Source: an uncultured Gammaproteobacteria bacterium
Lineage (GTDB): Bacteria > Pseudomonadota > Gammaproteobacteria > UBA9214
NCBI GenBank assembly: GCA_963748215.1
Contig: CAVVHS010000007.1
Span: 160,001 to 224,000 of the forward strand
Direction of reading: 5' to 3'
DNA length: 64,000 nt
Positions 1-64,000 of this stretch are shown piece by piece. The notes beneath the pieces were generated by a model that was not told the DNA's origin, did no database searches, and saw nothing but the letters and a program-made list of their open reading frames with translations. Position numbers and translations under genes: made by a program. The number at the start of each line of letters is the position of its first letter. Positions within the stretch are counted from its first letter, which is position 1.

Positions 1-2
1 AC

Positions 3-209
3 GTTGACTCCGATCGCTATGCACCGCGTGCGCAGCCCGAGGCCTACCCGGCGGACAGTTACGCGTACAGCGACAGCACCTGCCTGCAGGAACGCGAGTA
101 CCAGACGACGGTGGTGGTCGGTGGCAAGAACGTCCCGGCCTACGGCACCGCCTGCCTGCAGCCGGACGGCTCCTGGAAGCGCGATCGCGCGCAGCTGGTT
201 TCCTACTAG
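3..209 (+). CDS. 3' end of a surface-antigen-like protein (17-kDa antigen-like C-terminal motif), 5'-truncated by window edge
   Basis: Frame 3, translated by hand, reads ...CLQEREYQTTVVVGGKNVPAYGTACLQPDGSWK...* and is followed by a terminator hairpin. Confidence 0.7.
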   Translation, partial: VDSDRYAPRAQPEAYPADSYAYSDSTCLQEREYQTTVVVGGKNVPAYGTACLQPDGSWKRDRAQLVSY

Positions 210-233
210 AGACGGCGTTTGCCTGGTCCCCGA

Positions 234-268
234 GCCTTCCGCAGCACACCGGTGCGGGAGGCTTTTTT
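234..268 (+). terminator. Rho-independent terminator
   Basis: GCCTTCCGCA...TGCGGGAGGC stem followed by TTTTTT, just after the stop at 209. Confidence 0.7.
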
Positions 269-367
269 ACAGATTGTTCGGGTTCCCGGCCGCCCGCCGC
301 GCCGTTGCCGGCCGTGCTGTCCTGTCAGGGGGGTAACTGCAGGCACCATTGTTCTACAATCCAGACT

Positions 368-931
368 GTGAAAAACGCAACGCCCACAATCTTGCTCATG
401 ATCCTGGCGCTGGCGGCGCCGGTTCGTGCCGGGGATGTCGTGCACGAGGTCAACCCGGCGTCGGGCCTGTCAACCTGGCGTATGGAGGATGCGGCCTTCA
501 GTATCGAGCTGATCCAGCTGCTGCCGGATTTCGTCCGTGCCGTGTTTGCCTCCAAGGGGCTGCCGCAGGAGGTGATCGATGCCGTGAGCAGCTACTGTGC
601 GTTCGGTACCATCGTGCGCAACCGGTCCGCGGCCCCGCTGTCCTACAATGTCGCGGACTGGCGCTACCTGACGGCCGATGGTGTGGCGCATACCGGCAAG
701 ACCAAGGCCGCGTGGGTGAGCGAATGGCGCGATAGGGGGATTGCGTTCCGCTGGACGCTGCTACCGGAGGCACAGACCTTCCAGGTCGGTGACTGGGGTC
801 AGGGCTTCACCACGGTCGGGCTGCCGCCCGGCACCCGTTTCGATCTGCACTTTGGCTGGAGCCAGCACGGCAAGGCCATTCATCGCATCATAAAGGACAT
901 GCAGTGTGCGCCTGAAGATATTGAAAAATAG
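368..931 (+). CDS. Hypothetical secreted protein
   Basis: Signal peptide (ILLMILALAAPVRA); overlaps the next gene; GTG start is estimated. Confidence 0.7.
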   Translation: MKNATPTILLMILALAAPVRAGDVVHEVNPASGLSTWRMEDAAFSIELIQLLPDFVRAVFASKGLPQEVIDAVSSYCAFGTIVRNRSAAPLSYNVADWRYLTADGVAHTGKTKAAWVSEWRDRGIAFRWTLLPEAQTFQVGDWGQGFTTVGLPPGTRFDLHFGWSQHGKAIHRIIKDMQCAPEDIEK

Positions 932-1454
932 GTTTATATTATTGATAACCGTGCTGTTGCCGGGCGCTTTGCCGCTTGCACAGGAGGCGGTCCCGGAACT
1001 GAGTTACCAGCTGACGCGGCTGGAAGTACCGCTTGTGGCGCCCGGATTTGCGCTCACCGATATGGATGGCAAGACTCACCGCCTGGAGGACTACCGCGGT
1101 AACTGGGTGCTGATCAACTTCTGGGCGACCTGGTGTCCGCCCTGCCGCAAGGAGATGCCGTCGCTGGAACAGCTCTACCAGGCGTATCACGACCGGTCGT
1201 TCCGGGTGCTGGCGGTGAACCAGTGGGAGGACGTCGACCACGTGTTTTCCTACATGGGCGAGCTGAATGTGTTTCCGAGCTTTCCGATCCTGTTCGACCC
1301 GGAGAGCAAGATATCGGAAGCCTACGGGGTACGCGGCCTGCCGACCTCGTTCATCATCGATCCGCAGGGTCGCATCGCTTATCGGGCGGTCGGCGGGCGG
1401 GAATTCGATCACCCGGAGGTGATCAGGCTGATCGAGGGATTGCTGGCGCCCTAG
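906..1454 (+). CDS. TlpA/ResA-family thiol-disulfide oxidoreductase
   Basis: INFWATWCPPCRKEMP and GLPTSFIID motifs; N-terminal signal/anchor. Confidence 0.9.
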   Translation: MRLKILKNRFILLITVLLPGALPLAQEAVPELSYQLTRLEVPLVAPGFALTDMDGKTHRLEDYRGNWVLINFWATWCPPCRKEMPSLEQLYQAYHDRSFRVLAVNQWEDVDHVFSYMGELNVFPSFPILFDPESKISEAYGVRGLPTSFIIDPQGRIAYRAVGGREFDHPEVIRLIEGLLAP

Positions 1455-1483
1455 CCCGCATTTCTCACCGGGCGGGACGGCAG

Positions 1484-2056
1484 TTATTTGCCGGTGGCGG
1501 GGCCGGTCGCGGGATCCGTGCTTTTCCTTTGCGACGTGTTGCGGATGTCGAAGTGGGTCTTGATCTCGATGCGGCCATCGGCTTCCAGCGTGCCGAAGCG
1601 GTCTCCTTCGGCGCTGACAATGACCACCACCGGATCCTGGAACAGCGGCCGGCGTACGAAATGCAGCTGCCAGCCGAAGTTCTCGATCTGGCGCAACGAG
1701 GTCATCTGCTGCTTGTTGAGGATGTCATCGAGATTCCTCGGTACAGGGGCCAGGCCGTCGCGCTTCTCGGACCAGCTTACTGCGCCGGGGTCAGGAACAT
1801 CGGCTCCGCCGCTGCCGGAACGGACTGCGAATTCGGTGTCGATCCTGATTCTGCCGTCCGGGTCGAGCACGCCGATCTGGTCGTTTTTCGCGTTGCTCAC
1901 CACAGGGATCGGGTCCAGGAACAGCGGGCGGCGCACGAACTTCAGCTGCCAACCCAGTGCAGTGATCTCGTCCAGCGTCTTTGCCTGCGCCGCGGTCAGC
2001 ACCTGTCGCAGGTTCTGGGGAATGGCCTGTTCTCCCTTGCGCTTGTCGTTTTGCAT
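1484..2056 (-). CDS. Hypothetical protein with an internally duplicated ~75-aa domain
   Basis: GWQLKFVRRPLFLDP...DGRIRI repeated as GWQLHFVRRPLFQDP...DGRIEI. Confidence 0.8.
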   Translation of the reverse strand: MQNDKRKGEQAIPQNLRQVLTAAQAKTLDEITALGWQLKFVRRPLFLDPIPVVSNAKNDQIGVLDPDGRIRIDTEFAVRSGSGGADVPDPGAVSWSEKRDGLAPVPRNLDDILNKQQMTSLRQIENFGWQLHFVRRPLFQDPVVVIVSAEGDRFGTLEADGRIEIKTHFDIRNTSQRKSTDPATGPATGK

Positions 2057-2224
2057 CAGTCGATACCCGTGTTGCCCGGAACGGAAATGGTTGTGAATCC
2101 ATGAGGGTATTCGGCGCCGCCGGCCGATCCCTTGAGCGGAATGTTCCCCGGGCGGCCATTCCAGACGGCCGTCGCGGCCGGCAAGACCCCTGCGCCGCCC
2201 CGGAACAGGGCTATGCTGTGTGGT

Positions 2225-2887
2225 ATGTCACTGCGATCAGCTCTTTTCCTGCCGGCCATGGGGCTGCTGCTGTGTGCAGCCGCGCTGGCAGAAGACGCCG
2301 ACTGGCCCGAGTCCGTCACGGCGGCCGATACCGCCCGGGTCAACGAGGGGGCGCTGGTATTTCTTGCGTCTGCCCCGGAGCGCCGGATACTGCAGACGCG
2401 CAATCGCCTGACCATCGGTGCGGACAGCCTGGCCAGCGGCTGGCTCGCGCTCGAACAGTGCCAGGGCAACCTTGACCCCGTCGCCGCGGTAGAAATCGTA
2501 TATCGCTACCACGGTCTGCGCGGTCTGCGCGTGGCTTCGGCAACGGCCATGGATGCGGCGCACGTGGCCGGCAACACCGTGCAGCTGAGCGGTGTGCGGC
2601 CGGGCGGCGAGGTGTGCATCGTGGCCGAGGTGCAGGTGCTGAAGCCGGACGGTGCCGGTGGCTACCGCCTGCAAAGCGGCCCGTTTCACCGACGCTTCCT
2701 GGATGGCTATTACCCGCTCGCACTCGACTACCGGGTCGAGTGGCCGGCTGATCGGCTTGCACTGGTGTCGGTAGCGCCCGAAGCGCAGCCGGGATATGCG
2801 ATACATGCGCGGCCGGGAGTCCTGCACATCGACACCCTGTTCGAAGGCCGGCTGACCATTGAACTGCAATTCGAGTCCCGAAGATAA
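2225..2887 (+). CDS. Hypothetical secreted protein
   Basis: Signal peptide (GLLLCAAALA); coding-like composition. Confidence 0.7.
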   Translation: MSLRSALFLPAMGLLLCAAALAEDADWPESVTAADTARVNEGALVFLASAPERRILQTRNRLTIGADSLASGWLALEQCQGNLDPVAAVEIVYRYHGLRGLRVASATAMDAAHVAGNTVQLSGVRPGGEVCIVAEVQVLKPDGAGGYRLQSGPFHRRFLDGYYPLALDYRVEWPADRLALVSVAPEAQPGYAIHARPGVLHIDTLFEGRLTIELQFESRR

Positions 2888-2899
2888 TCATCACAATCA

Positions 2900-3230
2900 A
2901 GTCGAGCCAAGACGCGAAGACGCAAAGAAAAACAAAACCCGCCACAGGGGCCACCGAGTCACAGAGGCAATAAATCCTGTTAGCTGTGCAGGATGCGGTG
3001 TGCCTGCAAACCGCATCGAATGTATTGCGATGTTGTATGTACTTTCGGCAGGTGTGGGCCTGGATCGCGAACACATCAAGCACCGCGGTTGCCGCCAAGT
3101 GCAGTTAGCGTTAGTGAAACCCGGCTTACGGACTGTTGTTTTTGGCTGGATTCCCGCCTGCGCGAGAATGACATTACTAATCTCTGCTCCCTCGGTGCGC
3201 TCTGTGGCATATTATTCTTTGCGTCTTTGC
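2900..3230. repeat. Intergenic mosaic of REP-like and short tandem-motif repeats between convergent genes
   Basis: GGATGCGGTG...AACCGCATC hairpin and CTGGATTCCCGCCTGCGCGAGAATGAC; diverged homologue at ~11650-11830. Confidence 0.65.
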
Positions 3231-3260
3231 ACGAGATATATGTTTCATGCAACTCTGTAA

Positions 3261-4145
3261 TCAGCCACTGCCCGAGCTGGCGATCAGGAACACCCCGAAC
3301 ACCATCAGGGCGCCCGCAGCAAGGTTTTTCGACAGCCCCTGTTCGTGAAACAGCCAGGCGCCGTACAGCATGCCGAACAGCAGGCTGGTGCGCTTGACTG
3401 CGATCATGTAGGCGACCTCGATCTGCCCGATGGCGTAGAAATGTGTCACCACCATGATCGCCATGCAGGCGCCGATGGCGAGGTGCGCCAGCGGATGCCG
3501 GCCCAGTGCGCGCCAGGTGCCGATTTGCCGCGATCCGAACACCAGCGCAGTCACGCCGCCCAGCGCGACGAAATAGAACGGACCGAAAAACCCCGGCGTG
3601 ACATGCGCTAACGCCGCTTTGCCAAGCACCGAGGTCAGGCTGTAGATGGCCGCGGTGATCAGCATCAGGCGCGAGCCCGGCTCGCGTGCGATAGCGTGAA
3701 ACGGTGCGAATATGCGCCAGCCCGTGCTGTCGCGCGCCGCCTGCAGATTCAGCAGCCAGGCACCGCATACCACCAGCAGGATACCGGCGAAGCCGGCCGG
3801 GCTGACCTGTTCGCCGAGCAGCAGGTAGCCGGTCAGCACGTTGAACACCGGGGTGAAGGCCAGGTAGGGCAGGGTAAGCGAGAGGGGCGATTCGCGGATC
3901 GCCCGCATGTACAGCCACATGGCGAGGATTTCCAGCGGCATCAGCACGGCCACCCAGCCCCAGAATGCGGCCGTCAGTGCCGGCCACGGTTGCAGCAGCA
4001 ACAGGGGCAGCAGCAGCACACCGGCCACTCCGAATCGTACCAGCACCAGTTCGCCGGGCCGGTAGTGTGCGAGGAAACGCTTGGACAGCGCATCCGCGGT
4101 CGCGAGGAAAAAAGCGGACAGCAGGGTCAGTCCAAGCCAGTTCAT
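3261..4145 (-). CDS. DMT/EamA-family transporter
   Basis: About 10 hydrophobic segments, 294 aa, FTPVF...LLLGE motif. Confidence 0.88.
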   Translation of the reverse strand: MNWLGLTLLSAFFLATADALSKRFLAHYRPGELVLVRFGVAGVLLLPLLLLQPWPALTAAFWGWVAVLMPLEILAMWLYMRAIRESPLSLTLPYLAFTPVFNVLTGYLLLGEQVSPAGFAGILLVVCGAWLLNLQAARDSTGWRIFAPFHAIAREPGSRLMLITAAIYSLTSVLGKAALAHVTPGFFGPFYFVALGGVTALVFGSRQIGTWRALGRHPLAHLAIGACMAIMVVTHFYAIGQIEVAYMIAVKRTSLLFGMLYGAWLFHEQGLSKNLAAGALMVFGVFLIASSGSG

Positions 4146-4378
4146 GGGGGTGTGAGGTGTGGTTGAATCGGGCCGGGTACCGGGCGCGAACGCCAGTATA
4201 CCGGTTCTCCGCGCGCCGTCAGCAGTGATCGCGCAGACGATAATCGCGCCGTTTTTTATACAATACGGGTATCATCGGAAATACGGGTATTCCTTCCGCA
4301 GCCTGGTTGTCTCCCCCTGGACCTGGAATGTGCCCGCTTACGTCGTCGACCTCGACCGCATACAAGGGTAACTCAGCT

Positions 4379-5092
4379 ATGAAATGCAGTGCAGAACGCC
4401 TGATCGACGCCATGATCGGCGTCGACCTGGCCAAGCAGCGCAAGGCCGAACAGGAACGGGCCACCATCGCCAGAAAGGCCACCTATGTCGTGACGGTGTC
4501 GCGCGGCTACGGCTCGCGTGGCAAGCAGGTGGCACAGGCGCTGGCCGACCGCCTGGGCGTGCGCTGTTGCGACCGCACCATCCTGGAGGAGGTTGCCAAG
4601 CGCGCCGCGGTAGACATCGAGCTGGTCTCGAAACTCGATGAAACCGTCAGGCGTTCCGCCCTGATGCCCTGGAAGGCCGCGTTCACCGGCAAGACACTGG
4701 GCGAGCAGCGCTACCTGGATCACCTGATAAAGGTGGTTCTGAACATCTCGAAAAAGGGCGGTGTCATTGTCGGGCGCGGCGCGCACCTGATTCTCGGGCC
4801 CGAACGCGCCTTTCGTGTCCGTATCGTCGGCAGCCCGGATGCCTGTGCCGCGCGGATTGCCGAGCGGGAACACATTGACCTGGCAGCGGCCAGGGAACGC
4901 GTGCGGACTGTCGACGAGGAGCGAGCCCAGTACCTGGAGAAACTTTACGGTTCAGACATCAAGGACTGCAGCGACTACGACTTCGTCATCAACTCGGACC
5001 GCTTCAGCCTCGAGCAGATGGTCGACATGATACTCGGTGGCATGCGGCAGGCGGGCTACGACATCACTCCGGATATCCTGCAGGCTGGCTGA
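4379..5092 (+). CDS. Cytidylate kinase-like family protein
   Basis: VTVSRGYGSRG, VIVGRGA and YDFVINS motifs. Confidence 0.85.
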   Translation: MKCSAERLIDAMIGVDLAKQRKAEQERATIARKATYVVTVSRGYGSRGKQVAQALADRLGVRCCDRTILEEVAKRAAVDIELVSKLDETVRRSALMPWKAAFTGKTLGEQRYLDHLIKVVLNISKKGGVIVGRGAHLILGPERAFRVRIVGSPDACAARIAEREHIDLAAARERVRTVDEERAQYLEKLYGSDIKDCSDYDFVINSDRFSLEQMVDMILGGMRQAGYDITPDILQAG

Positions 5093-5248
5093 GCAGTCCT
5101 GGCACGTAATCCCGCCGGGGGGTGCTGGCGCCGCGTGGCCAGGGCCGGATGGATGCAGCGGGTCCGGACTGTCCGTGGCGTGGTATCAACCCGGTTGTTC
5201 GCAAGGGGGCTATGCCCGGCCGGCACTTGCTGCCGGCTGAATACCCGC

Positions 5249-7870
5249 TTATCTGACCAGACTCAGGGAGGGTCTGGTAAACAACAGCTGCTCGATTTCC
5301 GCGGCAGGTCGGGGCGGACTGAATAGATAACCCTGCATTTCATCGCAGCCGTTATCGCACAGAAAGGCGCGCTGTTCATTTGTCTCCACACCCTCGGCAA
5401 TGACAGTCAGATTGAGGGTATGACCGAGGGCGAGGATGGCCTTGATGATGGCCGCATCGTTCCTGTCATGCGGGATATCCTGCACAAATGAACGGTCGAT
5501 TTTCAGCTTGTTCAGCGGGAACCGCTTCAGGTAGCTCATCGATGAGTAGCCGGTGCCGAAGTCATCGATTGCCAGGCGCACACCCAGCTTGCGCAGCTCG
5601 CCCAGTTTCTCGATGGTTGCGACAGCGTTGTGCATGATGCAGCTCTCGGTTATTTCCAGCTCCAGGCAATGCGGCTCGAGCCCGGTATCGGCCAGGATCT
5701 TGCTGACGGTCCGGATCAGGCGGTCATTGATCTGGTGGCCAGAAAGATTTATTGCCATTCGCAACGGGGTTTCCGGCGCATCCTGCCATCTCCTGGCCTG
5801 CGTGCAGGCGGCATGCATGACCCATGCCCCAAGCGACTCGATCAGGCCGGCATCTTCGGCAACCGGGATGAACAGGTCGGGCGGCACCATGCCATGCTGT
5901 GGATGCCGCCAGCGCAGCAGTGCCTCCAGACCCACGATACGACCGGTCTCCAGCGATACCTGTGGCTGATAGTGCAGCAGGAATTCATTTCTCTCCAGTG
6001 CATGGCGCAGGTCAGTCTCCATTGTCAGTCGCTTGTTGGCGGCTGTCGTCATGTCGACGAGGTAGAACCGGTACTTGTTGCCGCCATCAGTCTTGGCGTC
6101 GAACATGGCAACATCTGCATGTTTCATCAGCGAGGTCACGTCGTGCCCGTCCTGGGGATACATGCTGATTCCGATGCTGGCACCCAGGAAGACTTCCCGC
6201 CCGGAAACATGGAATGGCCTGGCCAGAGTGGCCAGCAGCCTTTGCGCAACCTCGGGCACAGAATCCGGGTCGCCCAGGTCCTCGAGGATAATCGTGAATT
6301 CGTCGCCACCCAGGCGTGCGACGGTATCGCCCTCGCGTGCGGTGTGAAGCAGGCGCTGCGCGACCTGCTTCAGCAAGTCATCACCTGCCGGATGGCCGAG
6401 CGAGTCGTTGATTTTCTTGAAGCCGTCCAGGTCCAGGAACAGCAGCGCCAGCTGCCGTTGATTGCGCCGGTGATGCTGCAGGGCATGGGTGAGCCGGTCG
6501 CTGAACAGCAGCCGGTTGGGCAGGTCTGTGAGCGAGTCATGATGCGCCATGTGGTCCAGCTTTTTCCGTGTGGCGTGACGTTCGCTGATGTCCAGAACAA
6601 TGGCGACAAATGCCTGTTCGGCACCCGGCGCGGAAAGCTGCAGATTCACCTCCACGGGGTAACAGGTACCGTCCCTGCGACTGTGTACCGTCTCGAACTG
6701 CACGCGCTGGCTGGATCCGTCCAGCAAGGGCTCGAGCGTTTCCAGGAACGCCTCGCGGGTCACTTCCGGCTTGATGTCCACGGGTGTCAGGTGGTGAAGT
6801 TCCTCCATGGTGTAACCGAGGTTGTTACGCGCACCCTGGTTAACATTCATGAACCTGAGTGAATCCTTGCTGAAGATGTAGATCTCGTTTAGCGATTGTT
6901 CGAGAATTTCGCCCAGGCTGTTCGCCTTTTCCTGGAGATGCCGGCCGAGCAATTGCCGGGCTTGCCGGTGTTCGTTGAAGATCGCTGTCAACAGCAGGGT
7001 GGTAATGGATATGGTGCCCACGAATGACTGCAGCAAGAGCAGCGATTCGTTCATGTCGGCGCGCACGAACGGGCCGGCACCGCCGATGGTGCCCCACAAG
7101 GCACTGGTCGCGACGAGGGCGATACAGGCGGTGGCACCATGCTTGCCAAAGCGCAGTGCGGCCCAGGTGAGCGGGATAAGGGGCAGGAATGCCAGCGGGT
7201 AGTTATTGACCGCGAGCGAAGACTGGCGTCCGAACACGACATGCGCAATCAGCAGTGTGCCGGTTGACAGGCATGCGGCTTCAAGCAGGCGTACAGCGGA
7301 CCAGTCCGGTTGCGGCAGGGTCTTCCAGGTCAGCAGCAGGGGTGTAAGCAGCAGGACACCGCCGGCATCGCCCAGCCACCAGGTGATCCAGATCGCCGCG
7401 AAATCCGGCCTGCTGGCGGGTGCTGTTTCCAGCAGCGTAAGGGTGCCTACCGTCGCACTGAGCATGGTCGCCAGCAGGCCGCCGGCAACGACAAGGACAA
7501 TCAGACCGCGGGTGCTGTCCAGCGGATTCCCGGGTCTGGCCAGTTTCTGCACCAGCAGGGCGCCCGAGACGGCCGCGAGCGTATTGCCCGTCGCGATACC
7601 CAGTGACCCGATCACTGACAGATCGGCCATGACATTGACGGTAAACGCGCCAAGTGTGATGAAAGGCCACAGGCGCAGGCCGAACATCAGCAACGCTGCC
7701 AGGGCGATACCGCTGGGTGGCCATACGGCGGTGACGTTGTTGTGCACGACGGCCAGCTGCAGTCCCAGCTCGGCTGACAACACGTAGAGTAATGTCACGC
7801 CCAGGCCGGCCAGAATCAGTCGCGTCGTTTGCTGGTTGTCGTGCTGCGCGACATACGGGTTGCTGTCCAT
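5249..7870 (-). CDS. MASE1-PAS-GGDEF-EAL diguanylate cyclase/phosphodiesterase
   Basis: VWPPSGIALA and WWLGD (MASE1), PAS, HDSLTDLPNR, RLGGDEF, EALLRW, DDFGTGYSS. Confidence 0.95.
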   Translation of the reverse strand: MDSNPYVAQHDNQQTTRLILAGLGVTLLYVLSAELGLQLAVVHNNVTAVWPPSGIALAALLMFGLRLWPFITLGAFTVNVMADLSVIGSLGIATGNTLAAVSGALLVQKLARPGNPLDSTRGLIVLVVAGGLLATMLSATVGTLTLLETAPASRPDFAAIWITWWLGDAGGVLLLTPLLLTWKTLPQPDWSAVRLLEAACLSTGTLLIAHVVFGRQSSLAVNNYPLAFLPLIPLTWAALRFGKHGATACIALVATSALWGTIGGAGPFVRADMNESLLLLQSFVGTISITTLLLTAIFNEHRQARQLLGRHLQEKANSLGEILEQSLNEIYIFSKDSLRFMNVNQGARNNLGYTMEELHHLTPVDIKPEVTREAFLETLEPLLDGSSQRVQFETVHSRRDGTCYPVEVNLQLSAPGAEQAFVAIVLDISERHATRKKLDHMAHHDSLTDLPNRLLFSDRLTHALQHHRRNQRQLALLFLDLDGFKKINDSLGHPAGDDLLKQVAQRLLHTAREGDTVARLGGDEFTIILEDLGDPDSVPEVAQRLLATLARPFHVSGREVFLGASIGISMYPQDGHDVTSLMKHADVAMFDAKTDGGNKYRFYLVDMTTAANKRLTMETDLRHALERNEFLLHYQPQVSLETGRIVGLEALLRWRHPQHGMVPPDLFIPVAEDAGLIESLGAWVMHAACTQARRWQDAPETPLRMAINLSGHQINDRLIRTVSKILADTGLEPHCLELEITESCIMHNAVATIEKLGELRKLGVRLAIDDFGTGYSSMSYLKRFPLNKLKIDRSFVQDIPHDRNDAAIIKAILALGHTLNLTVIAEGVETNEQRAFLCDNGCDEMQGYLFSPPRPAAEIEQLLFTRPSLSLVR

Positions 7871-8045
7871 GAAATCCCTTTCTCGAGTGGGTCATTCCGG
7901 GCATCGTCCCGGATACCCGCCATTCCGAGAAGGAGCATCGACCACGGGTTCCGTATCTTGACCCTGTCCAGATGTCTGGCGGGCACGTTAATGCGGAATA
8001 AATTGCTGATTTACGGTAAAATACCGCTTCAACAGGAAGTCCATC

Positions 8046-10229
<2,184 letters not shown>

Positions 10230-10351
10230 CCTGCAAATTGCATCAGCCGGAACAGGCATGGAGGTTGCCTGCATGCAGACGATCAGTATCTTGTTCGTCG
10301 TTTCCGCGTGCCCGACATGACCACCCGGTGATACTGGACTATGCTGCCGTT

Positions 10352-11626
10352 ATGACACAACCGCTTCTGCACATTCGCGGCATGCCCTACGTGCCCGGCA
10401 GCGCTCGCGGCGTGCTGCAACACGGCATGGGTGAGGACAGTGACGGCCGTATCGTTGTGCTAGAAACACTCCTGTCGGGATCATTGCCGCATCCCCCGGC
10501 CGGTATTGTCGTGGTCAATGGCGCGCCGCTGTCACATGCCATGATCCCGCTGCTTGGCAGCGGCGTACCCACGGTTCTGGTCACGCCTGCACAGGCCGCG
10601 GTCCTGCGCGAGGGTGTCGAGGTGTTGCTCGATGGCAGCACCGGCCTGATCATCTCATCCGCCGTGGCCACCACCGGGACCGGTTTGCCGCCGGTGCTTC
10701 CGCCCGCGGTGACATCCGATGGTACCCGGATCACCCTGCGCGTCAGTGCCCGTGACCCGCACGATGTGCAACGTGCCGTTGCCCTCGGCGCCGAGTCAAT
10801 CGGCCTGGTGCGTTCCGAGTTCCTGGTGCCCGCTGATGCCCGGCAGCGCCCGGATGCGGCCTTCTTCCGACAGGCCTTCGCTGCGTTGTGCGCAGCTGCC
10901 GGCGGCCTGCCGGTGACCATCCGCCTGATCGATATCGCGGCTGACAAGCAGCCGGCCTGGCTGCCGGCACAGGCCGGTGTCGGCGGGGCGCTAGGACGTC
11001 AGGGTGTACGCTTGTACACGGACCCGGTCGTGCATGCCATCTATCGGGCGCAACTGGAGGCCATTGACAGCCTTGCGGCTGAGGGTGAGTTGCGCGTGTT
11101 GTTGCCGTACGTGGCTGATCGGGTGGAACTGGAATACTGGTGCCGGGATATCCAGGCACAGCTGTCACGGCCCCTGCCCATCGGCGCCATGGCCGAGACA
11201 CCGGCCGCCGCGCTGGCGCTTGGCGAATGGCTCGAGGTCGCGGACTTCGTGGGACTGGGATGCAATGACCTGATGCAGTGCCTGTTCGGTGCCGACCGCG
11301 ACCGCCCGGAACTGGCGCATTACCTGGATCCCCATGCACCCGCGCTGTACCGTTTCCTGCGGCAGGTTGCCGTCGGGATGCGGGGGCAGGGTGAGCAGGT
11401 ACAGCTGTGCGGGGTATTGCCGCAGCTGCCCGCTATCCTCCCGGTGTTGCTGGGCCTGGGGTTCCGCGTCTTCTCGGTGGAAGCCGCACAGCTGCCCTGG
11501 CTGGTGCGGTCGATTGCGCAGACCGATATCGGGGTGGCGCGGGATCTGGCAGAACAGGTGTGCCGCGCGGACGCGTCATCCGGGGTGCGGGAGTTGCTGG
11601 GGCTGGCTGTATGCCGGGCGTTGTAG
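10352..11626 (+). CDS. Truncated-architecture PEP-utilising (PTS enzyme I-like) protein
   Basis: GAPLSHAMI His-domain motif; IGLVRSEFL, IRLIDIAADK, ETPAAA, GCNDLMQ and QLCG of the PEP-binding barrel. Confidence 0.8.
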   Translation: MTQPLLHIRGMPYVPGSARGVLQHGMGEDSDGRIVVLETLLSGSLPHPPAGIVVVNGAPLSHAMIPLLGSGVPTVLVTPAQAAVLREGVEVLLDGSTGLIISSAVATTGTGLPPVLPPAVTSDGTRITLRVSARDPHDVQRAVALGAESIGLVRSEFLVPADARQRPDAAFFRQAFAALCAAAGGLPVTIRLIDIAADKQPAWLPAQAGVGGALGRQGVRLYTDPVVHAIYRAQLEAIDSLAAEGELRVLLPYVADRVELEYWCRDIQAQLSRPLPIGAMAETPAAALALGEWLEVADFVGLGCNDLMQCLFGADRDRPELAHYLDPHAPALYRFLRQVAVGMRGQGEQVQLCGVLPQLPAILPVLLGLGFRVFSVEAAQLPWLVRSIAQTDIGVARDLAEQVCRADASSGVRELLGLAVCRAL

Positions 11627-11639
11627 CAGCACAGGCGTT

Positions 11640-11975
11640 CGCAAATTGCTGTCTCGCGCCAACACGCAAGGATGCCAAGGAAAACCCGCTACAGAGGACA
11701 CGGCGCACACAGAGAAAATACAGCCCTGATGACTGTGTAGGATGCGGTGAGCCTGCGAACCGCATCGAACGTATTTCTACGCTGCCAGTTCTGGCTGCAG
11801 GAGCGGACCGTCACCGCGAAAAAATCTCGCGCGGAGGGCGCAAAGACAACATCGCGAATGAGAGAGCCAGATACACAGGAAGTCTGAATGTCATCCCCGC
11901 GCACGATCTATGGGGAGATGGCGAGAACGGGAACCGGTCTCACCTCCTCCCTGCAGTCATGCGCTCCTACACTCA
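11640..11975. repeat. Intergenic REP mosaic between convergent genes
   Basis: GTAGGATGCGGTGAGCCTGCGAACCGCATC at ~11737; similar to 2900-3080. Confidence 0.65.
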
Positions 11976-12042
11976 ATAGCTGCACCGGGGCAGGCGCGGA
12001 CATTGTCCACGAACGTTTCGGAAATAGGGTAATGCATTGAAA

Positions 12043-12092
12043 GGCAGGGGCCGGGGTTTTGCACCGGGTGGTGCCTGTCCCCGGCCCCTGCC
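12043..12092 (-). terminator. Strong hairpin, probable terminator of the Gly-rich gene
   Basis: 14-bp perfect stem GGCAGGGGCCGGGG/CCCCGGCCCCTGCC just downstream of the stop at 12116. Confidence 0.6.
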
Positions 12093-12115
12093 GAATGGAT
12101 CAACCAACGGACGGG

Positions 12116-12730
12116 TTACTCGGTCGGTGCGCCATAGCCGGGGCCTGGGCCGTAGCCTGGGCCGTAGCCGGGTCCGGGGCCGTAGCCGGGGCCTGGGCCG
12201 TAACCCGGTCCGGGGCCGTAACCGGGGCCCGGTCCGTAACCTTCCTCCCGGCCTCCACCCATGCCGAATCCCGAGCCGTCGCCATCACGCGGACCGTAGC
12301 CGCGGTCGCGGCCGTAGTCACGATTGCTGCGGTCGCGGCCGTAATCCCGGTTGCTGCGGTTACCCATGCCGAAACCGGAGCCTGAACCTGAGCCCGTGTC
12401 GCTGTCATTGCCCGGACCTTGGCTATTGCCCGGTCCCGGTCCATACCCGGCCTCGCGCCCGTCGCCTGGCCCGTACTGGCGTTGATAGCGCTGTTCATGG
12501 CGATTCTGGTAGCTCTCGCCATAGCCGCGGTCGCGGCCGTAATCCCGGTTGCTGCGACTGCCCATGCCGAAGCCCGAGCCGCTGCCCTCGCGCGGGCCGT
12601 AGCTGGAGTCGCGATCCTGGCCGCGGCTGGAGCCCATGCCCATGCCACCGGCTTCGGCCGTGGTTATCACCATCGAGCCGGCCAGCGCCATGGCGGCCAG
12701 GATGCTGGAAATCTGGAATGATCGTTTCAA
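12116..12730 (-). CDS. Secreted Gly/Arg/Tyr/Pro-rich low-complexity repeat protein
   Basis: Signal peptide MKRSFQISSILAAMALAG...AEA; AGAAGGAG RBS; GYGPGP and NRDYGRDR repeats. Confidence 0.8.
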   Translation of the reverse strand: MKRSFQISSILAAMALAGSMVITTAEAGGMGMGSSRGQDRDSSYGPREGSGSGFGMGSRSNRDYGRDRGYGESYQNRHEQRYQRQYGPGDGREAGYGPGPGNSQGPGNDSDTGSGSGSGFGMGNRSNRDYGRDRSNRDYGRDRGYGPRDGDGSGFGMGGGREEGYGPGPGYGPGPGYGPGPGYGPGPGYGPGYGPGPGYGAPTE

Positions 12731-13035
12731 GTTGTATTCTCCTTCTGAACTGTTAGGGTTTTGTTTGGCGCGGCTATATCGCGCGCTTCACGCACTTCCG
12801 GTGCGCGCTGTTCATAATGCGCCACAATTCCGCCATTGCCAAATGGTCCCGGTCAAGCGCCGTGGTGTTCCCGGGGCCGCCGGTGTTCGCGCGCCGCGAC
12901 TTCTGTCCTCGCAGGGTGCTGATTCCAGTCGGAAACATCGCTGCCGATACTTTGCAAACAGTGCGCCGTGGTTATATCGTTCACGGCCTCGCAAGCCGGG
13001 AATACAACCGGCGTTCAACCGGGAAAATACGAACC

Positions 13036-14406
13036 ATGCAGTATGAAACCATTGATGCCGTGATCACTCCGCAAGGCAGTCTCGACGTGCTGTCGCGGGC
13101 CGAGGTCGCCAAGCTTCTCGATACCACCAAGGGCGGTCTGTACAGCACACTGCGCAACTGTGCGCTGGCGGTGCTGAACGTGGGCAGCATGCTGGACGAC
13201 GGCAAGGAATTGCTGGAGCGCTACAAGTCCTTCGACATCCAGATCATCCCGGAAGAGCGCGGTATCAAGCTCAAGGTCACCGGCGCGCCGGCCAGTGCCT
13301 TCGTCGACGGCGTCATGATCAAGGGCATCAGCGAGCACCTGCTGGCGGTGCTGCGCGACGTGGTGTACGTCAGCGACAAGATCGCCACCAATCCGAAGTT
13401 CGACCTGGTGTCCTCGGAAGGTATCACCAACGCCGTGTTCCACATGCTGCGCAACGCCAACATCCTGCGCCCGCTGACCAACCCGCGCCTGGTGGTGTGC
13501 TGGGGCGGCCACTCGATCAGCCGCGAGGAATACGATTACACCAAGGAAGTCGGCTACGCGCTCGGGCTGCGCGGCCTCGACACCTGCACGGGCTGCGGCC
13601 CGGGTGCAATGAAAGGCCCGATGAAGGGCGCGACCATCGGTCACGCCAAGCAGCGTATCCGCGACGGCCAGTACCTCGGTATCACCGAACCCGGCATCAT
13701 CGCTGCCGAATCGCCCAACCCGATCGTCAATGACCTGGTGATCCTGCCGGATATCGAGAAGCGCCTGGAGGCGTTCGTGCGCACCGGCCACGGTATCGTG
13801 GTGTTTCCCGGCGGCGTGGGCACCGCCGAGGAAATTCTCTACGTGCTCGGTATCCTGCTGCACCCGGATAACGCGAAGTTGCCGTTCCCGCTCATCTTCA
13901 CCGGTCCGGCCGGGTCCGCCGACTACTTCCGCGAGATCGATGCCTTCATCGGCGCCACCCTTGGACCCGATGCGCAGCGCCGCTATTCGATCATTGTCGA
14001 TGACCCGGAACGCGTGGCACACGATATGAAACGTGGTATCTCGGAGGTGCGCGAGTACCGCAAACACCGCGACGATGCCTATTATTTCAACTGGTCGCTG
14101 AAGATCGAGCTGGAATTCCAGCGGCCGTTCGTACCAACCCATGAAAACATGAGCAACCTGCAGCTGCACCGGGACCAGCCACGTCACACCCTGGCGGCCA
14201 ACCTGCGGCGCGCGTTCTCCGGTATCGTCGCCGGCAATGTCAAGAACGATGGTATCCGTGCCATCGAGAAATACGGCCATTTCGAGATCCGCGGCGACGC
14301 CACCGTCCTGGGCCCGCTGGATTCGTTGCTAAAGTCTTTCGTCGCGCAGCAGCGCATGAAACTGCCGGGCACGGAATACGTGCCCTGCTACCGTATCGTG
14401 AAGTAG
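13036..14406 (+). CDS. ppnN: Nucleotide 5'-monophosphate nucleosidase PpnN (LOG/YgdH family)
   Basis: VVCWGGHSI, TGCGPGAMKGPMKGA, PGGVGTAEE and C-terminal YVPCY; 456 aa. Confidence 0.93.
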   Translation: MQYETIDAVITPQGSLDVLSRAEVAKLLDTTKGGLYSTLRNCALAVLNVGSMLDDGKELLERYKSFDIQIIPEERGIKLKVTGAPASAFVDGVMIKGISEHLLAVLRDVVYVSDKIATNPKFDLVSSEGITNAVFHMLRNANILRPLTNPRLVVCWGGHSISREEYDYTKEVGYALGLRGLDTCTGCGPGAMKGPMKGATIGHAKQRIRDGQYLGITEPGIIAAESPNPIVNDLVILPDIEKRLEAFVRTGHGIVVFPGGVGTAEEILYVLGILLHPDNAKLPFPLIFTGPAGSADYFREIDAFIGATLGPDAQRRYSIIVDDPERVAHDMKRGISEVREYRKHRDDAYYFNWSLKIELEFQRPFVPTHENMSNLQLHRDQPRHTLAANLRRAFSGIVAGNVKNDGIRAIEKYGHFEIRGDATVLGPLDSLLKSFVAQQRMKLPGTEYVPCYRIVK

Positions 14407-14679
14407 GGTGCGTTCTACGCACCGCTAATGATGCACAAATTACATCCTGCAACTGAATCAGAAAATGTGAAACGTGAGACGTGAGACGTGAAAAGTAGAA
14501 TAGCCACGGAAGCACACGGAAGGACACGGAAAATTGATTATTACCGAGTGCGTTCTACGCACCAATAAGGGTGCACAAATTGCAACCTGCAACAGCAACG
14601 GTACACAAAAGGGACCCGATTACCTTTACATGCAGGGTATATTCTACACACGGGTAATGGTGCACGGAGTGCACCCTAC
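14403..14679. repeat. REP/composite repeat cluster between convergent genes
   Basis: GTAGGGTGCGTTCTACGCACC, GAGACGT tandem, CACGGAA x3, GGTGCACGGAGTGCACCCTAC. Confidence 0.85.
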
Positions 14680-15371
14680 ATCTTCCTGAACTCCAGGAAA
14701 TAATTGGTGCGCAGCAGCGGCTTGTCGTCCACCAGCCTGAAGCCGGCGGCCTGCACCTCGCGGATCACCTGGTCCCGGTCGCCGCGCACGTGTGACATGA
14801 CCCAGCGCGAGCTGATGCGTGGATCACGGTGGAAGTCGATAATGATAAGCCGCCCACCCCGGCGCAATGCACGGTGGATGGAGGCCAGCATGTCGTCCGG
14901 GTATTCGAAGTGATGGTAGGTGGCGGTGACGAAGGCCAGGTCGACGGCGTCATCGGGCAGGCCGGTGGTGTGCTGTGAATTGATAATACCCTGCACATTG
15001 GTCAGCCCCTGTTCGCGGCAGGTGCGCAGGATGTTCTCGACAAAGGTGTCGGAGATGTCGACCGCGTACACCGTGCCGCCGGGTTCGACCGCCGGTGCAA
15101 ACAGGCGGGTGAACAGGCCGGTACCGGCGCCGATGTCGGCCACCGTCATGCCGGGACGTACGGCACTGGCGGTGACAATGGCCTCGCGCCGTTCATACAC
15201 CTCGCGATCGCGCCGTTCGAAGGTACTGACCCACTGCTGCCAGTTCGGGTGTTCGTAGCTGCGGTTGATGCCGGGGCGGACGCTTTGCTCCTGCGCCGCG
15301 AGCGAGCCGGCGGCCAGCAGCAGGGTCAGTACAAACAGCACGAACGAACGGCGGCGGAGCAGGGCGGTCAT
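14676..15371 (-). CDS. Secreted class I SAM-dependent methyltransferase
   Basis: VADIGAGTG motif I, YAVDI, TYHHF; N-terminal signal peptide. Confidence 0.88.
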   Translation of the reverse strand: MTALLRRRSFVLFVLTLLLAAGSLAAQEQSVRPGINRSYEHPNWQQWVSTFERRDREVYERREAIVTASAVRPGMTVADIGAGTGLFTRLFAPAVEPGGTVYAVDISDTFVENILRTCREQGLTNVQGIINSQHTTGLPDDAVDLAFVTATYHHFEYPDDMLASIHRALRRGGRLIIIDFHRDPRISSRWVMSHVRGDRDQVIREVQAAGFRLVDDKPLLRTNYFLEFRKM

Positions 15372-15465
15372 GGCTGATAGCATAGCTGCTGGATTCGCCG
15401 TGGTCAGGCCGGCGAGTTGCGCGACTATAATCAAACTGTCCAGACGCTTCTTAAGGAACTGCAGA

Positions 15466-16320
15466 ATGAAAGGTAACTGCTTGATGGCCTTGCTGTTCAT
15501 GGCTCTGCCAGGTGCCGTGTCGGCCGGCCCGGCTGGCAACCCCTGGTGGTGGGACGATGCCTGGTGGAACGACGGCCTGCTGACGGCGCCGGAAAATTTC
15601 GCCACCGAGACACGCTGGATCAACTATCAGAGCGGGGACGTGGAGGTTCCGGCCATGGTGGTGCGACCGGCACAGCCAGGCAGGTTTCCGGCGGTACTCT
15701 TCCAGCACGGCCGGCGCGGGCTGGACAGCCTGGTGCAGCGGCTGGCGCAACGCATTGCGGCGCGCGGCTTCGTGGTGCTGGCCCCGGATATCTACACCGC
15801 GCACTTCATCGGTACGCACCCGATCGAACACGATTATGCATTGGAAAAGGATGTCGATGCCGCGGTCGACGTGCTGCTGGCGCGTGATGACATCAGCGGT
15901 ACCCGGGCGTGCCTGTATTCCCATACGCGAGGCGGCTACTACGCCCTCAAGGTGGCGACCACATTCAAACGCCAGGAACGTGATATCGCCTGTTATGTCG
16001 CCACTTACCCGCACCTGCAGGATCCGAATGCCCCCGAGCCACTGCAGGTCTACGGTTATGCGCCCGAGATCGAAGACCTGATGTTGCCGACGCTGGTCTT
16101 CATCGGTGACGAGGAGCAATACCAGCGCCGGCGAGTGATCGAGACCAGCATCAAGATACTGCAGGACAAGGGCCGGGATGCCCGACTGGTGATCTATCCC
16201 GGTGTCGGGCGCGGTTTCGATTTCCGCGATGCGGATGTTCGCACCTTTGCCGATGATCTGGCCTCGAAAGATGCCGTGCAGCGCGCGGCGGAGTTCATGC
16301 GCACGCATCTCGCGCAGTAG
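15466..16320 (+). CDS. Dienelactone hydrolase-like alpha/beta-fold protein with an altered catalytic triad
   Basis: FPAVLFQHG and RGFVVLAPD motifs; nucleophile elbow reads SHTRGG; His motif reads YPGVGRGF; signal peptide. Confidence 0.8.
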   Translation: MKGNCLMALLFMALPGAVSAGPAGNPWWWDDAWWNDGLLTAPENFATETRWINYQSGDVEVPAMVVRPAQPGRFPAVLFQHGRRGLDSLVQRLAQRIAARGFVVLAPDIYTAHFIGTHPIEHDYALEKDVDAAVDVLLARDDISGTRACLYSHTRGGYYALKVATTFKRQERDIACYVATYPHLQDPNAPEPLQVYGYAPEIEDLMLPTLVFIGDEEQYQRRRVIETSIKILQDKGRDARLVIYPGVGRGFDFRDADVRTFADDLASKDAVQRAAEFMRTHLAQ

Positions 16321-16530
16321 GTGCGGATGCGCTCCGCGATCAATTTAAATATCGCATCGCGCATGAGATGCGCTCCTACTCTCAATAAGAGTTGCCGGTG
16401 CGTAAAACGCACCCTACGTCCGGGTTTTATTTTTCCGTGTTGTTCCGTGGATTCCGTGGCCATTATCTATCGCGCATGAGATGCGCTCCTGCGCCAATAG
16501 ACGCTCCTGTCGGAGCGGACGCTGTCCGCG
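16317..16530. repeat. GTAG REP cluster (GTAGGAGCGCATCTCATGCGCGA family and others)
   Basis: Copies at 16357-16379 and 16470-16492; same 23-mer at 23389, 29713, 29793, 32126, 44086 and 44191. Confidence 0.85.
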
Positions 16531-16588
16531 AATGAAACAACCGTTGCGGGTGGAAATAAACTGATATGCCGCCATAATGCCCGGTACG

Positions 16589-16828
16589 ATGCCTGCCTGC
16601 GCGCACTGCAATTACCCGGGGCGGCCGCGCCTGCAGCCGGCCTGGCTGCTGTGGCTGGCCATCCTGGTGTGGCTGGTGCCACTGGGCTTCCTGGCGCAGG
16701 GCTACTGGCCGTTTTTCCTGCTGCCTGCCGTGGCCATCAGCGCGTGGGCCTTTACCGCTGTGCGCCGCACCTGCCCGAACTGTGGCACAGTAGGATCGAC
16801 ACGCAAGCCGGGCGCTGGCCCGCGGTAA
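16589..16828 (+). CDS. Small membrane protein with a CxxC...TM hairpin...CxxC arrangement
   Basis: CAHC, two hydrophobic helices, CPNC; directly upstream of xdhC. Confidence 0.6.
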   Translation: MPACAHCNYPGRPRLQPAWLLWLAILVWLVPLGFLAQGYWPFFLLPAVAISAWAFTAVRRTCPNCGTVGSTRKPGAGPR

Positions 16829-16856
16829 CCAGGAGACCGAATCTGCGACCGACACC

Positions 16857-17843
16857 ATGAAACCACTGTACAGCACCGACCGCGAAGTCCTGGACACGGC
16901 CATCCGCTGGCTGGAGGCGGGGCAGCGCCCGCTCCTGGTGACGGTGGCGAAGACCTGGGGATCGTCGCCGCGCCCGCCCGGCGCCCTGATGCTGATGGCT
17001 GCCGACGGACGCCAGGTCGGCTCGGTGTCGGGCGGTTGCGTGGAGGCAGACCTGGTATCGCGCTACCAGGACGGGCAGCTCGGCGACCGGTTCCCGACCC
17101 TGATCGACTACGGCGTCGACCACGCGCAGGCGAGCCGGCTCGGCCTGCCCTGCGGCGGACGGCTGGAGCTGCTGGTCGAACAGCTCGACAGCGCGGCTCC
17201 GCTCCGGCACATCCTGGAGCGAACCGGCGCCGGGCAACTGGTGACGCGGCGCGTCTGCCTGGCTACCGGCGAGGTGAGCCTGCATACAACCACCGATGCC
17301 GCCGACGCCTTCAGTTACCAGGTCGACGTCCTCAACAAACTGTTCGGTCCGCGCTGGCGGTTGTTACTGATCGGCGACGGTGAACTGGCCCGCTATGTCA
17401 CGCAACTGGCATTGACGCTGGATTATCACGTCATCATTTGCGATCCGCGCGACATACCAGAGGCGGCACCACTCCCGGAGGGTGTCGACCGCGTACATAC
17501 GATGCCCGACGAGGCGGTACAGGCCTGGGTCACGCATGCGCGCAGCGTGGTCATTGCCCTGACGCACGATCCGAAACTCGATGACATGGCGTTGCTCGAT
17601 GCACTGGATTCACCGGCCTTCTATGTCGGTGCCATCGGCTCGCGACTCAACAGTGCGCGGCGCCGCGAGCGCCTGCAGGCGCTCGGCCTGACCGACGCAC
17701 AAGTGCAGCGCCTGCATGCCCCGGTCGGCCTGCCGATCGGCAGCCATGCACCGCCCGAGATCGCGCTGTCGATCATGGCCGAGATCACGGCGCTGCGAAA
17801 CCGGGTGCAGCCCGTGGCCGCGGTACCGGCCATGCCTGCATGA
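16857..17843 (+). CDS. xdhC: XdhC/CoxI-family molybdoenzyme maturation factor
   Basis: TWGSSPRPPG, GSVSGGCVE, LPCGG, THDPKLDD, YVGAIGS. Confidence 0.93.
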   Translation: MKPLYSTDREVLDTAIRWLEAGQRPLLVTVAKTWGSSPRPPGALMLMAADGRQVGSVSGGCVEADLVSRYQDGQLGDRFPTLIDYGVDHAQASRLGLPCGGRLELLVEQLDSAAPLRHILERTGAGQLVTRRVCLATGEVSLHTTTDAADAFSYQVDVLNKLFGPRWRLLLIGDGELARYVTQLALTLDYHVIICDPRDIPEAAPLPEGVDRVHTMPDEAVQAWVTHARSVVIALTHDPKLDDMALLDALDSPAFYVGAIGSRLNSARRRERLQALGLTDAQVQRLHAPVGLPIGSHAPPEIALSIMAEITALRNRVQPVAAVPAMPA

Positions 17844-18412
17844 GGCCGGCCTGCACCGCCATCCTGCTGGCCGCGGGGCAGGGCACGCGCTTCGGCGCCA
17901 ACAAGCTGCTGCAAGCCCTGGCGGACGGCACGCCGATGGCCGTCGCCTGTGCACGCACGCTGCAGTCCGTGCCGGCACAGTGCCTCGCCGTGGTCGACGA
18001 TCCGCAGGGTGCGGTCGCAGGGTTGCTGGCGGATGCGGGCCTGCGGATCGTCGCCAACCCGCAGGCGCACGCCGGCATGGGCACGAGCATTGCCTGCGGC
18101 GTGGCCGCCAGTGCGACGGCAGCTGGCTGGATCATTGCACTGGCCGATATGCCGTACGTGCCGGCCGGCGTGGTGCAGCAGGTGGCCGACCGGCTGGTGC
18201 AGGGCGCGGACCTGGTGGCGCCGGTCTGGCACGGCCGGCGCGGCCACCCGGTCGGATTCGCGGCACGCCACGGGCCGGCCCTGCGAGCGCTGCGCGACGA
18301 CCGGGGTGCGCGCGACATCCTTGACGCCCACCGTAACTCGCTGGAATTGATCGAAACAACGGACCGCGGCGTCATTATCGACATCGACACCCCGGCGGCA
18401 CTGGCGCGCTGA
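17840..18412 (+). CDS. mocA: Molybdenum cofactor cytidylyltransferase (MocA-like)
   Basis: LLAAGQGTRFGANKL, ALADMP, GHPVGF, DIDTP; ATGA overlap with xdhC. Confidence 0.85.
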   Translation: MRPACTAILLAAGQGTRFGANKLLQALADGTPMAVACARTLQSVPAQCLAVVDDPQGAVAGLLADAGLRIVANPQAHAGMGTSIACGVAASATAAGWIIALADMPYVPAGVVQQVADRLVQGADLVAPVWHGRRGHPVGFAARHGPALRALRDDRGARDILDAHRNSLELIETTDRGVIIDIDTPAALAR

Positions 18413-18497
18413 TGTCATACAATCGTCCATGACAGCGCCGCACCATTTCCATTAACATGGGCTCCCTGGTGTCGTGCAAGTGCTCAGGAGGTGGGTG

Positions 18498-18962
18498 ATG
18501 CTGCAACTGAAAGTGAACGGTCAGCTCCACGAGCTGGACATCGATCCCGCCACGCCGCTGCTGTGGGCGCTGCGCGACCACCTGCACCTGTACGGCACCA
18601 AGTACGGCTGCGGCATCGGCCTGTGCGGTTCCTGCACGGTGCATATCGATGACAACGCGGTACGCGCCTGCCTGGTGACGGTCGCTGACGTCAGCGGCAA
18701 GGCCGTCACCACCATCGAGGGCCTGGCGCCGGACAGCGAACCGGTGCAGCTGGCCTGGCAGGCCTTCCAGGTGCCGCAATGCGGCTACTGCCAGCCGGGC
18801 ATGATCATGGCCAGCGTCGCCCTGTTGCGTGACAAGCCATCACCCACCGATGCCGACATCGACGCCGCGATCACCAATATCTGCCGCTGCGGCACCTACA
18901 ACCGCGTGCGCCAGGCCATCCACGCGGCCGCCGCCGGGAAAAAGGAGGGCGCCGATGTCTGA
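18498..18962 (+). CDS. 2Fe-2S small subunit of an aldehyde/isoquinoline oxidoreductase (IorA-like)
   Basis: GTKYGCGIGLCGSCTV, QCGYCQPG, NICRCGTY. Confidence 0.93.
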   Translation: MLQLKVNGQLHELDIDPATPLLWALRDHLHLYGTKYGCGIGLCGSCTVHIDDNAVRACLVTVADVSGKAVTTIEGLAPDSEPVQLAWQAFQVPQCGYCQPGMIMASVALLRDKPSPTDADIDAAITNICRCGTYNRVRQAIHAAAAGKKEGADV

Positions 18963-21129
18963 GTCCTACAAACTGACGCGTCGTGCCTTCCTGGTGCGCA
19001 GCGGCGTGGCCGGTGCCGGCCTGCTGCTGGGCTTTCACCTGCCCGCGCGGCGCAAGTTCGCCGCGGCACCCGTGGCCGGAACAGAAGCCGGCCAGCCGGC
19101 CGAGGTCAATGCCTGGATCGAGATCCATCCGGACGACAGCGTGCTGATCCGCGTCGCACGTTCCGAGATGGGGCAGGGTATCTTCACGGCGCTGCCCATG
19201 CTGGTGGCGGAGGAGCTGGACTGCGACTGGGGCAAGGTGCGCGCGGAATATGCCTCGGCCAGCGAGAACCGGCGCCGCGGCGAGGTCTACCGCTCGATGA
19301 GCACCGGCGGCAGTCGCTCGGTGCGCGATTCCAACGATTACCTGCGCATGGCCGGTGCGGTGGCGCGCGAGATGCTGGTCGCGGCGGCAGCCAGCCAGTG
19401 GAAGGTACCGGAGGAGGAATGCCGCACCGCCGACAGCGTCATTACCCACACGCCCAGCGGGCTCACCAAGCGCTATGGCGCGGTGGCCGCGGCGGCCGCG
19501 CAACGGCAACCGCCGGAACTGGTATTTCTCAAGGAACCCGACGAGTGGCGCCTGCTGGGTACACCGGTGCAGCGCCTGGACATCCCGGACAAGATCGCCG
19601 GCAAGCCCGTGTTCGGCGCCGACGTGAACCTGCCCGGCATGCTGCATGCCGCGATCCGCGCCTGCCCGGTGTTCGGCGGCAAACTCAGGCAGCATGACGC
19701 CGCGGCGATCGCGAAGCGGCCCGGCGTGGTGCAGGTGGTGGCACTCGACGATGCCGTGGCGGTGGTGGCGGAGAGCTGGTGGCAGGCACAGCAGGCGCTG
19801 CTTGACCTGCCGGTGACATGGGACGAGGCTGGAAACGGTGCCGTTGCCGATTCCGACATCCGCGCCAGTCTCGAGGCCGGGCTGGCAGTGGAGGAGGCGG
19901 TGGTCATGGCCGAACACGGCAAGCCGGACAGCGTCTTCGCTTCACCCGCGCAACAGGTCGAGGCGATCTTCTACGCGCCCTACCTCGCGCACGCGACCAT
20001 GGAGCCCATGACCTGCACCGCGGCCGTGCACAGTGACGGCCGTGTCGAGGTCTGGGTGCCGACGCAGAACGCGAGTGCCAGCCTGGAGGCCGCGGCGCGT
20101 GCCGCAGGTGTCGATCCGCTGCGGGTCGAGGTGCACAACACGCAGCTCGGCGGCGGCTTCGGCCGGCGCGGCACCAGCCAGGATTTTACCGAGCAGGCCG
20201 TGCGCATCGCCAAACAGGTCGGCCGGCCCGTGAAGCTGTTGTGGTCACGCGAGGAAGACACGCAGCATGACTTCTACCGCCCGGCCAGCATGGCGCGCCT
20301 GACGGCTGCGCTCAACGACAAGGGACACCTGACCGGTCTGCGCGCGCGCGTCGCCGCGCCCTCCATCCTGACCTCGCTGGGTATGAAGGCGTCAGACGGC
20401 AGTGACCCGATCGCGCTGCAGGGCCTGGCCGACACCTTCTATGCCGTGCCCCATCTGCGCGCGGACTTCGCCCTGCGCACGCTGCACGTGCCGGTCGGAT
20501 TCTGGCGTTCGGTGAACCATTCCCAGAACGCGTATTTCCGCGAACACTTTCTCGACCAGGTGGCGCGCGCGGCCGGTCAGGACCCGTACCGGTTCCGGCT
20601 CGACCTGCTCAAGGAGGCGCCGAAGCAGCGCGCCGTGCTGCAGGCGGTCGCGGAGCAGGCCGGCTGGGACAAGCCGCTGGCGAAAAACACCTTCCGCGGC
20701 ATCGCGGTGGAGACCAGCTACGGCAGTCACTGCGCGCAGGTGGTGGAGGTCAGGGTCAACGACGACCGTACCTTCCAGCTGCTGCGCGTGTTCTGTGCCA
20801 TCGATCCCGGACACGTGGTCAACCCGGATACCATCGCCGCCCAGGTCGAAAGCGCGATCACCTACGGCCTGACCGCCGCGCTGTTCGGCGACATCACCAT
20901 CAGCAAGGGCCGGGTGCAGCAGGGCAACTTCGACGATTACCCGATGTTGACCCTGCGCCAGATGCCGCTGGTGGAAACCCGCATCGTCGCCAGCGGCGAC
21001 TTCTGGGGCGGTATGGGCGAGCCGCCACTGCCGCCGGTTACCCCGGCGTTGTGCAACGCCCTGTATGCCGCCACCGGCAAGCCCATCAACTCCCTGCCGC
21101 TGAGCGCACACGGCCTGCACCCGGCCTGA
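18955..21129 (+). CDS. Tat-exported molybdopterin-binding large subunit (IorB-like, xanthine dehydrogenase family)
   Basis: TRRAFL Tat motif, RSEMGQG, STGGSRS, LGGGFGRR, GFWRSV, GMGEPPLPP. Confidence 0.93.
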   Translation: MSESYKLTRRAFLVRSGVAGAGLLLGFHLPARRKFAAAPVAGTEAGQPAEVNAWIEIHPDDSVLIRVARSEMGQGIFTALPMLVAEELDCDWGKVRAEYASASENRRRGEVYRSMSTGGSRSVRDSNDYLRMAGAVAREMLVAAAASQWKVPEEECRTADSVITHTPSGLTKRYGAVAAAAAQRQPPELVFLKEPDEWRLLGTPVQRLDIPDKIAGKPVFGADVNLPGMLHAAIRACPVFGGKLRQHDAAAIAKRPGVVQVVALDDAVAVVAESWWQAQQALLDLPVTWDEAGNGAVADSDIRASLEAGLAVEEAVVMAEHGKPDSVFASPAQQVEAIFYAPYLAHATMEPMTCTAAVHSDGRVEVWVPTQNASASLEAAARAAGVDPLRVEVHNTQLGGGFGRRGTSQDFTEQAVRIAKQVGRPVKLLWSREEDTQHDFYRPASMARLTAALNDKGHLTGLRARVAAPSILTSLGMKASDGSDPIALQGLADTFYAVPHLRADFALRTLHVPVGFWRSVNHSQNAYFREHFLDQVARAAGQDPYRFRLDLLKEAPKQRAVLQAVAEQAGWDKPLAKNTFRGIAVETSYGSHCAQVVEVRVNDDRTFQLLRVFCAIDPGHVVNPDTIAAQVESAITYGLTAALFGDITISKGRVQQGNFDDYPMLTLRQMPLVETRIVASGDFWGGMGEPPLPPVTPALCNALYAATGKPINSLPLSAHGLHPA

Positions 21130-21283
21130 GTGGACGGCGCCTGCAGGTGTCGAAAAGCTGTTTCGCGCCAGGACGCAAACACGCAAAGGAAATCTCATCA
21201 GCGGGTGCGAGACGTGAGACGTGAAAAGAAGAATGGCCACGGAAGCAAATCACGGAATTCACGGAAGAACACGGATGAACAAT

Positions 21284-21944
21284 GCCCGGGCGCAGGGTGC
21301 GTTTTACGCACCGCGAACGGTGCACGGAGTGCACCCTACAAAAATAACGGCCACGGAATCCACGGAAGGGCACGGAAAAACACTGCCCGGGCGCAGGGTG
21401 CGTTTTACGCACCGCGAACGGTGCACGGAGTGCACCCTACAAAAATAACGGCCACGGAATCCACGGAAGGGCACGGAAAAACACTGCCCGGGCGCAGGGT
21501 GCGTTTTACGCACCGCGAATGGGGCACGGAGTGCACCCTACAAAAATAACGGCCACGGAATCCACGGAAGGACACGGAAAAATACTGCCCGGGCCCAGGG
21601 TGCGTTTTACGCGCCGCGAACGGTGCACGGAGTGCACCCTACAAAAATAATGGCCACGGAATCCACGGAAGGGCACGGAAAAATACTGCCCGTGTGTAGG
21701 GTGCGTTTTACGCACCGCGAATGGTGCACGGAGTGCACCCTACAAAAATAACGGCCACGGAATCCACGGAAGGGCACGGAAAAATACTGCCCGGGCGCAG
21801 GGTGCGTTTTACGCACCGCGAATGGTGCACGGAGTGCACCCTACAAAATAACGGCCACGGAATCCACGGAAGGACACGGAAAAATACTGCCCGGGCGCAG
21901 GGTGCGTTTTACGCACCGCGAGCGGGGCACGGAGTGCACCCTAC
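21284..21944. repeat. Tandem array of 101-bp units (7 REP doublets; BIME/REPIN-like)
   Basis: AGGGTGCGTTTTACGC recurs at ~21293, 21394, 21495, 21596, 21697, 21798 and 21898; units are near-identical with no unique spacers. Confidence 0.95.
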
Positions 21945-22555
21945 ATCTTTTTCATTTTGCCGGGCCGGGTCGCGCCGGTGACGCCTGCGGTCAGGGTGAA
22001 GCGCATCGCTTCCTCCATGTTCATGTCGACCGGCCGGATGGCGCTGCGCGGCATCAGTACAGCATAACCACCGATCATGTAACTCAGCGGTAGATAGACC
22101 AGGACGCTGTCCGGTGTGCGAAAATCTTGCGGCAGATTGTCAGGATCGGTCTGGGTCACGAAGCCGATCATCTCCATGCCGTTATCACCCAGCGTCACCG
22201 CCACAACCTGATCGAATTCTTTTTTGTTGTTCGGTGAAAAATAATTCAGGAAGTCGCGCAGTGCCGTATAAATCGATTTGATCACGGGTGTGCGAAAAAG
22301 CAGGCTTTCGCCGTGGGCGAACAGGCGTTGCACCACGTAGGCATGCATCAGTAATCCCACGATGAATGTGACCAGCAGCCCGGCCAGTACACCCATGCCG
22401 GGTTTGTAGCGATCCTCCGGCAGCCACAGGCGAATCATGTCGCCCAGCATGGATTCCGCCGAGATGACCAGCCAGTACAAGAGGTAAAGCGTGAGCACGA
22501 CGGGCAGGATCGTCACCAGTCCGGTAAGAATGTGTTTGCTAATGAATTTCAGCAT
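21941..22555 (-). CDS. DUF502-family membrane protein
   Basis: ILTGLVTILP...T N-terminus, PVIKSIY, IGFVT, VYLP. Confidence 0.85.
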   Translation of the reverse strand: MLKFISKHILTGLVTILPVVLTLYLLYWLVISAESMLGDMIRLWLPEDRYKPGMGVLAGLLVTFIVGLLMHAYVVQRLFAHGESLLFRTPVIKSIYTALRDFLNYFSPNNKKEFDQVVAVTLGDNGMEMIGFVTQTDPDNLPQDFRTPDSVLVYLPLSYMIGGYAVLMPRSAIRPVDMNMEEAMRFTLTAGVTGATRPGKMKKM

Positions 22556-22771
22556 CTGAACTGCCTCCAGTTTGAAACGGTGCCCGGCCCGCAACGCCGG
22601 TATACATAAAGCTCGCTATGTCCGCAAAAAGTAGCACGAAACGGACTCGAAGACCGGGTCAGGCGGGGATCGGCAATGGCAGTTCGGCGCTAACACTGCC
22701 ACTATTGCACCGGTGTGCCGGCCTGTCATGCCGGCGATCAGTTGCCTGCGGTCAACCTGGAGGAGGTCCAC

Positions 22772-23374
22772 ATGTGGTTTACTCGCTGCAAGACGGTCAT
22801 ACTGTGCGTGCTTGCATTTCCCCTGTTAACTGCCATGGCCGCCGATTCCACCCTGATTCTCGATGATCGCAGCACCGGCGACCTGCAATCGACGCAGGGT
22901 CCGGCCTGGCGTCTGGTCACCGACGGTGTCATGGGCGGTGTATCGCAAGGCAGCCTGACGCCGGATACCGTTGCGGGGCGGCCCTGTCTCCGGCTGCGCG
23001 GGGCAATCAGTCTGGATAACCGCGGCGGCTTCCTGCAGGCGGCGCTGGATACCGGGCAGGGCGGTACGCTGGATGCATCCGGTTACGACGGTGTGTTGCT
23101 GGATGTGTATGGCAACGACGAGGAATACAACGTGCACCTGCGCACCGCGGATGTCTGGCTGCCCTGGCAGGCCTATCGTGCGTCCTTCAACGCGGCGCCG
23201 GCCTGGCACACGGTGCGAATACCGTTCAGCGCATTTTCGGGCTATCGCATCCGGGCCGGGCTGGATGCCACTGCCCTGCGACGCATCGGCATACTGGCGA
23301 TCGGGCGCGTCTTCCAGGCGGATCTCTGCGTGGCGCGGGTGGGGTTGTACCGGGACGATGCAGGCAGCCCTTGA
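22772..23374 (+). CDS. CIA30-family protein (secreted)
   Basis: WRLVTDGVMGGVS and SLDNRGGF; GGAGG RBS. Confidence 0.88.
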   Translation: MWFTRCKTVILCVLAFPLLTAMAADSTLILDDRSTGDLQSTQGPAWRLVTDGVMGGVSQGSLTPDTVAGRPCLRLRGAISLDNRGGFLQAALDTGQGGTLDASGYDGVLLDVYGNDEEYNVHLRTADVWLPWQAYRASFNAAPAWHTVRIPFSAFSGYRIRAGLDATALRRIGILAIGRVFQADLCVARVGLYRDDAGSP

Positions 23375-23516
23375 TCAGCCGCCGTTGTTCGCGCATGAGA
23401 TGCGCTCCTACGCCAATAGACACTCCTGCAGGCGCGGACGCGTTCCGCAAAGGAACCGGCTAGCAGGATGCTATTCCCTACAGCACACCTGCAGGGCCGG
23501 CTACGGTCCGTGCAGG

Positions 23517-24479
23517 CTATGACCCTGTGGCCAGGCTGCAACCCGGCTGGCCTGAATACCGGCGCAGGGCGCGCTTGAGGTCTTTCGCAAAGCCTTTCTG
23601 CGCCGGTTCCGCCTGCGCGAACACCTCGCGCGCCTTGTAGAACTCCAGCACCTTCACATTGCTGATGTCCGGGTGCACGTAGATATCGGGGCGCCGCTGC
23701 TTGAGCTTTTCGGCCAGCAGATTGTTGCTCATGACGTGAAAGCTTTGCAGCAGCACACCTATCGACGATAGCTTCTCGCCATTCTCGTTCTCGCGGTTGC
23801 CGCTGACGTCGACGGCGATGACGATGTCGTTGTCCGATTCCAGCAGGTCGAAGGGCAGTGGGTTGGCCACGCCGCCGTCAACCAGCAGGTGGTCGCCGAT
23901 CTTCACCGGTGGAAACACCCCGGGCACCGCCATGCTGGCCTGGATGGCGGGCAGCAGTGCGCCGGAGTCGATGATCACTTCCTGTCCGGTCATCAGCTCG
24001 GCGGTTACCACCTTGAACGGGATCTTCAGCTCGCGGAATCCCCTGGCGGGCATTACCTCGCCGAGGTACTCGATGAAATCGTCGCTGCTGAGCAGGCCGC
24101 CGCCGGCCAGCGCCGGATCGATGAAGTCCAGCCAGCGGATCGACTTCGGCAGCGTGAATATCGAGCGGTCCGCATCGCTCTGGTCGACGAAGAACTGCTC
24201 GATCTGGGCGCGGATGTCGCGGCCGCTCATACCGGCGGCATACAGTGCGCCGATGATGGCGCCGATGCTGCAGCCCGTGATGGCATGCGGGACGATGCCC
24301 ATCTCGTCCAGGGTTTCCAGTATCTGGATGTGCGCCAATCCCTTTGCGCCGCCGCCGCCCAGCGCCAGTCCGACCTTCGGCGTGCCGCCCTTGCCGCAGG
24401 CGGTCAGCGCGAGTACGGCAGTGGCGGCGGTGAATGCGAGGAAATCCCGGCGCGAGAGTACGAACTGGTCAGGCGGCAT
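23517..24479 (-). CDS. Patatin-like phospholipase (Tat lipoprotein)
   Basis: LGGGGAKG, GCSIG (GxSxG), VDGG; SRRDFL Tat motif plus LTAC lipobox. Confidence 0.92.
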   Translation of the reverse strand: MPPDQFVLSRRDFLAFTAATAVLALTACGKGGTPKVGLALGGGGAKGLAHIQILETLDEMGIVPHAITGCSIGAIIGALYAAGMSGRDIRAQIEQFFVDQSDADRSIFTLPKSIRWLDFIDPALAGGGLLSSDDFIEYLGEVMPARGFRELKIPFKVVTAELMTGQEVIIDSGALLPAIQASMAVPGVFPPVKIGDHLLVDGGVANPLPFDLLESDNDIVIAVDVSGNRENENGEKLSSIGVLLQSFHVMSNNLLAEKLKQRRPDIYVHPDISNVKVLEFYKAREVFAQAEPAQKGFAKDLKRALRRYSGQPGCSLATGS

Positions 24480-24569
24480 GGCGTGGTGTGGGTCGTTACG
24501 GACGATGCCGGCAGTATAGCGCCGGCACGGGTCGATGCGTAGGCGCGGATCGTCTCAGCGTGTTTTTCG

Positions 24570-24842
24570 TAGGGTGTGAGACGTGAGACGTGAAAATAAG
24601 AATGGCCACGGAAGCATACGGAAGGACACGAAAAAATAGATGATTGTAGCCGCACAGGATGCGGTGAGCCTGCGAACCGCATCGATCGGTTTTCAACGTC
24701 GCTGAATGCCGGGCAGGGGTGGACGGCGCCCGTGATTTTTTATCCGGGATCGGCCTTGAGAAGCGCCCCTACAGAAATAGATACACCGGTTGATGTAGGG
24801 TGCGTTTTACGCACCGGGGATAGTGCACAGCGTGTACCCTAC
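24570..24842. repeat. REP/composite repeat cluster
   Basis: GAGACGT tandem, GGCCACGGAAGCATACGGAAGGACACG, GGATGCGGTGAGCCTGCGAACCGCATC, GTAGGGTGCGTTTTACGCACC. Confidence 0.8.
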
Positions 24843-24943
24843 GGCCGTGGTCCGTGAACAATGCGTTCGCGGCTCCGCATAAAAACAAACCCCCGCCTGC
24901 GGGCGAGGGTCCGGCATGGAAACCCGGCGCCCGGCGCCAGGCT

Positions 24944-25225
24944 TCAACGCATCTGATACTTGCGGGAGCTGCGCACCAGCGAGCGCACCTTGGACATGTG
25001 ACTGCCCGTGCTGATGATCACGTGGCGCTCGACGTCGTCATAGACGCGCTGGGCATCGCAGTTGGCCGGATTGCCCGAGTTCTCGCATATATCCTTGACG
25101 AAGGCCTGCACACAGACCGGCAGCTGATCGTCGGTGCAGCCGAGGCAGCCATCGAAGGCGTGGTCACAGGCCAGCGCGCCGCCCGCAAACAGGATCATTG
25201 CCAGTATCAGCGCATGTCTGCGCAT
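24944..25225 (-). CDS. Small secreted Cys-rich hypothetical protein
   Basis: Signal peptide, 6 Cys in the mature part, downstream hairpin at ~24890-24910. Confidence 0.65.
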   Translation of the reverse strand: MRRHALILAMILFAGGALACDHAFDGCLGCTDDQLPVCVQAFVKDICENSGNPANCDAQRVYDDVERHVIISTGSHMSKVRSLVRSSRKYQMR

Positions 25226-25469
25226 GGTAAAACCTAACTCCATGATTTATCTCCAAAATCACGATAGTGTCAACAAAACAGTGCCACAGTATACGCCTCG
25301 TTTACCGCAAGCGTAGTACAAATCAACGGCAGGTTTGGGGGAATGTCGAGGGCCAGGGGGTGAAAAAATGTGAATAGTTTCTTGTCAGACAGACGGTTGG
25401 CATGACCTCTTTCGAAAGCCTTCACTTTCCCCATATAAATTGCGCGGATAATTCGAGCGACGCACAGGC

Positions 25470-25700
25470 AGGAGTCGAGACCGTTTTTACGGGCATAGCC
25501 TCGGTCTCACCTTCTCCCCCTGTGCTCCACGACACCTGGACATCCCCGGCAACTGCTCCATGCGTTGTTCTACCTCCTACATCCATGTAGTCGTGCGTCC
25601 CTGCAGTCGTGTCCGTCGTCGCGGGAGACATCGACGATGTGCAGGGATGAAAAAGTGTCGCGGGAGGGCAGGATGCCCGTAGCGACCGCCGGTAGCGACC
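25470..25700. repeat. Dispersed repeat element (GAGACCGTTTTTACGGGCATAGCC / GGTCTCACCTTCTCC family)
   Basis: Same segments at 41554-41593 and, inverted, at 58800-58860. Confidence 0.7.
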
Positions 25701-26021
25701 GATGTGCAGGGAGAAGTCAGACTGCGCAGAAACCGGCGTCAGCGCATAAATAGTCTGAAAATAACAGCGGAAATGGTTCCCGGATCCGCTATACGTGGCG
25801 ACAGCACTCGACTGACGACAGAGGGCGGGGGGTCGCATTAAAGTCTGCTGCCCGGTCTGTCGATTGTGTCACAGGTAAGCTCAGGCCGGGAAACATGTCT
25901 GCCAGCGCTTGAGGCCATCGCAATATCGCGCGTGCTGGCGACAACTGCCAGCGAACGTGCCGGTGTGCCGCCATGACCGGCTATCAACAGCCAGACAAAA
26001 ATCTTCAGGATTGGCGGTGCC

Positions 26022-27083
26022 ATGCAAGCGAGTGTTGTGTCGATCACCAGGCTGAAGGCCGGCCTTGCCGGCCGGCGAGACTGGCTGGCAACCATCCTGC
26101 GTGTACCTCTCGGGGGGGTGCTGGCATGCGCACTGTTGACGGGTTGTACCGTGGTCAACACGGCGGTGCCTGAATCCCGGCCCGGGTCGTCGCCTGAGCT
26201 GCAGGTAGAAAAATCTCCGGTCTACAAGCCGCCCCCGGTGCCGAAATTCCTGCTGCCCGTTGCGATCCTGCTGAGCGATGATGTACCCGCGTATAGCCGC
26301 ATTGCCGATGAACTGGTGACGCGGCTTGCCCGCAGCCACGAGATCATTTCCCTGCATGGCGATCCTGCCGCCGGTGACCAGGCCATCAGCAAGCTGAATG
26401 ATTCCGGTCACGGTTATATTGTTGCCATCGGACCGTTGGCGGCACAAATCGCGCGCCGGCTCACCGGCCGGCAGATCGTCTTCTGCCAGGTCTTCAATTA
26501 TCAGGAATATGGATTGACTGCAGACCACATTCGCGGCGTGAGTATCCTGCCGCCTGCAGAGCTGCAATTCAGCACCCTGAAATATCTCGACACCGGGCTG
26601 AAACAGGTCGGCGTGATCAGCGGTCCGGGGCATGAAGCACTGATCGCTCAGGCGCGCAGTGCCGCACGGCGTCACGGGATCGAGCTCGTTCATCGCGTGG
26701 CGCACTCCGATAAGGAAATGCTCTATACCTTCAAACGCCTGTCACCTGAAATCCAGGGTCTGTGGCTTTTGCCGGATGATCGTATTCTCAGCCGCCGGGT
26801 ATTGCGCGATGTCATGGCATACAGCAACAAACACGGCAAGCAGGTTATGGTTTTCCACCCGGAATTGCTGCGACTCGGTGGACTGCTCAGCGTGAGCGGG
26901 ATTGATGCCGACATCGCGGACCAGGTGATTGTTGCGCTGCGTGCCTCATCTGCCGGTACTGCTCCACCGGCAGCCGGCCTGCTGCCACTGACGCGGATAC
27001 GTATCGAGATCAACGCACAGGGCTTGCAAAAGTTGCACACTCCGGCTGAAACACGACGCCAGGCGGTGACCGATGTCCCGTAA
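26022..27083 (+). CDS. ABC-type substrate-binding-like lipoprotein
   Basis: LLTGC lipobox; IVAIG, GVIS and GLWLLPD motifs typical of the ABC_sub_bind family; start is uncertain. Confidence 0.75.
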   Translation: MQASVVSITRLKAGLAGRRDWLATILRVPLGGVLACALLTGCTVVNTAVPESRPGSSPELQVEKSPVYKPPPVPKFLLPVAILLSDDVPAYSRIADELVTRLARSHEIISLHGDPAAGDQAISKLNDSGHGYIVAIGPLAAQIARRLTGRQIVFCQVFNYQEYGLTADHIRGVSILPPAELQFSTLKYLDTGLKQVGVISGPGHEALIAQARSAARRHGIELVHRVAHSDKEMLYTFKRLSPEIQGLWLLPDDRILSRRVLRDVMAYSNKHGKQVMVFHPELLRLGGLLSVSGIDADIADQVIVALRASSAGTAPPAAGLLPLTRIRIEINAQGLQKLHTPAETRRQAVTDVP

Positions 27084-29697
27084 GCGGCTCCCGGCAGCCG
27101 GGGCATCGAATCCGCACTCGCTGCTGTCCCGGCTGCGGGCGGTTATCCCGCGCATACGCAACGTCGGTACCGGGCGCTCGCGCAGCATGATCAACGACAT
27201 CCTCCTGCTGCAGCTGGTGTTTGCGACTTGCCTGGGATTGCTGGCCATCGGTGGCTTGTGGGCAATTTCAAAGACCGTCATCGGGGATAATCTGCAAAAG
27301 TGGGCGCAGGCCTGGATTACGGAACTGGAGGAGCTCGGTGCGCCACTGTATCAATCCGGGGATGAAGAGCGTTTTCTCCGGGTCGAAAACTATGTTGCGA
27401 ACTTCCCGGAAATTGCCCTGGTCCGCTATTACACGCCGGCAGGGGAGATCCTGTTCACGCTGGACCGCAGGGTGGCGCCTGACAGGTCCGTGCTTGCCCC
27501 GCTCAGCGCCCGGCAGCTGGACAAGCTGCGCACCGCCACCGCACCGGAAAAGCCCTATCTGCTCGACACCTCGACAGCGAGTCAGTCGATGTTCCGGGCA
27601 AGTTCACCGGTCTGGATCGAGTCAATGAGGCCGGCAGACCTGTTGAACCTGGATCTCGACTCAGGGCCGGCAGACCAGGTCGAGTTGATAGGGTACCTGG
27701 AAGTCGTCCTGGATTTCAGCCACTACCAGAACCGTCTCATTGCCGGGATCAAGATCGGCAGCGTGGCGCTCACGCTTGCGCTGCTGCTGGTGGCTATGGT
27801 CGGGCGGTATTTCCTGAAGAGTGCGCTGAAGCCGCTCGCCGATCTCGCGACCCCGCTGGCCCGGCTTGCCGCCGGCGAGACCGAGGTCAGCGTGAAGGCT
27901 ACCGGGCACAAGGAGATCATGGCCATCAGCAACGCGCTGCAGACGACGATTCGTGCGCTGAACGAGCGCGACAGGATGCTGCGCCGGCTTGCACACTACG
28001 ATCCGTTGACGGGATTGCCGAACCGGCGCTTCTTCACCCAGCGACTGGAGGATGAAATCGCCTCGATCGTACAAAGCGCCGGGAGCAGCGCATTGCTGTT
28101 CGTGGACCTTGACCAGTTCAAGTACGTCAACGATACGCTGGGGCATGCCGCCGGTGACCGGGTGCTCGTTCAGGCCGCCGGCTGCCTGCAGGGCAGACTG
28201 CGTGGAAAAGACGAGATCGCGCGCTTTGGCGGTGACGAGTTCACGATAATCCTCAAGGATATCACCAGGGAAGATACAACCCGTCTGGTGGAGGATCTGC
28301 TCAGGTTCATGCAGGACATTCACTTTGTCGAAAACGGCCAGTCAATCAACGTACCGTGCAGCATCGGGGTGACAATGATCAACACCGGGCGATATACGCC
28401 TGACGAGCTGCTTTCCCAGGCAGATATGGCGTGCCACGATGCGAAGGCGCGTGGACGCAACCGCTGTTGTTTCTACGAGATATCCGGTCTGGAAAAGCAA
28501 CGGATGAAAGAGGATATCGGCTGGTCGCACAGAATAAAACAGGCACTGAATGAAAACGGTTTCCTGCTGCAATACCAGCCGATCATCGATTTGGGCAGTG
28601 GTCGCCCGGTCATGCACGAGGTCCTGCTGCGGATGCGCGACAGGAATAATAAACTGATACCGCCTGCCGCTTTCATGCCGGCCGCCAATCGGTTCGGCCT
28701 GATGGCGAAAATCGATCACCTGGTGATTCGCTGTGCCTTGCAGGCACTGGCACGTTTCAGGGAAAACGGTCATCACGTCATCTTCACCCTGAACCTTTCC
28801 GGTTATGCGTTTGAGGATCCGGCGCTGGTCACGTTCGTGCGCGAGCACCTGGAAAAGAACCGGCTGGACCCGTCTGCGGTGATCCTGGAAATTACCGAAC
28901 AGGTCGCGGTAAGGCATCTGGAAAAGGCGCGCGGGTTGATTCAGGAGCTCACGGCAATCGGCTGCCGGTTTGCCCTTGACGATTTCGGCGCCGGCTTCAG
29001 CTCTTTCAATTACCTGAAATACCTGCCTGTTGACTTCATCAAGATAGACGGCGGCTTCGTCAGGAACATGGCCAGCGATCCTGTTGACCAGGCCATGGTG
29101 AAATCGATCATCCAGGTTGCCAATGCGGTGGGCAAACAGACCATTGCCGAATATGTTCAGGATGAAGAAACACTGCAGATGCTGTGTCAACTGGGTGTCG
29201 ACTATGCCCAGGGATTCCATATCGGCAAGCCGGCCGATACCCTGCTCGCCGAGCCGTTTAAACTACCTCACAAAGGTCCGGAGCGGATCGAGTGGCAGGA
29301 CTTTCAGGAGGAATTCATTCAACTTTGCGTCCAGTGGCACCTGCGTGACGAGCCGAGTTACCGGCGGCTCGAAGAGATGATGCTGGAGCGGGGTGTGCCC
29401 GTGCGGCATACAACCATTCATGGCTGGGTGCAGCGTTACAGCCCGGAGTCGGACAATCCCGTGCAAGCCCCGGCGCATCCTGTCAACCGTGATTATCACG
29501 TCGAGGAGACATCTGTCTATGTCAAGGACCAGCGCAAGTATCTGTACCGCGCCATCAGCGCCAACGGCGATACACTGGACTTCATACTTTTTGATGCCCC
29601 CGACAGCTGGGCTGCCAGAGAGTTTTTCCTCAAGCACCTGCAGACAGGTGTAGTCACCGGCAGCGTGTTGAAAGAAACCGGGCAGCTGGCGAAATAA
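27073..29697 (+). CDS. Membrane HAMP-GGDEF-EAL protein with a C-terminal IS6-transposase-derived domain
   Basis: 2 TM helices, HAMP, YDPLTGLPNR, RFGGDEF, EVLLRM, DDFGAGFSS; residues ~740-860 read SYRRLEEMMLERGVPVRHTTIHGWVQRY...YLYRAI...GDTLDF. Confidence 0.9.
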   Translation: MSRKRLPAAGASNPHSLLSRLRAVIPRIRNVGTGRSRSMINDILLLQLVFATCLGLLAIGGLWAISKTVIGDNLQKWAQAWITELEELGAPLYQSGDEERFLRVENYVANFPEIALVRYYTPAGEILFTLDRRVAPDRSVLAPLSARQLDKLRTATAPEKPYLLDTSTASQSMFRASSPVWIESMRPADLLNLDLDSGPADQVELIGYLEVVLDFSHYQNRLIAGIKIGSVALTLALLLVAMVGRYFLKSALKPLADLATPLARLAAGETEVSVKATGHKEIMAISNALQTTIRALNERDRMLRRLAHYDPLTGLPNRRFFTQRLEDEIASIVQSAGSSALLFVDLDQFKYVNDTLGHAAGDRVLVQAAGCLQGRLRGKDEIARFGGDEFTIILKDITREDTTRLVEDLLRFMQDIHFVENGQSINVPCSIGVTMINTGRYTPDELLSQADMACHDAKARGRNRCCFYEISGLEKQRMKEDIGWSHRIKQALNENGFLLQYQPIIDLGSGRPVMHEVLLRMRDRNNKLIPPAAFMPAANRFGLMAKIDHLVIRCALQALARFRENGHHVIFTLNLSGYAFEDPALVTFVREHLEKNRLDPSAVILEITEQVAVRHLEKARGLIQELTAIGCRFALDDFGAGFSSFNYLKYLPVDFIKIDGGFVRNMASDPVDQAMVKSIIQVANAVGKQTIAEYVQDEETLQMLCQLGVDYAQGFHIGKPADTLLAEPFKLPHKGPERIEWQDFQEEFIQLCVQWHLRDEPSYRRLEEMMLERGVPVRHTTIHGWVQRYSPESDNPVQAPAHPVNRDYHVEETSVYVKDQRKYLYRAISANGDTLDFILFDAPDSWAAREFFLKHLQTGVVTGSVLKETGQLAK

Positions 29698-29821
29698 ATT
29701 CGACCAGCGCATTCGCGCATGAGATGCGCTCCTACGCCCGATCGATGCTCCTGCAGGAGCGGATCCCATCCGCGATCATTTCAAACACCGCATCGCGCAT
29801 GAGATGCGCTCCTACGCCTGA

Positions 29822-29931
29822 GGAATCTCTGATTAATTCTCTCTTCGTCATCCCGGCGCATGCCGGTATCCGGATTTATCAATGACCTGGATGCCGGCCT
29901 TCGCCGGTATGACGAATTAATCAGAGATTCC
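29822..29931. mobile_element. MITE-like element: 18-bp perfect TIR enclosing a CGTCAT-type palindromic pair
   Basis: GGAATCTCTGATTAATTC (29822-29839) and GAATTAATCAGAGATTCC (29914-29931); related end at 31223-31268. Confidence 0.65.
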
Positions 29932-30002
29932 CTGAATGATGCACCTGCAGGAGCGGACATGGTCCGCGAACGATGCATGTTATCGCGACTGGTGCCTGCG
30001 GG

Positions 30003-30938
30003 TTATTCCAGCGGCCGGCCGGGCGGCGCCAGTACATGCCCGGCATTGAGCACCACCAGTGTATAGCGCTGGCCGTTCACCTTCGCGGCCAGCCACGGCC
30101 GCACGGTATCGACCAGTTCCTGCCGTGCCACCAGCGTCGGTAATGCCAGCCGCAGGTAGTCGCCTTCGCCGTTGAGGATGACCTGTTCCTCCCCGTCCGG
30201 CAGGTGCTGGATCACGAAGTGGTTCCAGTCCATGCGAATGCCGCCGGCCACCTCGCGCGTGATGGCCGCGGCGAGCGTACCCAGTTCGGCCAGTGCGCGC
30301 CCGCAGGCAGCACGCTTGGCACCGAGGTTTTCCATGCTGAAGAACTGGAACTCCAGCCCGTCACCGCTATCGCACACCGGTCCCGCCTGCTGGCTGAAAC
30401 TCCATTGCGCCTCGGCGCTGCTGACCTCCGGCAGGTACGCCGGGTCGGCGGTTGCCACCGGTTCGTCCAGCAGGCCCTCGCACCGGTTCAGCTCGCAGAA
30501 ACGCGCGATCACGCGCTGCTCGAAGGCGGACTGTTCCTGCATGCGCGGGCTGCTCGCCACCACCGGACGGCCCGCCACGATCAGGTACAGGCTGCCCTCG
30601 GGGCCGGTGCTGAGTTCGACCGGCGTGTCGGGCAGGATACTTTGCGCCAGCAGGGTGTAATCGACCGCCAGCTGTTCGACCGCGGCGGCCCAGCGCCGCA
30701 GCCCGCCCTGCTGTGTGCGGTCGCGCTTGTCGCGGCGCGCGCGTTGCGCCTCGTCGGAGTAGGCCGCGGCCAGCTCCTCGATGGTGGCGCGTGCCAGGTC
30801 GGCGCGCAGCGGCGCGGGCTGCCCGGCAAGGTTCGCCGCCAGGCCGTTCAGCCGGTAGATCGGCGTGACTGACTGTGCCTGCGCCGTTCCCGCCGGCAGG
30901 CTGCAGAGCATCGCGAGTATGAACAGGTATCGATACAC
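30003..30938 (-). CDS. Hypothetical secreted protein
   Basis: Signal peptide MYRYLFILAMLCSLPAGTAQA, 311 aa. Confidence 0.75.
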   Translation of the reverse strand: MYRYLFILAMLCSLPAGTAQAQSVTPIYRLNGLAANLAGQPAPLRADLARATIEELAAAYSDEAQRARRDKRDRTQQGGLRRWAAAVEQLAVDYTLLAQSILPDTPVELSTGPEGSLYLIVAGRPVVASSPRMQEQSAFEQRVIARFCELNRCEGLLDEPVATADPAYLPEVSSAEAQWSFSQQAGPVCDSGDGLEFQFFSMENLGAKRAACGRALAELGTLAAAITREVAGGIRMDWNHFVIQHLPDGEEQVILNGEGDYLRLALPTLVARQELVDTVRPWLAAKVNGQRYTLVVLNAGHVLAPPGRPLE

Positions 30939-31509
30939 TCAGGGCATCCCTGTTGGCATGTCATGGCAAGTCACGTAGTGACGAAGCCATCGTCGGCCGT
31001 GTGATTCATGAACAGGAAAGCTCGCTTCGCTGCGTGCGTCATGACGAAATCCTGGCTGAATGAGGGGCTTCATGAGAAACAGTATACCGGGCCGCTTGCC
31101 CGGACGGGCCTGATGTCGATCAGGATTTTCCGGTGCCGGTCTGTGCCATGATGAAGAACGTGATGGACACAACGCCGCTACCCGCTATCCCGCAGCTGCC
31201 CGCCGCACCGGCCGCGCTGCTCCCGGCATGCGCCGGGATGACGATGAGTGAATTAATCAGAGGTTCCCTGAATAATCGCGCTTGGGAAGCGCTCCTGCAT
31301 TGATAGATACACCTGCGGATCCGGATATCCGCGTAGGGTGCGTTTTACGCACCGGGGAGGGTGCCCAGCGTGCACCCTGCGGGCGCGGTCCGTGTGAAGA
31401 CCTGCTTTTTGCAATCAAACAGCCACATTCTCCCGGAATCCGCAAATCTCATAACCGCTGCTTTGGGTTCTATGTTAGGTTCTGTGACAGTAGCGAAAGG
31501 AGGTGGTGT

Positions 31510-31986
31510 ATGCGTAAACACATAACCGGCGAGGTCGCCCAGAAAACCTCGCCTGCAGGAAATGAGAACTGGCTGGACCTGGATCAGCTGGTGACCGTCG
31601 AGCTGACGTCCGAGGATGCGGCCTATCCGATCGAGTCGGCGCTGCTGGCCGATGGCGGGCCTGGCTGGCGCGCGCAAGACCCCGGAAAGCAGACGATACG
31701 CCTGCTGTTCGACAAGCCGCGCAGAATCAGTCACATCCAGTTGGTGTTTCAGGAAACGGCGCGGGGGCGTACCCAGGAATTCGTGCTGCGCTGGTCCGCG
31801 GGCGGCGGGGCACCCGATCGGGAGATCGTGCGCCAGCAGTACAACTTCAGTCCGCCCGATGCGACCCGCGAACTGGAAGACTATGTCGTCGAGCTCGACG
31901 GGTTGACGGTGCTGGAACTGATGATCATCCCCGATATCAGCGGCAACGACACGCGGGCGTCGCTGGCCCAGTTGCGGCTTGCCTGA
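31510..31986 (+). CDS. Galactose-binding-domain-like (putative carbohydrate-binding) protein
   Basis: AAAGGAGG RBS; WLDL...SEDAAYPIESAL...GWRA...RTQEF...RQQYNFSP pattern. Confidence 0.7.
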   Translation: MRKHITGEVAQKTSPAGNENWLDLDQLVTVELTSEDAAYPIESALLADGGPGWRAQDPGKQTIRLLFDKPRRISHIQLVFQETARGRTQEFVLRWSAGGGAPDREIVRQQYNFSPPDATRELEDYVVELDGLTVLELMIIPDISGNDTRASLAQLRLA

Positions 31987-32064
31987 TCGTTCCCTGCGCG
32001 GCGGCGGCCGAGCTGGACAGGCGGGTCGTGGTTCTGATGCGCGGCGTATCGTCGTGCTGGTCAT

Positions 32065-32330
32065 GCAGGGTGCGTTTTACGCGCCGGGAATGGTGCACGG
32101 AGTGCACCCTACGCCGTCTATTGGGGTAGGAGCGCATCTCATGCGCGATGATAATGGCCACGGAACCACACGGAAGGACACGGAATAACAGATTATTGCA
32201 GTAATGCAGGGTGCGTTTTACGCACCGGGGAATGGTGCACGGAGTGCACCCTGCGGGCTGATTTATTTGTCATTGCGATGACTGCATGGAGGAGGTGAGA
32301 CCGGTTCCTCATCGCGCACGCAATGACGAT
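32065..32330. repeat. REP/composite repeat cluster
   Basis: Two GGGTGCGTTTTACGC/GGTGCACGGAGTGCACCC doublets, GTAGGAGCGCATCTCATGCGCGA and CACGGAA x3. Confidence 0.85.
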
Positions 32331-32428
32331 ATACATCAATTATTCTGAGGTCCGCCGAGTCATCCGGTACGGAATAGACGCAAGGTCAGCCGGTCAACCC
32401 CGAATACAACATCGCAGGAAAGGACAGT

Positions 32429-33226
32429 ATGTGGCTCCGCACGACATGTAATCTCGAGTTTCAAATGGGGGACTCGACACCCCTGATTCTCATGCTGCGT
32501 CCCCGCAGCGGCATCCACCAATGGGTGGCACGGGAGGCCTATACCCTGTCGCCCAGTGTTCCGGTGGTGGAATACACCGACATCTTCGGCAATCTTTGTC
32601 AGCGCCTGGTGGCGCCGGCCGGGAATTTTTCCGTGCATACCTCGGCCGACGTGATGACCGCGGATAGCGTGGACCAGGCGCCGGGTGCCTGCTTTGTGGA
32701 GATCCAGAATCTGCCCGACCCGGTCCTGCTGTACCTGCTCCCGAGCCGTTATTGTGAATCGGACCGGTTCGGCGATCTCGCGCGGAACATCGTGGACGGC
32801 GTGCAGCTCGGCTACGACCAGGTGTACAGAATCAGTGACTGGGTGCGGAACAACATACGCTACATGCCGGGTTCCAGCGCCTTTCCACTCTCCGCCGTTG
32901 AAGTCAATGCGCAATGCCAGGGGGTGTGCCGTGATCTCGCCCATCTCGGCATCGCGCTGTGTCGCAGCATCAGCATTCCCGCGCGCCTGGTGGTCGGATT
33001 CCTGTACGGGCTCGAGCCGATGGACCTGCATGCGTGGTTCGAGGCATACGTCGGCGGACGCTGGTATACGTTCGACCCCACGGATATCACGCTGCGCGGT
33101 GGACGGCTTGCCGTGGCCTATGGGCGCGATGCGGCCGACGTGTCGGTATACCACCAGTTCGGCCCGCCGGCCGTGTTCAGCAGCATGGACGTTCGTGTCG
33201 AACAGCTGGACAGACCGCCCGCCTGA
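32429..33226 (+). CDS. Transglutaminase-like family protein
   Basis: [17 protein letters not shown] and WYTFDPT (Cys-His-Asp triad). Confidence 0.92.
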
Positions 33227-33400
33227 GCCCGTAAAAAGATCGCGCAATGTACAGTTGATGTAGGGTGCGTTTTACGCACCGGGAATGGTGCACGGAGTGC
33301 ACCCTACGGGCGTAATCCGTTCCGGCGGATTTGGATAATCGCATCGATCAGGTTCCACCGTCGCAGGATACCGGGCAGGGTGGACGGTGCCGGCGAACGA

Positions 33401-34450
33401 TCAATCGCCGCGCCAGCGACGAAAGAAGCCGCGAAATCCGCGGTTCGTATTCGGCTCTGTCGCCCGGGGCGGTTCGGCTTGTGGCCGCTCCATGCCCCGC
33501 TCCATGCGTTCCTGCTGACGTTCCACGCTGCGTTCACGCTGCCGTTCGGTGTCCCGGTCCGGTCGCGCGTGCCCGGGTTGCTGCCGCTCCATGGCGCGTT
33601 CCCCGCGCGGGGGCTCCGTGCCGGGTACGGGCGGCGGTGCGGCGCCGGCCTTCGGCCGCTCGCGCGGCTCCGGGCGCTGCCGCTCCCCGGGATGCTCCCC
33701 GCGTGGCCGTTCCGCGTTGTGATCGTGATGCGGCACCGCATTGGCTTCCGGTCGTTGCCGTGATTTACGCGGTTCGTCGTGCCGGTGCCTGGGCATGGGC
33801 ATGATCGGTTTGGCATCGGGCGCGGGCTTCGTCCCGGGGGCAGACGGCACCCAGGGGTGGTCGTGCCGGCGCCAGTGGGAATGGCGGTACGGGTACAGGC
33901 GCTGGGAATACCAGGGGTAATACCACGGGTCGTACCAGGACCCGTACCACCACGGCCCGTACCAGGGGTCGTACCAGTAGGTGTAGGGATAGCCATAGGG
34001 TTCGGCCGGCTCGGGCCACAGGTACCATGCCTGCGCATCGACCACGGGATAACTGTACGGATGACTCCCGATCATGCCGAGCTCACTGCCGCGCAGCGTG
34101 CCGGTGATGGTGACCAGGCGGTCGGCGGCGTAGACCTGCGGGTCCAGGAATTCAGGCACGACGGCGATGAAGCGTCCGAGGCTGCTATCGCCGGTGCCGG
34201 GTTCGCCGTCTTTGGCCAGGTGCTGCGCCATTATGGTCAGGCGGGTGACCTGCTCGCGGTTCTCGGTGGCGATCAGCACGCCGCCCCAGCGCACCGCCTG
34301 ACCCGCGTAGACTCCGAAATCCGCCAGCACGTCGTCAGGTGCCGGACTGTCGAGCGGCCCCTGCCGGATCAGCAGCGGCACCTGCGATACGCAGCCGGAG
34401 AGCAGCAGGGCGGCCAGGATGAAAGTGGGAAAGCGTCGGTGCATGTTCAT
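33401..34450 (-). CDS. Slp-family outer membrane lipoprotein with a long Pro/Arg-rich tail
   Basis: LLLSGC lipobox, VRWGG, GRFIA, FLDP, YPVV; YWYDPWY region followed by a low-complexity tail. Confidence 0.85.
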   Translation of the reverse strand: MNMHRRFPTFILAALLLSGCVSQVPLLIRQGPLDSPAPDDVLADFGVYAGQAVRWGGVLIATENREQVTRLTIMAQHLAKDGEPGTGDSSLGRFIAVVPEFLDPQVYAADRLVTITGTLRGSELGMIGSHPYSYPVVDAQAWYLWPEPAEPYGYPYTYWYDPWYGPWWYGSWYDPWYYPWYSQRLYPYRHSHWRRHDHPWVPSAPGTKPAPDAKPIMPMPRHRHDEPRKSRQRPEANAVPHHDHNAERPRGEHPGERQRPEPRERPKAGAAPPPVPGTEPPRGERAMERQQPGHARPDRDTERQRERSVERQQERMERGMERPQAEPPRATEPNTNRGFRGFFRRWRGD

Positions 34451-34473
34451 GGTCCGGTTGATCCTAACAGTTT

Positions 34474-34505
34474 TTAGAGTCGCCGGGCGGCCATGAGTTG
34501 CATGG
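34474..34505 (-). promoter_or_regulatory. Putative ECF (sigmaE-like) promoter
   Basis: Minus strand CCATGCAACT-N17-TCTAA; same motif upstream of the Slp paralogue at 43830-43860. Confidence 0.5.
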
Positions 34506-34509
34506 GGGA

Positions 34510-35096
34510 AGTGCGTTGTACGCACCGGGAAAGGTGCATGGAATCAGATGAAGTGAGATGTGAGACGTGAAAAGAAGAATGGCCACGGAAGCACACGGAA
34601 GAACACGGAAAAACAGATTATTGCAGAAATGTAGGGTGCGTTTTACGCACCGGGAACGTAATGTAGGGTGCGTTCCACGCACCGGGAATGGTGCACAAAG
34701 TGCACCCTGCAACAGATGTAGGGTGCGTTTTACGCACCGGGAAAGGTGCATGGAATCAGATGAAGTGAGATGTGAGACGTGAAAAGAAGAATGGCCACGG
34801 AAGCACACGGAATAACACGGAAAAACAGATTATTGCAGAAATGTAGGATGCGTTTTACGCACCGGGAACGTAATGTAGGGTGCGTTCCACGCACCGGGAA
34901 TGGTGCACAAAGTGCACCCTACAACAGACGTAGGGTGCGTTTTACGCACCGGGAAGGGTGCATGGAATCAGATGAAGTGAGACGTGAAAAGAAGAATGGC
35001 CACGGAACCACACGGAAGGACACGGAATAACAGATTATTGCAGTAATGCAGGGTGTGTTTTACACACCGGGGGATGGTGTGCGGCGTGCACCCTGC
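34510..35096. repeat. Tandem composite repeat, 212-bp period (~2.7 units)
   Basis: GAATCAGA recurs at 34541, 34753 and 34965; each unit contains four REP hairpins plus GAGACGTG and CACGGAA modules. Confidence 0.92.
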
Positions 35097-35388
35097 GGGC
35101 CTCGGTTCTTCATTCTTTGATTCAGACGGGGATGGTTCGCCGCATGCACCTGCAGTCCGATACCCTGGCCCGCCTGGCCTGGGATCAGGATGTTCAGGTA
35201 AGGTTATTGATCCACCTGGAAAAGATTCCCGCGTTGAACCGCCCGGTTCGGATGCTGCCCCATTAAAGATTTTGATGGGTAAAGCGATACAGGATGCTGA
35301 GTACTGGGGATCAAAAAGTCGCTACCTGCCTGTCATTTCAGCGTTCCACCCCAGAGCATAACCAAGGACAGAATCTGGCGGCCGGGAC

Positions 35389-38300
35389 GTGACACCCAAA
35401 ACCTTTTCGCGACAATTCGGCTGGCTCATCCTGCTGACCTGGACGGTACCGCCGGTGGTCGGTTTGTCCTTTCTGGTCTATATCGGGATGTTCACGCTCG
35501 AACAGATCTGGCGGATGCTCACCACACCCCTCGAACCGGCCTTCATCCTGGTCTGGCTCGGATTCGCCCTCTGGTATTTCAGGAATTACGCCCGGCCCAT
35601 CGTCGCTTCGCTCGACATTCCCGGGAATGAGTTGCCGGCTGTCGTCAACCAGCGCATGCAATGGTTCCCGCTGCATTATTTCGGCCTGTTCATGACGTAC
35701 CTGCTGATGGCGCCGAGTTCGGTGATCTGGAGCGCACAGATTTATACCGCTTTCACGGCAACACCTGTCGACTGGTTTCGCATTCACCTGGTGGCATTGA
35801 TCGTCTCCATCATCGTCGGCCTGCCGATCTTTTTCATGATTCTCGACCTGTTCGGCAAGGCCGTGTCAGGCCGGTGGCTGACCCGGCCACATGTGAAGAT
35901 CACGACGAAGGTATTCCTGATCGGGGCCCTGATACCGCTGCTGATCGATACCATGATCGTGCAGTACTACTGGACCCGAACCGGCTTCTTCACCACAGAA
36001 ACCTTCTTTGTCTGGCTTACCCTGGAAGTACTGGCAATACTGGGCAGCTTGATTTTCGTGAAGAGCTTCAGCCAGTCGCTGCAACCGCTGGCCTGTGTAC
36101 TGGAGAAATCGCCTGCCAGCAAACTGAATGGCCACACCACTCTGTCCCCGTGTTCCACCGATGAACTGGGGGTGCTGGCGACCGGTTACCGGAACCTGCT
36201 GGATAACCTGCAGCTGCACGGAGATATCCTGCGGCTCGGCAACCGCCTGCTGCAGACCAGCGAAGGCGAGGCTGACATCGGTGAGGTGATGAATGAAATC
36301 ATCCGGCTGTGTCGCGACAACGTCGGTGGTGACACGGTTTTTCTCATCCTGCATGACCCGGCCAGCGATGAGCTGGTGGGTGTGGCGCAGACCGGATCCC
36401 CGTACAAGCCCGACGGTCACTTCCGCCTGTCGCTGGATGAAACCTCGACCTCCACCTGGGTGTTCAGGCACGGGGAGATGGCCGTCATGAAAGATGCCTT
36501 GCATGACCCGCGTGCCAGCACGCGACTGCAGGCGCGTTTCTCCACACGGTCCGCACTCGCTGTACCACTGCGGGTCGATGGCAGGACTATCGGCGTGCTG
36601 ATGTCGGCAACGGTAAACGAACCGACAGACTACAGCGACACTGACATATACCTGATGCAAACCCTGGCTGACGAGGCCGCGCTCGCCGTTCACACGCACA
36701 TGCTGCAACGGGAAAAGGCCCGTTCGGAAGCAGCTACGCGCAAACGGGAAGAGCAGATTCACCTGCTGATGGACTATTCAGCCGAGGCGGTGTTCGCCGT
36801 GGACCTCGAGGGTAACTGCACCTTTGCCAATCCCGCCTGTTACCGAATGCTGGGCTACACGGGCGAGGCGGATCTGCTCGGACGCAATATGCACGAACTT
36901 ATTCATTACACACGGTCGGACGGGAGTCCCTATCCGCAGGAGGAATGCCGGGTCCAGCAGGCGGTGAAGCTGGGAGAATCCGGTCATGACGATACCGAGG
37001 TCCACTGGCGCGCGGACGGCAGCTGTTTCCCGGTGGAGTGGTGGTCGCATCCGGTCTACAAGCACGGCGAGCTCATCGGCAGCGTGGTCAACTTTGTTGA
37101 TATTACCCAGCGCAAACAGGCCGAGGCCGAGGTGCAGCGACTGGGTGAATACAATACGCTGTTACTGGAATCGACCGGGGACGGCATCTTCGGCGTGGAT
37201 TCCGAGCTGCGTTGCACGTTTGCCAACCGTGCTGCCTGCGATATGCTGGGCTTTCCGGCCGCCGGGCTGATCGGCCAGGATATGCACGCCCTGGTACAGC
37301 ACAGTCACGAGGATGGCCGGCCACGCGCCCGTGAGCAAAGCCCGATCTATCGGGCGATCCGGGAGGACAAGTACCTGCTGTCGGAATCCGATGTCCTGTG
37401 GCATCGCGGCGAGGACCCGTTTCCGGTGCAGTACTCCTGCAACACCCTGCGCAGGGGCGAAGCGATAACCGGCGCTGTGGTCGTGTTTCGCAACATTGCC
37501 GAGGCGCGCGCCATGTCGCAGAAGATGGAGTATCTGGCTACCCACGATCCGCTCACCGGCCTGGTCAATCGCCGCGAGTTCGAGCGTCGCCTCGGTTCCG
37601 CCATGGAGGCCATGTCAGCGCGGGGCCGGGATTGCGCCCTGTGCTACCTCGACCTGGACCAGTTCAAGGTAGTCAACGATACCTGCGGTCACGTGGCAGG
37701 CGATGAATTGTTGCGCCAGCTGGCTACGATCCTGCACGGCCGGCTCAGAAAGCAGGACACCCTGGCGCGGCTCGGCGGCGATGAATTCGGGGTGCTGTTT
37801 CTGGACTGCAGCATGCAACGGGCTGTGAACATAGCCCACGAGATGCTGGGCGAAATCCAGGATTTCCGTTTCGTCTGGGAAGACAAGAACTTTGCGGTGG
37901 GCGCCAGCATCGGCATGGTGGCGCTCACGGAGGATATTGCCGATACCGCGGAAGCGCTCAGTGCCGCCGATGCGGCCTGCTATTTAGCCAAGGATGCAGG
38001 GCGCAATCGCGTGCATATCTACGAGCAGGACGACAAGGAGCTGACGCAGCGCAAGGGCGAGATGCAGTGGGTATCCCGGATTCGGGATGCCCTGGATCGC
38101 CGGCAGTTCGTCCTCGTCGGGCAACTCATCAAACCTGTTCGTGCAGACAGCGATGCAGGGGGTACCGGACTCGAGGTGCTGGTGCGCATGCTGGATGATA
38201 CGGGGAACATAATACTGCCCGGCGCATTCCTGCCGGCCGCCGAGCGCTACAATCTGATAGTCGCACTCGATCGCTGGGTCGTGGAGGAAACACTGCAACA

Positions 38301-38859
38301 CCTGGGCCGGCACGCTGATCTCCTTGGCAGGCTGGAATTCTGCACCATCAATCTCTCGGGCAGTTCCTTTGGGGATGACGATTTCCTCGCATTCATGGTG
38401 GATCAGCTCGACCGTACCCGGGTGCCGGCCGGCAAGCTCTGTTTCGAGATCACCGAGACCGCGGCGGTTGCCAATCTCAGCAAGGCGATCCACTTCATCC
38501 GCACCCTGAAGGAATACGGCTGCCGTTTTGCCCTGGACGATTTCGGCAGCGGCATGTCTTCCTTCACCTACCTCAAGAACCTGCCGGTCGATTTTCTCAA
38601 GATCGATGGCAACTTCGTCCGTGACATGGCGCGCGATCCCATCGATCGTGCCATGGTCACCGCAATCCACCAGGTGGGCAGTGTGATGGGTATCCGCACC
38701 ATTGCCGAGTTCGTGGAAAACGAAGAGATCCTCGCTGCCTTGCGGGAGATCGGTGTGGACTACGCCCAGGGCTTCGGCCAGTCCCGGCCAGAGCCGCTTG
38801 AAGACATCCTGCGTTCGAACGCCGAAATCGGTGCCGCAAGTACTTCCCACGCCGGGTAA
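35389..38859 (+). CDS. Multi-TM GAF-PAS-PAS-GGDEF-EAL signalling protein
   Basis: About 6 TM helices, GAF, two PAS, HDPLTGLVNR, RLGGDEF, EVLVRM, DDFGSGMSS. Confidence 0.93.
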   Translation: MTPKTFSRQFGWLILLTWTVPPVVGLSFLVYIGMFTLEQIWRMLTTPLEPAFILVWLGFALWYFRNYARPIVASLDIPGNELPAVVNQRMQWFPLHYFGLFMTYLLMAPSSVIWSAQIYTAFTATPVDWFRIHLVALIVSIIVGLPIFFMILDLFGKAVSGRWLTRPHVKITTKVFLIGALIPLLIDTMIVQYYWTRTGFFTTETFFVWLTLEVLAILGSLIFVKSFSQSLQPLACVLEKSPASKLNGHTTLSPCSTDELGVLATGYRNLLDNLQLHGDILRLGNRLLQTSEGEADIGEVMNEIIRLCRDNVGGDTVFLILHDPASDELVGVAQTGSPYKPDGHFRLSLDETSTSTWVFRHGEMAVMKDALHDPRASTRLQARFSTRSALAVPLRVDGRTIGVLMSATVNEPTDYSDTDIYLMQTLADEAALAVHTHMLQREKARSEAATRKREEQIHLLMDYSAEAVFAVDLEGNCTFANPACYRMLGYTGEADLLGRNMHELIHYTRSDGSPYPQEECRVQQAVKLGESGHDDTEVHWRADGSCFPVEWWSHPVYKHGELIGSVVNFVDITQRKQAEAEVQRLGEYNTLLLESTGDGIFGVDSELRCTFANRAACDMLGFPAAGLIGQDMHALVQHSHEDGRPRAREQSPIYRAIREDKYLLSESDVLWHRGEDPFPVQYSCNTLRRGEAITGAVVVFRNIAEARAMSQKMEYLATHDPLTGLVNRREFERRLGSAMEAMSARGRDCALCYLDLDQFKVVNDTCGHVAGDELLRQLATILHGRLRKQDTLARLGGDEFGVLFLDCSMQRAVNIAHEMLGEIQDFRFVWEDKNFAVGASIGMVALTEDIADTAEALSAADAACYLAKDAGRNRVHIYEQDDKELTQRKGEMQWVSRIRDALDRRQFVLVGQLIKPVRADSDAGGTGLEVLVRMLDDTGNIILPGAFLPAAERYNLIVALDRWVVEETLQHLGRHADLLGRLEFCTINLSGSSFGDDDFLAFMVDQLDRTRVPAGKLCFEITETAAVANLSKAIHFIRTLKEYGCRFALDDFGSGMSSFTYLKNLPVDFLKIDGNFVRDMARDPIDRAMVTAIHQVGSVMGIRTIAEFVENEEILAALREIGVDYAQGFGQSRPEPLEDILRSNAEIGAASTSHAG

Positions 38860-38889
38860 CCGGTTGCACGGAGCGTTGCATACGCCGAT

Positions 38890-39531
38890 AACGGTGCATA
38901 CAGTGCACCCTGCAACAGAATCAGAGAAAGTGAGGCGTGAGACGTGAAAAGAAGAATGGCCGCGGAACCACATGGAAGGACACGGAATAACAGATCATTG
39001 CAGTAATTCAGGGTGTTTTTTACGCACCGGGAACGTAATGTAGGGTGCGTTCCACGCACCGGGAATGGTGCACAAAGTGCACCCTACAACAGACGTAGGG
39101 TGCGTTTTACGCACCGGGAAGGATGCATGGAATCAGATGAAGTGAAAGGTGAGACGTGAAAAGAAGAATGGCCACGGAACCACACGGAAAAACAGATTAT
39201 TGCAGAAATGCAGGGTGCGTTTTACGCACCGGGAACGTAATGTAGGGTGCGTTCCACGCACCGGGAATGGTGCACAAAGTGCACCCTACAACAGACGTAG
39301 GGTGGGTTTTACGCACCGGGAAGGGTGCATGGAATCAGATGAAGTGAAAGGTGAGACGTGAAAAAAAGAATGGCCACGGAAGCACACGGAAGGACACGGA
39401 AAAAAAGATTATTGCAAGAATGCAGGGTGTTTTTTACGCACCGGGAACGTAATGTAGGGTGCGTTCCACGCACCGGGAAGGGTGCACAAAGTGCACCCTA
39501 CAACAGACGTAGGGTGGGTTTTACCCACCGG
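38890..39531. repeat. Tandem composite repeat, 212/202-bp period (~3 units)
   Basis: GAATCAGA at 38918, 39130 and 39332; same unit and orientation as 34510-35096. Confidence 0.92.
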
Positions 39532-39545
39532 CTTCTCCTGCCATC

Positions 39546-40004
39546 TCAAGCCAGCCTGTCGAGCAGCCGGTCGAGAAAGCCGAGCTGGCTGCTGGACATC
39601 CGCTGGCGGGCCTCATCAATGGTAAGCCAGCGGCCTTCATCGATCTCCGGGTATTCACAGCGCCGGCCCGAGTGGCGCGGCCATTCCAGGGTGAAGGTGT
39701 TGCTGTGGATGCGGGCCACGTCCAGGTCGCCCTCCAGCGCCCAGGCATGGACGATCTTGCCGCTCTTCATCCGCAGCTCGCCCAGCGGGATGAAATCCCC
39801 GTCGACGGCGAAGCCGGTCTCCTCGCTGAACTCGCGCCGCGCGGCGTCCAGCGGCACCTCGTCCGCTTCCCCCATCCCCTTGGGGATCGACCACGCCCCG
39901 AGGTCCTTGCCTTCCCAGAACGGCCCGCCGGGATGCACCAGCAACACCTGCAGTTCGCCGGCCACGTAGCGGTAGAGGAGAATGCCGTAGCTGTGGACCG
40001 TCAT
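39546..40004 (-). CDS. NUDIX hydrolase
   Basis: LLVHPGGPFW, WSIPKG...AARREFSEETG Nudix box, YPEID. Confidence 0.9.
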   Translation of the reverse strand: MTVHSYGILLYRYVAGELQVLLVHPGGPFWEGKDLGAWSIPKGMGEADEVPLDAARREFSEETGFAVDGDFIPLGELRMKSGKIVHAWALEGDLDVARIHSNTFTLEWPRHSGRRCEYPEIDEGRWLTIDEARQRMSSSQLGFLDRLLDRLA

Positions 40005-40089
40005 GGCTCGTCAGGGAATCGCTTGATCGGGGTCTGCAACATGGTGGCAATACTATTGGCAAACCGGTTGTCATTCCAACCCGACAGCA

Positions 40090-40352
40090 AATGCAGGGTA
40101 CATTCCATGCACCAGCAGATGCAGGGTGCGTTTTACGCACCATGTGCGGTGCACGAGGTGCACCAACGATCGCAGCAAGATGTAGGGTGCGTTTTACGCA
40201 CCGTGAGCGGTGCACGAAGTGCACCCTACAACCGAATCGGAGGAAGGTAACGTAACATGTAATCCGTGAAAAGAAGAATGGCCACGGAACCACACGGAAG
40301 GACACGGAATAACAGATTATTGCAGCAATGCAGGGTGCGTTTTACGCACCGG
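40090..40352. repeat. REP/composite repeat cluster
   Basis: Several GGGTGCGTTTTACGCACC hairpins plus the GAAAAGAAGAATGGCCACGGAA module. Confidence 0.85.
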
Positions 40353-40409
40353 AAACATTGCACAATGTGCATACTGCAACGCGCTATATTTTCGAGACCC
40401 GGAGCTACG

Positions 40410-40754
40410 ATGGATATTCACCTTACCCTGCAACGCATCCATGCGATCCTGCTCGATCACCCAGGGGAGAGCGCAGCGTGGCTGGGCTCGGTGATCGAGC
40501 TGTGCGCAACGGATGAAACCCGCTGCTACCGGGAACTGAACTCGAAACGCATGTGGGGCGGTGCCGGTTCCATCGCCAATGAAGCCCTGGCGGATAACCC
40601 GGGACTGGACGACTGGATCTGGCAGGCGGAAATACGCGAATTCCGGGAACTGATGATCGAGCTGGGCGATCATCTGCAGGCACGTGGTAATGCCTGGCCC
40701 GATATTTCCAGCTGGCTGCTGGCGTTCAGCAACTGGAACCAGTCCGGGGTGTGA
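40410..40754 (+). CDS. Hypothetical protein
   Basis: GGAG RBS, 114 aa, coding-like composition; the longer ORF start falls in repeat DNA. Confidence 0.65.
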   Translation: MDIHLTLQRIHAILLDHPGESAAWLGSVIELCATDETRCYRELNSKRMWGGAGSIANEALADNPGLDDWIWQAEIREFRELMIELGDHLQARGNAWPDISSWLLAFSNWNQSGV

Positions 40755-40771
40755 GTGATGCAGGGATTGCT

Positions 40772-41038
40772 TCAGGCGGCGTTGCGTCGCTTCATGGCCT
40801 GGTCGAGATCCCAGGTTGCCTGCAGGTTCATCCACAGCTTGGCCGAGGTTCCCAGTACCTCAGCGAGGTCCAGGGCGGATTCGGCAGTAATGCCGCGCTT
40901 GCCGCGGATCAGTTCATTGAGGCGCGCACGCGTCCAGCCCAGTTGCTCGGCAAAAGCGGCCTGGGTGATACCGGCCGGTTGCAGAAACTCCTCCAGTAAA
41001 ATCTCGCCAGGATGAAACGGGTTGGTTGGCTGTTTCAT
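40772..41038 (-). CDS. higA: HigA antitoxin (XRE HTH)
   Basis: HPGEILLEEFL, GKRGIT, WMNLQ. Confidence 0.93.
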   Translation of the reverse strand: MKQPTNPFHPGEILLEEFLQPAGITQAAFAEQLGWTRARLNELIRGKRGITAESALDLAEVLGTSAKLWMNLQATWDLDQAMKRRNAA

Positions 41039-41052
41039 ATCATCGTACCTCT

Positions 41053-41343
41053 TCAATGGTAGTCCGTCACTTCGACATCGAAGGCATTCCCGCCTTGCCA
41101 GCGGAATACAATGCGCCATTGCTCGTTGATCCGTATTGAATGTCTGCCTTTAATACTTCCCTTGAGCGCCTCGAGCCGGTTACCGGGCGGTTTCTGTAGA
41201 TCCTTCAAGTCAGCGGCGTCGTGAAGGTAGAGCAGTTTGCGCCGTGCGGCACGGTGCAGCTCCGGTGGGAACGCACGTGTGGCCCGGGAGCGCCGGTCAT
41301 AATAAAGATCTTCAGCCAGGCGGTTACCGAAGGATTCTATCAT
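41053..41343 (-). CDS. higB: HigB toxin (RelE/ParE family)
   Basis: MIESF, PPGNRLEALKG, HSIRINEQWRIVF, DYH; toxin-first gene order. Confidence 0.93.
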   Translation of the reverse strand: MIESFGNRLAEDLYYDRRSRATRAFPPELHRAARRKLLYLHDAADLKDLQKPPGNRLEALKGSIKGRHSIRINEQWRIVFRWQGGNAFDVEVTDYH

Positions 41344-41354
41344 GTGTTATCAAG

Positions 41355-41371
41355 TTATCGTATAACGATAA
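41355..41371. promoter_or_regulatory. Putative HigA operator palindrome
   Basis: TTATCGT-ATA-ACGATAA directly upstream of higB. Confidence 0.65.
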
Positions 41372-41662
41372 TTTTATCAAGGCCCGGCAAGCTGTTAATC
41401 CGGGTCGCTACAGGGACTACAACATGGCAACAGTACTGCTTGTGGGTCGATTGGTCTCTCAATCGGGTCATTTTCCTTTGTAGGCATTAGCCTTGTATAC
41501 AGGTCGGTCCACGTGCGAATCAGTCGTCACCAATGCGTGAGGTACAGAGAGAGGGTGAGACCGTTTTTACGGGCATAGCCCGGGTCGAGAGGCAGGCCTG
41601 GGCGATGCAGGAATAGTGCCGTAGCCCGGGTTGAGTGTTAGCGAAACCCGGGTTTGCGGATT

Positions 41663-42370
41663 TCAATAGTCTTCCTGTTCTTCAGGCTCCGTCCGCTCGG
41701 CGGCGACATAGGGGATCTGCCGGTAGTGGCTGGCCGGGTGGCTGCAGACGGGGCAGTATTCACCGGGATGCTCGACCAGCGTGGACCCGCAGATCTGGCA
41801 CACATGATAGTCCACGTATTCCCCTTCGATATGGGCGATCAGGAACTTGAACCAGTTCTTCGCGGCATCCTGCATGCGGCCCAGCAGATCACGGTGCTGC
41901 TTCTCCGCCTCCCAGGCCCAGGTCAGGTTGTCGATCGCTTCCTGGTGATTTTCCGGTTTGATGCTCGCCAGCAGGGCGGGGTACCTGTTATCGATCTCGT
42001 CAGCCTCGACCCCGGTGGCATGCATGATATTGGAGCGGGTGCTTTCCACCGGTCTGGGTGGCAGCGCTTCGGCGGGCACCCGGGCACCGAGTTCGTCGAG
42101 GATGCGTTTGAAATTACGCGCGTGGATGCCCTCGGATGCGGCCAGGGACTTGAACAGGTAGGCGCTGTTGGGATAACCCTCTTCCAGCGCCTTGTCGGAA
42201 AACGCGTTGTAGGAAACGTGTGCCCCGACCTCGTCCCGGTAACGCTCCTGCAAGGCCTGGATGGTTTCGGCATACTCGGCCGCGACGCAAACACTCACGC
42301 CAGGAACCCACAACAGCGTCCCGATCATCAGCGCCTTCAGGATATCCCGAGACCGGTATGCATCTGCCAT
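41663..42370 (-). CDS. Rubrerythrin-like protein with a putative signal peptide
   Basis: Diiron motifs SEGIH and AEKQH; C-terminal CQICG...CPVC rubredoxin-like site. Confidence 0.85.
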   Translation of the reverse strand: MADAYRSRDILKALMIGTLLWVPGVSVCVAAEYAETIQALQERYRDEVGAHVSYNAFSDKALEEGYPNSAYLFKSLAASEGIHARNFKRILDELGARVPAEALPPRPVESTRSNIMHATGVEADEIDNRYPALLASIKPENHQEAIDNLTWAWEAEKQHRDLLGRMQDAAKNWFKFLIAHIEGEYVDYHVCQICGSTLVEHPGEYCPVCSHPASHYRQIPYVAAERTEPEEQEDY

Positions 42371-42424
42371 AAATAGCCTCCCAACTGTTCATCGACATCA
42401 TACAATATCGCCATCACAAAAGCA

Positions 42425-42718
42425 GATGCAGGGTGTGTTCCGCGCACCGGGAAGGGTGCATGGAATCAGATGAAGTGAAACGTGATGATCGTGAAAAGAA
42501 GAATGGCGACGGAAGCACACGGAAAAACAGATGATGCAGGGTGCGTTTTACGCAGCGGGGAACGGTGCACGGAGTGCACCCTACAACCGAATCAGAGGAA
42601 GTGAAACGTAAGACGTAATTCGTGAAAAGAATAATGGCCACGGAAGCACGCGGAAAAACATAGGATGTAGGGTGCGTTTTACGCACCGTGGAACGGTGCA
42701 CGGAGTGCACCCTACAAC
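42425..42718. repeat. REP/composite repeat cluster
   Basis: Two degenerate composite units with REP doublets. Confidence 0.85.
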
Positions 42719-42725
42719 AGACCAC

Positions 42726-43217
42726 TCACAACCCGACCCCCACACCCACACCGAAGATGACGCGGGTGCGGTCGCGGGCGCTGTCGCGGGGCCACAGGTA
42801 GAGCTGCCCGGCATTGATGACCGGGTAGGCATAGTCCGTATCGCCGACCCGTCCGGCGCGCGTGCCGGTCACCGTCCCGGTCACACTGACCAGCCGGCCC
42901 TCGGCATAGCTGGCGGGTTCCAGGTAGCCGTCCTGCAGGAGGAGAAAGCGTCCCAGTGGTTCATTGTCGCGCAGCGGCCACTCGTTGCGATCGAGCGGGT
43001 AGGCCAGCACCTCGATCTGCGTGCGGTCCTGCAGGTTGGTGGTGGTCAGGATGACACCACCCCACAGCACTGTCTGCCCCATGGCCGTCTGCGGCTCCGC
43101 AGCGACGCCGCGCGGTGTCAGCGCGCGGTCGACCCCGGCGGTCTGGAAGGTGGGGCCGCTGGCGCAGGCACTCAGCAGCAGGAGCGGAATGACGAACAGA
43201 AAGCGACGCATCAGCAT
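42726..43217 (-). CDS. Slp-family lipoprotein
   Basis: LLLSAC lipobox, VLWGG, GRFL, YLEP, YPVI, C-terminal FGVGVG. Confidence 0.88.
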   Translation of the reverse strand: MLMRRFLFVIPLLLLSACASGPTFQTAGVDRALTPRGVAAEPQTAMGQTVLWGGVILTTTNLQDRTQIEVLAYPLDRNEWPLRDNEPLGRFLLLQDGYLEPASYAEGRLVSVTGTVTGTRAGRVGDTDYAYPVINAGQLYLWPRDSARDRTRVIFGVGVGVGL

Positions 43218-43229
43218 GTTGAACTCCAA

Positions 43230-43805
43230 TCAACGCCAGTAGCGGTAGGGGTAGGCATAGGGATAGCCGCGGTAATACCACGGACTGTACCAGCGATCGT
43301 ACCACCAGGGGTCGTACCAGGGATCATCGTAGTAGTGATAGGCATCGGTTTCCCTGGGCCACAGGTACCAGGCCTGCGCCTCGATGACTGGATAGCGATA
43401 GGCGTGTTCACCCACCTTGCCGGTCTCGCTGCCCTGCAACGTGCCGGTGACGGTGACCCGCCGGTCGGGGGCATACACCTTCGGATCCAGGAACCCGGGC
43501 ACGATGGCGATGAAGCGCCCGCTGCTGTCATCGGTGATACGGGGCTCGCCGTCACTGAACAGCGGCCGACCCAGCACCGTCAGCCGGGTGGCCTCCTTGC
43601 TGTTGTCGGTTTTGATGATCGTGCCACCCCAGCGCAGTTGCTGACCCTGGTAGATGTCGACCTGCTCGCTCACCGCCGTCGGCGCCGGGCTGTTGGCCGG
43701 CCCTTCACGGATCGGCTGGGGAATCTGCGAGGCGCACGCGCTCAGCAGCAGGGTGGCGAGCAGCGCAGTCAGGGCGGGCAGGGAGGCGTATCGGTGCATG
43801 GTCAT
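43230..43805 (-). CDS. Slp-family lipoprotein
   Basis: LLLSAC lipobox, LRWGG, GRFIA, FLDP, YPVI, YDDPWYDPWWY tail. Confidence 0.9.
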   Translation of the reverse strand: MTMHRYASLPALTALLATLLLSACASQIPQPIREGPANSPAPTAVSEQVDIYQGQQLRWGGTIIKTDNSKEATRLTVLGRPLFSDGEPRITDDSSGRFIAIVPGFLDPKVYAPDRRVTVTGTLQGSETGKVGEHAYRYPVIEAQAWYLWPRETDAYHYYDDPWYDPWWYDRWYSPWYYRGYPYAYPYRYWR

Positions 43806-43829
43806 TAATCCCGAAAAGGTCATTAAACA

Positions 43830-43860
43830 TTAGACAGCCATATACCTGTGAGTTGCATGG
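43830..43860 (-). promoter_or_regulatory. Putative ECF (sigmaE-like) promoter
   Basis: Minus strand CCATGCAACT-N16-TCTAA; shared with 34474-34505. Confidence 0.5.
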
Positions 43861-44006
43861 TCGCGCCAGTATTGGGCCAGGGAACGGTTGCCTGATTCGT
43901 CAGTGCAAGGATAGCAGTATCGAAGTGAATTATAAGCGACTGATTTCACAGTGGTAGTTTAATTCGTGGACCGCGTCCGCTCCAAGTTGGGTGGAGCTAG
44001 TGGGGT

Positions 44007-44668
44007 GTAGGAGCGCTTCTCAAGCGCGATTTTTTGGACGTAACAGGATCGCGGACGCGGTCCGTGAATAAACCGACCACCGCATTCGCGCATGAGATGC
44101 GCTCCTACAAAACAGGTGGGCCGGTTGATGCAGGGTGCGTTTTACGCACCGTGAACGGTGCACGAGGTGCACCCTACACCGTCTATTGGGGTAGGAGCGC
44201 ATCTCATGCGCGATGATAATGGCCACGGAACCACACGGAAGAACACGGAATAACAGATTATTGCAGGATGAGATGCAGGGTGCGTTTTACGCATCGTGAA
44301 CGGAAATGTAGGGTGCGTTTTACGCACCATGAACGGTGCACGAAGTGCACCCTACAACTGAATCAGAGGAAGTCCGTAGGGTGCGTTTTACGCACCGTGA
44401 ACGGTGCACGAAGTGCACCCTGCAATTGAATCAGAGGAAGTCCGTAGGGTGCGTTCTACGCACCATGAACGGTGCACGAGGTGCACCCTGCAATTGAATC
44501 AGAGGAAGTCCGTAGGGTGCGTTTTACGCACCATGAACGGTGCACGGAGTGCGCCCTGCAATGAATCACAGGAAGTGAAACGTGATTCGAAAAAGAACAA
44601 TGGCCACGGAACCACACGGAATAACAGATTATTGCAGGATGGATGTAGGGTGCGTTCTACGCACTGGC
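44007..44668. repeat. Large REP mosaic including four 68-bp tandem units
   Basis: GTAGGGTGCG at 44308, 44376, 44444 and 44512; GTAGGAGCG-family REPs at 44007, 44086 and 44191. Confidence 0.92.
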
Positions 44669-44739
44669 AACGGTGTATGAACTGCTCCGTATAACCACTA
44701 CGGCTGGATACATGCTGAAGGGAAACGAACCCCGCTCGC

Positions 44740-46137
44740 TTACCGTTTCCAGCCGCCTTTCCACCGGCGGGCCCTGATGTCCACCTGTGCCGATGCGGTC
44801 AGGCCCTGATCATCGGTCACGGTCAGCATGGCGATGTAGCTGCCGGGCTCGGTATAGACATGCGACGGATTCGCTTCACTGGCGAGCAGGCTGCCGTCAC
44901 CGAAATCCCAGCTATAGGCGGCAATGGAACCGTCGGGATCCTGTGATCCCGACGAGCTGAAATTCACCGTCAGCGCCACCCGGCCTCTGGTCACATCGGC
45001 ACTGGCCATGGCCAGCGGTGGCTCGGCCTGGGCCGTGGGCGGGACCGGTGTCGGGGAGGGTGGCTGTGCCAGGCTCGCCGTCAACAGGAAGCCGTGTACC
45101 TGCCCGTCCACCAGACCGGTGCCGACGACGCCGCCATCCTCGTTGATCGCGGTGGCGGCGGTCAGAATCCAGCCGGACCCGGGCGTGATCAGGTCGTTCA
45201 GGTCGGTCATCGTGCCGTTTTCCCAGAGGAAGGCATGATGCTGCGTCGGGTCGTTGAGGCTGGTGGGCTGCGTCACCAGCCATGAGGTACCGACGACCTG
45301 GTTGAGCTCATTGATATCCGCGGCGCTGCTGGTCAGTCCCCCGTTCAGTGTGCCCAGGTCCTGCAGGCTGGTTGCGTTGTAATCGTAAACGAAGGCATGC
45401 GCATACTGGCCGGCGCTCGAGTTGCTGCCGGTATCACCGACGATCACGTTCTGGTTGTTGATGGCCGCGGCGCTGCCGCCGTTGGGGATCGACAGGTAGG
45501 TCACACCGGCGAACGCGGGGGTCGTCAGGATGGCAGAGGAACCGGCCAGGCCGAAGCGGCTCCGGTTCCCCACGGCAAAGCCGCTGTCGTTGATATCGCG
45601 GAGCGTGTACAGGTCGGCATACACACCCTGACGGGAGCCGCGCGGGTACACGGTCGCGAGGCCGAGGTCAGCCCACTGGTCGGGCGTGTAGATGGCCGGG
45701 TCCAGCGGCAACGGCCTGGCCCGGTATGGATTGATAAGCTCATGGTTGCCCGCGATCTGGCCGGCCTCGTTGATAGCGTAGCCACCATAACCGTCCCATT
45801 CCTGCAGGGTGCCGTCGAACAGAAAGGCGCCGGTCAGTGTCGTGCCGGTGACCTGGTTGGCTTCGTTGACCGCATGGGCTGCCGTGGCGCCGGGGATGTC
45901 CTCGAGCTGTCCACCGGACAGCCAGCGAAAGGCGATGCTGCCGGTGGCCGTCCTGCGTGAGCCGACGATCGTGCCCTGGTTGTTGATGTCGGCGGGTGCT
46001 ACATCGACACCGAGATCGATCAGTTCATAGGGGGCGGCAAACACCGGGAGCGCGACAAGAGGTCCTGTCAGGAGCGCCAGTAATAGAGCGCTCGACCAGC
46101 GCCCCCGGTGTTGCCGAAAACGGTTTAGGTTGTTCAT
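44740..46137 (-). CDS. Secreted HAF-repeat protein with a C-terminal PKD domain
   Basis: Signal peptide; HAFVY, HAFLW, DLGTL and INxxxxVVG repeats; SQDPDGSIAAYSWDFGDG PKD motif. Confidence 0.88.
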   Translation of the reverse strand: MNNLNRFRQHRGRWSSALLLALLTGPLVALPVFAAPYELIDLGVDVAPADINNQGTIVGSRRTATGSIAFRWLSGGQLEDIPGATAAHAVNEANQVTGTTLTGAFLFDGTLQEWDGYGGYAINEAGQIAGNHELINPYRARPLPLDPAIYTPDQWADLGLATVYPRGSRQGVYADLYTLRDINDSGFAVGNRSRFGLAGSSAILTTPAFAGVTYLSIPNGGSAAAINNQNVIVGDTGSNSSAGQYAHAFVYDYNATSLQDLGTLNGGLTSSAADINELNQVVGTSWLVTQPTSLNDPTQHHAFLWENGTMTDLNDLITPGSGWILTAATAINEDGGVVGTGLVDGQVHGFLLTASLAQPPSPTPVPPTAQAEPPLAMASADVTRGRVALTVNFSSSGSQDPDGSIAAYSWDFGDGSLLASEANPSHVYTEPGSYIAMLTVTDDQGLTASAQVDIRARRWKGGWKR

Positions 46138-46585
46138 TTTTCATTTACCTCGTGCTGCATGGACCGCTGCAAAAGACTCCTCCGTTTGCCTGGCGGTAAT
46201 CAGGATGCCGGGCGCTGCGTGCAGCCCTGGTGTGGCCGCTACCCGCGTACTGATGGGGATCGACTCTACTGCCAGCCGCGCCGCAGGATTCGGGATGCCT
46301 ATCCCAGTCCTGACATCACCTGCCTATCAAGCAAGCATCGGGCCAAGAGGGATAAGCGATTGATTTATGTCAATTATGAATATTCCGTATGGAAAACAGC
46401 GTGTTCAGAACAGGCCAAACCGTCTCCGGCCAACGACAGTCCGGAGGGTGCAAAGGGCAAGTGCCTGTATGACTGACAGATCTGTCATCGCCAGATAGCG
46501 ACAGTCTGGCCCGCTTCGAGGCAACCCGCGTCCCGTCAGTCAGCAGGGCATAGGGGCCAGGTAACAACCGCGTTATAAAAGCGAC

Positions 46586-46760
46586 ATGCAGGGTGCGTTT
46601 CACCCACCGAAACGATCGATGCAGGGCGCGATTCACGCACCGGGCATCCTATCGATGTAGGGTGCGTTTTACGCACCATGAACGGTGCACGAAGTGCACC
46701 CTACAAATGAAACACCACCGGGCATCCTATCGATGCAGGGTGCGTTTTACGCACCGGGAG
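46586..46760. repeat. REP cluster
   Basis: Four or five GGGTGCGTTT(T/C)ACGCACC-like hairpins; CACCGGGCATCCTATCGATG duplicated. Confidence 0.8.
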
Positions 46761-46965
46761 GAGTGCGCGCAACCCACCCTGACTAATCCAAATATACTAA
46801 TTCCCCCAACAAATGAGCGTGTTAACATGCCCTTGATTCGAGAGACGGGCTGCCCCGCAGACAGCGGAGCGGCTCTGCCGCCACGGACCAACTATTGCCG
46901 TAGGAGCGCTTCCCAAGCGCGATTTAATACCGAAAACAAACCACCAGGACCCAAACCCTCACCCC

Positions 46966-47325
46966 GTGAAATCACTCGACCAGATCAAACACACCCTCCG
47001 CGACTTCGCCGCCGAGCGCGACTGGGACCAGTTCCACTCCCCGAAAAACCTCGCCATGGCGCTCATCGTCGAGGCCGCCGAACTCGTCGAACACTTCCAG
47101 TGGCTGACCGAAGAACAAAGCCAGACCCTGCCACCCGACAAACTCACCGAGGTGGAACAGGAACTCGCCGACATCCAGATCTATCTCATCCGTCTCGCCG
47201 ACAAACTCGGCATCGACATGGAAAAGGCGGTGAATGCCAAGATCGAACTGAACGCGAAAAAGTACCCGGCAGACAAGGTGCGCGGCAAGGCGGCGAAGTA
47301 CAACGATTGTGATGATGGGTGCTAG
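46966..47325 (+). CDS. MazG-like nucleotide pyrophosphohydrolase (dCTP pyrophosphatase-like)
   Basis: FAAERDWDQFHSPKNLAMAL..EAAELVEHFQW, ELADI, KIELN..KYP. Confidence 0.92.
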   Translation: MKSLDQIKHTLRDFAAERDWDQFHSPKNLAMALIVEAAELVEHFQWLTEEQSQTLPPDKLTEVEQELADIQIYLIRLADKLGIDMEKAVNAKIELNAKKYPADKVRGKAAKYNDCDDGC

Positions 47326-47333
47326 TGACAAAC

Positions 47334-47462
47334 GTAGGGTGCGTTCCACGCACCGGCAAATGTGTATTTCACGCACCAACAACGAACCAGGAAAAGACGT
47401 AGGGTGCGTTCCACGCACCAGCAACGAACAGGGAAACCGTAGGGTGCGTTCCACGCACCGGC
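47334..47462. repeat. Three direct GTAGGGTGCGTTCCACGCACC REP copies
   Basis: Exact 21-mer at ~47334, 47399 and 47439. Confidence 0.85.
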
Positions 47463-47542
47463 AAGCGCTGAAGCGATTTGAGCACTCACTTGGCCTGCTC
47501 AAGTGATTGGCTTAATGGCAAGAAAGATAGGTCGGAGGATGT

Positions 47543-48136
47543 ATGTTGCGAAAAGAAGAACCATTTTCTGGCACCCCGGAAACAAAGTGGTTGTCAGATG
47601 ATAAAAAACCGGACAGGGAAATGCAGTTGCTGCAGGATTTTCAATACACAGACCCAGATAATAAGAACTGGTCTGCCAAGGCAGGGGACATCATAGATGG
47701 AGCATCCATACCACGTTTTCTCTGGACGTTGGTAGGAAGTCCCTATACGCGTGATTACAGGCGCGCTTCTATCGTGCATGATATTGCAGTACGCGGTCTC
47801 GGGAATACGCATGAGAGAAAACTGGTGGATAAGATGTTTTATCACGCATGCAGGGATGGAGGCTGCTCTGTATTTGAGTCGTGGATGCTATATCTAGGCG
47901 TACGCATTGGGTCATGGCTAAGCGAAGAAGATAAAGTGAATTATGATGAATTTGAGTGCCTGTCACGTGATCCAGGAAAGTTAGATAACATTTCAAAAGG
48001 CATGAAAGCCAAATTCAACGAGATGGTCGAGAAGTTGCGTCTATATGTAGATGAGACTTCTTTTGACGTCATTGACCGGGAAATCGATAAGATGCGCGAT
48101 GAGCTTGTAGAGAGTGGAACGTTACGCGCTCGATAA
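47543..48136 (+). CDS. DUF1353-family protein
   Basis: DGASIPRFLW..GSP...ASIVHD...DKMF...MLYLGVR; GGAGG RBS; lower GC. Confidence 0.8.
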   Translation: MLRKEEPFSGTPETKWLSDDKKPDREMQLLQDFQYTDPDNKNWSAKAGDIIDGASIPRFLWTLVGSPYTRDYRRASIVHDIAVRGLGNTHERKLVDKMFYHACRDGGCSVFESWMLYLGVRIGSWLSEEDKVNYDEFECLSRDPGKLDNISKGMKAKFNEMVEKLRLYVDETSFDVIDREIDKMRDELVESGTLRAR

Positions 48137-48298
48137 CCAGATAATTGATATAGGAAAAACTGCACCAAAGAACAATGTGTGGATGGTGCGATCTGCATCT
48201 GGCGGCCGCCTGGTGGGGATGGCGGTTGAATGCGTTTTGTGTTCTGCATCGGACATCTCTCGGTACAGTGAGGCATTCTTGCGCGAGTAGGGGAAAGG

Positions 48299-49006
48299 GT
48301 GACATACAACGATTGGCTCATCGAGATCGGTAAATCCAATAGGACAGCGAATAGTTATTCGGGTGCGATTGCCGGATCGATATCGGCTTGGGCTAGGGAA
48401 GCCGGCCTTTGTACGAAAAACCTAGATGATGTTTCATCCGTGGATGAGCTGCGCACGATCGCAGAAGGCCTAAAAGAGTTCGCGACTTTCAAAGAACAAA
48501 ACAAGCGCGGCAATTCCATGTATAGCAGCGCGTTGAAGGCCTACATAGAATATCGCAAACGTGAAGCTCCGGAGGAATTCGAGGCTGATGTTAATGACAT
48601 CATGTCGGATAACCAGATCGCCAAAACCGAAAAAGCGACATATATCAGCGCGCGTGTCGGGCAAGGCAAGTATCGTAGTGACTTGATCGGTTATTGGGAG
48701 AAGTGCGCGTTAACCGGTTTTGCCGATACTCGATTCCTGGTCGCTTCGCATATCAAGCCATGGCGTAAATCCAGCAACAGGGAGCGGCTGGACCCGTATA
48801 ATGGTCTGTTGCTGCTACCGAATCTCGACAAGGCTTTCGATCTCGGTTTTATAACCTTCGCAAGCGGTGGTCACATAATCGTTTCCAACCGTCTCGAAGA
48901 TGAAAGCAAGCTGGGTGTTTCTCGTGACATGCACTTGAGCCTCGAAGACTGTCATCAGGAGTACATGGAATTCCACCGAGATGTTGTCTTCGAGCGGCTT
49001 GTTTAA
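48299..49006 (+). CDS. HNH endonuclease (restriction-type) with an N-terminal helical domain
   Basis: RVGQGKYR, CALTG, LVASHIKPW, NGLLL..NLDKAFDLGFITF. Confidence 0.9.
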   Translation: MTYNDWLIEIGKSNRTANSYSGAIAGSISAWAREAGLCTKNLDDVSSVDELRTIAEGLKEFATFKEQNKRGNSMYSSALKAYIEYRKREAPEEFEADVNDIMSDNQIAKTEKATYISARVGQGKYRSDLIGYWEKCALTGFADTRFLVASHIKPWRKSSNRERLDPYNGLLLLPNLDKAFDLGFITFASGGHIIVSNRLEDESKLGVSRDMHLSLEDCHQEYMEFHRDVVFERLV

Positions 49007-49127
49007 AAAATAAAGTGACCGGATGCATTTATTGATAATTGATGGGAAATGCCAGTGAGCTGGTTTAATGACGATGGGTGCGTAATTTAGTTGCGCTTCA
49101 GGTACTAGATCAAGGGATGGTTTCAGT

Positions 49128-50039
49128 ATGTCTATATGGACAATCGACTTACTCCTGATGTTGCCAATGCTGTTGTCGCTTGGCGCACTATATTTTTGGA
49201 TATACAGAAAGAAACGTGAAGGACGTAAATTCCCGTTTTCCGATACTGTATTGCGTGTGCCGGGCCTGGGTTTGTCGCGCCAGCTCGACGAAATGTCATT
49301 TGATCTGGCAATTTATTTTGGGTTGATACCGCTTGCGCCGATTGTTGTCTACGCAATCTATTTACAACATCTTGTCGTTCATGAGCGCCAGCTTTCGTCC
49401 ATTGTCGCGATATTTCTATTTGTCGCGGCAGTGGCAGTAACTGCGTCTTTTGTGGTTCAGAGCGTCAGGCTTCTGAATCGAAGGTATTATTGCAAGCTGG
49501 GTCATGCGGGTGAAGTGGCTGTGGGTGGGGCGCTTAATGAGTTGATGCTGCAAGGCTATCACGTATTTCACGATATTCAGGGCGACAATGAATTCAATAT
49601 TGACCACCTCGTCGTCGGTCCTGCTGGCGTGTTTGCGGTCGAAACAAAAACCAAAACTAAATTGAAGAAGGGCGCACAAATCAAAGATACGCATAAAGTC
49701 ACCTTCGATGGCGATGCCTTGTATTTTCCGGATAATCCAGACTATCCGCACAAGGATTTTCTAAATCAAGCGGAGCGCGGTGCGAAGTGGATAAGCAAGT
49801 GGTTAACCGCGGCGGTGGGGGAACGCGTTGATGCGCTGCCGGTTCTGGTCATGCCGGGCTGGTTTATCACGATCAAGAAGCCAGGGCGAGTTATAGTATT
49901 GAATCATAAACAGTTACACGAGCTTCCCAAGGTAAGGAAACAGCCGCTAGACAAGGCAGCAATCACGCGGATCACATATCAGATCAAGCAGAAATGCCAG
50001 CATGACACCCTGGTCCCCGGGGTATTGGCTGCCAAATAA
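49128..50039 (+). CDS. Membrane-anchored NERD nuclease-domain protein
   Basis: 3 TM helices, then GHAGEVAV, VFHDI, NIDHLVVGPAGVFAVETK. Confidence 0.88.
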   Translation: MSIWTIDLLLMLPMLLSLGALYFWIYRKKREGRKFPFSDTVLRVPGLGLSRQLDEMSFDLAIYFGLIPLAPIVVYAIYLQHLVVHERQLSSIVAIFLFVAAVAVTASFVVQSVRLLNRRYYCKLGHAGEVAVGGALNELMLQGYHVFHDIQGDNEFNIDHLVVGPAGVFAVETKTKTKLKKGAQIKDTHKVTFDGDALYFPDNPDYPHKDFLNQAERGAKWISKWLTAAVGERVDALPVLVMPGWFITIKKPGRVIVLNHKQLHELPKVRKQPLDKAAITRITYQIKQKCQHDTLVPGVLAAK

Positions 50040-50103
50040 ACTGCAAGCATCAGCAAAATAAATGAATAAATGCGGTCAGACCCCGGTTTTCACTAAAGAT
50101 AAA

Positions 50104-50157
50104 TGGGGTCAGAGCACAATTATTCATAAAATTAAGAGTAATCGTGCTCTGACCCCA
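50104..50157. mobile_element. Mini inverted-repeat element, GGGGTCAG type
   Basis: TGGGGTCAGAGCAC / GTGCTCTGACCCCA, 14-bp perfect IR with an AT-rich spacer. Confidence 0.7.
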
Positions 50158-50218
50158 GTTTCTTGACCCTGTTATATGCAGGTTAAATGAATTACCGCAC
50201 GAAACTATTACCGTCTAG

Positions 50219-51187
50219 CTACAAACAGGCACTCGCTTCCCCTGATGTGCCGAGCCAGAACCCCAGGTTCTTGTCGAGAAATTCCTCCCAGGGCATGTAA
50301 TGGGAGCCGTCACACGAGAAGGTCAGGCCGATGAGGCCGTTGAAGATGTTCAGCATGCCTGAGCGCAGGTAGATGGTTTCATCCATGAACCTGAGGTCAC
50401 GGAAACAACTCAGGATCCTGGCAACAGCCTCTGCCGGGATGGCGGCATCGGCCGGATAGTCCCGGCGGGGATAGGCCAGGCAGAGATCGGGGTTGGTGAG
50501 CTCATCGATGCCGTGGATGCGGAAGCGATACGGGTCTTCCACCGTCCAGAGGGTGGCGCGGGAACTGGAGAAGTGCAGCTTGGCATGGAAAATTCCGTTG
50601 ACCGTTATCAGTTCTGCCAGCAGGTCCAGTACCTCGTCGATGTGCTCGTCCATCGGGCTGGTCGCCCGCACCTGGTGGAAGAGGCCGGAGCGGATGGCCG
50701 GATCGCCCTTGAGCTGCATCCATTGATCGGGTTGCTGGTACAGGGCCTGCGTGGCGGGCAGTTCACGCAGGTCGAAGTCCGCCCCGAGATAGCCGAGCAG
50801 GCGGCCGTCGTCTGCACGGATGAGCTGGACGGCCGTCAGTGAGGGGCGCCGGGCATTGCGACTGATGTAGGCGTCGGAGAGGGAGAAAGGCGCGCCGGCC
50901 AACGCACTGGCAAGATACGGGCGTTCGCTGCGGTCACGGCCGTACTGTGATTCCAGCAGGCCGTCGCGGGACGCATTGGAGGTGATCTGGTGCGCGCGCT
51001 CATCAAGCAGGTAGAGATACTTGCAGTACGGTAGCTCTGCCATGCCCTCCATCAGGCGCGCCTCCAGGGCCTGCCGATCCGGCCAGCGCTGTTTGCAGTC
51101 GTCCGCAATGTTGACCAGCGAGGCTGACAGCCAGCCTTTCAGGATGTCGCGCTGCCGGTCAATGGATTTCTGTAGAGTGCTTTTCAT
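50219..51187 (-). CDS. Soluble PDC/Cache-like sensor-domain protein
   Basis: YLYLLD...DRSERPYL...LSDAYIS...SLTAV...GYLGADF Cache-like pattern; no TM helix. Confidence 0.75.
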   Translation of the reverse strand: MKSTLQKSIDRQRDILKGWLSASLVNIADDCKQRWPDRQALEARLMEGMAELPYCKYLYLLDERAHQITSNASRDGLLESQYGRDRSERPYLASALAGAPFSLSDAYISRNARRPSLTAVQLIRADDGRLLGYLGADFDLRELPATQALYQQPDQWMQLKGDPAIRSGLFHQVRATSPMDEHIDEVLDLLAELITVNGIFHAKLHFSSSRATLWTVEDPYRFRIHGIDELTNPDLCLAYPRRDYPADAAIPAEAVARILSCFRDLRFMDETIYLRSGMLNIFNGLIGLTFSCDGSHYMPWEEFLDKNLGFWLGTSGEASACL

Positions 51188-51219
51188 ATGGCTGGCGGAG
51201 ATTATAGCCCAAAGTTAAT

Positions 51220-51429
51220 GGTGTCAGAGCACATTTGACTCTTACATAAGTACAAGGATCTTGCCCTGATTGAGCGGGTAACACATCAATACAGACGAGA
51301 TGCCTTCCTGCTGATGGCAAGGTTGTTGGCCGAATGAATTCGGCCCCGCAACGGGAATCTATCCACTCGATTTGGGGAAGCGCCAGGCAGAAAATGTGCT
51401 CTGACATCATTGTTTCCACTCTGACACCC
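51220..51429. mobile_element. IR-bounded element, GGTGTCAG type
   Basis: GGTGTCAGAGCACATTT (51220) / AAATGTGCTCTGACATC (51392), 16/17 match; extra CTCTGACACCC at 51419; the internal ~70 bp is repeated at 59150-59219. Confidence 0.65.
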
Positions 51430-51449
51430 ATTATCTTACGGAGCATGAA

Positions 51450-51797
51450 GTGACCACTGTAGACAAGAATCCGCCGTCCTGTTCACTTCCTGCTGGCCCG
51501 GATCTGTCGAAGCTGGCGGTTGTGGAACTTTCGCCGGTGGAACGGCTGGCGGACTACACGGCGGCCATGAGTCTCGCGAATGCCGAGGCAGAAAAGCGGC
51601 TCGGTGAACACATGCTGTTGTCCTGGTATGACCGCGACAGGGATTTCGAGTCACCGCAGCATGCCAGTGAGTGCCACCTGGACAGTGCCGTACCCGGGTA
51701 TGCGGATTACGGGGTCTACCACGGTGCAACGCTCAAGGTGGATATCGAGCAGGGTCGCTTTGTGTTTTTCTATCTGCCTGTCGAGATGCCGGAATAA
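51450..51797 (+). CDS. AF1514-like family protein
   Basis: MLLSWYDR...ESP...EC...PGY..YG..HGA.LKVDI..GRFVF; GGAG RBS. Confidence 0.7.
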   Translation: MTTVDKNPPSCSLPAGPDLSKLAVVELSPVERLADYTAAMSLANAEAEKRLGEHMLLSWYDRDRDFESPQHASECHLDSAVPGYADYGVYHGATLKVDIEQGRFVFFYLPVEMPE

Positions 51798-51872
51798 CCG
51801 GCCACTGCCTCCATTTGTCCTGAAAACATCGGTAAACTGACAGCTCTGTCCTTGAAGCCGCGGAGAACTGCC

Positions 51873-52277
51873 TTGTCATCCGACGATGAAACCCGGAGCG
51901 AAGAACCCGTGCCCTCTGCCCTGGTGGCTGCGCATATTGTCTACGGGCTGCATGCGCTTGCTATCGTGCTGGGTATAACCGGGGGCGCAACCGTGATCGG
52001 CGGCTTCGTCGGGAGTGCGCCATCGATCATCGCCGTCATTATCAACTATGTGAAACGCGGTGGTGCGCGCGGCACCTGGGCTGCATCGCACTATCGCTGG
52101 CAAATCCGCACATTCTGGTTTGCATTGCTGTGGCTGATCATTGCCATGCTGTTGATTGTGACCCTGGTCGGCGCCCCGGTTGGGCTGGGCCTGCTGCTCG
52201 CCCTGACTCTCTGGTTGATCTATCGTATTGCCCGCGGCTGGCTGCGGCTGCTCGACAAGCAGCCAATGTATGTTTGA
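51873..52277 (+). CDS. DUF4870-like membrane protein
   Basis: IIAVIINYVKR, SHYRWQIRTFW, WLIYRIARGW. Confidence 0.8.
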   Translation: MSSDDETRSEEPVPSALVAAHIVYGLHALAIVLGITGGATVIGGFVGSAPSIIAVIINYVKRGGARGTWAASHYRWQIRTFWFALLWLIIAMLLIVTLVGAPVGLGLLLALTLWLIYRIARGWLRLLDKQPMYV

Positions 52278-52514
52278 CAGAGGACAGACTGGATAAATGA
52301 GGTCAGAGCACAATTTCTCTCAGTTAAGTCCATGGATAAACGCATTGCACGAAGCGGTTGATAGTGACAGGACATGAAAGTCATGTACCACTGTACGAAC
52401 AGAACATACCTTCTCCCGGAGGGAGAGGGAGTATGTGGGACACAAGTGGGCCGGGTACGTTTTTCACTACTATAAACGACATATGTGCACTGACTTTATT
52501 CATTCCATACTCCG

Positions 52515-53551
52515 GTGAGCGGTGAAAGCCAGCAGGCAGCAAGTCCCGGCGGCCGCGGCAAACGGCTTGCATCCGCCGTCGGCTGGGGTGTCGTCCTGCT
52601 CGTCATCCTGGCGGGGAGCCGGTTCATGACCGGTATGCCCGGCAGCTCCTGGTCGGGACCGTTGCCGCCCCTGACCGGTGAGCAACAGCGGATCCATGAC
52701 AATCTCAAGCGCCATGTTGCGGAGCTGGCCGGCCGCATCGGCGAGCGCAACGTCTGGCGCCCCGAGGCCATGACGGACGCCGCCGGTTATATCCGCAAGA
52801 CCCTGGAAGACGCGGGCTACGCGGTCAGTGTCCAGCCCTTTACCAGCCGCGGTCAGACCGTGAACAACATCGAGGCCGTACTGCCCGGGCACGGTGCGGC
52901 GGATGAAAGTCATTGTCGCCGGGGCGCATTACGATTCGGTGGTCGGCTCCCCGGGGGCCAACGACAATGCCTCGGGGGTGGCCGCGCTGCTGGAACTTGC
53001 CCGCTTGCTGGCCGGGACGGCGCTGCCGCGTAGCGTGCGCTTCGTGGCCTTTGCCAATGAGGAAGCACCGTTCTTCTACGGTGATGAGATGGGGAGCAAG
53101 CGGTATGCCGCCCGTGCGCGTGCCCAGGGCGAGCGCATCGCGGCGATGCTCTCGCTGGAGACGATCGGTTATTACACCGATCAGCCGGCCAGCCAGCGCT
53201 ATCCCTTTCCGTTCAACCTGTTCTACCCCGATACCGGTAATTTCATCGGTTTTGTCGGCGATCTCTCGTCCTGGCGCCTGGTGCGCCGGGCGACCGGGGC
53301 CTTCCGTGCCTCGACGGCCTTTCCCTCGGAAGGCGTGGCGGCACCGCGCGCGACGAAGGGTGTGCACTGGTCGGACCACTGGTCCTTCTGGGAGGCCGGA
53401 TACCCGGCCATCATGGTCACGGACACCGCGCTGTACCGTTACCCGCATTACCACGCAGTCGACTGACACACCGGACAAGCTGGATTACACCGGCCTGGCA
53501 CGGGTGACCGGCGGGCTGGCGGAGGTGATTGCGGCACTGGCGGGGGAGTAA
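52515..53551 (+). pseudogene. M28-family peptidase with two apparent frameshifts (pseudogene or sequencing indels)
   Basis: Continuous M28 motifs over three frames: NNIEA / GAHYDS, PGANDNASG, NEE, SDH, YH / DTPDKLDY; shifts near 52907 and 53457. Confidence 0.85.
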
Positions 53552-53563
53552 CAACAATAAAAA

Positions 53564-53990
53564 GGGGTAGTGCCTTTTTCTTGGTAGCATGATCGAGGAA
53601 TAAGGAATGGTGCGTAAAACGCACCCTACAATTTAATGCTGGCCCTCTAAACTGGAGCAGTTCGTTGGGTGAATTAAAACAGGACGTAGTGCCACAGCTG
53701 TCGCACATAATCTTCAGGAAGGTGTATTGAATGCGGCTATTCCAGTGATCAGATTGTGGGCAGTACGTGGACATGACATTCCAGAACAACAATGATGTCA
53801 TACCCGCGAAGGCGGGTATCCAGTAAGTCACTGATTAGCAGGGGCACAAAGGTTCCTGGATTCCCGCCTTCGCGGGAATGACGGCTATGTGGGACAGCAG
53901 TGGGGCAGTGCCCTTTTCCTGGTAGCATGATCGAGGAATAAGCAGGGTGCGCTGTGCGCACCATTCCCGGTGCGTGAAACGCACCCTACA
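53564..53990. repeat. Repeat mosaic: 41-bp direct repeat, GTAG REPs and a GTCAT-type palindromic pair
   Basis: GGGG(T/C)AGTGCC..TTTTC.TGGTAGCATGATCGAGGAATAAG at 53564 and 53902; GTCATACCCGCGAAGGCGGGTATCCAG...CTGGATTCCCGCCTTCGCGGGAATGAC. Confidence 0.8.
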
Positions 53991-54080
53991 ATTTAAAAAT
54001 AAATGGGGGTCAGATCCCGGTTTTCACTAATATTCACATGCAAACGCGCACCAGCCTGGATTTTGTCTTGAAAGCTCATC

Positions 54081-54584
54081 ATGATCATTCACTGCACCCG
54101 TAAACTCGCTGCAAAGCTACCCGTGGTATCCGGCACGCCATTGACGGAAACCAGTCCGCTGGGCAGCTGGCATGCCAACCTGTACAGCATTGACCGGCGC
54201 AACTGTGTGCTGTTCTGCCACGACGAGCTGCGCTACACGCTGTTCCTGCCCGGCCTGCGCAAGCCGCAGTTCGCGGAGCTGGGCCGCTGGTTCCGGGAAT
54301 TGTTTACGGCATCGCTCGCGTATACGGGTATGTCCGATAACCAGGTGCGGCGCGCGGAACTCGCGTTGGGTCCGGTTGCGTTCGATACCTGTACCGACCG
54401 CTCGGTACTTGGCAGTCTGAACCAGATGCGTTTCCTGCTGGATGGCCGGGTGAGCGAGGTCAGCGATGTGATGTTGCTCAATCCGCTGTCGGTGAATCGC
54501 TGGTTGTGTCATTACCCGGTGCGCCGTGGCAAGGCGGTCTGGATGGCGGATGAGGCCATGTGTGAGCGGGTGGCGACGTTGTGA
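54081..54584 (+). CDS. DUF6933-like hypothetical protein
   Basis: MIIHCTRKL...PLGSWHANL...DRR.CVLF...TDRSVLGSLN. Confidence 0.7.
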   Translation: MIIHCTRKLAAKLPVVSGTPLTETSPLGSWHANLYSIDRRNCVLFCHDELRYTLFLPGLRKPQFAELGRWFRELFTASLAYTGMSDNQVRRAELALGPVAFDTCTDRSVLGSLNQMRFLLDGRVSEVSDVMLLNPLSVNRWLCHYPVRRGKAVWMADEAMCERVATL

Positions 54585-54609
54585 CGCGGAGGTTCTACAG
54601 TCATTGGAG

Positions 54610-54691
54610 TAATTGGGGACAGACCACGTTTTTCTCTGAAAGATTGCTGACTTCGTCTTCCTTGCAGAAAAACGTGGTCTGTCCCCAATTA
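54610..54691. mobile_element. Mini inverted-repeat element, GGGGACAG type
   Basis: 26-bp perfect IR TAATTGGGGACAGACCACGTTTTTCT / AGAAAAACGTGGTCTGTCCCCAATTA. Confidence 0.8.
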
Positions 54692-54729
54692 CCAAAATTA
54701 CCAAAGGCATTGGTTATACGGAGGCAGAT

Positions 54730-55251
54730 ATGATGGAGAAGCTGGCACGCATCGGCAATAGCAGACTCTACTGGCTGGCAGTGGCATTGATCGGAATCTC
54801 GTTCGAAGCGGTTGGACTGTATTATCAGCACGTGCTCGAGGAGATGCCCTGTGTGCTCTGCATCCATGTGCGTCTCTGGCTGATGGCCCTGATCATTGTT
54901 GCGCTGCTGGCGCAATTACAGCTGCGGCTGAGATTCAAACCGATACCGGTGCATCTGCTGACGGTGGTGATTGCAGCGGGGCTGCTGGAGCGTTCATACC
55001 AGCTGCTCGGCACGGAACGCGGCTTTGTGGTCGGGGACTGTGGCTTTGACCTGGGACTGCCGGCCTGGTTCACGCCCGATGCGTGGCTGCCGAGCCTGTT
55101 CCAGGTGCAGGTCTCATGCGGTTATACGCCGGAGTTGCTGTTCGGCGTCACCATGGCGCAGGCCCTGATTGTGGTGTCCGCCAACTTTTGTGATGATCAC
55201 TGTCACCATGCTGGTGGCGGCTGGTGCGGAGCCTCACAGGTCAGCTACTGA
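54730..55251 (+). CDS. dsbB: DsbB-family disulfide bond formation protein (probable 3' frameshift)
   Basis: PCVLCIHVR plus a second Cys pair; the last TM helix continues in another frame near 55182. Confidence 0.8.
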   Translation: MMEKLARIGNSRLYWLAVALIGISFEAVGLYYQHVLEEMPCVLCIHVRLWLMALIIVALLAQLQLRLRFKPIPVHLLTVVIAAGLLERSYQLLGTERGFVVGDCGFDLGLPAWFTPDAWLPSLFQVQVSCGYTPELLFGVTMAQALIVVSANFCDDHCHHAGGGWCGASQVSY

Positions 55252-55389
55252 ATAATCGGGGGCAGACTGAGTTCGTGGGGTGCGCTGTGCGCACCATACC
55301 CGGTGCGTGAAACGCACCCTACAATTTAATGAATAAAAACAGGAGTCAGACCCTGTTTTCGGGCCTGATCCCATTGAAGGAATTTATTC

Positions 55390-56472
55390 ATGCACATCCT
55401 GGTTCTTGTCCTCGCCTGGCTAACTCCGGCACTGATCGCCGAAATGCTCGGCTGGCGTGGTGTCTGGGGCGGTGGGGGTGCATTCGGTGATTACATCATT
55501 CCCATACCCGTCGCGGGTGGCGCAATGCACGTGCCCAGCTTTGTGGTGCTGGCAGTGGTCGTATTCGCGAACCGGCGCAGGACCGAAGCCGGGCGAAGCT
55601 TCCTGCCCCTGTTCGCATTTTGCATTGCCGCCGCGGGGCTCGCCGCCATGCTCGATTTCGATCGTCTGAACAGCTGGCTGTTCACGGATTACGAACCCTC
55701 TGGTTCGCCGTTCCGGTTTGATAGCAATCCGTTTTTCCTGTTCGTGACGACTGACGCACTCTGGGCCGGCATTTACTCGCTCACGATCGGCAAGGCCTCG
55801 CCGGTACGTAGCTGGTTGGTATTGCCACTCGTGCCATTCGTGGTGATTGCAGGCCACGCCCTGGCTTACCGCACGGGCGGCCCGGTGTTCAAGATTGGTC
55901 ACGCGTTTCCGGGCAGTTCACGGGGAGAGGAGACCTTGATGATCTATACCTCGGCACCCTACGAGGAGGCGGGATTCCTCGCTTGGCTGGATACGAGTTC
56001 GCTGTCGCGGCCGTGGACAAATCCCAATGCCGAGCACGTCGCCGTGGTTTTTACGAACAGCCTGCAGGCGATGAAGTGGCATTGGAAAAAAGATGCAGAA
56101 ACGGGTGATGAACACATCATTGCGACCATCTGCCTGTACGAAGAAGACCAGTCTGTGGTCCCGTACGCGGGATACCACGACTGTTTCGCCGGGCACGAGA
56201 CAGCCGGTGAGACACTGGCCAGGCTCACCACGGAGGAATCGACGGGACTCGGTCGCGACATCGATAGCTGGTATGCGCTGGCCCGCCTGTGCGACGACGT
56301 CAAAATCCCGGACACGCCGTCAACGGATATCGAACGGGTGGGTATGTGCCAGGGCATGCACCGTGTCTATCCCAAACGTCTGCGTCAGTTTATAGCGCGG
56401 TACGGCGAGGACTCGCCACAGGTTCGTTTCGTCCGCGCAGAAGATGCAGCGCGGAACCTGTCTGCACCGTAA
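55390..56472 (+). CDS. Hypothetical membrane protein with a Cys-containing soluble C-terminal domain
   Basis: About 5 TM helices, then a hydrophilic domain; AAGGA RBS. Confidence 0.75.
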   Translation: MHILVLVLAWLTPALIAEMLGWRGVWGGGGAFGDYIIPIPVAGGAMHVPSFVVLAVVVFANRRRTEAGRSFLPLFAFCIAAAGLAAMLDFDRLNSWLFTDYEPSGSPFRFDSNPFFLFVTTDALWAGIYSLTIGKASPVRSWLVLPLVPFVVIAGHALAYRTGGPVFKIGHAFPGSSRGEETLMIYTSAPYEEAGFLAWLDTSSLSRPWTNPNAEHVAVVFTNSLQAMKWHWKKDAETGDEHIIATICLYEEDQSVVPYAGYHDCFAGHETAGETLARLTTEESTGLGRDIDSWYALARLCDDVKIPDTPSTDIERVGMCQGMHRVYPKRLRQFIARYGEDSPQVRFVRAEDAARNLSAP

Positions 56473-56531
56473 TCAAGCGCTATGGTAATGACCGGGGTCA
56501 GATCCCGGTTTCCTCCGCCGGTTTTACCTGC

Positions 56532-56712
56532 GCGTGAAACGCACCCTGCAATTCAAGGCTGGCCTTCAAACTGGGGCAGTTCGTGGGGTGCGCTGTGCGC
56601 ACCCTTCCCGGTGCGTGAAACGCACCCTGCAATTTAAGGCTGACTTCTAACCTGGAGCAGTTCGTGGGGCGCGCTATGCGCACCCTTCCCGGTGCGTGAA
56701 ACGCACCCTGCA
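56532..56712. repeat. Tandem REP-doublet array, 81-bp period
   Basis: GCGTGAAACGCACCCTGCA at 56532, 56613 and 56694; same unit type at 59015-59147. Confidence 0.88.
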
Positions 56713-56766
56713 TTTAATGTTGAATAATGAAGGGAATTATCGGGGGTCAGCGCACAATTTCATACC

Positions 56767-56824
56767 TTATTTGGCCATGATGATTCCGCAGGCGTCGCGT
56801 GAAACACCTGCACAGCCATGCTTG
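56767..56824 (-). pseudogene. Fragment of the 3' end of a sodC homologue
   Basis: 48/54 nt identical to 58076-58129; encodes KHGCAGVSRDACGIIMAK*. Confidence 0.85.
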
Positions 56825-56864
56825 CGCACGATTAAATGGGCGCTGACCCCTTTGACCGATCGTG

Positions 56865-57713
56865 TTATTCAGTCGGACTTTGCGTGTCATTCTGCGTGCG
56901 ACTCTCGAGCTGCCCCAGTTCGGCCTCGAGTTTGGTCAACGCTTCCCTGTACGTCCCGACCTGTACCCTGGCCGCAGCGAGTGCATCACCGGCGGTGCTG
57001 GCCCTGATTCTTTCCTGCGCCAGTTCCTGTGTAACCGCTTGGAGTTCAGATTGCAGTGTTGCCAGTTGTTCGTCCCGGCTGGCGAGTGCGCTGTGCAGCT
57101 GGTTGCGTTCCGCGGTGAGAGACTGGTTATGTGCCTGATGGTTATTGATCAGCTGGTGCTGCTGTTCCAGTGTGGCGCTGGAGGTGTTCAGCGTTTCGAC
57201 CAGTTCCGTCACGCGCACCCGCAAGGCCTGTTGCTCGCGGCTACAGTACGTCATCTTGTCGGACAGTGATGCTTCGGTTGCAAGACTGTCCTGCAGCTCG
57301 TCGCGTAACTGCTCAAGCATGCTGCGGGCCTCGTCGAGTTCGCTGCTTTTAGCCGTCAATTGTTCCTGTGTCTGCTTCAGTTCGGCGCTGAGGGGATTTT
57401 CCCGTGCTGCCGGGGCCGTCGCAGGCGCCGCGGGATAGGCCTGGTATTGGCCGCCCGGTGGATAGTGAGGCGGGAATTGACCATAGCCCTGTTGAGGCGC
57501 AGGCCAGCGAGGGGCTTGTTGCCAGGTTTGCCCATACCCGCCCGGGTAGGAGGGCGGATACCAGCCCGGCGCAACGCCGCTGGCGGGTACAGGCGTTTGT
57601 CCGGCCGGTGCGGCCGATGCGTTTGTTGCTGTGTCTTCCGGCCAGGCACTGCCGGGAAGGCTGCCGATCAGCATGGCGGCAGCAAGGACGACAAACGACG
57701 TCAATTTGTTCAT
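56865..57713 (-). CDS. Secreted protein with a Pro/Gln/Tyr-rich linker and a long coiled coil
   Basis: Signal peptide, PGGYGQ/YPPGGQY segment, ~170-aa heptad-rich region. Confidence 0.75.
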   Translation of the reverse strand: MNKLTSFVVLAAAMLIGSLPGSAWPEDTATNASAAPAGQTPVPASGVAPGWYPPSYPGGYGQTWQQAPRWPAPQQGYGQFPPHYPPGGQYQAYPAAPATAPAARENPLSAELKQTQEQLTAKSSELDEARSMLEQLRDELQDSLATEASLSDKMTYCSREQQALRVRVTELVETLNTSSATLEQQHQLINNHQAHNQSLTAERNQLHSALASRDEQLATLQSELQAVTQELAQERIRASTAGDALAAARVQVGTYREALTKLEAELGQLESRTQNDTQSPTE

Positions 57714-58071
57714 GACATGCCCCGTGTTTGAATTATTCTTGGTATCGGTAGCTGTTGATTTTACTCAAATCAAGAGCGAATCAAGGGCCCGGATACCTTC
57801 TTCCGTAAGGTATCCGGGCCCCTGGCTGCTTCATTGTGATCCCCACGGCAACTGCTCCTGCGTCGCCCAAGGCGCCTGCTTTGGGTGCACACGGCTCTGG
57901 CATGGCCCAGGCCAGTCTCTCGATCGCTGCGCGATCTCACCTTCTCCTGCCGTCGTCTCCCCAACCTTTCCCGGTGAATAGACCGGAGGGAGAGGGGGTG
58001 TGGGTCAGCAGAGAGCCAGCTTTTTTACAGGTATTCGGTCCCTTGTTGCTGGCCAGCCCTTTTTACTGACT

Positions 58072-58674
58072 TCAATTGGCCTTGATGATTCCACAGGCGT
58101 CGCGTGTACCACCTGCACAGCCTTTCTTGAGATCGCTTTCCTGGTCGCAGTAAGTATCTTCGTTGGTGTGAATGATAAAGCTGCTGCCGTCTGCGTCGAA
58201 CAGGCTCAGACGACCGGGGGACAGGGTAATCCGGTCGGTCGTATGCGTCATGGATCCCTTGCCGTTCTTTACCTCGATATTGACGAGATCGCCCATATGA
58301 TAGGGGTGATTGATGTCTGCTGCAGGCACCTCGTCGCCCGCGCTGTCCGGTCGCGTCTGACCGAATGGTCCCGGATCATGGTGACCTTTGGCTGCACTGC
58401 AGGGTTCACATGCACCCGTTTCGTGAATGTGCACCGCATGCTTGCCGTCAGGCAGGCCCTCTACCATGAGATGGACGATAACTGCCTTGATACCTTCGTC
58501 CGTCTCCTCTTCCGTGAGCATCGCAGTCCCCGAAATCTTCGGGTCTGTACAGCCTTTGATCTCGGACGTTGCGGTTAGCTGGGCGGCATATCCGGGCAGC
58601 GACAGGCAGGCCAGCGCCGCTGCAGCAATCAGGGACAGGCCGGCACGATGGGCGGATTTTGCTGGTGTGTTCAT
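58072..58674 (-). CDS. sodC: Periplasmic Cu/Zn superoxide dismutase
   Basis: HAVHIHE, GHHDP, HMGDLVN, IIH, GGTRDACGII; AAGGAGG RBS; signal peptide. Confidence 0.92.
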   Translation of the reverse strand: MNTPAKSAHRAGLSLIAAAALACLSLPGYAAQLTATSEIKGCTDPKISGTAMLTEEETDEGIKAVIVHLMVEGLPDGKHAVHIHETGACEPCSAAKGHHDPGPFGQTRPDSAGDEVPAADINHPYHMGDLVNIEVKNGKGSMTHTTDRITLSPGRLSLFDADGSSFIIHTNEDTYCDQESDLKKGCAGGTRDACGIIKAN

Positions 58675-58939
58675 CGATGACTCCTCCTTTTGTAGTTGTT
58701 CATCCGGTTTTCGGGAGCATACACCCGATTTGGAATTCGTGGGGCAGGACATTATTTTTTAGGAGCGCATCTCATGGCCGTTCCCGCACATGGCCCAGGC
58801 CAGCCTCTCGACCCGGGCTATGCCCGTAAAAACGGTCTCACCTTCTCCATGTGCTCCACGGCACTTGTACATGGCCCAGGCCAGTTTCTCGACCGGTTCC
58901 CGGTCTCACCTTCTCCTGAACATCGCGCGATAGATATTG

Positions 58940-59260
58940 GCGACGGAACCACACGGAAGAACACGGAAATATCAATGCAGGACCACTGCTGTCCCACATA
59001 AGCATCAGGAAAGTTCGTAGGGTGCGCTGTGCGCACTCTTTCCCGGTGCGTAAAACGCACCCTACAATTCAAGGCTGGCCCTCTAAACTGGCGCAGTTCG
59101 TAGGGTGCGCTGTGCGCACCATTCCCGGTGCGTAAAACGCACCCTACTACTGATGGCAAGGTTGTTGGCCGAATGAATTCGGCCCTGCAACGGTAATCTA
59201 CCCACGCGATTTGGGGATGAGCCAGTCAATGTATGTGGGACAGCAGTCGCTCTGACCCCC
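58940..59260. repeat. REP mosaic (81-bp units, CACGGAA module, ACTGCTGTCCCACATA / TATGTGGGACAGCAGT IR)
   Basis: Matches to 56532-56712, 51311-51380 and 53887-53901. Confidence 0.8.
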
Positions 59261-59375
59261 ATTTCCTGCGCATAAAACCGGATCCTGATCAGGGTGATAG
59301 TTGAATTGCCGAGTTTCTGCATGATCTTACCTGCAAATCATTGCCACCTCCCTTCCTGCTACCTATGATCCCCTT

Positions 59376-59610
59376 ATGCCGCTCTTCCGTTTTCACCCTG
59401 CCGTGGCGCGCTGGTTCACGGCGCATTTTGCCGGTCCGCCCGGTTCGGGCAAGACCCTGGCCGCGCCGTTGCCGAATGAGACCCGGGTGTTGTATGTCTC
59501 GCCGCTGAAGGCCCTGTCCAACGACATCCACAAGAACCTCGAGCTGCCGCTGAATGGTATCCGTGACCAGCTGCTGGCAGCGGGGCTGTTTGATGTGCCC
59601 ATCACGGCAT
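59376..59610 (+). pseudogene. Lhr-family helicase N-terminal remnant with internal deletions
   Basis: FHPAVARWF, PGSGKTLAA and VLYVSPLKALSNDI..NL..PL; the Q motif is missing and the ORF is truncated. Confidence 0.85.
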
Positions 59611-59713
59611 GCGAATTAAATAGGTTCAGAGCAAAATTTTCGCTAAAATCAAACAAGTATCCGGATCAAAGTCCGCCTGTCCCCCGGACGCCAACCCTTT
59701 GCCGACACACTCC

Positions 59714-60802
59714 ATGACACCCACCGAGATCTTCGAATCCCTGCGCCGTGATGTGATCGGGCAGGATGAGGCTCTGCGCGACATGGCCGTCGCCATTTAC
59801 AAGCACCTGATCGAGCACTCGGCCGGCAATGTGCTCATGATCGGCAATTCGGGCACCGGCAAGACCACCATCATGAAGGCCGTGGAACGGTTCTTCGCGG
59901 AGGCTGAAGGATATGAAAAATTCTCGACCATTATCCGCATCAACGCCAACCTCGTGGCTGACCTGGCGAACCGCGGCCAGCAGAGCAATGTGGTGATGGA
60001 CCGGCTGGCCCGCCACGCCGCCGAGCTCCTGGGTGAGAAGGCCGACCTGGAGACGGTGAGCGAGTACGTGGCCCACGGCATCGTCTGTGTCGACGAGGTC
60101 GACAAGATCCGCGCCGTGGTGGGCGGGGAGCCGAGTGTCAGAGGGATCACCGCCCAGGACAGCCTGCTCACCCTGATGGAGAACGAACATGTGCAGGTGG
60201 AGATGCGCTATTTCGAATCCGGCCGCTGGCATACGCAGGTCGAACCGGTCAATACCACACATGTCCTGTTCGTTGCCGGCGGCGCTTTCGAGGAGCTGTT
60301 TGACCAGGTGCTCGAGCGCGTCACCAAGCATTCCGGGATTGATAAATTCTACAAACAGGTGATCAGCGCCGACGGCAGTTACCAGCGCAAGTTTGAATTC
60401 AGGCTGAGTGAGCACCTGATCCAGGAAGATATCTTCAACTACGGCATGTCACCCCAATTCCTGTCGCGCTTCGACAGCACGATCATGCTGGGGGACCTGG
60501 GGGCTAAACACCTGGTGGAGATATTCAGGAATACGGAGGATGCCATATGGCCGCAGGCGGTAGAATATTTCCGGAAAATGGGTATCGACATGAACATCAC
60601 GGATGAAGCCGCCTTCCTGATTGCCGATATCGCGGCAGGCAAGAACCGGCTCGGTGCCCGTGCCCTGCGCGAGGTTTTTGGCTCGATTATCAAGCGGCTC
60701 GAGTTCGATCCCGTCGCCTCGGGGCTAGTGCAGGAGCGGGACGGCCAGCAGGTGCTCGTGATCACCCGGGAGATAGTCGAGGCGGCCCGGCAGGGCTATT
60801 AA
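59714..60802 (+). CDS. Atypical ClpX/HslU-like AAA+ ATPase
   Basis: VIGQDEA, GNSGTGKT Walker A, VDEVDKI Walker B, LFVAGGAF, LGARALR; no zinc-binding domain. Confidence 0.85.
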   Translation: MTPTEIFESLRRDVIGQDEALRDMAVAIYKHLIEHSAGNVLMIGNSGTGKTTIMKAVERFFAEAEGYEKFSTIIRINANLVADLANRGQQSNVVMDRLARHAAELLGEKADLETVSEYVAHGIVCVDEVDKIRAVVGGEPSVRGITAQDSLLTLMENEHVQVEMRYFESGRWHTQVEPVNTTHVLFVAGGAFEELFDQVLERVTKHSGIDKFYKQVISADGSYQRKFEFRLSEHLIQEDIFNYGMSPQFLSRFDSTIMLGDLGAKHLVEIFRNTEDAIWPQAVEYFRKMGIDMNITDEAAFLIADIAAGKNRLGARALREVFGSIIKRLEFDPVASGLVQERDGQQVLVITREIVEAARQGY

Positions 60803-61155
60803 CGGGGCTGGATACGAATTCTGTAGTTATTCATATTTTCAGGTCTTTTTTTGCAGCTGGGGACTAATACCTGAGTCATTTCCATGCTGGAAGTGCGGAG
60901 GCCCGTTGCAGGAACTTCTGTTGCCACTGGCGCGCCACGAGGAATGCCCGCACTGCCGGACGCAGCTGCACGTGCACCGGATGTGTGTGTATTTCGATAC
61001 GTCAAAATAAAGGGGTCGGATACATTATTCCGTAGATTTCCAAAAAAGTATTCGATTCCATTAACTCGGAAGTAATCAGGATAGTCATCCCCCCAATTAA
61101 TTAACCCCTTGTATGGTCGATAAGGTAATTTTCTTCCTTCAATCAGGACGATGTC

Positions 61156-62279
61156 ATGCTTATCAAACAAAAGGACAACTCCCTGGAGCAGATCGATTAT
61201 TTGCAGGACTTGCTTGAGCGTGACTTGCCTGAAAAAACAAAGGCTATGATCGAGCGTGAGCTTAAGTGCCTCTGTTCCGGTAATAAAGGTGAGGAGTCAT
61301 CTGCCTATTACCTCGATTTTTCGTTCAAGCCAGCCAAAAACTGGGCGCTGATCCATGATCTGCGGCTGGAGCATGAAGGGTTTGTGGCTCAGATCGACCA
61401 TCTACTGATCGGCAGGATGCTTGACATCTATGTCATCGAATCTAAGAACTACAACCAGGGTGTAGCCATTTCCGATGAAGGAGATTTCAGTTACTTCTAT
61501 GGTAAGAAGCCGATTCCGATCGAATCACCCATTGCGCAGAACGAGCGACATATTCGACTTCTGGACCGCTATTTGACCGAAAATAACCTCCTGCCCAAAC
61601 GTCTGGGTGTGACCCTGCGACCCAATTATAAAAACATCGTGCTGATATCACCGACCTCACGACTTACGAAGCCCGCTAGAGGGCTGTACGATTGCAGTTC
61701 GGTCATGAAGTCAGACAAGTTCAGGGAGCGTTTCATGATGATCTGAAAGATGATTCGCCCGCCGCGTTCATCAGTCTTGCCAAGCTGATTTCAGAGCATA
61801 GTCTGCGCACATTCGCCGAATCCCTGGTGCTGAGGCATAAACCGGCCACGATCGATTACCTGCAGAAATTCGGGCTTGCGGGTAACCCGCAGACAGATGG
61901 GGTCGCAGGTAACAATACACCTGAAACAGAAGTTGCTGCAGAAATGGTTGATCAGGATGCGATTGTCCCGGCTTGTCCGCGGTGCGGGGCAGATATGGTG
62001 CGACGTACGGCAATGAAGGGTAAAAATGCCGGTCAGGAATTTTGGGGCTGTTCAGGATTTCCCAAGTGTTGGGGGGTGCTGCAAGATGGTATCGAGAATC
62101 CAGCGCCCGCTGAAGTGTCCACTGATGTAGAGGAAATGCCCTGTTGTCCGAAATGTGGCGGTAGCATGATCAAGTGTATTGCCAGGAAGGGTAAGAATGC
62201 CGGTCAGGAATTTCGGGGATGCGCCAGCTATCCAAAGTGCAGGGGAGTGCTGGACCTTGCATTGGCTGCGAACAAATAA
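61156..62279 (+). CDS. NERD nuclease plus two topoisomerase-type C4 zinc ribbons (one frameshift near 61735)
   Basis: GEESSAYYL, IHDLRL, QIDHLLI, VIESKN; then CPRCG..M..R...FWGCSGFPKC and CPKCG...GCASYPKC in a second frame. Confidence 0.85.
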
Positions 62280-62316
62280 CCCGTGATGCATTGCGTGAAC
62301 TCGTGTATGGACCCTG

Positions 62317-62496
62317 TCATTCACCGGCACGCTGGGCGTAATACATGACGTTCATCGCCTGCGGGACGTTGCCGGGCATGGCGGCGCGGTTGCGCGTCAG
62401 TGGCGCCATGATCGCGCGGTTCGGCAGGGCCAGGTCGCCCAGGCTGATGGGTGAGAACAGGTCGATATCCGTCGTGGCGTCCGGGCGGGTGGTCAT
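62317..62496 (-). pseudogene. N-terminal fragment of an Old Yellow Enzyme/NemA-type alkene reductase
   Basis: LFSPISLGDLALPNRAIMAPLTRNRA...YYAQRA then stop; 59 aa of a normally ~360-aa protein. Confidence 0.88.
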
Positions 62497-62616
62497 GCGG
62501 GTCTCCGTGGGGGTGAATAAAGCAGTCAGAGTGACTGTATGCCAGATAGTTCCCGTACGGCACGCCATCGGGAGATTGCTTCGCTTCTCTCGCAATGACG
62601 GAGTTGGCTCAATGAA

Positions 62617-63342
62617 TCAGAGGCTCCTTAGACTCAAGATAATTTGCGTCACGATCATGGTCAGCAGCGTCGAGGCCAGCGTGCCAATCAGGACATATTC
62701 GGCGAAAGGTCGTTCATCCATCTGGCGAAAACGCGCAAATCCCTTGGCGGCGATGATCAATGCAATCACATTGACGTTCTGACTGACAAACAAAACGCTA
62801 TACATCAGCCAGCGCTCCAGGATGCCGATGATCCGGCCGGCATTGTATTCCTCCTGGTCGATTTCTTTTCCCTCCGTCTTTGGAGCCAGTCCGAAGCGAT
62901 GGAAGAGGCTGCGAACAACCAGGTTGGCTTCGTTCGCGACCAGCAGAAAACCCAGCAGGAACCAAAGCCCGGTGCGAAGTTTGCCTGATACATCACCCGT
63001 ATTGAAATGATCATTCGCCAGCCACGTCAAACCCGCTTCCACCCAGGGTGCGGGTAACAATCTGTCCTGCAGTGCAATCGTCACGAACAGTATGACCAGA
63101 AAACCTGTAAAGCGACACTCGTTCAACCAGTCCCCGGGTAGCCATGACTCCGTCGACAGGAGAATGATTGCAAGCAGGGCGGCGATTACTGCGGACGGCC
63201 AACTGATCGAGAAAACCAGTAAAGTGAGCATGACCTGGAATACACCGACGATCATCAGTGTGCGCAGGGGCAGTCGCTCGTCATTAAACATGTAGACAAT
63301 GCGACTGAGTAATACGCCGTTCAGGAATAGCAATACGTCCAT
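62617..63342 (-). CDS. Membrane protein, DUF3307/SatE-like C-terminus
   Basis: Multiple TM helices; NAGRIIGILER...IIAAKGFARF...FAEYVLIGTLAS; 3 bp from the SatD gene. Confidence 0.75.
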   Translation of the reverse strand: MDVLLFLNGVLLSRIVYMFNDERLPLRTLMIVGVFQVMLTLLVFSISWPSAVIAALLAIILLSTESWLPGDWLNECRFTGFLVILFVTIALQDRLLPAPWVEAGLTWLANDHFNTGDVSGKLRTGLWFLLGFLLVANEANLVVRSLFHRFGLAPKTEGKEIDQEEYNAGRIIGILERWLMYSVLFVSQNVNVIALIIAAKGFARFRQMDERPFAEYVLIGTLASTLLTMIVTQIILSLRSL

Positions 63343-63345
63343 GGG

Positions 63346-63999
63346 CTAGCTCCCTGCCTGTTCGGTAACTGAATTTGCCTTCAGGAACCTGTTAAGGATA
63401 CCGGTCAATGCCTGCATATAGTCGATGACCGCATCCAGTTCCCCGGCATTGATATTCTTGTAAACCGCCTGCACGGAAATGCCCAGCTCCGCGGCAATGT
63501 CCTTCTTGTTTTTTACAGTCAGTAATCCGTGCAGGATCGCCAGGCGATTGGCATCCCATTTCAGAATTCTTTGATTGAGCAGGCGCAGAGAACTCCCGGT
63601 AAGGGCTGCCCAGTCGTCCGGCAGCCCCTCGAGACGAACCAGATTGCCGCTGTCTTTCAGCCGGCTCATGCCGTCGCGGGCCCGATAGAAGGCCGGGCCA
63701 TCCATGCCCAGGGCCTGTTCGGTATTCAGCTCGGTCGTGATCTCGCCCAGGCCCAGTGAGAATCGAACCCTGACCGGGTGCATGACGCGCAGGATCCGTA
63801 CCATGTCTTCGAATACCGGATCTGCCTTATCGAAGACGGCCTGGAATTCATCGCCAAGGGTCAGGGTATACGGTGAGACGGGTCGGGATGGCCGGGCGTT
63901 AAGGTCGTCCAACAGCGATTCGAGCTTTTGCTGGACACCCTTGCGGTCCTTTGCATCCCTGGATGCTACGATATCGCCGATGAGTACAAGGTAATGCAT
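63346..63999 (-). CDS. SatD-family protein (cyclase-like domain plus C-terminal HTH)
   Basis: LIGDIVAS, TLGDEFQ, RFSLGLG, MDGPAFYRAR, KDIAAELGISVQAV; start lies at the window edge. Confidence 0.85.
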   Translation of the reverse strand: MHYLVLIGDIVASRDAKDRKGVQQKLESLLDDLNARPSRPVSPYTLTLGDEFQAVFDKADPVFEDMVRILRVMHPVRVRFSLGLGEITTELNTEQALGMDGPAFYRARDGMSRLKDSGNLVRLEGLPDDWAALTGSSLRLLNQRILKWDANRLAILHGLLTVKNKKDIAAELGISVQAVYKNINAGELDAVIDYMQALTGILNRFLKANSVTEQAGS

Positions 64000-64000
64000 C

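Follow-up and report, generated by a model that had tools for sequence, protein, structure and literature searches.

A GGDEF-EAL protein whose C-terminal tail is very probably an exapted IS6-family transposase front end

The C-terminal 135 residues of a GGDEF-EAL protein, encoded in a 64,000-nucleotide stretch of DNA from an uncultured Gammaproteobacteria bacterium (the window), very probably derive by exaptation from the N-terminal part of an IS6-family transposase. In the simplest account this part was captured once and lost catalysis and mobility, and purifying selection has maintained it in three genera. On balance, the fragment is best explained as having been kept as a target-binding output module. 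By analogy, the tail, carried on a disordered linker of about 20 residues, may be an output domain for a target that is most likely DNA, bound through the retained helix-turn-helix (HTH); the protein would then be a PdeL-like trigger enzyme, a reading to which we give not quite an even chance. A preliminary description had already proposed an old transposase DNA-binding domain that a membrane c-di-GMP enzyme keeps as an output or localisation module. Retention of such a domain by selection is well supported because the fusion is not confined to this assembly, dN/dS of the tail is low and the junction is bridged by contigs; the membrane part is judged by eye, and the module would have its output or localisation role by analogy.

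Architecture of the fusion gene and its surroundings

The gene is open over its entire length, without an internal stop codon (Table 1), as had been noted for the tail. From the N- to the C-terminus the product consists of a sensor/transmembrane region, a weak HAMP domain (residues 249-297, Pfam E 0.037), a GGDEF domain, an EAL domain, a linker and the in-frame IS6-derived tail. The GGDEF motif is unbroken in all 15 aligned family members, 14 have the RxxD site that precedes it (P0004 has CEHD), and the EAL-domain positions EVL, N, ExxE, DDFG, K, E and Q are conserved in all 15. The alignment columns were scored by the customary definitions of the GGDEF, RxxD and EAL motifs. With both domains and their catalytic motifs present, the protein can be assigned by sequence to the GGDEF-EAL family, and it is probably a bifunctional c-di-GMP enzyme. 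It is apparently membrane-anchored, an assignment made from hydrophobic segments recognized by eye and not by a predictor.

The upstream gene codes for a lipoprotein-like ABC_sub_bind protein. Its last 11 nt are shared with the beginning of the fusion gene, and the two genes probably form one operon. The ABC_sub_bind gene precedes the fusion gene in all six genomes examined and is also found upstream at four of the five tail-less orthologue loci examined; none was detected at the fifth, L040. REP-like repeats follow the stop codon of the fusion gene, and a repeat search of positions 29100-30100 returned only these.

Table 1. Features of the fusion gene and its upstream neighbour (positions in the window)
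Feature	Position	Strand	Residues	Basis or remark
ABC_sub_bind gene (upstream partner)	26022-27083	+	353 aa	lipoprotein-like; Pfam PF04392, E 3.6e-7
Whole fusion gene	27073-29697	+	874 codons and stop	ORF call, Pfam, NCBIfam
GGDEF domain	27991-28464	+	307-464	Pfam, E 1e-43
EAL domain	28531-29232	+	487-720	Pfam, E 7e-70
Linker	29233-29289	+	721-739	modelled as disordered; near-neutral
IS6-derived N-terminal arm and three-helix HTH	29290-29448	+	740-792	NF033587 match, AF2
Inter-domain loop	29449-29487	+	793-805	acidic; mostly near-neutral
Start of DDE (RNase H-like) core, three beta strands and first helix	29488-29646	+	806-858	Pfam PF13610
Last 16 codons and stop	29647-29697	+		degenerate relic of the segment of the second catalytic Asp; disordered, neutral

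Relationship of the tail to IS6 transposases

Residues 740-858 matched positions 2-120 of the 202 positions of the NCBIfam model transpos_IS6 (NF033587) with an E value of 8.2e-35. The preliminary description had placed an IS6 domain in frame directly behind the EAL domain, at 29281-29697 (residues 737-874 and the stop codon), and this placement was correct. With its partial coverage of the model and a whole-protein score of 120.3 bits, below the cut-off of 125, the protein falls short of a full-length IS6 family member; the tail alone scored 125.2 bits. The Pfam profile DDE_Tnp_IS240 matched residues 807-858 (35.2 bits, cut-off 27) with its positions 3-54 of 139, and the similarity to IS6 stops after the helix following strand 3. 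By tblastn, matches of 119-171 aa shared 36-46% identity with present-day IS6 transposases, and the alignment gave 30-43%, so that the tail, described earlier as strongly diverged, is so in relative terms only. An independent profile search of 1.84 billion representatives retrieved IS6 transposases and the fusion family itself (P0051 of 885 aa and the short fragments P0018 and P0021), and the ESM Atlas returned nothing but IS6 fragment clusters.

In the AF2 model (pLDDT 81.6) the tail is predicted to fold into an HTH and a beta-beta-beta-alpha unit. The HTH helices were modelled at residues 742-759, 763-772 and 779-788 (pLDDT 90-97), the core strands at 808-817, 820-829 and 834-840, and the following helix at 845-857; pLDDT was below 50 for residues 718-735 of the linker region and 862-874 at the C-terminal end. 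The predicted HTH superposed on that of the ISCth4 transposase (rmsd 1.0 over 41 aa, Z 3.9), and with the HMM alignment and the model this points to the N-terminal three-helix HTH typical of IS6 proteins. Its structural neighbours were DNA-binding domains, among them DeoR with operator (Z 4.5). All structural matches in the wide search had Z below 5. In the PDB no Foldseek match was better than E 0.02, retroviral integrases and the ISCth4 transposase ranking highest, and a PDB sequence search gave chance matches only (E 0.2 or weaker; toluene monooxygenase). In a model of the EAL domain together with the tail (pTM 0.59) the linker again had pLDDT below 50, which suggests that the tail is flexibly tethered to the EAL domain. 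The tail-less orthologues terminate in a similar KPAxxLCxxPFPL stretch, and the linker is probably an ancestral C-terminal extension of the EAL protein.

The arm, the HTH and the first beta-beta-beta-alpha unit are thus homologous to those of IS6/IS26 transposases such as Tnp26, but the catalytic residues are replaced or missing. The triad of Tnp26 is D78, D138 and E173 (PMC8477213, legend to Fig. 1). The first catalytic Asp was Asp in all 45 IS6 transposases and in none of the 17 aligned tails; in the window its position is occupied by Glu811 (gag, 29503-29505), which was the substitution reported at the outset. The other two acidic residues, said to be gone, are indeed gone: the segment where the second Asp would be found has degenerated and is modelled as disordered, and the part with the catalytic Glu is absent.

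Signs of mobility were missing as well. An IS26-type terminal repeat, GGNNCTGTTGCAAA, derived from the TIR printed in PMC8477213, was sought over the whole window with up to three mismatches; it gave 47 matches against 54.5 expected, none of them at the junction (29200-29300), in line with the earlier statement that no IS6 terminal repeat is present. The window's own genome contains one IS6 match, the fusion tail, and no second copy was found there. The tail is single-copy and syntenic, with the same upstream context in six genomes and a fixed place behind an EAL domain, unlike an element present in several copies or at variable locations. Remains of the rest of the transposase after the stop codon were not detected by tblastn in G000, G037, G018 and G003, nor was a relic of the tail at the tail-less loci L032-L034, L036 and L040. 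An IS6-like tblastn match in L041 (E 5e-5) was dismissed as chance, its frame differing from that of the real gene.

Distribution, origin and selection

The fusion was found in 6 of the 54 genomes of the order, in three of six genera, and in 23 protein clusters (90% identity); the tail was present on 23 of 38 relatives inspected. Among the habitats of the gene are sediments. The position of the stop codon is identical in G000, G037 and G018 and one residue earlier in G003, G060 and G064. In a tree with 45 IS6 transposases, 21 tails formed a single clade on a long branch (support 100/100). In the core tree the tailed clade A had support 96/98 with the tail-less orthologues basal to it. Since these orthologues form a basal grade, a single capture event is probable, in which the IS6 fragment was added to a GGDEF-EAL gene at its 3' end. 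P0176 (L035, from a metagenome-assembled Thiogranum sp. draft) shows the common junction spacing but a very divergent tail, and whether it shares this capture is less certain. The tail can also be lost: P0170, which lies within the tailed clade, is without it and ends 18 residues past the EAL domain.

Over the whole tail dN/dS was 0.20-0.48 in 14 pairwise comparisons, cross-checked by NG86, YN00 and maximum likelihood in Biopython. Fisher tests for pN < pS gave p values of 7e-4 to 7e-12 in 13 of the pairs and 0.01 in the remaining one, G064-G003. The ratio was 0.13-0.41 for the HTH (residues 740-792) and 0.14-0.52 for the first three strands and helix (residues 806-858). For the linker it was 0.51-2.8, for the last 16 residues 0.72-4.3, and for the inter-domain loop 0.62-2.0 in most pairs, with four lower values (0.14, 0.26, 0.36 and 0.41). 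The two folded parts of the tail are under purifying selection in most comparisons; in the close pair G064-G003 the folded tail (90 codons) gave 0.44-0.86 depending on the method.

Possible functions of the tail

The most invariant stretch of the tails is the HTH turn with the recognition helix (17 of 17), and the block MMxERGVPVRxTTIxxW is invariant in the HTH region. All 17 tails keep the equivalents of Tnp26 F9 and W50, that of G39 is likewise invariant, and those of R29 and R49 are found in 14 and 12 tails, respectively. Tnp26 has two aromatic residues four apart before its HTH, F4 and F9 (PMC8477213). Only the second of these persists in the tails: the F9 equivalent is always Phe, and the F4 equivalent is Ile in 13 of 17 (Phe in 34 of the 45 IS6 transposases). 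The window's own copy has Ile739 in place of F4 and Gly784 in place of R49. In Tnp26 the substitutions F4A and R49A each abolish binding to the terminal repeat, and the isolated N-terminal fragment binds only weakly (PMC8477213). The tails also have conserved positions of their own. Helix 3 starts with an invariant Arg, where IS6 proteins mostly have Asp, and has a mean charge of +3.1 (+1.3 in IS6); R778, H779, T780, T781 and W785 are among the invariant residues here. The inter-domain loop has changed from basic to acidic (mean net charge -2.1 versus +3.1), and over the first ~120 residues the mean net charge is -1.3 in the tails and +9.3 in the transposases.

The history that we propose would begin with the joining of an IS6 fragment, comprising the arm, the HTH and the three strands with their helix, to the 3' end of a GGDEF-EAL gene; catalytic residues and mobility would then have been lost and the fragment retained by purifying selection. 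Anchoring of the enzyme at a DNA site could make c-di-GMP turnover local, or the c-di-GMP state of the neighbouring EAL domain could gate DNA binding by the tail. Input may come from the N-terminal sensor region and from the presumably co-transcribed periplasmic ABC_sub_bind lipoprotein. We suggest only tentatively, and with more doubt than confidence, that the exapted HTH is a sequence-specific DNA binder and the enzyme a chromosome-tethered source or sink of c-di-GMP or a c-di-GMP-gated membrane-bound transcription factor. With the EAL motifs intact and an HTH tethered to them in the models, the architecture is compatible with that of trigger phosphodiesterases of the PdeL/PdeR type. PdeL (YahA) of E. 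coli is an HTH protein with an active EAL domain that binds DNA in its own promoter, a binding modulated by c-di-GMP (PMC5052742). The fusion protein likewise combines an EAL domain, here apparently active, with an HTH in one polypeptide. Unlike PdeL, which is cytoplasmic and has an N-terminal HTH of the LuxR type, it carries a C-terminal, transposase-derived HTH of putative DNA-binding function, has a GGDEF domain in addition and looks membrane-anchored.

The main rival to DNA binding, which we regard as unlikely though worth serious attention, is that the tail serves protein-protein interaction or oligomerisation instead. The truncated beta-beta-beta-alpha unit would expose a surface normally covered by the rest of the RNase H-like fold, and through it two copies of the tail could associate and so determine the dimer state of the EAL and GGDEF domains, or a partner protein could be docked. 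The strand-plus-helix part has no obvious role in DNA binding and yet is constrained like the HTH, with its KYLYRA (residues 822-827) and DFxLxD blocks invariant; basic charge is gone outside helix 3, and the window's copy has lost the R49 and F4 equivalents. A multimerisation role of F4 and F9 has been put forward as possible (PMC8477213), and the EAL activity of PdeL is tied to dimerisation (PMC5052742). An interaction module would, however, leave the invariance of the HTH turn and recognition helix to be accounted for, which is what one would expect if the target were a conserved nucleic acid, and the model of the EAL domain with the tail has no confident fixed contact between the two.

We consider it very unlikely that the tail acts against IS6 itself, binding IS6 ends or poisoning an incoming transposase and so providing host immunity. 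The part that recognizes the ends is kept and catalysis is absent; G000, G037, G018 and G003, the tail-bearing genomes of the genus that were searched, have one IS6 match each and no other (E<=1e-3), and IS6 frames of 240-243 aa occur in three fusion-less genomes of the genus. This correlation is drawn from few genomes and is not independent of phylogeny, and little weight attaches to the absence of an IS from metagenome-assembled drafts, since repeats are often lost in assembly. Such a role would also leave unexplained why the domain is covalently fused to a membrane c-di-GMP enzyme and kept so across genera, and the recognition region departs from IS6 at conserved positions, with the Asp-to-Arg change in helix 3 and the loss of the basic loop. 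Truncated, transposase-derived regulators or inhibitors encoded by IS elements include IS1 InsA, IS911 OrfA and the Tn5 inhibitor. Like the fusion tail these are transposase parts without catalysis, and they retain binding; they differ in being encoded by the element and controlling its own transposition, whereas the tail is a fixed domain of a host gene in genomes without a detectable IS6 copy. Least probable of all is a neutral in-frame leftover of an IS6 insertion, or an assembly chimera. IS elements commonly insert near gene ends, the transposase lacks its 3' part, REP-like repeats lie past the stop and the gene in G018 is frameshifted by 1 nt near codon 147. Against this, the junction and the stop position recur in the six genomes and 23 clusters, only the folded parts show a dN/dS well below 1, and in neutral simulations at the observed divergence (0.4-0.8 substitutions per site) only 1-3% of tails stayed stop-free per lineage. 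Contigs from two independent studies span the EAL-tail junction with 0-1 differences and neither a stop nor an indel. The preliminary description had allowed for a fusion unique to this assembly, a dN/dS near 1 or an interrupted junction; what was found in each case was the opposite.

Lasting retention of the tail makes the enzyme a case, uncommon among bacteria, in which part of a mobile-element protein has been turned to host use. In eukaryotes the domestication of DNA-binding domains from transposases is well documented; the known bacterial cases are mostly nucleases and recombinases. With its fixed junction, probably single origin, tail-less outgroup, lost catalysis and purifying selection resolved by domain, the present case has unusually clean evidence behind it. 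No published account of a DDE_Tnp_IS240-EAL fusion was found in literature outside subscription journals, and nothing on the fusion was listed under domesticated transposases combined with GGDEF or under the domestication of transposases in prokaryotes; the string 'domesticat' occurs 0 times in the IS6 review PMC7986276. If the tail does bind DNA it would be, as far as searched, the first bacterial DDE-transposase domain in second-messenger signalling. Since the enzyme bears a candidate address label of its own, it provides c-di-GMP research with a natural test case for 'local signalling'; in a heterologous host the tail could be removed or swapped and its target searched for.

All six tailed genomes share a conserved block ahead of the operon, at 25841-25865 in the window, which was considered as an operator for the tail. 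The candidate was rejected, since a diverged version lies at the same position upstream of tail-less orthologues and the block is therefore not evidence for a target of the tail. It has one exact match in the genome and three with two mismatches.

Domain composition and predicted fold

The preliminary description had placed an IS6 transposase domain in frame behind the EAL domain, at 29281-29697, which corresponds to residues 737-874 plus the stop codon. Pfam and NCBIfam matches within one uninterrupted ORF confirmed this. Residues 740-858 align to positions 2-120 of the 202-position NCBIfam IS6 transposase model (E 8e-35), the match stopping past the first helix of the catalytic core; the whole protein scored 120.3 bits and the tail alone 125.2 bits (cut-off 125). 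As had also been noted, the first catalytic Asp is replaced by Glu (Glu811; Asp in 45/45 aligned IS6 transposases) and IS6 terminal repeats are absent: matches to IS26-type repeats were not above chance (47 versus 54.5 expected), none of them at the junction. The rest of the transposase was not found in the DNA past the stop codon, where REP-like repeats are present instead.

Features of the window and of the 874-aa fusion protein (dN/dS: pairwise Nei-Gojobori, six genomes)
Feature	Position	Details
GGDEF-EAL gene	5306-6571 (-)	
Segment of about 1.5 kb	24480-26021	no Pfam-matching ORF
99-aa ORF	24944-25243 (-)	signal-peptide-like segment at start
Non-coding block	25841-25865	about 160-180 nt upstream of the ABC_sub_bind gene
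Fusion gene	27073-29697 (+)	874 codons, single ORF
REP-like palindromic and direct repeats	29713-29969	29-nt unit at 29713 and 29793; 18-nt perfect inverted repeat at 29822/29914
311-aa ORF	30003-30938 (-)	convergent to fusion gene; signal-peptide-like start; no Pfam family
GAF-PAS-GGDEF-EAL gene	35389-38859 (+)	1156 aa
HAMP		weak Pfam match in fusion protein
GGDEF	residues 307-464	Pfam
EAL	residues 487-720	Pfam
DDE_Tnp_IS240	residues 807-858	Pfam, 35.2 bits, cut-off 27
Enzyme core		dN/dS 0.07-0.20
Linker	residues 723-739	dN/dS 0.51-2.8
Whole tail		dN/dS 0.20-0.48
Arm and HTH	residues 740-792	dN/dS 0.13-0.41
Inner loop	residues 793-805	dN/dS 0.62-2.0 in most pairs, 0.14-0.41 in four
Strands and helix	residues 806-858	dN/dS 0.14-0.52, dS often saturated
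Last 16 residues	residues 859-874	dN/dS 0.72-4.3

AlphaFold modelled the tail alone (pLDDT 81.6, pTM 0.71) as three helices followed by three strands and a helix, with the last 13 residues below pLDDT 50. In the model of the EAL domain plus tail (pLDDT 81.6, pTM 0.59) residues 718-735 were below pLDDT 50. The pTM of this second model and its poorly predicted residues suggest that the tail is a module on a flexible tether, not docked on the EAL domain. Structure searches gave weak similarities, to integrases and the ISCth4 transposase at the top with Foldseek (E 0.02-0.2) and to HTH DNA-binding domains with VIA (Z of 4.5 or less).

Distribution and origin of the tail

The fusion is not unique to this assembly. 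Three congeneric species also have it, with tails 88% (G037), 57% (G018) and 53-58% identical (G003, where the gene is broken across two contig ends), as do G060 and G064, which represent two more genera of the same family; within the order it occurs in total in 6 of 54 genomes and 3 of 6 genera. Neither a stop nor an indel was seen at the EAL-tail junction, which is bridged by contigs of public runs from two studies. A 4089-nt contig, possibly from the source sample, runs ungapped across 28900-29740 with a single difference; contigs of the second study cover 29082-29256 and 29227-29650 with 0 differences each, and no indel is listed in these contigs from 28900 to 29700. The only IS6-like match in the window's own genome was the tail itself. 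The G018 copy carries a 1-nt insertion near codon 147 relative to the window's genome and G037, which yields ORFs of about 150 and 742 aa and leaves the tail intact; this is either a genuine pseudogene or an error of assembly.

Searching a collection of 5.8 billion proteins, 15 clusters of 661-925 aa matched the tail, and more were added when the sensor region was used for a second search. Inspection of 38 C-termini revealed a tail in 23; the 15 without comprised two partial sequences (P0169, P0185), the short form P0170, eight closer tail-less orthologues and four distant ones. A profile built from four tails and run against 1.84 billion representatives returned IS6 transposases, two short fragments (P0018 and the 104-aa P0021) and, as the only long match with a C-terminal tail beside GGDEF-EAL, the 885-aa P0051, a divergent member of the family. 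Many representatives of 300-470 aa (P0026-P0048) share a ~230-aa IS6 transposase preceded by N-terminal extensions that differ in length; rather than true fusions, they are probably the result of gene calling that continued upstream through open GC-rich sequence.

In a tree of ~120 shared residues, 21 tails grouped as a single clade on a long stem, apart from the 45 IS6 transposases included (support 100/100). In the enzyme-core tree, from which the tail was excluded, 22 tailed proteins and P0170, which falls inside them, made up the main clade (clade A, support 96/98), and tail-less orthologues formed a basal grade beside the outgroup. The tail-less proteins stop 21-47 residues past the EAL domain. 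They have a KPAxxLCxxPFPL stretch similar to the linker of the fused proteins (KPADTLLAEPFKLP in the window), so the linker, as far as about residue 740, probably represents the ancestral C-terminus, with transposase sequence beginning near W741. One tailed orthologue from a Thiogranum sp. MAG (P0176, L035:1982-4744) lies outside clade A in a polytomy. The tail of P0176 has diverged strongly (37% identity to the window's tail, 44% to an IS6 transposase), is 16 residues shorter, and has Asn at the first catalytic position; the junction spacing is unchanged (PF.L., 6 residues, [IL].W). P0176 is either a deep relative or the product of a second, independent capture, which is conceivable; the core tree also allows a single capture, in the common ancestor of P0176 and clade A, because the starred branches force only 2 changes. 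The core of G064 is 86% identical to that of G003, from another genus, whereas G003 and the window's genome, of the same genus, share only 72%. The gene tree thus conflicts with the genus assignments, owing either to horizontal transfer or to problems of binning or taxonomy.

Selection and possible function

The tail is an exapted, non-catalytic, immobile IS6 front end kept by selection, in line with the preliminary description of an old transposase domain retained on a c-di-GMP enzyme. Domain-wise dN/dS was 0.13-0.52 in the folded parts across six genomes in three genera, and the whole tail also stayed below 1. NG86, YN00 and maximum likelihood estimates (Biopython) agreed in direction. The mostly near-neutral segments are those modelled as disordered or with low confidence, and they serve as an internal control against method bias. 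In neutral simulations starting from the window's tail only 2.8% of tails were stop-free at 0.4 and 1.0% at 0.8 substitutions per site. The domain-wise ratios and this simulation indicate purifying selection that is confined to the folded parts and less strong than that on the enzyme core. The signal was weakest in the close pair G064-G003 (0.44-0.86, 90 codons). A neutral remnant is effectively excluded.

According to PMC8477213 the catalytic residues of the IS26 transposase Tnp26 are D78, D138 and E173, each of the substitutions F4A, F9A, R49A and W50A abolishes terminal-repeat binding, and an M1-P56 fragment binds weakly only. Equivalents of F9, G39 and W50 are kept in 17/17 tails, of R29 in 14/17 and of R49 in 12/17; the blocks KYLYRA and DFxLxD are kept as well. 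Newly fixed are W741, Q745, C752, MML ahead of ERG, QRK ahead of YLYRA, and VPVR ahead of HTTI, so that helix 3 starts with Arg at a position that is mostly Asp in IS6 proteins. The first catalytic Asp (missing in 17/17 tails) and the conserved Asp of the RAVD motif were lost.

The tail would act as a target-binding output module. The most likely target is DNA, because the turn and recognition helix are its most invariant part, positive charge was gained in helix 3, and PdeL provides a precedent for an HTH with an active EAL domain; the fusion would resemble it in joining an HTH to an EAL domain with intact motifs. PdeL binds its own promoter under c-di-GMP control, according to PMC5052742. 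The main rival reading is that the tail would be a protein-interaction or dimerisation module. Several losses count against DNA as the target: the F4 aromatic is lost (Ile in 13/17 tails), the basic inter-domain loop has gone from a mean charge of +3.1 in IS6 proteins to -2.1, the overall charge from +9.3 to -1.3, and the window's copy has Gly784 for R49. No target DNA site for the tail was identified. A role as IS6 inhibitor is possible but leaves the fusion unexplained. Searches of open-access papers and preprints turned up no description of the fusion; it belongs with established types of system (multidomain c-di-GMP enzymes, HTH-EAL trigger enzymes, transposase exaptation) and is no categorically new one.

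Enzyme motifs and gene neighbourhood

An intact GGDEF motif and a full set of EAL motif positions were present in 15/15 aligned members, and the RxxD site was kept in 14/15 (CEHD in P0004). An ABC_sub_bind lipoprotein-like gene, whose end the fusion gene overlaps by 11 nt, lies upstream in 6/6 genomes with the fusion and in four of five other loci examined (the tail-less L032, L033 and L036 and the tailed L035; not detected at the tail-less L040). Neighbours downstream vary between clades; the convergent 311-aa ORF is kept in G037, not in G018 or G003. The non-coding block, unique in the genome, is kept in 6/6 tail-bearing genomes. As tail-less orthologues have a diverged version of it at the corresponding upstream position, it probably serves the operon as promoter or operator. 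At the REP-like repeats just past the stop codon the depth of metagenome-run contigs rises from about 11 to several hundred; the unit is therefore highly repeated in those communities. The window contains two further GGDEF-EAL genes. The fusion protein as query gave 27 matches in its own genome, which is therefore rich in c-di-GMP enzymes.

What the first reader, a model, noticed from the sequence alone, without database searches (positions are those of the whole stretch)
50068..62316. Cassette-like gene array punctuated by GGGG(T/A)CAG inverted-repeat sites, with no integron machinery
Seen: nearly every gene boundary from 50 to 62 kb carries a site of one family, while I found none in the first 46 kb. 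Sites: 50072 (GCGGTCAGACCCCGGTTTTCACTAA); 50104/50157 (perfect IR); 51220/51408; 52299/52494; 54005 (GGGGGTCAGATCCCGGTTTTCACTAA); 54610/54691 (26-bp perfect IR); 55341/55372; 56494; 56743/56850; 57785/57821 (15-bp perfect GGGCCCGG variant); 59249; 59622/59685; 61012. Between them sit unrelated one- or two-gene modules in both orientations. Gene fragments (sodC, Lhr, NemA) end at or lie inside these sites. Paired arms match each other but differ between pairs, and right ends often have a partial echo (TGACCC, CTGACACCC). Established, from memory and to be verified: a GGGGWSAS terminal motif flanks some RAYT-related HUH tyrosine transposase genes (TIRYT). Inference: a trans-acting HUH enzyme captures and stacks genes at these sites, an integron-analogous gene-accretion system.
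Basis: partly seen in the sequence, partly recalled or inferred. Interest (0 to 1): 0.82.

Follow-up and report, generated by a model that had tools for sequence, protein, structure and literature searches.

The report
Transposon-end palindromes crowding plastic gene islands
The repeated GGGG..CAG sites are copies of the end-sequences of a small family of jumping genes that have piled up between genes in a few unusually reshuffled stretches of this bacterium's chromosome; they are not an integron, and whether they actively move genes is still open.

Summary
The sites are real and non-random. The strict motif GGGG[AT]CAGA occurs 7 times in window 50-60 kb against 0.31 expected.

They are not attC sites. 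The genome has a true integron on another contig, and a model of its attC sites finds none in the window.

They are terminal-inverted-repeat (TIR) palindromes of TIRYT-type Y1/HUH transposons:
- The same genome holds three such genes flanked by these TIRs.
- TIRYT genes in other taxa carry the same GGGGACAGACCACG ends.
- The literature gives the GGGGWSAS consensus.

Of 41 compact palindromes, 33 lie in four islands making up about 2.3% of the genome, and 37 are extragenic. The family occurs in all 18 congeners searched.

Island gene order is scrambled between congeners, while the site-free flank is collinear. Synteny-block ends and two gene fragments abut the sites.

Gene capture by the HUH enzyme is not shown. 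The matched inverted-repeat pairs (four in this window) enclose non-coding DNA, genes face both ways, and other repeat families crowd the same region.

Verdict: a known kind of element with an unusual island-restricted distribution. The integron analogy remains a minority reading, at about 0.12.

The parts
50072..50096 (+). Half-site of subfamily S3 (GCGGTCAGACCCCGGTTTTCACTAA), just after the NERD gene
   Evidence: It matches the arm of complete S3 palindromes on contig C6 up to the palindrome centre.
50100..50161 (.). Compact 52-bp palindrome of subfamily S2 (GGGGTCAGAGCAC arms), between convergent genes
   Evidence: Best hit of palindrome model R2 at 73.6 bits. DNA fold -18.7 kcal/mol, z=-10.4.
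51220..51411 (.). S2 palindrome split by a nested 137-bp repeat (R4, 51250-51386). A partial echo of the right arm lies at 51418-51428.
   Evidence: 20-nt arms 95% complementary. A metagenome contig joint 51249->51387 skips the insert (X8, short side of 20 nt). R4 also lies inside another GGGG palindrome at C7:249657-249840.
52299..52494 (.). S2-type left arm (GAGGTCAGAGCACAATTT) with a degenerate right partner
   Evidence: The pair was not recovered by the repeat finder. An X8 contig stops matching exactly at 52299 (table 8, record 27).
54005..54034 (+). S3 half-site, 47 nt upstream of the DUF6933 gene
54609..54692 (.). S4 palindrome with 27-nt perfect arms. Its GGGGACAGACCACGTTTTTC arms equal the ends of the TIRYT element on contig C9.
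   Evidence: Model R2 gives 53.2 bits. Fold z=-10.2.
55341..55372 (+). Degenerate S3-like half-site, 18 nt upstream of the 360-aa orphan gene
56494..56513 (+). S3 half-site, 22 nt after the 360-aa gene
56743..56850 (.). Inverted pair (GGGGTCAGCGC arms) enclosing a 47-nt copy of the sodC 3' end (56771-56817)
   Evidence: 17-nt arms at 88%. The fragment is 43/47 identical to 58076-58122.
59240..59260 (-). Solo S2-like arm (GGGGGTCAGAGCG)
59376..59646 (+). Lhr 5' fragment (59376-59610) ending about 12 nt before a solo S2-like arm (59622-59646)
   Evidence: DEAD-box N-terminal match. 144/154 identity to the intact lhr at window-equivalent 64386-64539. Full-length Lhr confirmed.
61012..61035 (+). 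Weak single head match (GGGGTCGGATAC). Membership is doubtful.
49128..62279 (.). One- or two-gene modules between the sites:
- NERD, 49128-50039 (+)
- dCache-like, 50219-51187 (-)
- DUF5619 plus a membrane protein, 51450-52277 (+)
- M28-like gene with frame breaks, 52515-53551 (+)
- DUF6933, 54081-54584 (+)
- DsbB, 54730-55251 (+)
- 360-aa orphan, 55390-56472 (+)
- coiled-coil protein, 56865-57713 (-)
- SodC, 58072-58752 (-)
- AAA ATPase, 59699-60802 (+)
- NERD plus Topo zinc ribbon, with a frame break, 61156-62279 (+)
   Evidence: Pfam scans. M28 is named from memory of the translated sequence; Pfam gave no hit for its two frames. Gene map.

Best explanation
The sites are non-autonomous copies of the terminal inverted repeats of TIRYT-type Y1 (HUH) tyrosine transposons ('TIRtrons'). 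Most are two ends set back to back as a hairpin-forming palindrome of about 50 bp, analogous to a REPIN. Some are split by a nested insert and some are reduced to half-sites.

Full elements in the same genome supply the enzyme in trans: two 843-bp copies on contig C9 and one element on C3.

The copies have accumulated in intergenic DNA, mostly at gene 3' ends. They are concentrated in four gene-order-unstable islands that are shared across the genus. Window 50-64 kb is the start of one island, which runs on to about 80 kb in window terms.

Once present, the palindromes probably also act as rearrangement junctions, through adjacent deletion or inversion by the transposase, recombination between repeats, or palindrome breakage. 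That would explain the gene fragments and the block ends at their edges.

Shown here:
- family membership of the sites;
- the transposase genes with these ends;
- clustering;
- extragenic position;
- absence of attC character;
- island scrambling.

Inferred, not shown:
- catalysis by the transposase;
- single-strand hairpin recognition;
- mobilisation in trans;
- a role as rearrangement junctions.

It is not a dedicated gene-capture machine.
For: **1. Transposase genes with these ends.**
- There are five Y1_Tnp matches in the genome.
- The C9 gene has HVH and YIELNPVRA motifs and is flanked by inverted GGGGACAGACCACGTTTT. It occurs as two 843-bp copies, 99.9% identical, in different flanks.
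- The C3 gene is flanked by inverted (A/G)GGGTCAGACTCGATTGATT at 109287/110125.
- These proteins score 68-70 bits against the RAYT equivalog model, below its cut-off of 80. A classical RAYT elsewhere in the genome scores 131.8.

**2. Same ends in other taxa.** I examined 22 of the 28 related TIRYT loci from other taxa. Fourteen are flanked by (A)ATAGGGGACAGACCACG ends and one by GGGTCAGAGAACAATTG, which is S2-like.

**3. Literature.** Passages read: TIRs of TIRYT genes fit GGGGWSAS, and TIR repeats occur singly, as dimers or in groups (PMC3733652; PMC6006769).

**4. Direct link to the window.** The palindrome at 54609-54692 has both arms identical over 20 nt to the C9 element ends.

**5. Hairpin family.** In 18 aligned palindromes the outer stem GGGGTCAGA is conserved. 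Seven of 14 predicted pairs show compensatory changes.

**6. Distribution.**
- 40 short-range inverted pairs are found against 4 in a reversed-genome control.
- There are 41 distinct compact palindromes at E<1e-3, and 33 lie in four islands totalling about 82 kb. Of the 23 not used to train the model, 15 lie in those islands.
- 37 of 41 lie outside my rough gene calls, although 79% of the genome is called coding. Flanking gene arrangements are tandem 24, convergent 10, divergent 3.

**7. Not attC.** A model built from 12 attC sites of the genome's own integron recovers 24 sites there, 12 of them not used in training. It finds none in the window at E<=10.

**8. Not Tn3-derived.** No Tn3-family transposase was found in this 95%-complete genome.
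Against: - No TIRYT gene with S2- or S3-type ends was found in this assembly (95% complete). These are the two commonest types in the window, so their enzyme is unidentified.
- Classical REPs in the Pseudomonas fluorescens group are spread over the stable core and avoid variable regions (PMC3390384, passages). The restriction to plastic islands seen here is not what simple accumulation predicts.
- Synteny-block ends against the closest congener fall within 10 nt of a site edge in 7 of 16 cases, against 1.95 expected (P about 0.001). This hints at more than passive residence.
- TIRYT presence and palindrome number do not track cleanly across congeners. Five of the 18 congeners lack a TIRYT at E<=1e-20, yet two of those five (75% and 83% complete) have 47-49 model matches.
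Confidence: 0.65

Rival explanations
1. Active shuffling at the sites. The palindromes are recombination sites at which a trans-acting TIRYT (HUH) enzyme excises and reinserts modules of one or two genes. The islands would then be HUH-driven analogues of integron cassette arrays.
For: - Islands at about 90% nucleotide identity to G008 are broken into single-gene blocks that are reordered or inverted. The site-free window 1-47 kb stays collinear with G002:C4.
- Block ends lie within 10 nt of site edges in 7 of 16 cases against 1.95 expected.
- One block (C3:106007-107117) travels as site-gene-palindrome in both genomes.
- The M28-DsbB junction holds nothing in G006, a DUF6933 gene bounded by a half-site and a palindrome here, and other genes after a GGGGTCGG palindrome in G018.
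- Four genes have no match among the rows shown for 18 congeners (150 of 257 rows listed), and all sit next to sites: NERD, DUF6933 and the 360-aa orphan beside co-oriented S3 half-sites, NERD-Zn near the weak head match at 61012. The 360-aa protein has one 36% relative among 400 other genomes of the class.
- Lhr and sodC fragments abut arms.
- Contigs of a near-identical population stop matching at 52299 and 50184.
Against: - Matched arm pairs never bracket a gene in the window. They enclose 25-190 bp of non-coding DNA or the R4 repeat.
- Genes face both ways and include ordinary operons, such as an ABC transporter and Topo VI.
- There is no fixed gene-to-site geometry.
- Sites also flank a TolC-like gene far from any island.
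- Block ends at repeat edges are equally expected from RecA recombination between repeats, or from BLAST extending through a conserved repeat and stopping in diverged spacer.
- The null counts the TIRtron's own two ends and one shared junction.
- Contig break points in metagenomes often reflect repeats or other organisms.
Confidence: 0.12
2. Enzyme-independent instability. The palindromes are only fragile, repeated DNA. Hairpin or cruciform breakage, replication slippage and RecA recombination between dispersed copies produce the half-sites, fragments and scrambling, with no role for the transposase after insertion.
For: - Half-sites keep one arm up to the palindrome centre and then diverge.
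- Each palindrome offers both orientations, so any two can give either inversion or deletion.
- Several subfamilies co-occur in all four islands.
- The R4 repeat sits in the loop of two palindromes with different arms.
Against: - Arms are only 13-27 bp of near-identity, which is short for efficient homologous exchange.
- Tandem partial 'echo' copies of ends (window 50166, 51418-51428; C5:132053/132068; C9:315900-315975) look more like abortive end processing than slippage.
Confidence: 0.15
3. Host-serving REP-like elements. The palindromes are kept because they act as terminators, mRNA stabilisers or protein-binding sites for the genes they follow, and the clustering reflects function.
For: - They are enriched between convergent and tandem genes and depleted from divergent gaps.
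- The hairpins are stable.
- The family is kept in all 18 congeners searched, and the C3-type TIRYT sits in the orthologous island in G008, G002 and G018.
Against: - Sites at orthologous gene boundaries differ in subfamily or are absent between congeners.
- Many are degenerate, split or half.
- No T-run follows most of them (by eye).
- There is no Rfam match.
Confidence: 0.06
4. A cluster of integron attC sites lacking an integrase (CALIN), or Tn3-derived miniature elements.
For: - The genome has an integron integrase (443.7 bits against a cut-off of 265, with one in-frame TGA).
- Tn3-family ends also start with GGGG (recalled, not from a call).
Against: - The attC model has 0 hits in the window and 24 in the true array.
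- True cassettes there are all on one strand.
- No Tn3 transposase was found.
- The same ends flank Y1 genes here and in 15 of 22 loci elsewhere.
Confidence: 0.02

Closest known systems
TIRtrons: TIRYT (TIR-associated Y1 tyrosine transposase) genes and their TIR repeat families (Di Nocera et al. 2013, PMC3733652; subclass 2.1 of Quentin et al. 2018, PMC6006769)
   Same: - A Y1/HUH gene is flanked by inverted repeats that fit GGGGWSAS.
- The same repeats are scattered as singles, dimers and groups.
- Several TIRYT genes with different TIRs occur in one genome.
   Different: - Here the repeats are concentrated in four conserved, gene-order-unstable islands.
- Two abundant arm types (S2, S3) have no cognate gene in the assembly.
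- I read passages only. Figure 9 and the supplementary alignment of that paper were not available to me.
REPIN-RAYT systems (Bertels & Rainey 2011, PMC3116915; Nunvar et al. 2010, PMC2817692; search listings and abstracts only)
   Same: - Inverted doublets form a hairpin as the likely mobile unit.
- The transposase relative acts in trans.
- The elements are extragenic.
- One TIRYT is inherited vertically in the orthologous place.
   Different: - There is no GTAG head, and each arm is not itself a palindrome.
- Copy number is tens, not hundreds.
- The proteins fall below the RAYT equivalog cut-off.
- In the P. fluorescens group, REPs mark stable core DNA and avoid variable regions (PMC3390384). 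The pattern here is the opposite.
Integron cassette arrays and attC sites
   Same: Imperfect palindromes of 50-100 bp stand between unrelated small genes, and gene order varies between relatives.
   Different: - There is no adjacent integrase.
- The sites lack the AAC...GTT core.
- Genes lie on both strands.
- The genome's own attC model does not match.
IS200/IS605 single-strand 'peel and paste' transposons
   Same: The catalytic family is the same (Pfam Y1_Tnp), so hairpin-guided single-strand cleavage is the mechanism to expect.
   Different: - Those elements have subterminal hairpins rather than true terminal inverted repeats.
- No step of the mechanism was tested here.
- The comparison rests on recalled knowledge and the abstract of PMC6006769.
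Mosaic intergenic repeat regions (E. coli BIMEs; Neisseria NIMEs with dRS3 repeats). Recalled, not from a call.
   Same: Several short repeat families are nested in the same intergenic stretches, and those stretches are linked with variable gene content.
   Different: The repeat sequences and enzymes are different. The resemblance is recalled only.

Membership tests
TIRYT / TIRtron TIR repeats | A Y1 (HUH) transposase gene is present in the genome, with HUH and catalytic Tyr motifs | tested here: met
   PF01797 matches above cut-off at five places. HVH and YIELNPVRA can be read in the translations. Pfam and NCBIfam scans.
TIRYT / TIRtron TIR repeats | The gene is flanked by terminal inverted repeats rather than by REP hairpins | tested here: met
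   C9 copies at 315975/316800 and 333308/334133, and the C3 copy at 109287/110125. The unit of identity between the C9 copies ends at the TIRs.
TIRYT / TIRtron TIR repeats | The TIRs fit GGGG[AT][CG]A[CG] | tested here: met
   GGGGACAG and GGGGTCAG. The consensus is as printed in PMC3733652 and PMC6006769.
TIRYT / TIRtron TIR repeats | The window's sites are copies of those TIRs | tested here: met
   The arms at 54609-54692 are identical over 20 nt to the C9 ends. S2 arms resemble the ends of locus L051. For S3 no gene was found.
TIRYT / TIRtron TIR repeats | The enzyme binds or cleaves the repeats | not testable with these tools
   This needs biochemistry.
REPIN-RAYT | The protein reaches the RAYT equivalog score (NF047646, cut-off 80 bits) | tested here: not met
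   68.3-70.1 bits for the three TIRYT-type proteins. The separate RAYT on C2 scores 131.8.
REPIN-RAYT | The REP unit is itself a short palindrome with a GTAG head | tested here: not met
   The head is GGGGWCAG, and hairpins form between the two arms rather than within one.
REPIN-RAYT | Inverted doublets form a hairpin and are extragenic | tested here: met
Integron / CALIN | attC sites with conserved AAC...GTT cores and an imperfect palindrome | tested here: not met
   Model R1 gives 24 hits in the C2 array and 0 in the window at E<=10. IntegronFinder itself was not available.
Integron / CALIN | An integron integrase next to the array | tested here: not met
   The only match above cut-off is at C2:97400-98338, on another contig.
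Integron / CALIN | Cassettes are co-oriented | tested here: not met
   Genes lie on both strands in the window. They lie on one strand in the true array.
Tn3-derived miniature elements | A Tn3-family transposase is available in the genome | tested here: not met
   PF01526 gives no match in the own genome, which is 95% complete.

The most novel reading that the evidence does not exclude
The palindromes are working recombination sites. A trans-acting TIRYT (HUH) enzyme cuts at their outer edges and moves single-gene modules in, out and around. On this reading the four islands, conserved across a genus, are an HUH-driven counterpart of integron cassette arrays, and new genes such as the DUF6933, NERD and 360-aa orphans enter at half-sites.
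Probability: 0.12. Interest if true: 0.85.

Novelty: new variant of a known kind. Interest (0 to 1): 0.5.

Why it matters
If the sites are only resident TIR copies, this is a clean and well-documented example of a little-studied relative of the REP/RAYT systems. Its distribution is the reverse of the textbook one: few copies, packed into plastic islands rather than spread over the stable core.

If the sites are also the junctions of the gene-scale shuffling seen between congeners, they would give a second, integrase-free route by which bacteria build and reorder small accessory-gene arrays. They would also give TIRYT enzymes a testable cellular role.

Tried and rejected
**attC / CALIN.** I built a covariance model from 12 attC sites of the genome's own integron. 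It found nothing in the window or in four of the five other island stretches searched, and two weak hits (E 0.63 and 2.6) in the fifth, L012. Rejected.

**Tn3-derived elements.** No Tn3 transposase was found. Rejected.

**Rfam.** No family matches 44-64 kb at E<=0.1.

**tRNA or integrase at the island edge.** There is no tRNA in the window. No recombinase appears among the Pfam hits for 40-64 kb.

**Gene-bearing TIR-bounded elements.** I searched for long-range inward pairs of one subfamily.
- Apart from the TIRtrons themselves, they bracket a TolC-like gene (C4:41271-43018) and an ABC-transporter pair (C7:237112-239192).
- In both cases one 'end' belongs to a compact palindrome of its own. 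I did not take these as transposons.

**TIRYT presence against palindrome number in congeners.** There is no clean relation.

**Fisher test of islands against the rest** (45/65 versus 248/1850 gaps with a head match). The islands were defined by the feature itself, so I use these figures as description only.

**Metagenome contigs.**
- Parts without cover are no evidence of absence: 47.8-50.2 kb in X7 and X8, and 61.6-62.2 kb in X8.
- The joints 57950->58862 and those between 46.7 and 58.9 kb lie in other repeat families and were set aside.
- The contigs are short and break at repeats, so no piece spans the array.

**Tools and files not available.**
- Supplementary files of papers were not seen, including Di Nocera's alignment of TIRYTs and his REPtron list.
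- I found no paper describing TIRYT or REP palindromes as borders of shuffled gene arrays in searches. These cover open-access text only.

Full report
**What is there.**
- GGGGTCAGA occurs 66 times in the genome. It occurs 5 times in the window, all between 50105 and 59259.
- The strict motif GGGG[AT]CAGA occurs 7 times in 50-60 kb against 0.31 expected (P=4e-8). It occurs once in the first 46 kb against 1.44 expected.
- Two sites are compact, very stable hairpins: 50100-50161 and 54609-54692, with DNA fold z about -10.
- Three are inverted pairs with longer interiors: 51220/51408, 52299/52494 (a weak partner) and 56743/56850.
- The rest are single arms or half-sites: 50072, 54005, 55341, 56494, 59249 and 59622.
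- The hairpin at 57785/57821 is real but belongs to no such family.
- The proposed pairings 55341/55372 and 59622/59685 do not fold.

**What the sites are.** The genome has five Y1 (HUH) transposase matches.
- One, on C9, is present as two 843-bp copies. They are 99.9% identical, lie in different flanks, and end in inverted GGGGACAGACCACGTTTT.
- One, on C3, ends in inverted (A/G)GGGTCAGACTCGATTGATT.
- The arms of the window palindrome at 54609-54692 equal the C9 ends over 20 of 20 bases on both sides.
- I examined 22 of the 28 loci encoding relatives of the C9 protein in other taxa. Fourteen are flanked by (A)ATAGGGGACAGACCACG and one by an S2-like GGGTCAGAGAACAATTG.
- The literature describes exactly this. 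TIRYT genes are flanked by TIRs that fit GGGGWSAS, and TIR copies occur singly, as dimers or in groups (PMC3733652, passages; PMC6006769, passages).
- The three TIRYT-type proteins score 68-70 bits against NCBI's RAYT equivalog (cut-off 80). A separate classical RAYT on C2, flanked by GTAG-type REPs, scores 131.8.
- An alignment of 18 compact palindromes shows a conserved outer stem and an inner stem that co-varies, with 7 of 14 predicted pairs showing compensatory changes.

**What they are not.** The genome holds a genuine integron on C2.
- Its integrase scores 443.7 bits against a cut-off of 265, with one in-frame TGA.
- Upstream of it lies an array of classical attC sites with co-oriented small ORFs.
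- A covariance model built from 12 of those sites recovers 24 in that array, 12 of them not used for training. It recovers none in the window at E<=10.
- No Tn3-family transposase is present.
- No Rfam family matches.

**Distribution.**
- A motif-and-arm search finds 40 short-range inverted pairs against 4 in a reversed-genome control.
- The palindrome model finds 89 matches at E<=1 when both strands are counted. I collapsed these to 41 distinct loci at E<1e-3.
- Thirty-three of the 41 lie in four islands: C3:100-140 kb, C5:131-140 kb, C6:580-591 kb and C7:210-240 kb. Together these span about 82 kb, or 2.3% of the genome.
- Of the 23 loci not used in training, 15 lie in those islands.
- Different arm subfamilies share the same islands.
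- Thirty-seven of the 41 lie outside my rough gene calls, which cover 79% of the genome. Flanking gene arrangements are tandem 24, convergent 10 and divergent 3.
- In the islands, 45 of 65 intergenic gaps hold a head match, against 248 of 1850 elsewhere. This is descriptive only, because the islands were defined by the feature.
- The other islands look like the window: small, unrelated genes on both strands with a palindrome at most boundaries.
- The window's island continues past the window end, through lhr, a Topo VI operon and ABC transporters, to about C7:240 kb.
- The palindrome family is found in 18 of 18 congeners and in 2 of 12 genomes of other genera. TIRYT relatives are found in 13 of 18 congeners.

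**Evidence bearing on gene shuffling.**
- *Collinear flank.* Window 1-47.3 kb is collinear with G002:C4:202-223 kb, and largely so with G017 and G018.
- *Scattered array.* From 50 kb on, the homologues of the array genes lie on different contigs or in a different order in every congener.
- *A reused junction.* M28 and DsbB are adjacent in G006. In G018 they are separated by other genes that follow a GGGGTCGG palindrome. Here they are separated by a DUF6933 gene bounded by a half-site and a palindrome.
- *Genes seen only in this genome.* Four array genes have no match among the rows shown for the 18 congeners; one search listed 150 of 257 matches, so this is not proof of absence. The four are NERD, DUF6933, the 360-aa orphan and NERD-Zn.
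- *The orphan.* The 360-aa protein has a single 36% relative among 400 other genomes of the class.
- *Half-site orientation.* All four S3 half-sites in the window point the same way. They stand next to three of these four genes (NERD, DUF6933, 360-aa orphan); NERD-Zn has only the weak head match at 61012 nearby.
- *The C3 island.* Against G008 it is about 90% identical but broken into single-gene blocks that are moved or inverted.
- *Block ends.* Of 16 block ends, 7 lie within 10 nt of a site's outer edge, against 1.95 expected if ends fell anywhere in the gap (P about 0.001).
- *Gene fragments.* Two abut arms: an Lhr 5' copy ending about 12 nt before the 59622 arm, and a sodC 3' copy inside the 56743/56850 pair.
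- *Metagenome contigs.* In a near-identical population, one contig stops matching exactly at 52299 and another at 50184. A joint removes the 137-bp R4 insert from the 51220/51408 palindrome.

**Why this does not yet make an integron analogue.**
- The matched arm pairs bracket non-coding DNA or the R4 repeat, never a gene.
- Genes face both ways and include ordinary operons.
- Spacing between gene and site is irregular. Several boundaries have two or three sites and others have none.
- Unrelated repeat families (a GTAG-type REP with 266 hits, a 220-bp repeat, and R4) crowd the same region.
- Block ends at the far edge of a repeat are expected equally from recombination between repeats, and from BLAST running through a conserved repeat into diverged spacer.
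- The null model counts the TIRtron's own ends.
- The metagenome contigs are short, break at repeats, and may mix organisms. The R4 joint has a short side of only 20 nt.
- The frame breaks in the M28-like gene coincide with single-base differences in those contigs (table 4). They may be assembly errors rather than decay.

**Most likely mechanism.**
- By family, the enzyme should cut single-stranded DNA next to a hairpin through a 5'-phosphotyrosine link. The palindromes offer such hairpins.
- I take the palindromes to be end-to-end minimal elements mobilised in trans.
- They are tolerated only between genes, and mainly at 3' ends.
- They accumulate in regions where insertions and rearrangements are tolerated.
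- As a by-product, they probably serve as junctions for deletions, inversions and insertions.
- The steps shown are membership, the transposase genes with these ends, two near-identical element copies, covariation, extragenic position, clustering and scrambling.
- Catalysis, strand choice, trans action and any role in moving genes are inferred.

**Comparison and verdict.**
- The elements are members of the TIRYT/TIRtron kind.
- They work like REPINs but fail two REPIN-RAYT membership tests: the GTAG-headed self-palindromic unit and the equivalog score.
- They are not attC sites.
- What is unusual is the distribution. In the P. fluorescens group, REPs mark the stable core and variable regions are REP deserts (PMC3390384). 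Here a low-copy family is confined to plastic islands that are kept across a genus.
- I rate this a new variant of a known kind, with interest 0.5. The active-shuffling reading stands at about 0.12.

Noticed in passing
G000 contig C2:78000-98338 (locus L010): A chromosomal integron. The integrase is at C2:97400-98338 (443.7 bits, one in-frame TGA). At least 24 classical attC sites lie upstream, with small ORFs all on the minus strand.
   Followed up: partly
window 51250-51386; also C7:249657-249840: A 137-bp repeat (R4) with its own short inverted ends. It sits in the loop of two GGGG palindromes that have different arms, and it has many copies in congeners. A metagenome contig joint lacks the window copy. 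The palindrome centre may be an insertion target.
   Followed up: partly
window 53690-53909: A repeat of about 220 bp with internal CCCGCGAAGGCGGG hairpins. At least 8 copies at 86-94% identity are scattered over contigs C5, C6, C7, C8 and C9.
   Followed up: no
window 20000-46000 and 53550-59150; genome-wide: A GTAG-headed REP family (GTAGGGTGCG...CGCACCCTAC) with 266 hits, also clustered. The densest bin is next to the Y1 gene at C9:71348-72160. A separate classical RAYT at C2:111833-112333 is flanked by GTAGGAGCGGATC REPs.
   Followed up: partly
window 52515-53551 and 55186: The M28-like gene is split over frames. Metagenome contigs lack one base near 52909-52911 and near 53454-53459, and one contig lacks a base at 55186 in DsbB. 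These frame breaks may be assembly errors or strain-specific (table 4).
   Followed up: no
window 47543-50039: A low-G+C (48%) trio of DUF1353, HNH endonuclease and NERD genes lies just before the first site. A second NERD gene fused to Topo zinc ribbons, with a frame break, is at 61156-62279.
   Followed up: no
L015:7194-10069 (C7:231194-234069, beyond the window): A bacterial Topo VI B and A subunit gene pair lies inside the same island.
   Followed up: no
window 50166 and 51418-51428; C5:132053-132068; C9:315900-315975; locus L039: Tandem partial 'echo' copies of TIR ends stand beside complete ends, including beside a full TIRYT element. No explanation has been tested.
   Followed up: no
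window 59376-59610 and C7:224195-228502: The Lhr fragment is a partial copy of the 5' end of the intact lhr, which lies 4.6 kb downstream. The stretch between them holds the AAA ATPase, NERD-Zn, NemA fragment, a 241-aa membrane protein and a SatD gene.
   Followed up: partly
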